DNA of 64,000 nt. Origin: Botryllus schlosseri (lineage: Eukaryota). The position numbers and the translations under genes were made by a program. Position 1 is the first letter of the stretch, and each line of letters opens with the position of its first letter. Below the pieces are notes generated by a model. It saw only the letters and a list, made by a program, of their open reading frames with translations. It had not been told where the DNA came from and made no database searches. Shown here piece after piece: positions 1-64,000 of this stretch. The stretch lies in contig CM119384.1 in assembly GCA_051294905.1 (NCBI GenBank), positions 5,270,001 to 5,334,000 of the forward strand, written 5' to 3'.

Positions 1-1463
1 GTGTTTGATTTCGATATTTTGACTGTCTTATGATGCTTTCCTTGCATTTCAGGATTACTTGTTACCAGTTACTAACAATTTGCAGTCCACACAACCCCAA
101 GTTTCTCTCTGCACACTATCATAACTCAGTTTCTCCATAAGCAAACCATTGTTAAATTGACGTAACACCGTCATCGATAATAATGTATGATTGCTCTCTT
201 ACTTTTTGGTGTCTGTGTTGGTTGCAATACAATTGATCGGTGACTTACCTATCGTACATTGACCTGCCGACCAATACATAGCCGCTCCAGCTCTAAAACC
301 GCTCCATTACCTGACGAGTAATGTAGCTTGTCGATGGCTCATATCGAATGAATTTTGCCGAACACTGACACTGTTTTGATGATATATTCTATATGATTTC
401 TTACGTAGCGTAGTGTTGCAGTTGGCAGCAGCAGGATAATGTGGCTTAGATATTCGGCATTTAATCTGCCACTCGAAGCTGTATTTTTGGACTTAATTCA
501 CTGCCGGATGGATTAAATTCCGCACTTCCTAACATAGACAAGACATTCTACATGCTCCGGTAATCATAGTTCGATTATTTCAATTTTTGGTTAGTTCATT
601 GGATCTGGTCCCAACTTAGTGTTTCTTATTATCCATTTATAACGATTCTCAATATGTTTGTAGCTGTATGCCTTTCTGCCTCAGATTTCCAATCAATTAA
701 CAATCTGTTTGAACAGCTGTAATATATCTTGGATTATTTTATTACATTAATTGAAAAAATTCAATAGCAAACCTCCGGAGGTCAAACCGTGCAAACTGAT
801 TATTCCGCTACTTACGGATATGCTTTCTTTTAAAAGATGTGCAATCATTGGATGGATAGAATCAGTATCCAATTCATGTACTTCTGACGTCGAACCGAAT
901 GCTATCAAGCTAATAAGTATCTCGTTGCTTAATCCATTTCTGGTTACTAATTAGTTGTTTGAAACTACAGGCAGAAAATGTTGATTGTACCGATGGACTG
1001 TGCATCGATTAGACTTGTTTGTATTCATCCTGACAACCTTTATGATATTGTAACAAACAATTGCAGTGAAGATCGATATATTCATGTAACGGAAATATAC
1101 GCCCTCCATAGTAAGAGTTATATCATCAACAAAAAATATAGTTCCGAATATTCCCGCCATAGTAGCCTCGAAACCTTGATCTTACCTCAGCATCCAAAAC
1201 ATGTCGCACATGTCTAATAATATTCACGGAAAGGACATTATGTGGGTAGAGATAGCACTGCCGTAAAGTACTGTGAAATTGTCATGGTCTAGGAATACAA
1301 CATTATTTTTGATGAGTGATGACATAACTGCTATTATTATCATTCTCCTTGAATGACATCATCGCTGTTACAGCATCCTCATAGGGGTGCTTAAATAATG
1401 ACTGGAGCCTTGATACTCAATTCAGAATCGAATCCCTAGGTACTCGATTTTGCCCAGCTCTAA

Positions 1464-1889
<426 letters not shown>

Positions 1890-4283
1890 TGGGATATTTT
1901 TACCCGGCGCTAAAGACAGATGGTAATCTAGTAGCTAATTCGTTGGGAAGTGCGCCGATTGATGTACAGGTCTGCCCGAAGGGACTTCCGTATATAAAAC
2001 TGATTTGTCATTGCCGTTTATGGGATGTGACTAATGATTTTGAGTTCCGTGCCTGTACCATTTTGAATGCGCTACCCGCCTCTGCCAACCGATTTGGAAT
2101 ACTTGTCGGTGCGCATTTACGCAAGCTTGGCGTCTCGCATACTGCGTGTACTGATCCCAACGACATTTTACATGTCTTTTCAATCTCTGATATGATATCT
2201 AGATGTCCGTTTTTCGCACTCTGATGTCGGATTAGGATTAAGAGCCGAGCATGTGTCTTTGTGTGTGATTTTTGTTACTATAATAACGGTCGCAATTTAT
2301 ATTACCACAGGGGCGAGTTTTATACCTGCACAACCCGGCTGTTCTTGCGCGTGACTACGTAGAATCGGGCGGCTTTATTGTCGCGCCCGCCTGCCAAGCT
2401 TTGAACTGCAATGGTAAACATACGCAGTTAGTAGGCGTATTACTTTTGTGTCGCTTGTGATGGGTTTTATTTGTGTATAACTCGATTGTTTTTGTAGTAA
2501 ATTTCATTGATTGCCGCCACAGGGCGGTCAGTTTACCGCGCGTTTGATTTAGAACCGAGAGGGCGTTCGTAGGATAGGTACGAAGTTATCACTGCTGCCT
2601 TATTTTCAGCATCTGCGCTCAACGTTCAAGATATCAAGTTTAGAATGAGCCACGCGGATCTGCGGCTGCACTTTTGCTTGCTGTGGTGAGCGACTTTCTA
2701 GGCTAACGTGGTACAGCAACGCAGCTTCGTGTTGTAGGGTAGTTTTCGCTTTGCTCTGTGATACCGATTCTCGAGAGGTGGTTGTGCGTCTAGAATCTTA
2801 GCTTTCCGACACTCTGGGCAGTCGCTAACAGTTGGCTTTTCTTTATTTCAAACTTCCTCGCGGGAGAATGCGCTTTGACTCGGCGGAGGTGGTATTGAGA
2901 TGGTCTAGCGTGCCAGGATTTTCTGCGAAATGGGTTTGTATGCTTTCGGAAATGATGAGAAAGTGTGACGCATGTTTTTGTTGCAGATGGGTTCAGTCGG
3001 AAGATGGAGTGGACCGACTCGAGCAAGGTAGACCTTACGTTTGGGAAGTGGAAGATGCTATGCGTCGATACTATGAATTGGGAGCAATGCTTTTACTGAG
3101 TGGGCAACAGGCAAAAATGTGGATGATTTTTGTATTCTGTATGGTGCTGGGAAGGGTGTATCCAAATATTGAGGCTCGGACGTGGTATATAATGGTCGCT
3201 TACTAAAACTTCCAAAATGCGGTTGTAAACCGTGATCGACTGAACATTTACTCCGAAATTCTGTTATTAATCAATTCGTCCTAGTTCGTGTAGTCGGACA
3301 AAATTGGTGCATAAACTATAAAACAGATTTCGTCAAAGTAGTGCAAGTAGAAATAACGGGAATTTCTGCTCGCTAGCGGGTACAAGTATTTATTTTCAAC
3401 AGGTAGCAAAGCCACTTAAAGCAGGAGTAGTGTACAGAAGCTCTGGAAAGTACTCGGGTAATTTCAAAAGGTAGATTTGATCCAATGGTAGCGTGCTTTC
3501 GGCTATCACCATTTGAAGTTGTATGATACATCTACAATACCACTGCAAGATCGCTGACAAAATAACAGTACGGCACAAAATATATTCAGTTACAATAGTG
3601 AGATAGGTGATATTTCACTGAAAGTGGTACAAACTTATCTTGCAGCTACTTTACACTCCTTAAAGTTCACAGTGTGAAAAGGAAGTCGTGTTGAGTGGAA
3701 CTAGTCTAGAACAACCACATCAGTATGTAGTTCAAGTAGGTAAAGCTTACTTGAGTACTCCAATATGGTGGAAGTAGGCCTACTTCCTTTCTTCCCGCCT
3801 CCGGCATATGCTTACACCATTGGTGGGCAACTTGCGGGCGTGGACAAAAATACGAAATCATTTTGTAATTTTCATATAGTGGCGTCCATTGCAATCTGAG
3901 CCCTATAGTACAGATGCGGACAGCAGAGGAAAATAGGCGGCCCATATATAGAAATACCAACTTGTAATCGACACCGACAATCCCGATGGGAGGTCAAGTA
4001 ATAACAGCATGCAACAAAGTGTCTAATATTGGCCCACCCGAAGATCCATCATCATTCATAACTTGCCCTAAGTTTTCGAAAACACCCCCTCCATCAACTG
4101 TGGGTACCGGTGAATCTGATCACATGGTCTGAGAAAGGATAAATGCTTGATAGGAGTATACAAGCAGTTTTGTAGTAATTGACGCCATGAAGATGCAGTA
4201 CTTGGCAATCGGGTTTGAGGTTGCATCCGATGCGTGAAAGATCGATTTCCTTCTCGGATTCTGCTCCATCTCGACGCTAGGCT

Positions 4284-4985
4284 GGGGTTACCAAATTACG
4301 GACACTCTTCAGCGCCCACTAGTGGATTTCAACATGAGTTATGACGTCGCGCTAGAAAAGCTTTGCTCATAGACCAGAGCTGGTCACGATCCGATTCAGT
4401 AGTATGTGGCAGTATGTTGGGTAACCGATCCAGTGGTTTCCAACATTTTATGATCGCGACTCCATCTCCAATTTGAAAATGTTCCGTGGCCCAGATCAAA
4501 ATTTGACGAACTGATTACTAAAAGAAGTCAGCAACTTTTCCCGGACTTACTCACGGGCAATTTTGGAACCTCGCAAACCCCAGAATAAAGCCAAACGACG
4601 CCCACGTTTGGAACCACTATCTTTGAATAAAGCATTTAAACGGCCTTAACGATCTCTAGGAATATACCGTTCTCCTATAATTGCGATTACAATTAGGCTT
4701 ATATTCCAGTAATGAAAGTCGTTTTTATTTATATTTTATTGCAGTTTTTGCGAGGGTTGTAGTCTCCATATTAAAATCAATAAATGTTATAGTAAATCGC
4801 GCGCAGCGCGAAGAAAAATATCATGCATCAGCATAAATAGTCCCAAAAATAATGTTTTTATGTTGATTTACGAAAAAATTATGAGCCTACGTCAAGTCTT
4901 CAAAATTCCGGACATTTAGCATATTTTAGAAATTCCTCCCGGACGCTAGCTTGAACAGTGAAATTCCGGACGTATGGCAACCCTA
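4284..4985. mobile_element. Degenerate hAT-type non-autonomous element (TAGGGTTGCC-type TIR)
   Basis: The left end ggggttaccaaattacggac and right end tccggacgtatggcaaccct(a) are imperfect inverted repeats. No clean TSD was seen. Confidence 0.4.
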
Positions 4986-5332
4986 CGCTAGGCAGGCATT
5001 GTCGATTATTATAGCAGCACTCCGCAGTGAAAGAGCATCGATTTCTGAATATGTATAGTCCATCTCTTCGTCGCGCGTCTGCTTCTACATAATCTCTGAG
5101 TTGTTCGTCACTTGCAATCGATTGATTATTATTATCTGAATGCCATGAGAAAATAGCTTAATAAGTTTGCCCGCGACGTGAGTTCATGGACGTGAACGTA
5201 TATTGATCGAATAATTTTTGTATGTGAATTGAAAAAAGAAGCTGCGGCTGAAAATAAAGACTGTTGTATTTGTGTACTCCGCCAATGCAGTTGATCACTA
5301 TAATTGAGTTCGGATACTAACGGATGCCTACT

Positions 5333-8300
5333 ATGAAGCTGTCCAATTGTATATGTGTAGGGGTTTTAACTGTTTTCGTCTATACCTGCGCGGGTAAGTG
5401 GGTGCGTGTATAGGCCTATATTCGTTAGCTCGCTCGGGTATGATAGTCACCTCCAGCGGCAATTAGTCCTAGGGTTACCATTCGCCCTCCTTTATGACTA
5501 TTTGTCCTCTTTTTTCAGGTTTTTGAAAATGTCCTCCTTGAGATTTTGTCCTCTTTTTTGAGAATTTTGGTTAAATATAGGGCAAAATTCGACTGACATA
5601 CAGTAAATGAGCATTGAGGCAACGCTCCACGGCTATTTCGGGAGCTGACCCGGAAAGTAGACTCTTTTTTACTTTTTATTTTTAGTCTACCGACCACGAA
5701 ATGGAAAAAATTTACCATTTTTTCAAGATTTTCTTCCGTTATTCTAAGTTTGAAAATTTTGTAAAAGTGTCCTCCTTTCCCGACTCTAAAATGCGGTAAC
5801 CCTATTTTATACAAACTACAAATCTAGTAAGTTGACTGTCAACTATTATTATGTTCTTCAGTAGTTCTAGTTAAGGACTTTAAAAAGTCAGTACAGGGAT
5901 ATATAGAACTCTATATATCCCTGAGTCAGTATAGTTCTATATTGTTGTGCGTTTAATAAAGAATTATAGTTGCCAGACAACTACAGAAAACACGTATCGG
6001 CGTGAATCGTGATATCGGTATTCTGTTGTGTGATGTTCTTACGGCCACTGCCAGATCAGAGTCATCACTTTGCTACCAGTGGCGTGGCTTATTTTGGGGT
6101 TGACAACCCCCCTCACTCCAAACTTCTACTGATGTTCATGTGGAAAAGCCAATTCGGTAAAACAAAAATCAATGTAGGAATCGAATCTATAGTTAATTGT
6201 GTTTAGTTAGGCCTGGTTAGTTGCAGATTGCGTGAGTAGTTCTTGTTCTAGTTTGAAATTATAGTAGGCCAGGCCTTAGTAAGTGAATGTAAGTATAAGT
6301 GCAGTGCTTTCATTTGACAGGCTCTATGCTCTTAAAAGACATCGCCTACGTATTGTATGAATGCTGGCTACGTTGTTTAAAGTTAAGAATGAGTTCACCG
6401 TTACATCCATTATTGACATGATCCAACTGATACGGCCGGCCGAACTAACTATAACCTCTCTGACTCTGAGCAGTTCCGTAAACAGGGATGCTCTCATGCC
6501 CCCTTTGCCTGTCTTACCATCCTTAAAGCCTTTGTACAGTCTCCTTCTGTTTCGGAACCATGCTCTTAATTTACATCGTAAGCCACGCGGGAATAATTTA
6601 TGATTCGCAATTTTTTTCTGGGCGCAGGTTCGGTGGTGGAAGAAAAGTTGGTAGAATTCTTATTCAAGAACTACACGAAGCACGTGCAACCCTTAACAAA
6701 AGTGAACGAGGCTGTCCGTGTCCAGTTCATCGTAACTTTACTTCAACTCATTAGGTAAAACCTACAGCTGAGCTCTGTTAGTAGCCAAAATGTTCTATAC
6801 CATCACATGTGCTTTCTTGAAGTGTCGACGAAAAGTCGGAGGAAATGACAACATCTCAATATGTTACCCTGAATTGGAATGATTCTAGATTACGGTGGAA
6901 CTCTCGGGACTTCGAGGGAATGGAAATTATGAGAATACCGTCTGATTTTGTCTGGAAACCGGACGTCGCACTCAACAACAAGTATGCTAGGTTGTAAATA
7001 TGATACGATATAACACAGCGCATTTTCGCATTCAATATGCAAGTTCAGTTTATTAATAATTCCCTGATTTGGAAGACTAATCCAAGTCGTTTCGACACCT
7101 TCCCATATACCTTTTCATCATATCGCAATCTCATGGTGTTCTAATTAAAGTGACAAAATATCGGCCTGGTGTATGACCATGACCAAAGTAGTCGATACAC
7201 ATCATGAATGCTATAACAACAGCCTCCGCATTACCTGCGAAATATAGTGTTCAACGCAGTCTCGTTCTCTATTATATTTGATATAGCGATGTGGTCCCTC
7301 TTAATTTTATAGTTGTATTGCTGAACGTGAACACATTGCAATCTTACAACGAAGACGCAATGGAGCTGATGTATTAACTTCTAGATTGGTTCTTTTCGAT
7401 AGGAATGTTTTGATCGCACGTGCAGGTCCTTTCGAGTCATAAGGAGAACCATATATTGGAGTGGCTACTGGCACTGGCCAAAGAACCTTTCTTACTCGCA
7501 GCCCTACAGTCAGCTACGATCAGCATAACCCGAAGAGTCAGGGCGCGTTTAAGGTGGTATAGAAAATAAAAGCCACAGTCCCGTGTTTATTTTCCTGGAC
7601 ATGTTCGAATCCACTCATACTCTTGAGATATATTTAGATAGGCTGTCCACAGTGTTCAGTGATGTCAACTGGTACGTTTGTCACCAGGATTTAACGCCCA
7701 ATAATTAGGATTCCGGGGCTTTTTGTGACCAAGAAAAATCCTATACACCCATTATTTCTACAATCAATATAGTAATAGGCCTACTATTATTCAGGCACTT
7801 AGCACTAGCAGGGCGTGTGAGGTTTGATGTTTATTGCGGATGCCTGTCGCTGATAGCTGAGAGAAGATTGGATAGGACCTATCCTTATCAATCCAAATAT
7901 GAAGATGTTATTCTATTATATTATCTTTTGATAAGAGGGCGAATTGGAGCGAACTTGGGAATTTCTACAATATAGCGAGATAGATGAATGAGAGATACTG
8001 TTCCGCAGAATCTGACGGGTTCGATTGACGCGATTCTTATGCAGGGGTCGGCAAACCCCCGCACCCGTGGCATTTGTGACACGCGAGATGATTTTTCATG
8101 GCACGCCAAATGATTTGACGAACACGTCATATTATAACCATGTTTGTTGCAAAACATGTCACATAAGTTATCAAAATGGAAAAAGCTAAAATTATTTGAT
8201 AAATCAACATAATGCAATGTCTTTTGGGGCAGTTTTTTTTTTATATCCTAGACATATTTTTTTCGCGCTCCTCGCGATTTACCGCGACATAATTTCTTGC

Positions 8301-11300
8301 TTTGGGGAAACCCACTAAAATATGTATACGGCAACCTAATATCGTATGAAACCGTTTGGATGCTTTATCCCAGGAGTGTGCATGTGCTATTGTGCTTGTA
8401 TGTGCAGTGTGCACTGTGCAGCCTGTGGGATTGCGAATATTTTATAGGAACCAGCATTTTGGCCAAGGGCATTTTCACAATGCGAGACACGCGTTCGGCA
8501 ACATGAGAATCCATGAGCTGTGTGATGAACCAGACCAATGAGCTTATGGTAGGCTTTTATTAACAATATCCCGACTAGCGGTGACACAATAAACTACAGC
8601 GATCCTCACTAGGTAAGGTCAGATGCATAAATCAGTGTTGCCAACTACGGATGGGAGAAAATCTCTAAAACAGGTGTCAAAAATCGCTAGATGTCGCTAA
8701 ATATTGAGAAAAAAAGTGCTAAAAAATAGCGCAAAATCCGCATTAATTGCCAAAGGTGTTAAATTGGATCAATATAGCAATACATTCTTCTCAGCTATAT
8801 TTCACTCGTCTGGGGCCTAAGTCACTTATCATATTTCTAGTTCATAATACGTAATAGTCTTCTCTAAGCGGGACAAAACGTGCAGCGCATTTCTATAAAG
8901 CAGATCGCTTTGCGCAATGATCGCTATACGTGACCACCGACCAGGTTTGCAGGCATAACCGCTCACTATATAAGCGTGCCTTGCTCGATGCGTCCGTGAA
9001 TACGTTATGCGATGTACGATGGAAATGCGCTTGACTTCTCTAAACTGTGTTGGGAGTACTCGCACACGACATGTGACTTGACACACGTGTACGCGACATG
9101 CGACTTGACCCGACACAACGCGACTTGAACCGTGTTTGCCAGCCACTATAAGTACAGACCTTAAGAAAATAATCCGAGGACCAACCCGGGGTATGCAATT
9201 TAATTAATCTGGTCTTAAGCGAAAGCTAGTGTCACACTGATTCCGACAATACGAATTATATTCTTGTCAAGACAATGGAACGACCTCAAAACAGCCCCCA
9301 AAGTCTGAAAATCGCCATTGATCAGAATATACTCGCTGGACGAAATTGGTCATTGTTATGGTAATTGCGTTGCGGCGGTGCCATTGATGAAGCAATGCCG
9401 ATTTTCGGGCTTTGAGGGCTGTTTCGGGGCGCATGGTTCCATTGTCATGACGAGATTTTATTTTGTATTTTCGAAATCACTGCGACACTAGCTTTCGATC
9501 ATGGCAAATTATATTAAATTTCAGCACTCAGCTCTCCAGATGTAGCACTGACAAGACAATTATGCTCAGCAAGAAGAAACACTGTTTGCCCATGCGTAAC
9601 CGCCAGGAGTTGCGTATCTACTATCTATTCGTAGATTAGAAATTTATAATTATACATCATCGGAGTCCGCACTCTGGTGACCGGTATAGCCAATGCAATC
9701 CTCGGCCAGAACTGATCTTTAGTGGTTATTTTGGGTAAAAAAGCGCTAAATAATCGCTAAATACTTTTTCAAAAATCGCTAGAATTATCGCTAGGCGCTA
9801 GATCCATATTTTTTGGCGCTAAACCGGATGAAAAAACGCTAGATCTAGCTCGAAAATCGCCAAATAGGCAACACTGGCATAAATGAATGATTACTGCGCT
9901 GGTAGCACCATGATCGCTCAAGTCATGGGGCATGACAGCGCTCATGTGATGCGCTATAGCGAATCCGGCAAAACACGACACGCTGTGTGCGTTGCCAAAA
10001 TGATTTACAGGGGTTGGCACATTGTTATCAGCAGGCCATATCTCATCATAAAATCTTTGATGAGCCTGTCAGTTATTGGCTAAGGTACCGAACACAGTAT
10101 ACTTGGAAACGATCAAGGCAGCCACAGAAGATCAATCATTATACGCGACTAAATTTAAATGGTGCACACATTGCGGACATTTAGGCGACCAAAATGTATA
10201 CCCTTCGAAACCAATGCAGCACCAATCACTGACGTAATCGATGCCGTTGCCAGCTGCAGACAGGTGGCCGGTGTGATTTCTTGCTTGAAACGCTAAATAT
10301 GACAAAATGAAACATGCTTGGCTCGCTAGTTGGTATATTTTTCACAATTCGCTTCATACGAAAGGTTGTCGGCCCCTGCTATAATGGCATAACCTAGGCC
10401 TATAGCACACGGACATTGGTGATGATAGTTGATTAGGCTATATTATATGCGAGAGGAATATGGATACCTGATACTGACGCACGAAAATGCCAATAAACAA
10501 AGCAGACAGTATTCAAAGACATTTCAATTCACGATTTGTGTAGATATATTCTTTTTAGCCTCGACGGTCAATACGACACATCAACCCCCGTGAACGCTCT
10601 GGTGAAGCACACCGGCGAAGTCGAATGGATGCCTCCTGCGATTTACAAGAGTTCATGCAGTATCCAAGTAAAATACTTTCCGTTCGATTGGCAGAACTGT
10701 TCACTTCGGTCAGTAATCACAGTGCGTAGCCGCCATTTGCCCTATACAACTCAAACGTGGCAGGGCTTTGTGTTCAGATTTCAGAGTTACGGATATGATA
10801 CTGATGATATATTCCTTTTTTCTGCGTACGATAAGGTTGTTGTGGACAAAGCTGCGTATACAGACAATGGTTAGTTCGTTTTGTGCTATAAGAATCAGGA
10901 CTACACAGAAGCCACATATACATTTTGGGAGGGGGCAACAGAGTCCCTGTACGGATCTGACCAGTAAATATCGGCGTTATCTATTTTGTTAAGTCATCTT
11001 ATAACACAATACAATATTGATAAACTGTTTACCATGACATCGATGTACTTAACTTTAATATCCACGCCAGATTGACTGTGGATGTAGAATCTAAACTTGG
11101 GCATGCAGCTGCCCCCACCACTGACACTGATGCACTTGTTTAGGAGAATGGGAAATCATTCATTGCCCGGTTACGCAAAATACGAAGCGATCAATGTATG
11201 AGAGTCAAGGAATCACGATGTATTTGATTATCAGAAGAAAACCGCTTTTTTACATCGTGCATATTTTGGTGCCATGCATGATTATTTCCTGTCTCTCGGT

Positions 11301-14300
11301 GGGTGCATTTTCTCTTCCTAATGAGAGCTGCGAGAAGACGAATATGAGTATTTCACTTTTGCTTGGTGAGTCTAAGAATATTTGAAATGGATATAGTCGC
11401 AAGTTTCCAATGCTTAACTGATGTCGTTATTCATTGTGTGGCATATGCTGATATGTGTCGGGTATCCAACTAACCATTTTGATACCGTCCTCTTTAGTCT
11501 CTTATTGGCCTAATTATCGGAATCTATAATCTATCGAGCGGCTACACTGCGACCTCGTGTGTTGTGCACAGTGGATGCATTCACGCAACAATGACGATAT
11601 ATTAGTCACCTGAAACATTGTTGGACAAAAGAAAACTTTTTTAATATTTTGATCAATGCCAATTGCCGGGGAAACAGCACAACAGCTGACTATAGCCAGA
11701 GCCCCGACTTTAATTTCCTACTTTGGTTGACGGACTGATTAACATTTAGGTTTGCCGGTCTACCTTCTTCTGTTGGCGAAACGAGTTCCAGAAACATCGC
11801 TAGCGATTCCCGTGATAGGCGCGTACTTGCTATTCACCATGGGCATGGTCACTGCATCCGTGATATTCAGGTAATTTATAAATTAATTTATAATTTGTAT
11901 AGCACCAGTGGAATGTCGTTCCACATTACTCCATGAATAATTATATCTAGGTATAACATTATTGCTGGATTTGAAACCTACTGCTACGAGGGGATGCTCC
12001 TGTAATCCAAGTTTTTTTAAACTATATGCTCTCACGATGAGGGAAAAATGCTTATAAGCAGATTAGAATCTTAGCTGCGCCAATTTTCACACATGGCTTT
12101 GCAGAAACATTATTATTTAATCAATAATTGCGTTGATTTAGACTATTATTGTTAAATGACATTTGACCCATTTCCATTTCCACCGCTTGCGCATGTATGT
12201 GTCCCCCGAATAAAAACCAATAATCAATATTCATTTTCTTTTTGTAGTGTCTTGTTATCGAACGTGTACCATTCGTCAAAGTTGACTCGAGAAATGGGGC
12301 CGAGATTTCGTTACATTTTCCTTACTGTCATACCGCCCTTGATAGGCATGAATCACCGGATCCAAAGCCTGCGACGAAGCCTCCGTGATCTTAGCCAATC
12401 GACCCTTGCGGGGAACGCTACTCTAACTAAAGTTTATTCCAGGGTAATAGCATGTACCTAAAATCCAATGTATTGCAAATACGTGGTACTAAACCTATTC
12501 AACATCATAATAGTTTATAGTCTAGGGTCACGATGAATGTTCCCTCTAATTTTCGACGAGTCTGCGCACACTCACCAACTCACTGCGCAGACCCTTGGAC
12601 AACAGTGTTTAACGACTAAAAAAAGGTCATCACTTCGTATTTCTTGCAGTGTTGGGATGACTCGAGTCATGACTTGACTCGAGTCAGACTCGAGTCAACT
12701 TTTTCGTATGACTTGACTTAGACTCGAGTCACTTTGGAAAAATGACTTGACTTGACTCGAAGCTTCAAAAATGCGCATTGACTCGTGACTCGGAGCAAAA
12801 TTTACGAGTCAATTTCAAGTCATCAAGTAAACGGTGTCGAATAAATCACTGTATCTTGTGCATGTTCGGATTGTTCGAGATACGCCGGTGTCACTTGTGA
12901 GAGCAACCAGTCATTCACTGATCGTACGATACACTGATCCTCGATTGTTAGGTCACAAATAAATAGACCGCAAACTAAAGTATCACAGCTTGCGTTGTCG
13001 TATTAGTAGTAGTAGTAGTAGTAGTAGAACCGGGGTCGGCAACCTTTTGCTAGTCACGGGCCAAATTTCGAGTGCACAACTTTTTGGCGGGCCGGAATTT
13101 TTCTTAATACTATATTTAACGCTCACTTCGGTATATTACCCTACATTGCTGCAATGTCAATCATACAAATCACAAAATGAGCAAAACACATGTATTTACA
13201 CCTCAACACCGCAGGATAAATGTGACACTTGGCGCAGCTTGCTTTGTTAAAGGTTTTCAACTTCTGGTAACAAGTCAGATGAAGCCAGAATCGGACCATA
13301 TTCCAAATGGGCGTTGGAATAAGTGATCTTAGCTTGCTCTTCGTGAATTTCATTGCTGAAAACTACTGTTGACATGCGTACGTGCTACCAAAAGTGGATA
13401 CCCTTTCTTTTGCATTGTTGGTCAAGCTGTGATAAAGACCCATTTTGATAGCGTAGCCTACCCTTTATCAAAGTCATGCAGCGATATTCTTTTTGTACAA
13501 AATTTGTCATTCAATTCAATTGCATCGCATTTCCAGAGGGCCCATTTGTAATTTTTAGGCAATGGTATTGGCGTCCACATTAAACGGAGTACTGAGTATT
13601 CAGAATTTATTTTGTACGAATGTCGGAAATGCGGGTGGAAATTCAGTAATTGAATTTCGTATCACAGTTACAAATGTATAGTTCTGGTGCTAGGTTTACT
13701 CTCCTCCAGTATAGAAAAGTGGGCATGATGTTATTTGTACTATTGACATTACCAGAGTCGCAGTTTTGTTTCTAATGCGCCTCAACATCTCATGTATTCA
13801 GTTGCTTTCCCCCTGCGAAGTTGCAAATTCAATTTGTTTATATGTGACGTTAAATGTACTACGAAAGCAATATTAGATACCCATTTTCGATTACAAGACT
13901 ATGAGTCGACGATGATTGTATTTTCAAGGAAAGTTGCTATTTCATTTCTCAGTTCATACACTCGTGCAAGCATAGCTGCTCGACTTAATGCGCGAGCATG
14001 GCAGATATACAGAACATCGTCATATTGATTCATCTGGAGAAACTGTCGGTGATTCAGTTTGTGAGACAAAATCAACTTCACCATAGTGTCAAAAACGCTA
14101 TTCAGGTTTGCTGTCTTGGCGTGCAATGTCTTCTGGTGAATTAAACTACAGACGATAACCTGAGGCTAGTTATCTGTGATGAAGCAGGGAAAGTTTGAGA
14201 TTTTGTCATTGCGCCTGAGATGTTTCAAGCGTTCTTGAGCAGAGGAACGGCACCTTTATTGTCACACCCCAGCACAGTGGCAAACCCTTTAAAAACTATG

Positions 14301-17300
14301 GTATACCTTCGGATGCGCGATACACCCGCTTGATAAGCACTGGTCTAGTCTACTCTACAGACAATCTCCATCTCCTACTTTTAGTACGAGATACTTGTCA
14401 ATCGAACCAGTGCTATGGCGTAACAATAGACTAATACGACGTAGGCTACTTATATCGTAGCAATGCCGCATTCTTTCCAAGCAGCGCTGCGCTGCAGATC
14501 GGAGCTCATTGCGAAACGGCGGGCCGTATTCTTGTGGTAACTGATTATTTTGTCGCGGGCCGGACGATTTCGCTTGGCGGGCCGGATCCGGCCCGCGGGC
14601 CGTAGGTTGCCGACCCTTGTAGTAGAAGATTACTCTAAATAGCAATGTGTCTCTGTTTCTTAGACGGATCAATGCTTACGTTGCGCAATGCTCACCTTTA
14701 CCAACCTTTATGTATGATTTGATTCAAACAAATATAGTTTGGGCGTTTATTTACTCACGGATGTATAGATGTTGATTATGTCCTATATTTTGGCTGATAA
14801 TAACTGACTGTAGCATGTGACTGTCCAGTTACTCACGTATTTTATTAACAGTTCTACGTGTGCATGAGTGATACAACGTCTTTTCGCAGGTATATTTAAC
14901 TAGATATTCGTTATTTGATTCAAGATAAATGATCAGCATTGATCAATTAATCTGTCTTTCACACAGCTAGCAAAGTGTAATGACTTTGAATCATCACTCA
15001 TACATCGAAAATTCAATTTGACTTGACTCGTGAGTCGTGACTTGACTTGACTTGACTCGACTTGACTCGAGTCACCTCCAAAAAACGAGTGACTTGACTT
15101 GACTCGAGTCACCTTTGAAGATCGATTGACTTGACTTGACTCGAGTCAAAATCTGCAATGACTCGAGATGACTCGTGACTCGAAGGTAGTGACTTGATCC
15201 CAACACTGATTTCTTGTGCGCCACTTAGATTTTCTGTGCGCGGAGACCGTGTCAGCACTGCGCACGTGCGCAGCTTTGAGGGAACTTTGGTTACGATACG
15301 TCCTCTGTTAAGAGGATTTGTCCCTTTTTTGACTTTTTTGAAAGTGACCTCGGAGGACGCCCGAATGTCCTCTATTTTAAGATTTTGGTTAAATAAAGGG
15401 CAAAATTTGACTAAGATACAGTAAATCAGCACTGAAGTAACGCTCCAGTGGCTATATTGGGAGATGAGCTGAGAAAGTTGATTTTTTTTTAATAGTCAAC
15501 CAACTGATAATGTGAAAGGAAAACTGTATTTTGGGGGCTGAGCGAGAAAGTTGACTTTATTTAAATAGTCAACCGACCACGAAGTGCAAAAATTGACTAT
15601 TTTTCAGGATTTTTCTCCGGTATTGCGAGTCTGAAAATTTGGAAAAAGTGTCCTCTTTTCAGATATCCAAAATATGGTAACCCTAATGCAGTCATCGCCG
15701 ATCTGTAACAGGGAACTGACCACTGACCATCGTGAGGAGCGACACGATATGAATGGTTGAGCAGCCAAAGCTAATATATGAGCGGTCCCAATACAAATAA
15801 AATATAACACATATGGCGCTCGGACAATCCTAGTACAAATTCATCGATTCCTCATACCATATTAACAACTGGGATTTCAATACTTTTTGTCCGAATACAC
15901 GACACTATTGTCATGGGTGTATTGTATAGTCCGTAGTGTAGTATACCTGTAGGTTACTTGTATAGCGCCATAAACATATTGCATACCCGTGACAACGAAG
16001 GTTTGAATTCGGTGGTCAACTATAATTGTTACGCGGACTGGCGTTGGCTATATATTCGCAGAACAACAGAGAAGACGAGGACGCGGATGTATCTCAAATC
16101 GAACGAGATCCGAAGAACGGACGCGGTAGTCTGTTTCCCGGACAACGTCCCGTATCGCTGCAAATGCGTTATGCGGGTGTTGTGAAACAAGGCAATATAT
16201 CCCAACAAATCCAGGAAGAAGAATGGAAGGGTTTTGTCAAAAGTGGCATCTTAAATGAAGAGGAAACTATACGGTTCAATGGAAAAAAGTCGGAAACGGC
16301 CCACACCATTAAAATTACGCCGCGACCTAATCAGCATCGTGTTTCTATTCATCGCGAAGGAAGCTCCCGAATTCCGTTTCACGATGGTACCTCGAGTGGC
16401 TCTGGGCAAAGTGAATATACCAGGTTGACATGCAACGACAACGCAGTATTTCGAAACGAGTCATCAGTTCAAGCCCGTCGTACAGCTCACACCATGTGCT
16501 ATTTCAATGTCGGCCATGAGGTCTCTGATCCGGCACTCGATCCATCCGTTAACTCGGCGTATCTTGTTAGTGTAGGTGCGGGCACAAATCTCAATACCGC
16601 GAAATCTGCAGATGAACGCAACGGTGCAGACACGGTCGGATTGGCGAACTTCCACCCTTCCATTGGAGATTCCGTCATCTCATCACTCGGGTAATTTTTT
16701 TTTCATGCTATTATGGCATCAAGTAGAACTTATAATGGGTAGTGAAGTGCATAAGACGTAGTTCGCGTCTAAATAAATGAGAAATTAATCTTTTGGAATT
16801 GGAAGGTGTGTGAAGCAGCACTATAGGACGTGACATAACTGTGATTGACATGATTCATTTGTTATGTATGAGCAGTGCGCACTTGTCTCAGTTGTCTGTA
16901 TATTAGAAGCAAATCAATCGCGTTCTGTTGTGAATCAGAAGCCAATAAATATTAGCCGCAAGATGGTGTCAGGTAGCAGGCGATCGAATGAACAGAATAC
17001 CCCAGAAACAGCTATAGCCAATCGTTATTACCTATTCAATTCAATTCAATTTATTGCTACAATCATCATTTCAAATTCAATACACCAGAAGACTGCGATA
17101 CAATGAAAGATAGGAAGGTGTCGAAACGACTTGGAGCAGTCTTTGAAATCAGACACCCAGCACCCGGCCTAGACGATGTAAAGAAGGAGATGCACATTGC
17201 ACACTGAATAAAAAGTAAAAGAGGGTAATATAAAAGGACAGGTGACAAAAAAAGATGGCATGAGTCGGATGGGGAAATCGATATGTCCGGTCATGGTCCG

Positions 17301-19232
17301 GTAAACTAGAGGATTAAGTAGATATTGTTTGCATTTCGACTTGAATGTGGACACTGAACAGTGTAAATGCTCGTCGACTGTCGTCTGTCGGATAGCCGGC
17401 GAGATTCTGTCAAATACATAATATCGACACTACTGCAAGCACAAGCAAGTTGTACAGGACACATCTATTTTATAGATATATAGCTTTTGTGGAAACTCAT
17501 CTTAGAGTTAATTTTCGTGCGCCGGATAAAACGGAGACAGCAACAGCATTCAACCTCGATGCTGGAGCCGGAATTCCGTCCTTGTTACCGAAGAATGGAA
17601 ATCACAAAATTAATATAAACTATAGTACTATATACAATAGAAGCATTTCGCTACGCTAAATGAATGCACTGTTTATTTCTTCCACATTGCGACATGTAAA
17701 ATTTCATTTGCACATTAACTATTTTAACTACCTCCTGGCTCATACGAGCTGTTCGTCAACTAACGTATATGTATTAGCCTTCTTACATACGCCGCGGAAC
17801 CAACTATGCTTGCTTCCAGGGTTAAATCATCAACCGAGGAAGCCGACGTTGCGCCATCTTCAAACCTTTGTGGTTCACTAGACTGGGACCAGTGTTTCAC
17901 GGCTGTCAATCAGATATCGTGCCATTTCAAGTTTAAAAACGAACATGATGGGGTTCGCATCAAGTTAAGTTTTTTCTCTCGTCGTGCTAGTCATTGTGAA
18001 ATAATCCGAAGTTAACGAATGGGTGAGATTATTGTGAATTGTCTCTTCATTTTTTTCTTTGGGGTCCTCATTTCGGGCTGCAGAATCAATAATCGGGGTA
18101 AACGTTTTTTCAAGTAAGCCTTGTATGACGGAACCTTGCAGATTGACATTCCGCACACATCGTTAAAATGTGATTTACTATCGTAGCAATTCATTTATAG
18201 CACGAAAAAATCACCTTTTTAAATATTTGAATAAAATTGTTGTTTGACCTGGTAGAGAGTACGTATAATATGTAAAAATTTTGAGATATAGACACCATGC
18301 GACAGGGTTGTTGCATCATGTTATCATAAAAGCTGTCTCGTTATAAATTGCAGCTAATGAGGACATTTGACTAGCCAAACGTATAGGTATAATATCTTAA
18401 AAGCGTACCACCACGCTACTCAACCTTCAATTGGGGATAATAAAATGGATAGAGAGTCCCAATAGCACCTAAGATGTAACTAACTACACATCAATGGGGC
18501 AACATAATGCCAATTTTTACCATAACGTCTTGCTTGAAGAGCGAAAAACGCCACGCTAACCCTTTTGATATATTACTGTTTCCCATAACAGCACGTGAAA
18601 ATTTTGTTGCGTCCTTGGTTGTAACGAAGTATAAGGGCGTTTCGAGTAACAAGTCCTTCCCTGATTTTGACGTTTCGCCCGAGTCAACTCGAGTCATTTT
18701 CATTTTATCACCGAGTCAGTCCGAGTAATTTCATGAAAGAACACGTCCACGTCCAAGACACAATTTTCAGTTGGCTCGGGAATCGTGTACCGGTCATTGT
18801 TTTACTATGATGAATAAGCGAAGTGACGCGTTAGCAGATCTTCCACCACATGACAGCGTTTGAAAGTGATTGTGATAGTTACGTTTGATGGGTATATTTT
18901 CAGGTTTTTGGGGAAATTTTAGAGTGGATCCAAAATCCAAAATTTCGACTCGGGCAGCGTGTTTGAGACCCCTGTTCTGTACAATATATACAACAGTTTA
19001 AAAACTGTCTCAAACAATTCGAAAATCATCATTTTCAACATGATCCATGTGCAATGTGCATTGTGCACTTACTCATCTGCTGGTTATAACATTGCTCATT
19101 TCTCGTCGTCGAATTCAGAAAGCAATGGAGTGGCGAACGGCTGCAGCAGTCCTCGATTGCTTGATGTCTAGGACATTTGTACTTCTCAACGTTATTGCAA
19201 CACTTTATTTCGGCATTGAGGTTAGAATATAG
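5333..19232 (+). CDS. Nicotinic acetylcholine receptor non-alpha subunit, muscle beta/gamma/delta/epsilon (BGDE)-like, 667 aa, 11 exons
   Basis: join(5333..5393,6628..6754,6823..6981,10559..10708,10778..10869,11144..11365,11750..11870,12248..12443,16062..16690,17820..17952,19119..19232) = 2004 nt, all GT-AG, phases consistent. Features: signal peptide [21 protein letters not shown]; WKPDVALNN; Cys-loop [21 protein letters not shown]; GEWEIIHCP; RRKPLFY before M1; M2 [29 protein letters not shown]; MA helix [13 protein letters not shown]; M4 [10 protein letters not shown]. There is no vicinal CC in loop C, so it is non-alpha. FDWQNCSL and RRKPLFY are muscle non-alpha hallmarks. Exons 1 and 10 are the least certain. 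Confidence 0.9.
5470..5804. mobile_element. MITE with TAGGGTTACC...GGTAACCCTA termini (nAChR intron 1); related copy at ~15289-15685
   Basis: 10-bp terminal inverted repeats. The body (gtcctc..., ggttaaatatagggcaaaatt, gaccacgaa, aaaagtgtcctc) aligns by eye with 15289-15685. Confidence 0.7.
8042..8505. mobile_element. Charlie/MER-like hAT derivative (left end CAGGGGTCGGCAAAC), right end eroded
   Basis: Same terminal motif as the element at 13030-14619. The right boundary is approximate. Confidence 0.5.
8633..9876. mobile_element. Non-autonomous hAT element with nested inserts (nAChR intron 3)
   Basis: TIR CAGTGTTGCC...GGCAACACTG; perfect 8-bp TSD GCATAAAT (8625-8632 and 9877-9884); subterminal (a)tcgcta(g/a) repeats at both ends. 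Confidence 0.9.
9211..9500. mobile_element. Palindromic MITE nested in the 8633-9876 element; partial copy at ~42420-42540
   Basis: gaaagctagtgtc...gacactagctttc with inner arms caatggaac/gttccattg, aaacagcccccaaag/ctttgagggctgttt and aaaatcg/cgatttt. Confidence 0.75.
13004..13027. repeat. (AGT)n microsatellite at the insertion site of the Charlie-like element
   Basis: agtagtagtagtagtagtagtag; the TSD TAGTAGAA derives from it. Confidence 0.7.
13030..14619 (-). mobile_element. Internally deleted Charlie/Buster/SPIN-group hAT transposon
   Basis: TIR CCGGGGTCGGCAACC...GGTTGCCGACCCTTG; perfect 8-bp TSD TAGTAGAA (13022-13029 and 14620-14627); transposase remnants on the minus strand. Confidence 0.92.
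13200..14200 (-). pseudogene. Degraded hAT (Buster/SPIN/GTF2IRD2-like) transposase fragments
   Basis: The minus-strand segment KLNHRQF...[34 protein letters not shown] corresponds to the family motif GLNHRQF...DVLYxxxVRWLSRG.ML.RxYEL..EI..FL. The C-terminal [14 protein letters not shown] + (frameshift) SNAHLEY..ILASSD...QVSH matches the hAT dimerisation region. Stops and frameshifts are present. Confidence 0.85.
15289..15685. mobile_element. Second copy of the TAGGGTTACC MITE family
   Basis: Aligns by eye with 5470-5804 and ends atggtaacccta. Confidence 0.65.
17085..17400 (-). repeat. Interspersed SINE-like / non-LTR 3'-end repeat family; other copies at ~7080-7150(+), ~20940-21080(+), ~27595-27670(-), ~27796-28030(-), ~28055-28200(+), ~59270-59410(-), ~61255-61480(-)
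   Basis: Shared blocks ccaagtcgtttcgacaccttcc...ttttcattgtatcgcagt, gtccacattcaagtcga and ggctatccgac. Plus-orientation copies end in ...gatgatgaaa..ttaa(a)ctga, resembling CR1/L2-type tails. Confidence 0.7.
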
Positions 19233-22200
19233 TGAATGTCGACCACAATCTCTGTAGTTGGAACATTCAAGAAAATTAGCGACGCGCAAAATTCGATAGC
19301 CGGGGTATAAATTCATGTTAGCGATGTCTCTTTGTACGATATGCACCGTGAAAATAAGAGCCATTATATAGGTTTTGACAAGTGTCGCTAATGTATGTCC
19401 AAACATACAGCACGATTTTTCTGTCTTTCACATTGTAAGAATCACTCGCCAGATAAGGCCCCAACACCAATTATATCTGTAATAAAACGGTGTAGAGTTG
19501 ACTCTTTCTCCACAGCACTATCCCATACGTTACCGCGACAGTGAAGTAGTGAAGTATCTAGACTCTAGAGGCCTGTTTATTGGACTCACCACTTCGTAAT
19601 AGAGCGAGCCCATAGAGTAAAACTAGATCCACTTGAGCGAATATTTTAGCAATCGGCATAGTTGAAATGATTTGGAGTTTCATTGTGTATTGACATCTAA
19701 ATGTTATATGCATTCATTCCGTACCTCGTGCTCACGTAGGCTATTATAGTATACTAAGCGCAGTGATTTGTGAATAATTGAATATTATTGAGTATTACGC
19801 ATATATACTATAGGCCCTACTGGTTTTACTGCAGAGATTGGACTGCACTCTCATTTTCTTCTTTAAGATTGCGCATATAATATATATTATATAACATACT
19901 CTGGACTTCTTTCCGTTTGCGTACTATCACTTATCCGTCAAGTTTGTCAGATGTCACCAGCGTGTCACGCGGCATATTTCCAACCTTTTCACGGTTCATC
20001 GACTTTTTAGGCGTTCACGAACTTCCCGCCAGATCATCCGTTCGTCGCAGGCGACCCGAAGTATGCGAGCTGTTGGGAAGATCACTCGCACTGAAAGCAA
20101 CTCTTATAATACTGCGATTAATATACTATACAATAATCGCAAAGGACGTTATACGAGAAGTTGCATTCAACTTTTTTCTTGTAAAATCACCACCGAAACA
20201 GGACTGTAGTGAATGTATATCCCTTGATTCTCTGCGAATATTTGACTTATTGGTACGTTGTTCTATAATAATAATGTATTATATAATCGTCTGGCAATTC
20301 AGCTGAAGCTGTAATAGTAACCGAAATCGGGGTAGTATATATGTAGGTTGTCATGTATGCCCTGCCTAAGTCCAATGCTCAAGCAAATATAGACTGTATG
20401 GAATTCACAATTTGCAATAGTATATTGTGATGTAAAATCGTTAACATTTACATATTTCCGATGATATAAATTCGTTAGTGACGCGGCGGACAGCGAAACG
20501 TGGTTTTTGATCTATCCTTATACTCTTCTTTCATCTCCCGTAATATGCTTGTACAATATACAACATATTAATATGCTCCCAAGAACCCGTGATACGCGTC
20601 CTCAACGTTGGCAAGCATTGAACTACGAGGGATTTATTTAATCGATTTACCATGACCAGTTATGGATTCTTATTATTATCGTGGCATTAATTTAAATATT
20701 CGATTGAGTCTTATTATTTCAATATGGATTTCCTGTGTGTCGTAACCTTGGCATTATATTATTTCGTATGGTGACGTTGCTTTATCATCGTGCCATAATA
20801 GCCGGGTGGTATGTTACAGTACCAGTCGATAAAGCACCGATACCTACAATTTTACTATTGACGGGTTACTTGGAGCAAACAAACTGTAATTTACAAGCCC
20901 TAAAATCCCGAATTTATGGGGCTTATCATGGCAACGGCCAATCCGACAGTCGTCGGGCATATCGAAGTCCATTGTCCACATTCAAGGCAAGGCAAGGCAA
21001 GGCAAGTGTTTCGACTCCCTTTCATTGCATTGCTATCATGCGGTGTTTTGAGATGATGAAATTATTAAAGTGAACTAAACTGAGCTAAAGTACTGTGAGA
21101 TTTCTTTTGTGTTCTGGTAGATATATTTTATTCGGGGATATAGGGTAAATGTGATATATACTTTATTCATGGTCGTGATATGGATTAGATTATTGGTACA
21201 AAGCTATCAATCGATGCATCTTATATTAGAAACTTCTTATGACTCTTCACTGAGAGCTCCTTCTGTGTTATTTGAGTTCGTTGCAATAGGAATTCCTACG
21301 ATATTGGAGTAACCTACTATATGCGCTTTCTAGCCAGATGAAGTGGGTGCTTCGATTGATAGGTAACGATTGTTGACTTTACTCGCAACCGAATGAGGGC
21401 CGTTGAGTATATTGGGCGGTATAACGATTTGCTATATATTCGCCGCGGGAGGCTAACGAAGCTAATTTTTAACATATCTGCTAATGTTAATGCTGTATTC
21501 GCGGCGATGGGTATATGAAATTAAGTTTAAATTCACAAATCCTTGAGATCCATCTTACTCAGCGCATGCATAGTATGGTACGTTGTGAAGAGGATAAAAC
21601 GAACTTCGCACGCACCGCCCTTGTCGAATCGTTTGTTTTTTGGAGTGATGAGTTGGGATGACGCCGCAATACAAGAGGGTAGTGAATAGAAAAGTGGGCC
21701 TACTTTACTTGCGCCATTGATAGATATTGAATAAGCTGTGGAGTGTGGAGCGTGCCGTTGGAGATATTCGACTAATATAACATGAGGGGCGAATCCACAG
21801 CACGTGAAATTTAAAATTTAGAAAATAAGCACCCGTAATGGTTAGGCTAGTATATGCTCCGTTCTTCCTTATTGGACAGTGGTTCACAAAGGTCACTAAG
21901 GGCGTATATTGTGAATTATTTCTCAGCTACAATCGCGACGATAAGTCAAACTATTATCTAGCCGTTGCTACATTGTGTAGAATACTGTACCGTAAATACT
22001 GTAAAGGCTAGGACGAGTCATTTTGACCCTTGATTACTTTAATTAAGACCTGTGTCACCTCTCGTAAGAATATTCGCACTGTTCAGCAAGGGTTCCAATT
22101 CCATCGAAATCTATTTTGTGGGATGTTGCCAATACTACTCCTACTCAATTAGTAATCTTATTTTTTTCAGTTTATCCCATTGTTCAACTGATAATCCGGA

Positions 22201-23331
22201 CGTCCTACTTGTAGAGAGATTTTGATACAAAGCTTTTATATTGGATCTTGTGTTCGCTAGACAAGCTTAATTCCAAACAAATTAGTAATGTTGTCGTCAG
22301 CTATTGTATCTCACGGACAATGGCTGACTTTTTGTTACAGGACCTTAAATCAATTGTTACATACCACCCGAATTCTCTTTCCCCATCACGTGTACGAGTG
22401 AACTAAGGGGTAGTACGATTTGACATTTGACGTGACCAATGGCGAACTCAATGTTTAAGTAGCCCCCACAGGTAAATCTTTACAACCTGCATGACGGACA
22501 GTCAAAAAATAATTGACAGTGGCATATGTATGTCGCATACCAAACATTAAGCACACAATTACCCATATGACCTGTGTCAACGATACCTTACAGCCGTGAA
22601 TAGCACATGCTGTAGGTCAAAGGATTTCACGTGGTGTGGGTCTGTCGGAATACAAAGGGCCGATGAGGCTGTTTATCTAGGTGTAACTTGTGGACCGAAG
22701 TCGTCTCGCGATCGGAGATTGATCACTGTAAATGCGGTGGCTGAACATCGGTATTACATCTCGGCAAATAACTTTAGGAGTGGCGTATGTAAACAGGATG
22801 AATCGCAAACAACTTTTCAGTAAGAGCGACACGTCCGAACATGGGTCCGGCAATAAACATTACATTTAATTCGTAAATGCGGGCGGTAGACATGGTAACA
22901 CAGTGCTGATACGTAAAATTCTACATTTTGAAGGCTGGAGCGTGCGATGGCTCGTTCTGTAAACTCATAAATGGTCATTGAAAATAGACCGCTTGTGGCG
23001 TCACACGGGAGTCGCATTGTGTTGAATCCACTCAAATGGCCATAATGAGCAATTTTTTCTTGGGAACCATGGAGACCACACTTCAAAATCGTGTTGGCGA
23101 GACAAACTTTTTCGCTTCTCTCCGCCAATCGCGTTATAGCGCCCAATACAATAAACCAATGGAATACATTGAAAATGACGTCACTCCCCGAGCTGGTACA
23201 TATAGCGAAGATATTCGCGCGTTTTCCACACATCGCAGTGAACGAGGTTCGTAACGTATCTTCGGAGCTGTCGCGCTAGTAGCATCCACTGTTATTTTAC
23301 TATTTCGACGATCATCAATTAGCAATACAAA

Positions 23332-26039
<2,708 letters not shown>

Positions 26040-26069
26040 GCTGTGATTGAACAGTGTGTTACTGCTCCG

Positions 26070-26075
26070 AATAAA
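26070..26075 (+). promoter_or_regulatory. Probable polyadenylation signal of the alpha-tubulin gene
   Basis: AATAAA about 30 nt after the tubulin stop codon. Confidence 0.6.
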
Positions 26076-26403
26076 AGCCGTCGTTTACGTTTATGCTTGG
26101 TCTTGCTACTTGTTAGCGGTGCTAATTCAGATAGCATTACGTGGTAATATGCTGTTTTGTTGAGTCTCCCGGGTATAGAGTGGTCGTCCTGGTCAATAGT
26201 AATTATCACTGGTCCTCAGGTAGAAGTAACATCGAAGGTTTCTACTGAAGTAGAGAAGTACTACAAATGTGAAAATTCGGGTTAAAGGGGCACTGCACTC
26301 TAAACATGATATGGGCAAAACGAAAAAAATTTGGCCGCAGCCGTTTTCTTTAGAACGCCACCGTAATGGAGCTGCAATATAATAAGATTTCCACAAACAC
26401 GTC

Positions 26404-27035
26404 ACGCAGAGATCGAACTTTATATAGTTGTCAGCCGATGTTATGAAGGAAATATGTCGTACACAGTGGTGGCCCTATGAACGGGGGGGGCTCTAAGTAT
26501 CTAACCGTAACTTCTGGGGGGCTCCGCCCCCAGACCCCCTTTCGCATCTGTTGTAATTATCTATCTTTCACCGCGCCAAGGTTTGGCCAGATGCTGGATT
26601 CGGCCATATTTATTATTGCATGTGTGCAAGGATAGACTCCATCAAAACTAAGTAATTATCCGGGGGCAGGGACGTGATGATTATAGGGATACGGGACTTT
26701 TCTAACAAGTGCCGAGATTTGATGATGATTGACACATCTGTACGGAATCATATTCTTGCTTGGTACACAGATTTCCATGTTTATTCGCTATTATCCCTAA
26801 AAAAAGCGCATAAACCAAAGAGGGGGGCCCCGGGCGACCGCCCACCTCGCCCACCCCAAAAGCCACCACTGGTCGTACACGACAGAAATAGAATTCACTA
26901 GGCCCGATTTTGACATAAATCTCCTGACTTAACATCCTCCGTTGAACGCGGTATCTAAACCATCTTGGCGTGTAGCCTACGACATATTTCCTTCATAACA
27001 TCGGCTGACAACTATATAAAGTTCGATATCTGCGT
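26404..27035. mobile_element. MITE with ~57-bp near-perfect TIRs, interrupted by the 26464-26871 element
   Basis: acgcagagatcgaactttatatagttgtcagccgatgttatgaaggaaatatgtcgta is mirrored by tacgacatatttccttcataacatcggctgacaactatataaagttcgatatctgcgt. Confidence 0.85.
26464..26871. mobile_element. hAT-type MITE
   Basis: TIR CAGTGGTGGC...GCCACCACTG; perfect 8-bp TSD GTCGTACA (26456-26463 and 26872-26879). Confidence 0.9.
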
Positions 27036-28681
27036 ATTTTGAGATCCGAAAAAGAGGAAACTTTAAAGTTTAAAAAGATATAGCGGTCGAGGAAACGGGT
27101 GATTTTAAAAGTTTTACTGGTAATATTGGATTTGACTAGAAAAAAGTGGTAATTTTTTCATCAATCAATGGACAGATTATATTTTCACCTGCCCAAATCG
27201 CATACAATTTATAATGCGATGTAATAATGAACAGATAGGGGGATGCCGAATGACCAACCAGTTGAGGTCTCTTAAACTGGCACCCACCTCGACCTAGTGC
27301 CCGATGATGTCACAGCATTCTTCGATGTTATTCTTTCTTCGTCATTTATGACATTTGCAATGTACAATCGTCTGGCTCTCAAATTTATAAAGGAGGACGA
27401 ATTACCAAAAAGGACGAAATTTTCGATTTCGGAGCAGCAGTACGCTAACTTTGGAAAAAGTTAAATTTTAGAAAGGTGTCGGCTCTTCTGACCTCCAATT
27501 TCGTGGCGGCGGAGGCTAGAAGAGAAGCACTAGAATCGTCGTTACGAAACAAGAAAATGTCATCATAAGTTTTATCCTTTCATAAACACAACGATATTCC
27601 GATACAACGAAAAGATTGGTGTCGACACGACTTGGAGTAGTCTTGGAATCAGACACCCACTCGGGCCTAGACCAGGGTTCTTAACCTGTGGTTCAGGAAA
27701 TCGATCCTTACGGGCATGTAGACTAGTTTCAAGGGGCCCATGAAACGCCAATGTTGAAAATACAACTATAAAACTACATTTTACAACACCGCAATACTGC
27801 GATACAGTGAAAATATAGGAATAAGGCGTCGAAATGACTTGGACTTGTAGTAGTCTTTGAAATTAGATATCCATACGTGCCCAGGCGATCTAAAGACTGG
27901 GCATGCGCACTGGATGAAAAGTAATAGAAGGTAACATAAAAGAACAAGCGACAAAATGAGGTGGCGTGTGAAGGAAGGCGAGACGATAGAGGATAGAATT
28001 GCCTATGTCATATGGTGGCCCGGTAATCTTGAGTCAGGGCCTTATATTCTCTGCTTCACTTTTCATTCAGTGTACAACTGTGCAGTGTGCATGCCTCTTC
28101 TCGACTACTCCAAGTCGTTTCGACACCTTCCTAGCTTTTCATTGTATCGCAGTTTTGTGTTGTTTCGAAATGATGAAAAGATTAACAAACTGATACTGAT
28201 AATAATATACCTGTCTTTATGTTTGACTTACAGCCATATTCTGTCTTATTCTCAGTGTAATGTTTTGAACAGGAATTATTTTGGATTCGAAAAATCAGGA
28301 ATAGACAAATATTTTGTTAGTTAGCATAAAATACCCGAGTTTAGTTGTATTCTGTTGGCGATGAAGCTATTACGACACCTCGCGGCTAAAGACTCATTCA
28401 GTCACCGGAAGTTTTCAGGGTGTATGGCTCCAGTGAGACGCATCGTATATATTTTATGTTATCCTAATAGCAAGCTTGTCGCAGCTTGTTTATATTGCTT
28501 GACGTAGTGGAGTAGTCCGCTATTTCCCGGTTGGTCTTTCGTCACCTTCCCAAGAAGTAGGGTAACCCCACGCCTTTTATTCGGTCGAGCGTTTATTTAA
28601 TGCTAGTGTAGTTGTGCTAACTTGTGCGCCGTACGACATTGCAGTTTATTCTCGGAAAAGAACAGGTAGTGATGTTACATT

Positions 28682-30088
28682 ATGGAAGAAACTGAACAAG
28701 AAAATCCAGAGGTTCAACCCATCGAGCCAAGAAGTGACAATATTATTTCGGCTGATTCAAATGAGACTGAATTGAAATGTGATGAACGTGAATCAAAACC
28801 AGACCAGACTCAGCAATCCAATGACAACGATGGTCCCTCAGCAAAAAACATTGATTGTGAAGAATCGTTGGAACAAGGTAATCCGTCATCCCTGCCGTAC
28901 AATTCTTCAGAAAGAGAAGGGTCAACCGATCAAGATAACATGGACATTGCATCTAATGATGCAAGCCTGTTGGAAGCATCAATTGAGGCTACAAGTGCAG
29001 TTCCAAAACCTTCTTCATCAGGGAATCAAAATGACGTACATCACATTAAATGGATCGAATGGTCAGAAGGAACAGTTCCGATAGTGACACAGAACGAAAA
29101 TGGTCCCTGCCCATTGCTGGCGATCTTCAATGTGCTGCTGTTATCAAAGCGAATAGTATTAGGCGGTGGTGTGGAATTCATATCATCTGGCCAGATATTA
29201 TCTCGAGTCGCTGAAATCATATGGGACGCAATGCCCAAGGATCTGGCCGATGATGAAAAACTGAATTATGAGCAAAACATTTCAGATGCAATTGATGTAT
29301 TCCCTAATCTTCAAACCGGATTGGATGTGAATGTGAAGTTTGATGCTGTACAATCATTTGAATACACGCCAGAATTAGCTGTATTTGATTTATTAAGAAT
29401 ACCGCTTTACCACGGCTGGCTTGTTGATCCGCAGGATACCTCAGCAAATGAACTACTGGGAAATTTAAGTTATAATCAAGCGGTTGAGAAGGCGATCAGT
29501 CATTCTACTAGTGAAAATCATGATGAAGTTCAACTTGGACTTATTGTACAACAGTTTTTGGAAACAACCGCCTCGCAAATTACGTATCATGGAATTGTGA
29601 GTTTACAAAACGAAATGCAGCCTGGAAGTTTAGCGGTATTATTCCGGAATAATCACTTTTCTACCATTCATCGCCATAATGACGAACTGTTTACATTAAT
29701 CACCGATCTCGGATTCGTAAAAGAGCGTAATGTGGTTTGGGAATCTCTCACTAGTGTGCAGGGCGATTCTCAATTTGTCGATGGAAATTTTTTAAATTCG
29801 CCCCCGAAATCATTGCAAAACCCTGTCGAGAATACTACCCAAAGCACGGACTTGGATTATCAACTTGCGCTATCGATGCAACATGTTCAACAAGACCCAA
29901 CTCCGCCTCAAGACGACGTCCCACACAGCAGTGACGATTTTATGTTGGCGCAAAGACTTCAACAAGAGGAAGACAGGGCGGCGCAGCAGGCCCAGTCGCG
30001 TCGTCCTCGTCCATCTGGAAACACATCCGGTCGACAGCCCAGAAACCGGTCGTCCCCCAAAAAGGATGATGGCTGCGTAATACTGTGA
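28682..30088 (+). CDS. MINDY1/2: MINDY-family K48 deubiquitinase (MINDY1/2, FAM63A/B co-ortholog), single coding exon, 468 aa
   Basis: Uninterrupted ORF with catalytic TQNENGPCPLLAIFN (Gln, Cys), LFRNNHFST (His), GLDVNVKF and LYHGWLVDPQD. Tandem MIU-like helices (DYQLALSMQ, DFMLAQRLQQEE) and a C-terminal CAAX box CVIL*, as in MINDY1/2. Confidence 0.95.
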   Translation: MEETEQENPEVQPIEPRSDNIISADSNETELKCDERESKPDQTQQSNDNDGPSAKNIDCEESLEQGNPSSLPYNSSEREGSTDQDNMDIASNDASLLEASIEATSAVPKPSSSGNQNDVHHIKWIEWSEGTVPIVTQNENGPCPLLAIFNVLLLSKRIVLGGGVEFISSGQILSRVAEIIWDAMPKDLADDEKLNYEQNISDAIDVFPNLQTGLDVNVKFDAVQSFEYTPELAVFDLLRIPLYHGWLVDPQDTSANELLGNLSYNQAVEKAISHSTSENHDEVQLGLIVQQFLETTASQITYHGIVSLQNEMQPGSLAVLFRNNHFSTIHRHNDELFTLITDLGFVKERNVVWESLTSVQGDSQFVDGNFLNSPPKSLQNPVENTTQSTDLDYQLALSMQHVQQDPTPPQDDVPHSSDDFMLAQRLQQEEDRAAQQAQSRRPRPSGNTSGRQPRNRSSPKKDDGCVIL

Positions 30089-31176
30089 AGCAGTGTTTCT
30101 TGGAAATCATCGAGTTTTGTTTTTCGTCAGCCATTGGTTCATACTCGTATGCCTGATCGAATCGGATCAACTGTGAAAGGAATCATGTACAAGTGTTTTC
30201 TGAGAGCGTCAGGTCCCAAGTTACTGAAGTTACAGTGGAATATACTGTAATAGATAGATTTTTCTCGAAATATCCCATGCTGGTTACATTGTTTGAACTT
30301 ACTAAGGCCATAAAGTTAGGTTATCCTGCAGAATACTAATTGCCTGATTGAAAACTGTTAATCCTGGATTCGGCAACCTACTATACTGGATTAAAAGTTT
30401 AGACCAATTTCATGCTCCACATTTTTGAGAGGACGATTAGCACTGTCCCAGATAAGCTAACTTTATGATCTTCGCTCTAAATCAAGATATTAGTATATAG
30501 TAATATTGCAAAGGTTAAGAGCCTATCGATCTGTGGATCTTCTATTGAAATAAAAGTGTTGGGTGTGGGAATTATGGTTCTGATTTTCTTCTATTCAGTA
30601 ATTACCACGCCTAAATTGTAATAACCAACTGGAGACTGTTTGGTTTTTTAGAATATGCTCTCTAGAACGTTTTGTACTGTCTTTTATGGTGACCCCATCC
30701 GGAAAATGACGATCTCAAAGCATCACAAGTCTTAAACAAGACCTGTCTCTTTCTTGGTATGCTTCAACTATTGCACTCCCAGCGTGTGATTAGAATGGGC
30801 AAAGGTGCTACTTTATTACCCCATGCATCAAAATGTTGGGCGTACTGTGATCTCGTGACATTTTGAATGCAGGCGCATCTGTGTAATGTAATTATCGCTT
30901 TACATTGTATTGGTCCTTTCTGACAGGATTTCACTTCATATGAGAGCTTTTTAATTGATTGCGCGCATTTACTCGCTGATTTCTGATTTTATGCTAGCAG
31001 TGGTTGTAAAGTTCAATGGTGTAGTACCGTACTCTCATGTATAAGAATAGCAATTTACGCCTTTATATTCTCTATGGTACCTGTGTTACTTACCCACTCA
31101 TTACTACTGTATCGTTTTTGTGCTTCAGGGCTATTATCTCCAGCTAATTTTTACTGTTGCAAAGTGAAGGAGGATT

Positions 31177-34100
31177 ATGAGCTATCCTCCAAACCCGCCT
31201 CCTCCGAGGAAGGCGAGACCTCAGGTGGTTAACGCTAAGTCGGATCTTCTTAACAACGCGGAGAATGACCAAACTATTGAACTACTTGGAAGGAAATGCT
31301 CGGTGAGTGAAGCGGCAATTTTTGAATATTCAAAGCGAAGCCTGCTATCACCACATGAATGTGTGAAATGAGATTTATCACTTGACTTCAGTTAGGGTAA
31401 CTTGAAATGTTGTCACAGAACGCATTATGCCATGCCATATGAGATAGAAGGGGAGTGAATCGAGTGATCATCTACATCGTTGGGTCTTGATCTCGCGGAC
31501 CGGTAAAACTTGAAAACAAATCCCGCGGACTGGTGAATCTTGAGAAACGAAAATTCACCTTAAATTTAATTGCGACAATTTGAATGTAATATTGGAAAAT
31601 CCATTTAATGATGCTTTTTTGATGGTTCTATTGAATTTTCTGCAAGGCAAATTCGTAAAGTCCTGTTGTTATTGTTCGCTGGCCTTTGAAAGAAATGTGA
31701 ATTTGCTACATTCTCTGTCATACTGTAAGAGTGGCCTAATTGAAGTTTGTTTAAAAGTCTCTGTAGCTTTCGCATAGGCTGTAACTCTAATCAACGGGCA
31801 AGCACCCAACGTCTTGCGTTTAGGAATTGAGATATAAAATTCTAATATATCTGGCAGTTGAGAACAACTGATCTACATGTTGTGGTTGAATACTGTACAT
31901 TCTTTCAGTTGACATTACTAGTAGCTTACTATCTTATTTCATTCCGATAATTCAGAGGAATATTGCTGTGAGGTTTATCCTGGAACCTTCATTTATTTGA
32001 TGGTACCAACAGAATTGCGTATTTTTTGTTTCAATATTCCCACCACCAGTTATTATGGTTTACCAACTGGAGATGTGCTAGTTCCAGTATCAGTATCTCA
32101 AATGCTCTTATGACTCACCATTAGTAACATAATAATATAAAACAACATAGCCTTGCAGCCCTGTAAAGTCGTGCCATTTTAGAAATTTTTGCGTAATGTT
32201 CTTTTCAAATCCCATGCTCTAAGCAATTTCGAAATCATGACCGACTGTAGGTATGACATAGGTATAATGCTAGTCCTGAAAAGTGGAATTTGGACTGACC
32301 AGTTCTCTGTTCTCTGTAAAACTCCGTGGCAGAAAATTTCCTTTTCTGTGTAGTGTAGTCAAATATTTAGATAACCTAGTATAATGTGTTTACTGGATAT
32401 ACGCGTTGAAAAAGGTTTACTGCGCGATCGATCTAATAAGAAGAAAAAATGGCATGATATCTATAAAATTGAGAGCTTGTGTGACAAATCACAATCCTAG
32501 AAAGACCCTAATGGTACATTCTCACTGTTCTCAGGCACACATGCTTTTGTCATTCAAGGGTCAGAACTTACTACAGAAAAACCTTACCTTGAGCAGCAAT
32601 TGTAACTAGCTAAATGTCCACTAAGCTGTTACCAGCCATTGGCACTAGCTCAGAGCAATATGTCATAACTCTCGAATGCCAGATACAATTAAATCAAATT
32701 TGAACTTACGACTCCCTCAGAACGAAAATTGCGACTCAAATTCTGAATCCCCAGCTTAACGATTCAGTCATCTGACCTGCACTCAATTTTTACCAGCCCT
32801 AATTAGCATTCAATCACCATTTCCGCATTATACTTTGTATTGCAACTTTCTAGTAAAACGAATCATATGTTCCTATAGGAAATTGAATATTATAGTAGGC
32901 TACCATAGCGCATATGCTCCTGTCTGTTGTATGGTATTAATGAACTCCTTGCGTTGGCCAGCTTTGATTTCCTAATCACTGATGGAACATGTCTCTAATA
33001 GGGCAATATTCTGTTTTTCAGTCACTGTCCACTGCCGTAGTGCAAGTGTTTCTTGCGCAAAATAACCGATGGAACAAGAAAGGTGTTGGGGTTGGCTGTT
33101 TGGTCAAGGATAATCCGAACCGTTCATATTTTATCAGAGTATATAACTTGTCTGTAAGTAAACTTTTGCTTTCAACATTGACATTTTAGCTGCTATGCTG
33201 TGTAGCTGTTTCTATTTTGTAGCACGCAACTACTGTAATTTTGCTAATGTAATACGTTTGTTGATATACAATGTTCTCTACTAGTTGCTGACGATTAGGC
33301 TACCCATGACGAGTGTCAGCCGAACATGTTAGGGTTCATTTCAATATGAATGTACCATTCAATTGTATATTGAAGTTCTGTACCTCCAAAAAGCTCTTCT
33401 AATGTAATACTAGATTTTAATTTAAATATCAGTAGAGATTGTTGTGGATTGACCCTTTTTCTGAAATTAATCAAGGAAAAAGTGTTTAACGCTCAGTATC
33501 TTTTTTCAATTCTTCATTTATGTTATTGGATGTATAATAGTATCAAATTATTATATCTATTTCGAACCATTGAGATAATGGGTCACTATATGCTTATAGG
33601 CATCAGATGTTCTGTCAGAAGCTATTTATTTTGCAGTACAAACTGAAACTAGAGCCTCTAAACTATTTTAATATGAGCATGAGCATTGTCAACTACAAGT
33701 TCCTGTTTGAGATCTTTCGCTTTCAATATTCCATCATCCTTGAAGGCTTTTACTGAAATCTAATCAAGCTTACCCTCCTGATCATGCATGAATTTGTGAT
33801 GGGTCAATGTATATCCTGTATGACAACGAAGCCTTTGGTAACCAGTCGAATGTCAGATTCAACTCTGGCCTGGCTAGAGATGACTATCACATCACATACA
33901 TTGTGTGTTGTGAATTTGTATTTTCGAATTGCATTGCTGTGATCTGTATTTGGCAAGATGTGACAGCTGATGTTAATCCGGAGACGGTTGGCCTGTCATA
34001 TTGTAAGCATACCCATTACCTTACGAGTATTATAGAGACAGGCTATAACATGTTTGTTGGTTAGTATGAAGGCAATATCAATGCCTTATGTCACTGGTGT

Positions 34101-37100
34101 CCAATGTCATCAAATTGAAATATATATCCACCTAAACTGAGATTTGATAAAATATGACATAACAGTTTAGACTGTTGAACTCTTGACACTGCTTTGAAGC
34201 AGATTTGAACATGAAAATTTGGGTATGAAAGTGAACTAAAACTGTAATGTTATTATTTTTTGAATAACATTGTGGAGTGTCCATAATATGGATGGACCTA
34301 CATTATATGATTGTAGATTTGCTCCAACCCTTTTCTGTTTTGTAATGTAATGTCAGACCAAGCCAATGACATCATTTTAACCATGGGTTTTGCAGCCTGC
34401 CTCAATCATTTACAATTGTCTATGCTTGGACTGAAATCTGTTTTCTGATACCGTACTACACAATCGTAGCACATCACACCGTGATGAAGTTATGCGATCA
34501 TGCTATGTGATGTTGCCTTGACTCACGATCATTAGTATACTTCATTGCATTGACGTATTGCATATTTCCAAAAGATACAGGAAGCCAGGCTTGTAGTAGG
34601 TTTCTGCCCGATGTACGTCACACCCATTTGTATCTCAAGCGGTGAACACAAATGACTGAATTGATTATTTTGGGGATTCATTTTCCAAACCGTATTGCAG
34701 TTATCTTTGTTTTAGATTTTTTCAAGCACAAGGTCTTGACTGCTCTGGTGCTGCTGCTCTACATGGTGTTATAATATTTCATGGCTCACATTAATGACAG
34801 CGCCTTTTTTGTCAAGCCTTTGACTTATCTGATGACTTGGCACGTTGAAATATCTACGCCCACATTAAAGTTTTGTTGAATATTGATGCGTGCAGAAAAA
34901 ACTGGAGAATTATAAATATGAAATATTGATACCTGGTAGTTGTATGCAGCTCATTAGATCGGGTTCATAAGATTATCTTGGTTTAACCTGGATTATTTGT
35001 ATGTGTTAATCAGTGAGCTATGCACAGTGCACACGCAGATTTTACTTGGTTTTCTTTTTCTTATTTTGCAGACGCAACATATGATATTTGAGCAGGAGCT
35101 CTACAACCAATTCAAATATTCTACACCAAGGGAATACTTCCATACCTTTGATACCAATGTAAGTGGATTTTCGTCATTGATTTGTACTCAAAATCCCCAT
35201 GCTTTATGAGCAGTATCCTACCTGGAGGTATTGATGATATTATTTCATCCTTTGAACATTATGGATCAATGCACTAGGTGGATTTTCGATTTCCTTACTG
35301 AGAAAGCGCATTAGCCCACGCTTTAAATATGGTGTTTCTGATATCATCACGTAACGGTAATACCATGTCATAATGGGATTGTGGCACAATTGCACACTGA
35401 AGTCATTGTACGACTCGGAATGCATCTTTTTGGTTCAGTTGCTAGTTATACACAGAGACCGTGGAAGAAGTCAGCGTCTGTGCTCAAGTATAGGTATAAA
35501 TAAGAAGTAATTTCATGAATTTCTGCTCAAGTACAAGTAGAAGTAGCATTTTTAACACATGCCCAGACTACTTCAAGTGAAAATACAAAAGGAAGGTCCG
35601 AAAGTACTCAAGTAGCATTTAGCGCTTAATCGGACAAAACTAACTTGAGTGCTTCAAGAAAGTAGAAGTACTTCGTTACTGACTACCTCCAGTTATATAT
35701 TCCCGTTTGAATGTGAAAAGTGACGCCTGATTTTTGCACCCCGCTCAGGAATGTCGGGCCGGTCTCAATTTCGCGAATGACAGAGAAGCACGTCATTTTC
35801 GGGGGGTCGTGGAGGAAAAGACCCGGCACAAGCAAGAGAAGAAGCAAGGTGAGTCTTGAATCCGTCTTCTGTGAGAATTCTCCGGGAGGGCCGTCTGCAT
35901 TTTTCCTGTCATATATCACTTCATGGTCAGATGTTCTTTGCGGTTGAGGCAACCTGGAATTCGAGCGTAGTTTGTACAGAAACATGTCGGTGTCTATACC
36001 AGGTCTGGCGTTGTGGGATTTTTAGAATGATCGAAAATACGCGGAGACTGGAGACGCTGTTTGACTTCAATCTGCGATAGTGTCTGGAGCATTTACTTAC
36101 AGGATGTAAATGTAACTTGACTTGATCAATGGTTGGTTTGGATGAAAGACTTCAGATGAAAGGACACCAAGCTTGCACGTGTGTTGCGGTAAGCGCACAG
36201 GGAGCTGCAGAGGGTGGCAGGCAATTGTTACAGTTACAGGACATGAAAGTGGCTGTGAGGGTCCGGTGTGAAGGAACGTCAAGGTTGCGTGTTGCATTAT
36301 CCTGCCGACTGAATTCAGTCTCACGAGAAAGACAGCCGGGATGCAGTATGGCAAACACTTGCTTGCTTGTAGCATTATGAAATGATTTTTGCCGCGCCTT
36401 GTCTGTAAATTCTCGGCTCTAATCCCCCAATTTTTGTTCTGGCTTCACCCATCCCAGGATGAACTGTTATTGTGGAAGATGTGTGATGGACCATGGTCTC
36501 GATGCCTGAACGACGAGGGATTGTAATACGTAGGCCAGTTGCATTCGGCCCAAACACACTCGGAATATGCCTATGCGCTATGGCTGTGCTGTAAAAATTG
36601 ATCTAGGACAGGTTTTAGGTGTACTGTACGTACAAACAAGCTGGCTAACAGATGGGGAATATGGCTGTGTTTTGAATATACAGTGTTTACTAGCACTTCG
36701 CTTAAAACAAGTCGCGTATTGGAACAATATGTAATGTTTTCTTACATGGTGAAGAGATTTTTACTCAAACACTTGGAAAACCTAGTCGAAGCACGCAAAA
36801 CGAACATCGTTTACAATCTACACCACACAACACATGCTTTATGTCATAAGGCTATTCTGGGATATATTGTGGTTGTATCCCTTGGCTTAAATGTGAGCTA
36901 TCCGCATTCCGCAAGCTCTTTCAGTCATCGCTTATGAATTACATCAGGAATGAATGTGTGACATGTTCTTGAAAAAGCTATGGAATAAAAGTAGACAATT
37001 TTTCAAAACAAATCGAATAGCAAAAAGAAAATATTGTACGAAAACAATTTGTTTGTAGTTGATTTTGATATTTGAACACACCTGTAATTCGGAGAATTTA

Positions 37101-40100
37101 GTAGGTGTTTCGATTATGAAACGTTCAACTCTAGAACTCCGCTTCTGTCAATGCTATCGCTTGTGTACCGTTTGCTGACTTGCAATATCAGATGCTACTG
37201 TTTCGAATGACTCATCTCGCTACCAAATTTCCAATCGGTATGTAAAAATAAACCGCTCGGTGGCGCTAATCGCATATCTTGTTATTGTGTCTCTAGAACA
37301 TTAAAAAAACTACCGGTCCTTGCTTGAGTTTGCAATTCATGCGGATCCGGGTCGCGATTTGGTGACAAGGCCAATCGCTAGTGCAAGGCTGAGACGTACG
37401 CAGATTCAAGATATGTCTCAAGTATAGGGCTTTGTCACAATGATTCAAGTACTCTAATCTGAATCCAGCACTAATTTATCAACGGGTCTCATAGTTATGT
37501 GCCATTTTACACTGCTGGAGGCTGTAAACCTCGATTGGTCGTAACGCGGTCTACGAAACATCTAGTGCAAAGCTACCCACGTCCGTGGCATTGTTATATC
37601 TGTGTAGTGTAGTCTTGATCAATCCATGGCATTGTCACAAAGTGCAATATCCGCGAAAAAATGCCAAATAATCTTTAATATGACATAGAACTGGCATTTT
37701 AATATGCGGTCGCATAAAAGGTACATTTTGAACTTTCGACATTATTCATACTGTTGTGACGTCCTAGTGAGTGATACTCAGGTACTCGATTATGCCCAGC
37801 CCTAATCTCAAGTCATGTGTCCCGCTGTCAGCCCGTATAACGGCACAAAGGTCGCGTTTTTGGTCCACGATTCGCGCAGTACACACGAGGTGTGGAGATA
37901 TTGGAATTTTGTAATCGAGATTTCGTGGCGCTGGCCACCTTCTTCAAACAGGCCTCCGCGTTTAAGCGATTGGTGATAAGCGATCATTAATCGCTTCGTG
38001 GCCCACCGATACCGCGGTCCGTTAATCGCGAAAATACAGAATACGAGATATCGATACGTTTGGAAAGGGCGGGAGTCACGAGGTCACAGTACTTTCCAAT
38101 ATGACCTTTACAGTTTACAATTAATCTTTACAAGCGCAGGGTGTTTACGGCGCTGACACCTTCGCCCCTGAGATGCACCGCCGTTGGCACGATTACAGAT
38201 TTAGTGCTCGTCTCTTCGCGATGCAAATTAGAAGGTTCCGATAGCTTACGTGTGTCGAGTGACGTCATAATTTAGAATATAATGCGGACTGTTACGGGGT
38301 CGCTTTACGTTATCGGAAAATCCGTATGTTGTGCTCAGAGCTGGGCAACAGAAAAAAATTTCAGATATTAGAATTAGTACTGTAGCTAAGCAATTAAGCA
38401 TTTTCCTACATTTTCCTAATTAAATTAGAATTAGAGCTTCGAACATAAAACTTGCGAATTGAATCGAATTGCGAATTCAAAAAAAAAAATCAAGCCATAT
38501 TTCCTTCTCGTAATCACAAACGTCTGTGCCCAGCGTTTCGTACTGTAACAGTTGTCCCCTAGCATATTCATGAACACTAGAAATAGATTAGAATTAAAAT
38601 TAGATCATAGAAGCATTTCACAAAGTAGATTGGAATTATAGTACCGGCATATCGCTGTAATTGATATAATTAAACTAGGATTATTTAGTTCTTAAAGTCA
38701 GGTCTGTTGTGGTTTTCATTTTTCCGGTCGCCGATTGCGCGGTGATCTATAGGCGCTCGTAGTCTGGACGCCGTCACGAATCTACCGGATTACGCCGAAA
38801 ATCGTGTCTAGTCTGCTGCGTTATAGACTTGTGACCAGACGGACAGTCACCGTGGTTCGCGCGGCAGGTGAAGGCCTCATTCGCCCGGGCGGCGTTGGAA
38901 GAAGAATAGCGTGTTTTACTGGATGGGTTCCATTAGTGCTTGGCACGATGATTCGAGTACTCAGATCTGAATCAAACGATTCGAACTGAGTAGCCAGACA
39001 TGACATAGTGGAATTACGCGCTCCTCGCCACAAAGTTTCGACTCTGGAAGCCTTGAAACTTCGAGTGCGGCCGTAACGCAGCACACGAAACGCAGTACAA
39101 ATCTATGCAGTTCAGTTGATCACGTTGGTGAAAAGGACGTTGGACGTTTCTGTTAAGTCGCGATCAGGTCACAGCATTTTCACAAAGTTCAATGAAGTAG
39201 TCATGGTCGGAACAACACAAAAATATCAATATTTTTATGTCGAACAGGCATTATGTTATATGTGGTAGCGTAACAGGTATATTGTTGAACTGGTCATATC
39301 TTCTCATATACAGAGATACTCGAATACTCACTTGACTCAAGCCTAATACTCGATTCAGAATCGAATTGGATGGAGAGATGGATCGCGTAGGCTTTGGATT
39401 GAGTTGGCTTTGGCGCCCTCATCGATTGATCCGACGTTTACGTTTCCGTAATTGATGTTATTTGTTTTTAATGGAGATGGGTTTCGGTTTAGTAAGTCGC
39501 AGACAAGCAAGTTCATTTGTGGTCAGGCAAAAATCGGGTCACGGGTGATTCCTTCCTGATTCGAGTGACAAGATACCGACCGAGTGTTCCAGTACCACTT
39601 ATTATGACGTGTACAGTACATCCGTGACCTAGAATAACTTGCCGTAGACCCGCAACCAATTTTGCGACCGTGAAGTAAATAAATATATCGATAGCATTTT
39701 CAATGAGCCAACTCGACTGTGATATAGCGGTATAGCCCACTTCGCAGAATATCGTTTGCATGAACGTGCGTCGTGCGTCACTTTGCGTTACATGGTTTTG
39801 AAAGATGTGATGCAGTCCGCCGACTTTTTCAAGGCTCCGGCGAAGTGAATTAGTACAAACAGACTGTGATTGCATTTGCGTATTGCGCGATCGGGTACGC
39901 GCTTTAGCAAGTAATTGAATGCTTTTGAAACTGTCGCGACACGCTGCATCGCGGCTTATTCATAACTGGCGGGATCTATCTTGGATTCTTGAAATCATGA
40001 CTGCCGCGTTCGCTGAAAGATGCTATCTTTACTCGCGACGTTATATAATTGACACCTGTACGTACATTGTGTGCAATGTGCAGGTGCGGTGCCAAGTTTT

Positions 40101-43100
40101 TCACTCATATCGCCCCGACATTTTAATTTCAGCTTGACGCACTACGTCTTATTTACAAGTCCGCAGCTGTTGTCAATGTTTAGTCATCGTTGGTAGTCAA
40201 GTAGAAGGAACGTTGAAAATTTACGGTCACGTAGAAGCATAAGTAGGCCCAGTTTTGCTCAAGGAAATGAGAACTGTCAAGTAAAAAGTAGAACCATGAT
40301 CACTTGAGTAAGTAATGCAAGCAGGTAAAATCTACTTGAGTACTTCGAATAAGTCGAATTACTTCGTTACTGACCACTAGGGCTGCTCAAAAATAACATT
40401 TTTTGCGGATTCCAGCCAGTCACTGAATAAATTGACGGGTTAGCCTTATAGGCGCTGCGCACCAAATTTCGTTCAATTGTACCCAGTATAAGCCGCCGCG
40501 GAGCCAAATTTAAATTGTTAATTTATTATGAAAATTAAATGAAAAAAAATTCAAAACTTTTTTTTACAACCCCATGAAATTGTTGTGTTGTCTTCAAATA
40601 CGATGCAAAACAAATTTGACTCAATTCCAACCCGTAGAACCGGAGCCATTTATAATTCTGGGATTATGGGAGTATTATGCTATTTTTGTAAACCCAGAAA
40701 TTTCAACTGCAATAACACTGCTTCTACGAGTTGGAATTCAGTCAAATTTGTTTTGCATCGGTTTTGAAGACAACTCAACAATTTCATGGCGTTAACAAAA
40801 AAATTTGAAAAATTTTTGAAAATTTTTCGTAATAAATTAAAATTTTAATTGGCTCTGCGGCGGCTTATACTGGATAGAATTTAACCAAATTTGGTGTGCA
40901 GTGTTTTAAGGGTGACCTGACAATTCGATCGGTGAGTGGCTGGAACCCGAGGAAAAAAAGTTATTTTTGAACAGCCCTACTGACCACCCATATAAAAACA
41001 AGTATTCTAGGCCTCTAGATTTGCCCAAAACACTGAAAATTTAAGTACAAGTAGAATTATAGAGTCTTAAATCATATCCGCGTAAGGAAGTTGTGCAAGC
41101 ACGCAAAATCTACTCTAGCACCTTGGAAAAGTAGAAATTACTGACCGCCTCTGTAAGTCTGCAGATCTTTGTGACACGCGCAACCAAAAATAATACCCGC
41201 TCGCGATCGCATTACGGAACTCGAGCGTCAAGAAAAGACCTTTGATTTGAATGTCACCTGCAGCTCACGTCTTCCACTTGCGTCACGTCCGGTTGGATAG
41301 ACTGAACCAGCGCCAATAAGCGCGCTGCGGGAATCTACACTTAGAGGAATTGCGATTACCGCAAATGTGCGCGTGCACGCATCGAAAATCGTGCCGCGCG
41401 ACGTTATTCCCACATCGCTATTGTGGAAGAAATGCCATTTGTTGACCTCAATATCGCTTCTTCTGATTCCGCGGGGGAAGTCGTTGGCCCGCATTGCCTG
41501 TTCTAGTATATAGCAGTTGTGGTTATTTCAGGCGAGATAGTGTCTCGTGAGTCGTGACAGCTCAAGTTGGGAAGTTTTTGTCAGCTCTTGGACTTGATGC
41601 TGCGTGCTTATAGCTAATTACTATGATATTTGTACGCGATTAGATGGGAGTATGGCGCGATTCCGGATATTGTCGGCGCGTATACAACTATACGTGCCGC
41701 GCTGAGTATGGGGTTATGACGTGGGAGCAAGGTCTGTAAGCTTCGTGTGCTGGGAATTAGCAAATAGCATAGATACAAAATTGTGGGTCGACATCTATTT
41801 GAGTGATGAGTAGTACGTCTGGGCGAAAGCGAGCAGCTGAGTGATTCGATACTAGGCGTCGAGTCGAGCGCACGAGCATCACTGATTATGACGTCATGAC
41901 AATGCGACTTATTTGGAAAATTCATATATTTACCTTTTAGCGACCACAAAGAGGATGGTCACACATTAAAAATTTGATTTTATTTCGACCATACCTTGCG
42001 CGTTGGGAGAAATTTACGGATTGATCACGGCTTCATAGAAATGTCGCTTCCACTTCCACTAACGGGCGTTGCTATGTCCTGCATGTTTTTTGGCTGCTGT
42101 GTTAACAGCAGAGCTAGATTTCAAGGTGGGAAGATAACATGAAACTAAACTTCTCGTTGATAACATAACTTGTACTGGCGTAGGCCGTAAAATTCCAGTG
42201 CCTGGAAAATAGTGTCTTAGTAGCAATAGTAGCAAGGTCGCCTGTCGCTGTATACGTGGCATAAGATCAACGCATAATCTCCAACTGCAGATTGTAACCA
42301 GCCAACGCCGAGAAGTACGCATACATTGCAAATTCGTGAACAAGACGACGCAAAATATGAAGACTATTGGCATTTGGCACTATTGGTTCACTTCGCAGAT
42401 ATTGTCACGACTAAAATAGTGATTCGGAGCAATGCCGATTTTCGACATACAGGATGGTTTCAGAGTGGTTCCAGTGCCGTGACTAGAATATAATTTATAT
42501 TTGCGAAATCAGCGCGACTGTAGCTTTCGCTAAGACCAGTTTTAATAACTTCTGCGAGCGGGTCGCCAGCCTTGAGATTGCTTGCCGTTTACCTGGTTGC
42601 GTATGTGGTGTGGTCTGATTGCTAGCGGTATCTGGACTTATCCTCACTCGAACGTGCATAACTGCTACGGGGTTGACCCTCTTGCGTGTGTACCGTGTAG
42701 TGTACATCTCGGTTTCGGCTTTGCGACATCATTTTCGTCCGTTAGACTGCAGAACAACAGAAGGGTTACTAAACTATTTTTAGCAAAGGTCCAGTTATAG
42801 AAGTTTAAAATTAGCTTAGGTCCGTTATAACTCTTCGTGAAGTAACTGACTGTCATACAAATATAATGCGGTATAACTAAACACAAAATTAGGCAAAGCT
42901 GTATTAGCTACAACCGAAATTTATTTCATGTTCTGTTAGTCACAGCTTTGTGGACAATTGGCTAGTTCTTTAAATATTGGTGTCCAATGTAAGGCTAGAT
43001 CGAGTCGAAGGCTGCATGGTGAAGGTTTTCGATGGTCAATGGTCAATTGGTCATACAGATGCGAAATCTATTTATAAAGTTCATGTTTGAAAATACGCAG

Positions 43101-46100
43101 CTGTAAGTAGACCCTAATCGACGTTGAATTTGCTTTTGAAAAGCTTCTTGGAGGTACAGAACTTTAATACACAATTGAATGGTATATTCATATTGTAATG
43201 AACTCTAATATTTTCGGCTGACACTCGTCAGGGTTAATCGTCAGCAACTATAGTAGAGAATGGAGAAGAACATCGTATATCAACAATCGTATCACCAAAT
43301 ATGCTTTTGGTGGAAAAATAAGTAAATACTGAGAATGTTACGATGCACCAAATGAGTATCAACCGCGCATCAACGAGCTTGTTGTATTTGAAATTTTTTG
43401 CGCTCTCTTACGTTTTCACTCTGATAACTTGCCCCGTTGCTCTATAAATCATATTTCGTATTCCCCGCCGCTTTCTTCTGAAGTCAATTGAGTTTGAGCA
43501 CGCCAGAGGGAATCAGGGCCAGACTTATTACCTATCGTCCCTCCGGATTGAGCAACGAGCAGGCATTGCAGTCTCGATACCAATCACCTCTGCGGAGATT
43601 TGTGGAGCGTAACACGCGTCACAGACTGATCTTGTCGGATATCGTGCTGCGTTCGGATATCCTATGCAACAATAATATCTCCAAACGGGTTATCTGGTGT
43701 CGCGACGCTGTCGGGTCCACATTACATGATTGGCCTAAATATAGAGCGCTAACATCGGGACACGACGCTGCTGTAATTTATTTTTGCGCGTCCGTTTGTC
43801 ATCTTACGCTACGGGGTTAGTAGTTCAAGGCCTGCGTGCTGGTTGGTTATTTCAGCTGGGTTTGTTCTGATGTGGCCAGAGTCAGACTTGGATAACTGGG
43901 AAATTTTCAGCTTTTCCGAAGTAGATTACAATTAGAATTGTTGCTACATCGAAAATTATATTAGAATTAGAATTACTGAATTCAAGAAAAATTGGACATC
44001 GAATGAAGTTTAGTTCATATTAAACCAGTAGTTCCCAACGTGGGCGATATCGCCCCCAGGGGGCGAAAATGACGAAGGGGGCGATAGGGGGACGAAAATG
44101 GACAAAGGGGGCGACGGGGGGCGATGACGCGTTAAAACGGCTGTATTGGAGTCAAGTCGGTGAAATGACCTTTTTTTTTAGTCATCCCACGAAAATTCAG
44201 TTGCAAAAGTGTAAAATTCATTTAGTCAACCCGCCGGTGATTACAGTTTGTATACTGATTTTTCGGTTCACAAAATTTGAAAAGGGGGCGATGAGTCGAA
44301 AAAGGTTGGGAACCACTGTACTAAACTATTGTTCATTCTCGTAAACAAGAGAGTAGCAAATGTCCGCACAGCAAGTGGAAGTGGAAGTAGAAGAAGCGTC
44401 GTAATTTATGCCCAGGTGCGAGTAGAAGTAGCGATTTCTGACTAAGTAAAGAGGCAAGTATTCCATTCGTGGAAGTGGAAGTATAGGCTAAAAGTAGACA
44501 AAACCTACTTGAGTACTCGAAAACGTAGAAGTACTTCTTTACTTACCACCTTTGGGTATGGTATGGGGCAGACTATTAGACAACTAGTTAATTCTAGTCA
44601 TCTATTTAGAATGAAATGCTGCTTTTCTCTAGTTCTAATCTGCTGCTTAAAACGCTATTTCTATGCTCTAATTTTAATTCTTATCAAATTTCTGGTTTTC
44701 CAAAAAGATGCTACGGGAGAACTGTGTAGTGCGAAACGAGCTAAGCCCACTGTACGGACATTAGCGTTTCCCGTGCTTATGAGCATGAGCTCTGATTAGA
44801 TATGAAGTTAACTTGCTTCAATTTACATGTTTTCACGAATTCAGTGCTTCTATTTCTGATCTAATTTGAAAAAAAACGTGTAGCTATAACTGTAATTCTA
44901 ATCCAACGTGGAATAAACGGTGTAGCTATAATTATAATTCAAATCTAATTTGGAAAGGCTGGAAATTTTTTTGGCCAACTTGGGTATGGAGCAGCTCCAA
45001 CAGCTTATTCAGATTTTATTGCTAGAAAGATCTGTATTGTCAAGGATTTATGAGCGCAGGAGCAGACACGGGCCTGGGCCCGGTGTAAAATCTGCTATCC
45101 GTCCTGAGAAACGTACCATTCGCTGGCGTAAACAAAACACATGATTTATTGCTCTTGTCGCCGCCGACAGCAGTGTTTGATTTTACGCCAATGCTGTCTA
45201 AAAGCGGAAATTTTGAAGCGATTAGCAGACAGCCGAAGACAAATCGACAGGACAAAAGTGCTGCGATCGGTACGCCGTGAGACAAGATTGATTAGGCTGA
45301 TTCGAAACTGTTGGGTACCATAAGAAAGAATAATAGCCATGGCCAAATTCGCTGAAAATGCGTTCATGTGGCGGATGAATAAAATAAGTTTCGGACATGA
45401 TTGATTAGGGCAGGTTCAGGTGGAAAATGACCAATTCATGAATCTTGATAAAGCTTGGTAATTCCTTTATGTAGCCCGCGCAAAACAGCACGTTTACAGC
45501 CGCGTTTCGCTATACTCTCCCTTGTTCATCATAGAAACTGTGCGAGTTCTAATTTCGGTTGTTTTGCATCATTTTGGTAATCGCTGTAGATTATGCCAGT
45601 AGTTCATCGAAGACGTCATTAGTTATTGATCATACCCGACTACTTTTTTGTGTGTTTCTCCGCACTGGTATATCAAATTGGCTGGCGATTGAAAACGGCA
45701 TTTTCTGGCCCGAGTTTCGATGTTGGCAGGTCGACGCTTTGTCATATGTCCGCCTGTGCAGTCTGAAAAGTCGTTCGTGGCTGGTGCTGGGATGATTTTT
45801 TGATTCTACTTGTTAGGAGAGTGTTAGTCAGCAAGTTATTACCTCAACGTTGGGCCCCAGACTTAGTCAGCTTGTTAGACTATTTATAGCGAAATGGTGG
45901 TAATCTGATTCTAATATAATTTGTGAAATGTTTCTAGGCTCCAAATTTAATCCTACTCTTATAAATTCTGGTTTTCCTGAAAATGATGCAAGAGAACTGT
46001 CTAGTGCGATACAAGTCAAGCTTGGTGTACAGACATATGTCATTCGCCTGCCTATCTGAGAATGGACTCGATTTTTGTTGTATTTCTTTGTATTCGGAGT

Positions 46101-49100
46101 TTATTTCAAATTCCAAGTTTTGGCGAATTCGGTAATGCTAAATCTAATCCGATTTGAATCCGATTTAGTTGCCCTAATCTGCTGGGTTCATGCCAGGTGA
46201 ATTGGATATGACGTAACAACGTATGTTGCTATTTAATCGGGATTGGGAGAATATTCGTGCATCGACTTCCCGTGTTGTTTTGTCTTTTATCAGTTCATCG
46301 GGTCGTAAAAGGTCGAATACAAATTAAAATCTGGCCCAACTCCACCGTCGATTCGAGGATGATAATATCGTTTTATGTTCTTGATATCGCTTTGCGTTGC
46401 AATGTAGGCTATTCCCAGGATACCGCGACGCATTGTACTCACGTCTTTTGGGGATTGGTTTGGAAAATATTGTGGGTCTTCGTGAAATTTGAGTCTGGGT
46501 TTGCGCGCCTGGTAACTGACATGCCGATAAATACGTTCGTAATGGCGAAGGCAAACTTGTTCCGTGAGTCGTGCGTGTAAGCGAAATGTTGCAGTAATTT
46601 TTAAGCGAATTTGTTATTAGACCGAAAGGTTCAGGTCGCAGTTTCTATAGTTGTTGGATACGCTCCCAAATCCGTAAAGGCATTATTTCATTGAGTTAAA
46701 ACGTGCGAGGTTTTAAGGAGTTACGTAAGGTACGAAATCACATCGTAACAATTACCGGGACATAGCGTTTCTTCTCGTTCGTAAGTTCTAGAAAAGTAAA
46801 CCTTGTGATCCTATGCGTCCATAGGAAATCGCTTTCTGTGAAATCGCAGCGCGCGCGCCCATCTTAGCCTACACGATTTTCGCAGTAACCTTCCGAGAAG
46901 TATCGAAATTCCCAATCGAGACCGTTCGCGTGCGTCTCTGCGTACCGCGCGTATCTAAAGTCGACCTCGTTTCGGTGAATTTCCGGACTAAAATAGGCCT
47001 TTCACGATCCGAGGCGCTGTCAAACATTGCTATTTGCGGCACAGGTTGATATTTATTACGTCCGTTCGCTACCATGGTTTTATGACACCATGATGGACAC
47101 GTACGCAAACTTCGTGAGTGACGTTACGATCCCCGCTTTGGGGAAAGACATTTTGGCGAAGATCAAGTTGGACCACGAAGACTCTGTGTGTTCGGATTAC
47201 AGCCTGTCGGACATTGAAGACGGGCTAGACCCGAACGAAAGCTTTGAATCCGACAAGTCTCGTAAAAACCCGGCCGTTACCGGCGTTGAATCGCCAGACC
47301 CGGCGCTGAATAGGTTCTCTTCCGATTCGAGCGGTATTTCCACGCAAGACTCGCCTTTCTCAACCATAGAGCGCGAGAGTAACGACAGCAAAATCGCCGG
47401 CGTGAAAACGGCTGTAGCGGCCATTGAGAACCGACATATCCAATCAGCGACCGCCGATAATGACGAAACAGACAGCGTGTCGCATTTGACCTTGCGGCCT
47501 AGCGTTACAGCGACGCGTAGCACGAATCTAGCGCGGCAGCGCAGCATGAGCCACTCTTTCGATAGGCCGAACGCCGCACGTGATTCTGATTCGGACAGAA
47601 ATAACAACAATAACGAACTTGGCATGAGAACATTACCAAAATATACCGATACCCTCGGTAATATGTCTCAGACGCAATGGAAGCGTTACAACAAAGCAAT
47701 GGAGACTTACAGACGGTGTAAACATGGGGAAAAGATCTCGAATAATTCGGCCGATAATCCCGGGAACGAAAAGAAACACAGAAGCCTGTCGCAGAACGAT
47801 CCGATTTACGAGAACGTGTCTGAACTGACGAGAGTTCAGCCTGCGACGAAACGTCCCGAGTTCGAACGCAGGACAAAGTCAATGTTGAACCCGTTGCAAT
47901 CGTCTGCGCCGTCGTACGCGCCGATCTGTCCGCCCGATCAACAGCAGGACGACTTGGAGACGTATTCCACACTGACTTTAGACTATAAGACCATTTTGCG
48001 CAGAAGCCACATTCCGGATAAGCCAGCATTGCCTCTTCCGACTGTAAATTCGATACGAGACGAATCGTTTTTGGACGAGGACGACCCCGACCTTGTCACC
48101 GACATTGACTCCTTTCTACACTTGCCAGAGAAGAAGGCAACACCGACAATATCAGTGACAACGAACCAGCACGATTCGTACGCAGTAGTAACTAATCACG
48201 TTACGAAAGAACCTGATAAGATTTTGTGGTCTGGATTGAAACTTTTGGGTGAACGTAAGAAAACCGAACTGACGCGGCCGAATTCGCCGAAAAGCGCGTT
48301 TATGTCGCGGATAAATAAGATGAGCTTGCGAAAAACAGCGACTCTCGCGTCCGAACAAGAAAATGCCGCTAATTTACGGAAAAACACGATCATCTCTAAA
48401 CGGAACACAGCCAAAACCACGCACCCTGAAAAATACATCTACCTCGACCCGGCGTCTCATAACGGCTGCTCCATGACGTCGTCGTTCGGACAATATCACA
48501 CTGTGGCTAGCGCGGGCAGGCTGTCGCGGATACGCAGAAAAAATGAGAAGATTGCATTATCGTCTCCCACGAAAAAGAAATCGATTCGTATACAAAGCGC
48601 GAATTCCTTCGCGCGGCGATTTCTGCGTGTGCCCACAATGTGGAAAAGCACGGCTAACGGCGTGGAGAGGCAAAAGTCTCAGAAGGTGGACACGTCTGCG
48701 TTTGAAGATGAGGTGGTATTGACAAGACGATACAGCCGTTCGGCATCGGACTTACCTAGTTGCCAAGACGCTGAATTTAAAGGCGTTACAGGATCGAGTA
48801 AATGCTCGAATAACAACAATAATTTCTACCAATCGTGGTCAGCCGAATCTTCGCCTCAGATGAAGGCAACGAAACGAAATCGCGCTAAACCATCCAAATT
48901 AGTCGTCGACATGAACACTGGGTCGTGCGAAATTGTTAAAAGTAACCTAAAATCACCTAGAAACTCACCAAGGTTGCGATTGAGTCCTGGAGGCCCACAC
49001 GCGAGTGTCGTTCAGCCTAGTCCTTCTCTGAAACCCAAAGTTTTGTTCAGAGCGCCGTCTGTTAAGAGAGACGGCTCGAGTGAGAGAAAATCTTTCCGGT

Positions 49101-52100
49101 TCACCACGTGTCAGTTTGACGACTTTGTGAGTGCTGACGTGTCTACGTTGGATTTGAACGTGGAAGAATATTTTTCTTTTCTGGGTACAAAGTCATCAGA
49201 GCTGACCACGCCCGATTCCGATCCTATCGATAAAGTTTCAGTGAAAGAAACCATTTCTACTTTCGAATCAAACTCGAATTCAAATGGGTCTGATGGTATT
49301 TACTGTGAGCGCGATCGTTCTCCGAGGAAGTCTCCGAGAAAAACGAACACCGTGAAACGTAGGAAGCAAAAGAAACGTATGCGGTCTGGAGTGCCGTCTT
49401 ATGTTCCCGATTATGTAAAACCCGTAAACGCTGACAGGATCAAGCGCAGCAGTGCTTTCTATCAGTTGAGTCTGCCCGAGGCAGACGCCAAACCCTCCGA
49501 TCCGAAGGTGCTGGACACGATGGCGGCGTTCATTAACGATGCATCGGTGCAGGGCAGGAGAAAGAACTCTGTCTCTATGGCGTCGAAGACTTGGAGCGGC
49601 CGGGCCGCGGAACGGCGTAAATCCAAAGCCAAATCGAAATTCGGCTCGCTTTCAATTGCGAAACTGTTGCGGGCCAACAAATTGAGGCTGTCCATTGGTA
49701 GGTTGCGCTTCTGGTTAGCTGGATCGGAGCAGTTGTATAAGATCTTAGATGAATTGCTGATTACGTGATTCGTTTTTGGCAATCATTGTCTTGAAAAGCT
49801 ATGAAAAGCTCTTTCAATCTTTTTCTTGAAAATCCAACTTTTAGAGTATGGACTTCGGAGTTGGAGAAGACTTGAGTGTGGCCAGTCAGAGGTTTTTCCA
49901 AATATTTTTATGTAATTTGCTCGATAACAACACAACGGCTCTCGATATCAAACATCTGTATAGTACAACGGCATAAATACAGTCACAAGTCAGGATTATG
50001 GTTTAATTAGGCTTTGACCGTTCAAATATGCGGGGTTGCTGTAAATAGACCATTGCTGTAAATAGACCAGATAGCAGTGAGAAGCAGTGAGAAAAGATGT
50101 TGATTATCAAGGACTATAACTAGGGCTGGGCATAATAATCCGAGTACTCGAATCTGAATCGAGTATTAATTCTAATAATTCGAGCAAGTAATGAAAGATG
50201 ATTTTTTCGAGTGATGAAATTAGATGCACCTTAACACTTGGAGTCAATTTATCAATGAGAGTATTTTCATGCTCGAATACTCTATTCAAGTTCAGAAATG
50301 GTCATCAAATTGATCCCTTAAAATATTTCAACGGCATTCCTCGGCATTTCATATTCGACACTATTCCATATTCACATTGCGATTGTTTGGTTTACTTGCG
50401 ACTGGATATCACACCATAATACCTGTAAATTATGTCATGCATTCTACATTGTGCCTTTGCATGTTGAACATGTCTTTCACACCATGCTTTTTTAGTGATA
50501 ATGTTGATGTACAACATTATTACATTGTAAAAACCACACCACGGTTTCAGTTGAACACGTTCGACCTAGTTTCGTCCCATCTCTAACAATCCGTTCATTT
50601 AGCAAAAGCCGTAAGGCCTCCGCCGCCTTCCACTCCGAGACCGCCAGGTATTTTGTGGTAGCAAGCGCATGCCAGATTATCATTTTCATCCGGAAGGCTT
50701 ATTTTGTTCGTTGATACAAATCATGCACCGGCAACAGTCGCTGATTTTCGGTGGGCAAATTGAAGCCTGGTGCGAATTTCCCAATTGTTTGACGTATATC
50801 CTGCATGAAAAAAACTTCTTATTTGACAGTATCAATGATTAAGCGAGTTTCAAGTTATTTTGTGCTGTTGGTGTTGCAAACTAATCTATAGCGTTACCTG
50901 TTATGATGATATATTCCTATTTATTTTTCATAAATCAGTCTCAATCCCCAAACATGCATCCCGTATGTCGTAATGTAATAGTCACTATCATACCGTGGGA
51001 ATATAGATAGGGAGAGGAAATGAGCGGCCTCTGAAACCGGACAGAATACTGCTCAGTAGATTGATATCACATAGTGTACCATCCTCAGAACATCACCTAA
51101 CAAATACGGCATAGATCTTCATATTCAAATGTATCTCGATAGTGTTTTATTTGGATTTTCATCTCCTTCATTTATAAGTTCTGATATCATAACTTATGAA
51201 GCGAAAATATGACATAATAATTTACACTTCTGGCAAAAATTTGTTCGCGTGATTTCATCAATCTTCGTCACGTTATAAATATGAACGCCATCTTTTTCCT
51301 TTGAACAACAAACAGCTCTTTGTTGATTTTCATATTTCTTTCGACTCGACTGTATATCGTTTTTAAAATGAACCAAATCGGCGGTTAGTCCTCACCCTCA
51401 TGAACGTTCATGAAAGCTCTGTTGGAATGTCGGATTTATTTTGCATTTCATCATCTTGTTGTGGAGGCTATAATATTTTATATCCAAATGTGGAAGCATT
51501 TGAATAAGTCTAGTTTGAAATGTGATGGACTTGACACTTGAGTTTAATTCCGCAGTGAAACAAATCTTGACTAACCTGATCGAACAGTGTATGAAATCTC
51601 CCACATTGACCGGATATTATAGAATCATAGAATTCACTCAGTAAAGGATACGAGGGTTTAAGAGTAGTATGTGAAGATGTGATTTCGATCACCAAAAGCC
51701 ATTTTGAGAACCGCGCTATGCAGTGTTGCTACTGGACCGTTACATGTAGTCATTGAACATCGACTATAGCGTGACCGATATTCATTTTACAGTTCCTTCG
51801 AATCAGCATGCGCCGAATATTCCGAGGTCGAACAGTCATTCCCTGCAAATTCCCGCCACATCGATTCAGGGAGGCGGGCTGGTGGAAGACACTAAAAAGG
51901 ATAAAAAGAGTAAAAAGAAAGGCAAGAAGGGAAAGCTGACAAAAGCCGACATCAGCACGCCGCAGGATTTCAAGTAAGTATTCTCCCGTTCACCTTTCAA
52001 TTCATTTGACCATCTTTGCTAAAGGAAATTTCCGCTGACTAGCTGCCACTCTATGTCTGGGCGTTGGAATATTTATATATGGTAGAATTGTGAAAATAAA

Positions 52101-55100
52101 CGTTCACTTCATGCTCAATCACTTCACCCTGATCGTTCGCTCTTGCCAGAATGGGTGATTTGTACTTTATCGACTGAGGAACAATCTTGTGAACTGGCAG
52201 TTATTACCTGTTAGAATGCTCTCGTGGTGTTTATGATATCGCCGGTGAACCTTAACGCCAGTTCATCGCTGCCATTATTTGTCCCTTTCACATCTACGGC
52301 CTTGTATGCAAGGAACAATTTTTTTTTTACGATTCAATACTCCAAATCTCAGTCATCATCCGTGCTATCAACATGGCGCAATTCAACCTTTATCCTTTTT
52401 CAGGCACGTCGGGCACGTAGGATGGGATCCCAACACCGGTTTTGATGTGAGTATCTTGCGAAACTCGGTACTCTGACTACTTCCACGTATTGAAATCCAC
52501 GTACTATTTATAGCTACCGTCACCGATTGACGTAAATACATTTTTGTTTCGGTTCTAGATGAATGAAGTGGATCCTGCATTGAAAAGTCTGTTCTCCGAA
52601 GCCGGAGTCAGCGATCATCAGCTGAAAGACAAGGAGACGGCCCAGTTCATTTACGATTTCATTGAAAAGCGTGGCGGTGTGGACGCGGTGAAAAAGTAAG
52701 ACTGATTGATGTACTCCTGTCTTGGCGTTGTAATGGACGGCCGCGCAGGGCTGTTCAAATAAAAACTTTTCCTGCAGATTTCACTGGCTACTTGATAAAA
52801 TTGTTAGGTTGGTTTAAAAAATCGCTGCACACCAACTTTGGCTCCATTCCAACCAGTAGAAGCGAGATTAGTGCAGTGGAAAGTTTTGAATTTATCATTA
52901 AAAAACAAAATTTCAAAATTTTTCTGCCGACCCCATAAAATTGTTAGGCTGTCAGTAGAGATGATGCACACCAAATTTGGCTCAATTTCAACCACTAGAA
53001 GCGAAGTTATTGCAGTAGAAAAATTTGGATTTGAATAAAATAGTATTTACGGTTTATTTATGATTATTTATCATAGAATCATGGAATTAGAAATTTTTCT
53101 ACTGCAATAACTTCGCTTCTAGTCGTTGGAATTGAGCCAAAGTTGGTGTGCAGCGTTTTTTTAACCAACCTAACAATTTTATCAAGTAGCCAGTGAAATC
53201 TGAAGGAAAAGGTTTTTTTTAACAGCCCTACCGCACAATTTTATTTCCGCTTCTCGTAAAGATATTTTGCACCTCGTTTGTAGATGTGGACAGAGGACAG
53301 TAGGCTAACTAAGTAGTAGTAGGTTTTGCTGACTTGCAATACTTGATCAAGTATTATGATTTCACTTTTACTTTAACAGTTATTAAAGCAAAACTATGTG
53401 TTTATACATTTTGGATTTTGAACAATAGAAAGTAGTCTTGGGACAAGATTGCATTCCTCTTACGAGTGAAATTGTCCCTGTATCACACTCACGCTAACCA
53501 GATATAGCGTCGTTGATTTTACCTGTTGTGTCATTGGCCATTTTGTGTAAGCAGTGGAGATACATCTTGTGATTTGGGTAGTCCCCCGGCAATTATGTAT
53601 TAATGCGACACCTCTACCAAATTCACTTCTAATTGAGTACTTTCCGTACCTTTCATTTTCAACATCCACTTGAAGTAGTGGTAATTGAACAAATTTATGG
53701 CATTGCTTCTACTTCTACTTGATTAATATGTTCCTGTTGAAATGAACCCGAAAGTTTTTGGCTGACACTCGACAGGGGTAATCGTCAGCAACTAGTAGAG
53801 AATTGGAAGGAACATTGTCTATCAACAATCGTATCAAGTCTTCAAAATCTGTACTTGCTCCCGTAAAAGAGTAGAGATTTATGGTGTTACTTGTACTTCT
53901 ACTTCAGTCGTAATGCTGACTAAATTGAGCAGCTTGTTCGATGCCAATGATATCTTAATTTCTGTGATTAGGCGTTACTGTTCATAATATTTCTTCTAAA
54001 CTGAAATTTTCTCGTTTGACAGGATGCAAAATCAACCACCTCCGCCACCACACGCAAACCGAGGACCAGCCCCGCCACCACCATCTCGCGGCGGACGTTC
54101 CGGTCCCCCACCACCGCCGCCCAGCAGAGGTGGCGGTCCGCCACCCCCTCCTCCGTCCAGAGGCCGTCCACCACCCCCTCCTCCCAGCTCTAGGGGTGCT
54201 CCCCCACCGCCGCCACCTAGTAGGCAGGGCGGTGCGCCACGTCCTCCGCCTAACATACCCCCACCGGCCCCGATGTCGTATTCGTCCGGTCCGCCTCCAC
54301 CACCGGCGCCTGCCCCGCCGCCGCCTCCTCCAGCTCCGAGTGCCCCGCCGCCTCCTCCCATGTCGGGAGGGGATGGAAGGGGTATGCTGCTGGATCAGAT
54401 AAGAGGGGTGAGTTGTTGCGTTGTCTTGAGGGTTTCTTCTGAAATTGTGGCCCACCTCGATATGTGCTTGATGCGCAATGTGGGTTTTTTAAAACTTTTT
54501 GGGGTAGTTGTATCAGCCCTCTATTGTGTCCGGCAAAACTTTTTGAACTGTGTGACCACGCTTAAATTAAATGTAGCCCAACTACAAAATTTTGGCAGCT
54601 GACGGCTAATGTTATCAATTTGGCCAAGTCGTAATCCTAATCACGGCTTGCTGAAAAAGGTCATCGCTTTCGCGCATCCCTCGTCACTGCCTGATTACTA
54701 GTTGGCAATTATTAGTGTTTGTATCATCCGTGTGGCTATTGTGGCCTGCCGTGAGCACTGGCAATGATACAAAATACGGACAAAAGTCAAACATAAGGAC
54801 AGACTTATAAATAAGGTCAATGTAATATTTTTGTTTATAGTTGTTGTTATATCACTGGCCTTTCATGGGCTCCTTGAAACGAGTTCGCGACTTCAGGTTA
54901 GGAACCTCTAGCGCAGGGGTGTCAAACAGATGATTTTATCCGGCCCGCGATGCGATTCTGAAAAATGGCCGTGTTATCCAGTACCTTTCTCACAAGTGTT
55001 GAGATTTTTCACGTATGAACTTAGAGCTCTTCAAAAATGACATTTTTCTCAAATCGTACTGGCTACTTGATGAAATTGTTAGGTTACCTAATTTAAGCCT

Positions 55101-58100
55101 ACACACAAAATGTGGTTCAATTCCAGCCAGTAACCGCTTTGCTACAGGAGAAGAAAGTTTCTATTTATTATATAAAAATAAATAATAAATTTCCAACCCG
55201 TGGAAGCGGAGTTATTGCCGTCGAAAAATTTGGATTTGAATAAAATAGTATTTACGGTGACCGATTCTTTGTTTATTTATTGTAGTTGTGCTCACCGTAA
55301 ATACTATTTTATTCAAATCCAAATTTTTCGACGGCAATAACTCCGCTTCCATTGGTTGGAATTGAACCAAATTTGGTGAGCGTCGTTTCTATAGACAGCC
55401 TAACACTTTCATAGGGTGAACAGAAAATCTTCAAATTTTTTATTTTTTATTTTTATATAGTAAATAGAAACTTTCTTCTACTGTAGCAAAGCGGTTACTG
55501 GCTAGAATTGAACCAAATTTTGTGTGTAGGCTTAAATTAGGTAACCTAACAATTTTATCAAGTAGCCAGTACGATTTGAAAAAAAAAGTCATTTCTGAAG
55601 AGCCCTAATGTACATAGGGCACCTACCACATTATAACCACCCGACAGTGGTGTTGCAGTTACACTGTAGTCACTATCAGCAACAAGTACAAGTAGCTGCC
55701 ATTGACACCCAAAATGGCCACTATGAGTTTAGTTATATGGAAATTGAACGGAAAAGAAGTTATTCGCAGAAGTAAAACGTCAGTTAGAAACCGGTGTATG
55801 CAAAAATACATATCGTCAGTCTATAAAACTATTCAACCGGCCAATCATCGTAATTTTGACAATTCCATTGTTTATGAGTAAGGTGTTGAAAGAATAGAAC
55901 CCTATGGTTCGTGATACAGCACATTTATTATGTATATAGGCTTGATAATTGAGTATTCAAGTGAAAAATATAGGGCATGGACTCTGAGGTAACATTCTGG
56001 AATCATTTGACTGGTCCGGCACGCGAGTGCTCTGAAGGTTTGAACACGGCCCGCCACGCAAGTTGAGTTTGAAACCCCCACTCTGGTGTAATGTCTACTA
56101 GTTAGTGGTAGAGTATTTTGGTTCCATCGACGACACATAGTCGGTTGTTTCTGGATGTCAGCAAGTTATCCTTTCTTCAGGGGGCTTCTCTCAAGTCTGC
56201 GGACAACAGGCAAATGGCCGACGCCCCGGCGCCGACCGGGCGCGACTCGCTACTGGATCAAATCCGGCAAGGAACACAATTGAAAGCTGTGAGTAGCGGT
56301 CGGGAAATTACATTTTTAAAATAATTGAAAGTGTTTGGTTTATATACACCATGTGTACTTGTGTTTCCGGCAATCCTACGTTCGTATCAAAATTAGAGGT
56401 CGACCGATATTGATTTTTCCAGGCCGATACCGATATATCGGCACACTCACGGGCCGATAACCGATATTATTATTGAAGGAGCAAAGTACAATTTCACCAA
56501 AAATATTATATATTAGGCAAGCTGGCACTTGTTCATGCCACAGAAAGCTGAACAACAAACGAGGAAGCTGATATTGAAAAGAATTATTGCTCAATTGTGC
56601 ACATTCGTTGAAAATTGGGATAACCCTAAAAACAAAACATGATACAGAATTGCAGATCAGTACAGAAAAGGTAGATTGTAATTCAGGAAGCATAGTTTCT
56701 CTGCATGCTCACCCAGTTAAATTCGTCCTGCAAGTGTAAATCTGTCATATATCACTCTTTGCGTCGTCGATTTCTTGAGATTGAGAAGACGGAGCATTGA
56801 ATTTCCAATAGTTTTGAATTTTTTTAAAATATAAAATATCGGCCTTCATAGGCCGATACGATAATCGGGAAAGCTCTAAATATCGGCCTCGATAATCGGC
56901 CATTCCGATAATCGGTCGACCTCTAATCAAAATCTTTTGGTGCATTGTGTACAGAGTTACAGACACTTGGGAATTTGAAAAGTAGAAAGTTGGATTGGGA
57001 TATGTCTTAATCACTTTCTAGAGTGAAATAGTCCCGAATATATATTTATATTTTTGTTTTCGTGTATGCAATAAACTAATATGTGATTTGTGACAGGTGT
57101 CACAAGACGAATCGCGAGAACGTGCCGCAGAAGAGGAAGAAGATGACGGGCTAGCTGGTGCTCTGGCAAGAGCTTTGATGCAGAGAGAGAAAGCAATTCA
57201 CGGTACGTATTCCGCAGCATGTAATTGCGCCAACTTCGGATACCTGTGGTGGATGGGTGTATCTATTTGACGAGGTGGTCAAAGTAGTCAAGAAGGCTAC
57301 TCAAGTAGAAGTAGCGACAAAAAATCTACTCAAGTACGAATAGAAGTACTTCTTCCATAAGCCACCTAAAACTACTTGAAGTAAAAGTAGAATTGACTGA
57401 CTTTAAATCTACTTAAGTAAGTAGTTGTGAAAACAGTCATAATTCGTTCGCATGGAGTGTCAAAAGCTGCAAATTGAGCTATGCGGAAGGTGCAGATAGA
57501 CTGATTCGTATTGATGCATCCCAGGAGGTATCAATTTCCGACAGAATAGGCATGCTTTCTCATCATGGGATGCAAATTATGGTATTGATATGAAAATGCG
57601 ATACTAACCCTTTGTTTACTAGAAGACCCCATTTTAGAGAATATCATAGCATGGCGCCCTACCCCATATTATAAAGGCCCCAGATTTAGGCGAAGACCAA
57701 TACAGAAAAGTTGTATACCAGAGACGGTTTCAACACTTTGTGTGATTAGTATTCGTTAATCACAAATATTGTGGATCATAAAATTTATATTTAGTGTAGC
57801 TTTGTTTTCGGAAAATAGAGGCATTACTACACTTACTTTTATGCTTCAGCATGTATGTTCTGCAGACAAAAGAACTGAAAGTAATTAGAACTAAAAGTAT
57901 GATACTCGGAATTGAAGGTGAAATACAAATACCACTGCTGAAAAGCGGAAAATATATTTCATTTCTTTTTTCCATAAAGCTTCAAATGTGATCTGCTAAA
58001 ACAGGTGTAACATTGAAAAAAGCCGGATTTTCCAGATTAGCAGGACACGTCATGGGCTGCTAGATTACGATATGATAGGTTATTGCTAGATTGCGAAACG

Positions 58101-58774
58101 GTAGTTTCAAACGTTATGGTGAGCCATATTTACGGTGATGAAGTATTTGATATGGGCGCTAATGCGGTGTGAGCGGAACCAAGCAATCCGGTACCTAAAT
58201 TATATTCACTGATACTTTCGTGAAAACATATTTGTTATTCCATACTATAATGTGCGCAAAGTGCAGCAAAATTCTGGGCTTTACTTTTATGAATATTAAA
58301 TGTTGGTACTCCGTGAAACCAGCCTGAAATTCCTCAGGCTATATTTCGTATTGGGGGATTAAACTACTTCTACTTGACAAACTGAAAATAGCGAAAAGTA
58401 AGTATGGAGATCACAAAATATTACGAAGTATAAGTAGAGAAAATCTGATCTACTTCAGTACGTACCAGAAGTAGAGGAAAACTACTTGAGTACTTCCAAA
58501 AAGTATAAGTACTCCGTTACTGACCACCAATGTCTATTTGTCACTGTCGACAATTATCTCGACTCTACCAAAGAAAATCACAGATTAGATTAGAATTAGA
58601 TTACCGACATTTAGTTCTAAATAGTCGAATTATGCAACTAGAATTATGTAGTTGTCCTAGTATGCCGGCGAGTAATGGACCGATGACGCAGCCGAGACTA
58701 TAAGCATTGTCCTTTCAGATTCCGATTCGGACTCGGACGAATTCCAAGAGGACGACGACGATTGGGACGACTGA
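31177..58774 (+). CDS. WASL: Neural Wiskott-Aldrich syndrome protein (N-WASP), canonical isoform 501 aa, 12 exons
   Basis: join(31177..31302,33022..33153,35072..35158,35749..35848,50603..50647,51793..51973,52404..52446,52559..52695,54023..54407,56181..56288,57097..57202,58719..58774) = 1506 nt, phases consistent. Domains: WH1 (STAVVQVF, CLVKDNPNRSYFIR, EQELYNQF, AGLNFAN), basic region KKDKKSKKKGKK, CRIB ISTPQDFKHVGHVGWDP, IYDFIE (Y256 equivalent), poly-Pro, two WH2 (LLDQIRG, LLDQIRQG), C helix GLAGALARALMQR, acidic DDDDWDD*. Exon 5 (45 nt) is the least certain. Confidence 0.93.
35460..35690. repeat. Interspersed MITE-like family (aagtagaagta/tacttgagtact; end motif gttactgaccac); copies at ~3715-3790, ~26200-26270, ~40195-40377, ~40990-41150, ~44370-44548, ~53670-53920, ~57275-57420, ~58365-58530
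   Basis: Recurrent gtagaagtacttcgttactgac(c/t)ac end and actcaagtagaagtagc body. Boundaries are approximate. Confidence 0.65.
40378..40979. mobile_element. Foldback (long-TIR) hAT MITE
   Basis: TAGGGCTGCTCAAAAATAAC...GTTATTTTTGAACAGCCCTA with ~200-bp inverted arms (ccagccagtcac/gtgagtggctgg, caccaaattt/aaatttggtg, gtataagccgccgc/gcggcggcttatac); perfect 8-bp TSD CTGACCAC (40370-40377 and 40980-40987). Confidence 0.92.
43211..43295 (+). repeat. Short interspersed repeat; copies at ~53757-53836(+) and ~33275-33325(-)
   Basis: Shared ggctgacactcg(t/a)caggg(t/g)taatcgtcagcaacta(ta)gtagagaa...tatcaacaatcgtatca. Confidence 0.6.
44026..44318. mobile_element. Charlie/MER-like hAT MITE
   Basis: TIR CAGTAGTTCCCAAC...GTTGGGAACCACTG; TSD TATTAAAC / TACTAAAC (7 of 8 match). 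Confidence 0.85.
47045..49768 (+). CDS. Long disordered ORF/giant exon nested in N-WASP intron 4: probable alternative N-WASP exon (47045..49697) or stand-alone 892-aa gene (ATG 47090..49768)
   Basis: About 2.7 kb without a stop codon in AT-rich intronic DNA. Composition is S/T/K/R/N/D-rich with no recognisable domain. Acceptor ...ttgcggcacAG at 47043-47044; accATGATG at 47090; GTAGGT phase-1 donor at 49698. Confidence 0.8.
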   Translation, partial: VDIYYVRSLPWFYDTMMDTYANFVSDVTIPALGKDILAKIKLDHEDSVCSDYSLSDIEDGLDPNESFESDKSRKNPAVTGVESPDPALNRFSSDSSGISTQDSPFSTIERESNDSKIAGVKTAVAAIENRHIQSATADNDETDSVSHLTLRPSVTATRSTNLARQRSMSHSFDRPNAARDSDSDRNNNNNELGMRTLPKYTDTLGNMSQTQWKRYNKAMETYRRCKHGEKISNNSADNPGNEKKHRSLSQNDPIYENVSELTRVQPATKRPEFERRTKSMLNPLQSSAPSYAPICPPDQQQDDLETYSTLTLDYKTILRRSHIPDKPALPLPTVNSIRDESFLDEDDPDLVTDIDSFLHLPEKKATPTISVTTNQHDSYAVVTNHVTKEPDKILWSGLKLLGERKKTELTRPNSPKSAFMSRINKMSLRKTATLASEQENAANLRKNTIISKRNTAKTTHPEKYIYLDPASHNGCSMTSSFGQYHTVASAGRLSRIRRKNEKIALSSPTKKKSIRIQSANSFARRFLRVPTMWKSTANGVERQKSQKVDTSAFEDEVVLTRRYSRSASDLPSCQDAEFKGVTGSSKCSNNNNNFYQSWSAESSPQMKATKRNRAKPSKLVVDMNTGSCEIVKSNLKSPRNSPRLRLSPGGPHASVVQPSPSLKPKVLFRAPSVKRDGSSERKSFRFTTCQFDDFVSADVSTLDLNVEEYFSFLGTKSSELTTPDSDPIDKVSVKETISTFESNSNSNGSDGIYCERDRSPRKSPRKTNTVKRRKQKKRMRSGVPSYVPDYVKPVNADRIKRSSAFYQLSLPEADAKPSDPKVLDTMAAFINDASVQGRRKNSVSMASKTWSGRAAERRKSKAKSKFGSLSIAKLLRANKLRLSIGRLRFWLAGSEQLYKILDELLIT
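50121..50290. repeat. TAGGGCTGGGC-ended MITE family fragments (gagtactcgaat repeats); also at ~1405-1462, ~37770-37803, ~39310-39370
   Basis: Recurrent tagggctgggc / gcccagc(c/t)cta ends with tactcga(a/t)t(c)gaatc repeats. Confidence 0.55.
52746..53230. mobile_element. Foldback MITE of the TAGGGCTG family (N-WASP intron 8)
   Basis: cagggctgttcaaa...ttaacagcccta with long inverted arms (cactggctacttgataaaattgttaggttgg / ccaacctaacaattttatcaagtagccagtg). No clean TSD. Confidence 0.85.
54914..56080. mobile_element. Charlie-like hAT element (CAGGGGTGTCAAAC end) containing a nested foldback MITE
   Basis: Left end caggggtgtcaaac...cggcccgc; right end cggcccgcc...gagtttgaaaccccca; flanks CTCTAGCG / CTCTGGTG (6 of 8 match). 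Confidence 0.6.
55022..55607. mobile_element. Foldback MITE (TAGGGCT-family relative)
   Basis: tagagctcttcaaaaatgac...gtcatttctgaagagcccta with two nested sets of long inverted arms. Shares aaatttggatttgaataaaatagtatttacgg with the 52746-53230 copy. Confidence 0.85.
56394..56925. mobile_element. hAT MITE with ccgat subterminal repeats (N-WASP intron 10)
   Basis: TIR TAGAGGTCGACCGAT...ATCGGTCGACCTCTA; perfect 8-bp TSD ATCAAAAT (56386-56393 and 56926-56933). Confidence 0.92.
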
Positions 58775-59777
58775 GGCCTCGCCTCTCGCGCCACGACAGC
58801 CTTACGCCGGCCAGAGGAAACCTGCCGCATATCTGCCGGCGTGCCAACGATTGGAAATCCATATTTAGATACGTGAACAGACGCAGTAGAACTCTCGACT
58901 TCACGTCCGTAATTCATCGAAATTTCTTCTCTTTCCTAGGCTAATTTTACCGAATTCTAGTCCGTGTTATCGATCTTCAAACGCAGAAATCTGTTATTTC
59001 GTTGAATCGTGCGGCGTCCATATTCAGCGTGATTAAAAGCGTTGATCCGTTTTTGCGTTTCTCGTTTTCTCTTTGTAAGTTATGGTTTTGCTATTCTCGA
59101 TTTTTCCGCGTATCATACTATCCAGCTCTGAGCTGATCATGTAGCTCGATTCCAGTTTCATTATTAATAAAGATTTATCTGTGTGTACGCCGGTTGCGAT
59201 TTTTTCGCGTCGGGCGTCTGGTGGTCGGGGACGTAGGGGACATGAAGTTGTGGTGGGTTCAAGTCTATTCATAAAATTTCGTAATTTCAAAACATCACAA
59301 GACTGCGATACAGCGAAAGACAGGAAGGTACCGAAACGACTTGCAGTACGGTAGTCTTTGAGATCAGACACTCGCCTGGGACTAGGCGATTTAAATAGGA
59401 GGCATGCACATGAAGGTTATGACTTGAAAAAAAAATTTGCCAGTAGCAGGAATTAGTGAATATTTTGGTATAAATTCATAAAATTATAATCATTTTGTTC
59501 AAATCGAAAAAATGTCCCGCACAAACTAACTTCAATTTTCGACATTGGTCCAAATAGAGAAAAAATACAATTCAATGGTATTCTTTGCTACAAATTTAAT
59601 CTTCAAATATATGTCCTTCTGCACTTCTGGTAAAGTTCATCCATCAATTTCTGTTATTATGTTAGTGCCAGGGTCAACTACAAAGGACACATCCGACTTC
59701 CGAAGGGTTTTAAGGTACTCTATCGCTGCAGGACATTCGAGCGCAAAAATAGCAGCAATATAATCTTTGGTATATTC

Positions 59778-60196
59778 TAGATCCCGACCGATATCGGATT
59801 TTTTGGTCGATACCGATGAAACCGATATCTCGGACCTTGACCGATAACCCCAATACATTCAGCCGATATTCAAAAGAAGTTGGATATAGATAGATAAGCA
59901 CATTTTCAAAGCTTCAGAGCATTTATTTGAACATCTTTACAGCCATCATTATACTTGAACATGAAATAAACCAGAAAGGCTGCATCTGGACACCTGTAAA
60001 CTGTAGGCTATAGGAAATATATCAATATTCTCAATCTAGCAGTCAGAGATTATAGTTTTCTGACTTCCTACCGCCATGTTGTGACGTCGCGAAAATTGCC
60101 GTTGAGTTCTCAGCTCCAATGGCCGATACCGATAATTCTTTCAAAGTGTGATATCGTCTCGGTACTATCGGCTGGCCGATACTTGGTTGGGCTCTA
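59778..60196. mobile_element. Older relative of the ccgat-repeat hAT MITE
   Basis: tagatcccgaccgat...acttggttgggctcta; TSD GTATATTC / GTATAGTC (7 of 8 match). Confidence 0.75.
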
Positions 60197-61687
60197 GTAT
60201 AGTCCATCTTTAGGCATCTGGTTAGAATACCAGGCTTCCTGACACGCATTTGCGATGAATAAGCATGATATCTCAAGAGTTACTCTCCATCTGGGGATTT
60301 GAAAGTACGCAATCATGACTCTTCAGCTGCATATCGCATTGCGTAGAGATGGAAGTTTATGTCATTTGATTAGTGGTAATCTACTATTTTCCTTGAAAGA
60401 GCGGCTTGCTCTGCAAAGTTCATAAATAAACTTGAAATCATCCCTCCATTCTCGGTTTTCTAATATTTCACCTAAAATTCTGGCTTGGTAGACTATACCA
60501 AGTTTTCGTTGTGTTTTACCACATCATCTCCAACTTTGTAGCTGAGAGTTGGATTTGTTGAAAACGTTGGATTGGAGAACTGTGATATATCCTTTAAGAA
60601 TCGATAATTTGATGTTGGTAACGAATGTATTGTGGTTGATGAAAATGAAAACCCTTGCTCATCATTGCATTTTGCAGTTTCACAACATCGCAATTCCGCC
60701 GTCCAGTATCAACAGATGCTGTGTCACATATGATATCACATTTTCAAATTTTCCTATGTATCATATTCCTCTAATCGGTTTTCTAGACCGCTGAAAATAT
60801 CTTGAGCAATTCTACTTTCGCCTTTTGGAACACTCAGTTTGATTTGTGTCAGACAAAACGAAATTATACGATATATAAACTTTATACAGTCTATACATCT
60901 AAAATCGAAATTAATAATTAGGCTATTCATTAATTATGTAATTTTGACTGTAAACAATTAGAACAAGATAAGATTAATTCAATCTGGGCAATCACAATTT
61001 ATCAAAATGCTATTTTAAATCTTCGCAATTGGAATTGTGTCAGTTACATTCAAATAAGTCGCTAGTCTGTAGCCTATCTACAAAAGAAAGCCTATTATCC
61101 TTCGTACAGTGAAAATTGGAAAATTTTTGTGCCGGAGGTTTTTGTTAAACGGTCTTAATTTTTGTGAATTTTGAAATCAGGAACACAAAAGTTCATCATT
61201 TGTGACTACAGGACACGCAAAATTTTGATTTTTTTTTTCTAGTCATAACCCTAATGCACATGCACACTGAATGAAAGGAAGAGAAGATAATATAAAATGA
61301 TAAGCGACAAAATCAGGTGGCTTATAATTGTGACGGAAGGCGAGATCGATATGTCAGGTCGTGGTCCAGTAAATGTTGAGGGCTGACTAGTATTCATTCT
61401 GAAGAAATTGCTTGTATTTCGACTTGAATGTGGACCTGGACATGCTCGACGACAGTCGGATAGCCGGGCCGATTGAAATACCGGACGTGGATAGCCTACA
61501 CTTTAAATGTCGCTATCAGTGCTGGACATACCGACTGCTAGAAAATTTTCAGCATTTCAAAGTTAAAACTGAATTTAACGCCACAACTTTTTCCAAATTA
61601 GAGAATAATTAGAATTACTGAATTCGGATGAAGTTGGAAATTGTATAAAATTCCGAATTATAAAGAAATACAACAAAATTAAATTCA

Positions 61688-62010
61688 CCGACAAGATAGC
61701 GTAATGGTTAAGCATCCCACCTCTTGATCGGTAGGCGGTGGGTTCGATTCCCGGCCGGGGGTCAGACCAAAGACCTGATTAGTAACACTGGTATCCATAG
61801 CTTCCCTGCTTGGCGCTCATGCATTACTGGGATAGCATGGAGGGGTGGTGCATGACTTAGAATGCTATAAAGGCTATATCTGCACTTCCTTGTCCAGCGG
61901 CATATGCACATCATGTACTCATGGTATGCATATGCGCAGATCGCGTGTATGTGTATCATGAGTCGGTGTATATGCCGCAAAAACATCAAGGACAAAAATA
62001 AACTGCGTCC
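61688..62010 (+). mobile_element. tRNA-derived SINE
   Basis: Pol III A box tagcgtaatggt (61697) and B box ggttcgattcc (61741), followed by gggtcagaccaaagac...tggtatcc...cttccctgcttggcgctca core and an AT-rich tail. Confidence 0.8.
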
Positions 62011-62489
62011 TTTCCTTCCTCATGTTGTATGACTTGTATCTAAGTTCATTCCCATGAGCGTGAGAATGACAAGTTTGGCTCGTTTCGCACTATACACTTC
62101 TCGTGTAGCCTTTTTAGCAAAGCCAGAAATGATATTAGAATTGAGATTATAGCATTGAAGCATTTCACAAATTAGATTACTGGCGTTTCGGCCTAATTAG
62201 ACAGCTAGAATTTCCTAGTAACGCAAGTCTGGTCGATATGTGCTTAGAGATAAGGAGTCCATACGAGTATAGGCTTCACTGAAATCAGACGACTGCGAAT
62301 GTTAGCAAATCGGCATCCAAATAGATTCTTGTCATTGTCAACAAGGACATCGATGGCCGAAAGTTGTGATTCATGTCCTGTCACATTGTCGCGGGTTTTA
62401 GGAGTTGCGATCCAAAGTCTGGTATTTCTTGTCGAGTTATCTTCCAGTCACCTTGCGGTAAGTGGCAGTGCTCATAACGTGTGACTTTA

Positions 62490-62847
62490 ATTGTAGGCTA
62501 TATGTATTTACTTCCTGAATAGACGCGGTGTAGCCTGTATACAAGTGCACAATTGCACAATGCACATTGCACATACAATCGCATATCATAGAGAGAGAGA
62601 GAGAGATTATATTCTTTTCCGCCTGCACTATCGAGATGCTTTGGTGATGGAGATGCGATACGACCGTAAGGTTACTTAGTCTGCATCCCCGCATTTTTCT
62701 CCTTCATGCTACCCGTGGTTGCTGAGCGCTTATAGCAGTATAGATGCGGATACCAATTTTCGAGACTTTGGTCTGACCCGGCCGGGATCAAACTCACGAC
62801 CTACGGATCGAGAAGCCGGACGCATCATCATTACATTATCTCATATC
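62490..62847 (-). mobile_element. tRNA-derived SINE, same family, inverted orientation
   Basis: The reverse complement reads ...gtaggtcgtgagtttgatcccggccgggtcagaccaaagtctcgaaaattggtatcc...aagcgctcagca...gggtagcatgaagg. Confidence 0.75.
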
Positions 62848-64000
62848 AAATGGAACATCACAAACAGAAAATATTTTATGGCTTGAGCAGACTTCTTGAT
62901 TATCGCAACAAACAATAAATTTGTATTGCCAAATTGAAATATTTCAAATGATTTGACTTAACTCGAATCGCTGAACACTTGTAGATTATGACTTGACTTG
63001 TTGCAGTGATTTTAAATATTCCTTACTTTGCTGGAGTTTTATTGTAAACAATGGTTTACGCATGGTTTATAAATTCAAACTACCGTCAACAATTATATAG
63101 AAGCTTTATTTGATAGCCTATAACGACAGAAATATGTTGTAGCCTATCGGCATCAGTTCAAAATTCGGTCCGAAAGCCTGACCGATATCCTGAAGACACG
63201 TACACTCGTACAGTCGTACACCTATTCGCTTTGTATTTTCTCTCAGATGAGCAATGGCGGATGACAAATACCTCAAGCTTTGCTGCGGACCCTGTATTTA
63301 GCGAACATTCATTGGAGACTTGGAGTCATATTTTCTTAGATGAAATGAATCTCTTTAACGTATTTATAATATATTTGGATTCGTCAATACTTCGTTATAA
63401 CCTGAATAGATATTCTAATAAAAAGAAATGAACAAATAAAAATAACAGTGGCATTAATCATTATAAAACAGTCATGGGCAAAAAGCGTTGAAGAAAGAAC
63501 TTTCGAGAAGTACAAAGGCAATATATTTAATCCTATTTATATTTCAAAAAATAGCATAGCAATATATAGAATGCTAGTGATATCTGAGACACAATATTGG
63601 TAACGTTTTCATGTATGACCTAATGTGAGAGATTAGGACATTTTACGTATGATCGGACATCAATCTGCACGGCCTTGCGATGATTGATCGGGATTCGGGA
63701 GTAGGTATAACCATTTATGTGATAATCGGTGTCACAATTAATGGACTATATGGCGTTAATCGAGATTCCAAAGCATGGTCTCACATTCGTAAATGGTTGT
63801 TCACTCGCACTACGAGTGAAGGTACAACCGTGCCCTCTGGCCCGTTTCTTCGTCTAGGCTCCGACTCTAAGGTTTCGCAAGATATTATGCTGAGGCTGAC
63901 AGCTAATTAAGCCCATTGACTTCATACGAGGTCGCGTTCTCATCTTCAACAAAGCATGCCCGTGATGTACACCTTCGACGCTTTTTTGGTGAATCGGATT

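Follow-up and report, generated by a model that had tools for sequence, protein, structure and literature searches.

The WH1 domain binds WIP-family partners, which stabilise and localise WASP proteins, and in canonical N-WASP, encoded by WASL, it heads the domain series WH1-B-CRIB/GBD-PRD-V-V-C-A. Kollmar et al. [quoted passage not shown] The same broad survey of the WASP family reported no alternative splice forms, with one exception in Aplysia (PMC3298513). [quoted passage not shown]

The window analyzed here is a 64,000-nucleotide stretch of the Botryllus schlosseri genome containing WASL on the + strand (Table 1). A WASL intron contains a same-strand open reading frame of 913 codons (47027–49768), the longest in the window by a wide margin, which an earlier reading of the sequence alone had proposed as a giant N-WASP exon. 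We consider it very probable that 47045–49697 serves ascidian N-WASP as an alternative 5′ coding exon, spliced in frame to the exons shared with the canonical transcript. A chance ORF is excluded by tunicate homologues, reaching E-values of 1e-227, and by the ORF being single-copy in its own genome (genome search); its length, its single occurrence, and its raised GC content (0.48–0.51 within the ORF vs. ~0.40 in the flanks) mark it as coding. The AG acceptor and the phase-1 donor proposed earlier are both present, and the donor is used in an assembled RNA contig. The host intron had been drawn as 35849–50602; the exon that bounds it, 50603–50647, is real but a minor cassette, and by reads the intron usually extends over 35849–51792.

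Table 1. Positions, in window coordinates, of the WASL exons and of the giant-exon features in Botryllus schlosseri.
Feature	Positions	Strand	Remarks
Canonical WASL exon 1	31177–31302	+	Start codon, N-terminal WH1; donor gt at 31303; not in long isoform
Canonical exon 2, WH1 core	33022–33153	+	Splice sites present; not in long isoform
Canonical exon 3 (WH1)	35072–35158	+	Phase-0 donor
Canonical exon 4, WH1 end	35749–35848	+	Phase-1 donor; mostly joined straight to 51793
AG acceptor	47043–47044	+	Precedes giant exon; position 1 of the X16 contig is 47043
Giant exon, coding part	47090–49697	+	869 codons + 1 base; start ATG 47090/47093
Phase-1 donor GTAGGT of giant exon	49698–49703	+	att g/gtaggt at 49697/49698; GT..AG joint 49697/51793 in the X16 contig
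Intronic read-through tail of giant ORF	49698–49768	+	23 codons (GRLRF...LLIT) + stop; unconserved
15-aa proline-rich cassette exon	50603–50647	+	Phase 1 in and out; flanked by ag and gt; minor in canonical transcripts
Basic-region exon	51793–51973	+	Acceptor AG 51791–51792; common to canonical and long isoforms
CRIB exon (HVGHVGWDPNTGFD)	52404–52446	+	X16 contig continues into CRIB letters
GBD/autoinhibitory-helix exon	52559–52695	+	
Poly-proline region + first WH2 exon	54023–54407	+	
Second WH2 exon	56181–56288	+	
Central (C) region exon	57097–57202	+	
Last coding exon, acidic tail with Trp	58719–58774	+	Stop 58772–58774

Splicing of the giant exon in B. schlosseri is documented by one public RNA contig assembled from one small run (X16). 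This contig, 3079 nt long, comprises 47043–49696/7, then 51792/3–51974, and then 242 letters of the CRIB exon, skipping the cassette; its joint is GT..AG with just one ambiguous base, which rules out a k-mer misjoin. In two bulk RNA-seq runs, of which ~6% was read, no reads crossed the 49697/51793 junction, and the depth of the giant exon was ~1–2% of that of the shared exon. The sequence-only reading had joined the giant exon to 50603; its prediction of splicing into the N-WASP exons was borne out, but the sole junction seen here leads to 51793, and the other junction it had proposed, 35158 to 47045, found no support. Most canonical transcripts likewise pass directly from exon 4 (35848) to 51793, as judged from 22 X22 and 5 X24 reads recognized at 51791/2 by the last letters of exon 4, while the 50647/51793 joint is represented by four X22 reads and one X14 contig.

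The spliced coding sequence is open from ATG 47090 to the WASL stop codon and encodes 1207 amino acids without the cassette or 1222 with it. The WH1-less protein of 1222 residues predicted earlier is therefore reproduced in the cassette form, and the observed junction corresponds to 1207 residues; the longer form is a plausible second variant, since the Styela X1 protein has the cassette after its giant exon, as the proteins from Clavelina and Phallusia apparently do. The predicted canonical length of 501 residues depends in the same way on the cassette, without which it falls to 486. The long isoform lacks WH1/EVH1, as its start lies downstream of all WH1 exons (31177–35848); the Pfam WH1 model (PF00568) matches the window at 33010–33171 only (E 2.2e-7). 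As foreseen, the frame stays open through the basic, CRIB, poly-proline, and VCA regions: a basic region and CRIB/GBD (KKDKKSKKKGKKGK, then HVGHVGWDPNTGFD, then the FIYDFIEKRGG helix) are followed in the spliced translation by a C-terminal VCA with two LLDQIR-type WH2 motifs, GLAGALARALMQREKAIH, and ...DDDDWDD, and a tblastn search with the Styela C-terminus confirms the VCA exons.

In the arrangement we propose, translation would begin at ATG 47090 and continue across the giant-exon donor to 51793, optionally through the cassette, and then into the CRIB, GBD, poly-proline, two WH2, C, and A exons. WH1 would thereby be exchanged for a basic, Ser-rich, and probably mostly disordered stretch of ~870 residues, with ~15 short motifs conserved among ascidians. 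Because the basic region, GBD, and VCA are kept, the product is expected still to act as an autoinhibited nucleation-promoting factor (NPF) for Arp2/3, activated by Cdc42, PIP2, and SH3 partners. Lacking WH1, it is predicted not to bind WIP-family partners, and its localisation or regulation would fall to the motifs in the replacement N-terminus, in a putative scaffold role.

Compared with canonical N-WASP, the long isoform comes from the same gene and shares identical exons from 51793 on, but it omits the four WH1 exons and carries an 869-residue region without a known domain. Compared by domain order, it resembles WAWH type I, having a GBD, a proline-rich region, and VCA in the same succession with no WH1. 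It differs in its long extra N-terminus and in coming from a WASL gene that also encodes WH1 rather than from a gene of its own, since WH1 exons lie 11–16 kb upstream and are joined to the same downstream exons in canonical transcripts. With NHS/NHSL, as those passages describe them, it has in common that the choice of a 5′ exon swaps an N-terminal complex-forming domain and that a very long exon is disordered. The giant disordered exon and the N-WASP link had suggested kinship with the NHS family, which we reject for want of any sequence match: the Pfam NHS model did not match, and the profile search returned tunicate relatives only.

By gene models or gene order, every other ascidian examined shows the same arrangement. 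RefSeq models from Styela, Ciona, and Clavelina, all of them computed predictions, join a homologous giant N-terminus to PF00786 (CRIB) and PF02205 (WH2) and list no WH1. These are Styela clava LOC120329022 (XP_039251561.2, 1323 aa, and XP_039251559.2, 1339 aa; isoform X1 has the cassette and X2 lacks it, the difference being a homologous 16 residues), Ciona intestinalis LOC104266813 X2 (1514 aa), and Clavelina lepadiformis LOC143450749 X2 (1514 aa). They are orthologous, with the same start, motif series, basic/CRIB junction, and optional proline-rich insert of 15–16 residues; N-terminal identity is 21–37% and the proteins are longer (1323–1514 aa vs. 1207/1222 aa here). In Phallusia, protein CAB3263243.1 consists of the giant part and a tail from a downstream exon; in a related locus, this tail maps to an exon of its own, 1.9 kb beyond the giant ORF. 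In seven further tunicate loci on eight contigs (L005, L008, L009, L011/L012, L016, L017, and L018), the giant ORF lies just upstream of same-strand WASL CRIB/GBD exons, its end 1.5–3.7 kb ahead of the CRIB exon, and among the loci examined the family was never met away from WASL CRIB exons. In the other loci, the 10 kb preceding the giant ORF yielded no WH1 exon at usable E-values, so that the ORF's position in the same intron is there deduced from the downstream neighbors alone.

Conservation of the giant ORF runs from the first Met to exactly the phase-1 donor. At the donor, the homologous ORFs read G-R-Y, G-G-Y, or G-K and diverge beyond, into unrelated read-through tails of 4 to 65 residues; in all species compared, the donor retains phase 1, as the next exon requires. 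The cross-species check suggested with the original prediction thus came out in its favor for the homologues, the WASL-adjacent position, and the donor-bounded conservation, and the 23 residues after the B. schlosseri donor are, as it had supposed, intron read-through.

How the 5′ end of the long isoform is made admits several answers: an intronic promoter, an untranslated leader exon, or spliced-leader trans-splicing at 47044/47045 could each supply it, and a splice acceptor lies 30–60 nt before the ATG in all six loci viewed (this one and five others), which makes a 5′ leader exon or trans-splicing equally possible with an internal promoter. Trans-splicing is common in ascidians, and the same long isoform could arise without a promoter of its own if a leader were trans-spliced to 47044/47045 from WASL pre-mRNA or from a far-upstream transcript, in which case isoform choice would be a decision between cis- and trans-splicing. 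Known ascidian spliced leaders end in AG; besides the acceptor conserved in six loci, the X16 contig begins at 'AG', two bases before the exon boundary. Against this, the contig carries no leader letters, a TATA-like taaaata ~40 nt before 47043 is equally compatible with local initiation, and a Ciona-type leader pattern, used as a tentative query, has only one exact copy in the genome. With up to one mismatch, the pattern has 30 copies, vs. 11 for a control. We treat trans-splicing as possible but on balance doubtful. Still less likely, in our view, is the fuller proposal of a second, WIP-independent N-WASP with a tunicate-specific, motif-rich disordered head that is selected by trans-splicing at the intronic acceptor and not by a second promoter. 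If true, this NPF isoform switch would have no reported counterpart among WASP-family genes; it might go with a particular cell type, for instance the one sampled in X16.

The ORF could also be an independent nested single-exon gene whose translation ends at 49768 and whose transcript is polyadenylated short of the next WASL exon, with the spliced form as occasional noise. It is uninterrupted and has its own stop, gene callers report it as a stand-alone ORF on genomic contigs, and an X14 contig runs unspliced from 46308 across the donor to 50630, which fits pre-mRNA or DNA and would also fit an unspliced transcript. However, a scan found no AATAAA on the + strand between 45384 and 52094, extending the earlier remark that none lies between the ORF stop and the next exon. 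Conservation that ends at the donor, the matching phase, the spliced X16 contig, the three RefSeq fusion models, and the constant company of WASL CRIB exons all argue against a nested gene, which we judge very improbable. A gene with its own 3′ end and no splicing to the host would moreover be at odds with both the spliced contig and the lack of a + strand AATAAA before 52095.

Most improbable of all is the mutually exclusive internal exon also put forward in the sequence-only reading, in which exon 3 (35158, phase 0) would join 47045 to give 1352 residues with half a WH1 domain and the giant region: no stop interrupts the frame between 47045 and the ATG, and the AG acceptor has similar counterparts in five other loci, but the X16 contig begins at 47043 with no exon-3 letters, the homologues and RefSeq models all begin at the homologous Met with WH1 listed in none, and joining exon 4 to 47045 instead would meet an immediate stop (g+gt tga). 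A start at ATG 47090 is therefore favored, on the strength of those homologous starts and of a contig without upstream exon letters, whose first position makes the AG at 47043–47044 the 5′ limit of the known mRNA.

A literature search turned up no description of a tunicate N-WASP that is long or lacks WH1, and nothing relevant for C. elegans wsp-1. If the long isoform is as we describe it, a whole chordate subphylum keeps a second N-WASP product in which a long disordered region bearing conserved motifs takes the place of WH1, offering a natural experiment on the contribution of WH1 and WIP to N-WASP control; reporter, knock-down, and live-imaging tests are routine in Ciona and Phallusia. Annotation would also be corrected, as the Styela, Ciona, and Clavelina models, all named "uncharacterized protein", would become long N-WASP isoforms. 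Interest is tempered by the restriction to one lineage, the prior presence of the isoform in unnamed computed models, its low abundance in two bulk RNA samples, and its putative function.

The giant N-terminal region itself matched no Pfam family, nor did ten distant relatives. A profile search of 1.84 billion representative proteins gave 13 matches, all of the giant-exon family: those with a named source are ascidian, the remaining ones adjoin WASL exons, and no vertebrate or other non-tunicate homologue was among them. The profile found nothing among PDB sequences at E-values up to 1, and the look-alikes in the ESM Atlas were unnamed clusters, the best of which scored 0.86, below a meaningful level. 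The region is predicted to be mostly disordered: 67% of its residues are disorder-promoting, its net charge is +37, and AlphaFold2, run on a 14-sequence alignment, returned a mean pLDDT of 42 and no folded domain, with confident helices at residues 192–212 and 805–829 only.

The giant open reading frame between the WH1 exons and the basic-region exon of the N-WASP (WASL) gene is part of that gene, as supported by an RNA contig, annotation in other ascidians, and gene order. The sequence-only reading, which had taken it for an N-WASP exon, is essentially correct. This alternative 5′ coding exon replaces the WH1 head of N-WASP with a disordered, motif-bearing region of ~870 residues, and the resulting long isoform keeps the basic region, CRIB/GBD, proline-rich region, and VCA. 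The ORF is the longest in the 64-kb window, with a GC content of 0.48–0.51 vs. ~0.40 in its surroundings. Direct inspection recovered the features attributed to it earlier: an acceptor AG at 47043–47044, the donor g|gtaggt at 49697|49698, a read-through tail of 23 codons after this donor, a small exon at 50603–50647, and no AATAAA on the + strand between 45384 and 52094.

Exons of N-WASP (WASL; + strand of the window, genome of 495 Mb) and position of the giant ORF
Feature	Position	Strand	Remark
WH1 exon	31177-31302	+	
WH1 exon	33022-33153	+	
WH1 exon	35072-35158	+	
WH1 exon (exon 4)	35749-35848	+	
Giant ORF	47027-49768	+	913 codons, ATG 47090; between exon 4 and basic exon
Basic-region exon	51793-51973	+	common to both isoforms
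CRIB exon	52404-52446	+	common to both isoforms
GBD exon	52559-52695	+	common to both isoforms
Poly-Pro + first WH2 exon	54023-54407	+	common to both isoforms
Second WH2 exon	56181-56288	+	common to both isoforms
C region exon	57097-57202	+	common to both isoforms
Acidic tail exon	58719-58774	+	common to both isoforms

Four public RNA runs were mapped onto window positions 46100–52099. In this species, the giant-exon junction is represented by one 3079-nt contig from a single small run, X16, whose tissue of origin is not given. The contig covers 47043–49696/7, crosses a GT..AG joint to 51792/3–51974, and continues for 242 letters that correspond to the CRIB exon; with only one ambiguous base at the joint, a k-mer common to both sides cannot have caused an assembly misjoin. 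The spliced coding sequence reads without interruption from 47090 to the stop codon at 58772–58774 and encodes 1207 amino acids. An isoform starting at ATG 47090 without WH1, as proposed earlier, fits these data; its computed length of 1222 amino acids stands for a form carrying the 15-residue cassette exon at 50603, although the predicted joint from the giant exon to 50603 was not the one seen, as the contig runs 49697|51793 without the cassette. About 6% of the reads in the two bulk RNA runs were sampled; among these, the giant exon reached ~1–2% of the depth of the shared exon, and no giant-exon junction reads were caught. A contig from another run, X14, passes unspliced through the giant-exon donor and looks like pre-mRNA or DNA, since X14 also covers the other introns. 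The X14 contig also lacks a 282-bp intron stretch (50055–50336), with TTAC in its place. Over this stretch, the summed X14 contig depth reaches ~3156 vs. ~25 nearby, many reads end at its borders, and the only inverted repeat within it is a weak one of 14 nt; this pattern suggests a short, high-copy repeat or transposable element whose insertion is polymorphic.

Annotation in other ascidians agrees with the RNA contig. Four RefSeq proteins, all computed models, combine a homologous giant N-terminus with CRIB (PF00786) and WH2 (PF02205), and WH1 is listed in none of them: Styela clava XP_039251561.2 (1323 aa) and XP_039251559.2 (1339 aa), Ciona intestinalis LOC104266813 X2 (1514 aa), and Clavelina lepadiformis LOC143450749 X2 (1514 aa). 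Phallusia CAB3263243.1 consists of the giant part and a tail, the latter matching a separate exon 1.9 kb downstream in a related tunicate locus, L009. Gene order is also consistent: in seven further loci (L005, L008, L009, L011/L012, L016, L017, and L018), WASL CRIB and GBD exons follow the giant ORF on the same strand, with the CRIB exon starting 1.5–3.7 kb past the ORF end, and the giant family was found nowhere away from these exons. Two samples each contain two clearly distinct giant-exon-plus-WASL loci (ERZ22157276, L011/L012 and L017; ERZ25067582, L016 and L018), reflecting either mixed tunicate species or a WASL duplicated with its giant exon.

The giant ORF is coding and conserved. A word-based protein search returned four relatives (E 4.5e-227 to 2.3e-61), and a profile built from them matched 13 proteins, and nothing else, among 1.84 billion representative proteins; a further search that started from the Phallusia member brought in the Ciona and Clavelina proteins. 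The genome of this species contains one copy of the giant exon. An alignment of 14 sequences contains invariant islands (DYSLSDI..L, K.Y..A...YR, DY, TDID, I.W, and NLR..I..RN) separated by freely varying sequence, with more invariant positions towards the C-terminal end of the region. Conservation begins at the Met and ends at the donor, past which the genomic ORFs continue with G-R-Y, G-G-Y, or G-K, i.e., the GT donor in translation, followed by divergent tails of 4 to 65 residues. The region has no Pfam family, no relative in the PDB, and no meaningful look-alike in the Atlas. AlphaFold2 gives it a mean pLDDT of 42, with confident helices only at residues 192–212 and 805–829; by composition, it has 67% disorder-promoting residues, 13.8% Ser, and a net charge of +37.

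Two origins of the 5′ end fit equally well. The long-isoform mRNA may be trans-spliced or leader-spliced, consistent with a pyrimidine-tract AG 30–60 nt upstream of the ATG at each of the six loci inspected and with the X16 contig starting 2 bases 5′ of the exon boundary; or it may start locally from an internal promoter, downstream of a TATA-like taaaata at ~47001. The alternative model, splicing of exon 3 to the giant exon to give a truncated WH1, finds no support: the X16 contig is devoid of upstream exon letters, and every homologue begins at the same Met. A splice from exon 4 to 47045 would meet an immediate stop (g+gt tga). Two consecutive ATGs (47090 and 47093) form the main start, and an upstream ORF of three codons (atg gtt tta tga; 47075–47086, +) lies between the acceptor and this start.

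By extension from established N-WASP biology, the long isoform would still be an autoinhibited, Cdc42/PIP2/SH3-responsive Arp2/3 activator. It would be unable to use the WH1–WIP interaction, so the conserved motifs of the new N-terminal head may instead govern its location, stability, or partners. Its architecture equals that of type-I WAWH (‘WASP without WH1’), which are genes of their own in amoebae, Apusozoa, and Anolis (Kollmar et al. 2012, PMC3298513); unlike WAWH, the ascidian form is one isoform from a gene that also encodes WH1, and it carries a long additional N-terminus. The same WASP-family survey reported no alternative forms save one Aplysia exon pair (PMC3298513), a statement to which the ascidian long isoform is an exception. 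Our literature search found no description of this isoform, and databases carry it only as ‘uncharacterized protein’. The giant exon is a real and conserved feature, and the long isoform is lineage-restricted and of low abundance in the samples read.

The optional cassette adds another case of alternative splicing, the second, to a gene family in which such events are said to be almost absent. It encodes a proline-rich segment with an SH3-ligand-like motif (RPPPPSTPRPP) and is spliced into only a minority of the canonical N-WASP transcripts of this species. Reads that carry the last letters of exon 4 at 51791/2 number 22 in run X22 and five in run X24, whereas the 50647 to 51793 joint appears in only one X14 contig and four reads from X22. 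The predominant canonical product is thus the 486-aa protein, the 501-aa cassette form being minor. A stretch of 16 residues (KMQRPPPPSSPRPTAA in the alignment as printed), placed exactly between the giant and basic exons, distinguishes Styela X1 from X2; it is the homologue of the cassette.

Two further ORFs lie upstream of N-WASP on the + strand. A full-length MINDY deubiquitinase domain (PF04424, E 5.6e-92) occupies an uninterrupted 468-codon ORF (28682–30088) that ends ~1.1 kb 5′ of the N-WASP start codon; the choice lies between a single-exon gene and a retrocopy. The ORF at 25145–25630, in a GC-rich patch (0.52), encodes a tubulin C-terminal domain (PF03953, E 1.2e-32) and probably belongs to a tubulin gene as one of its exons.
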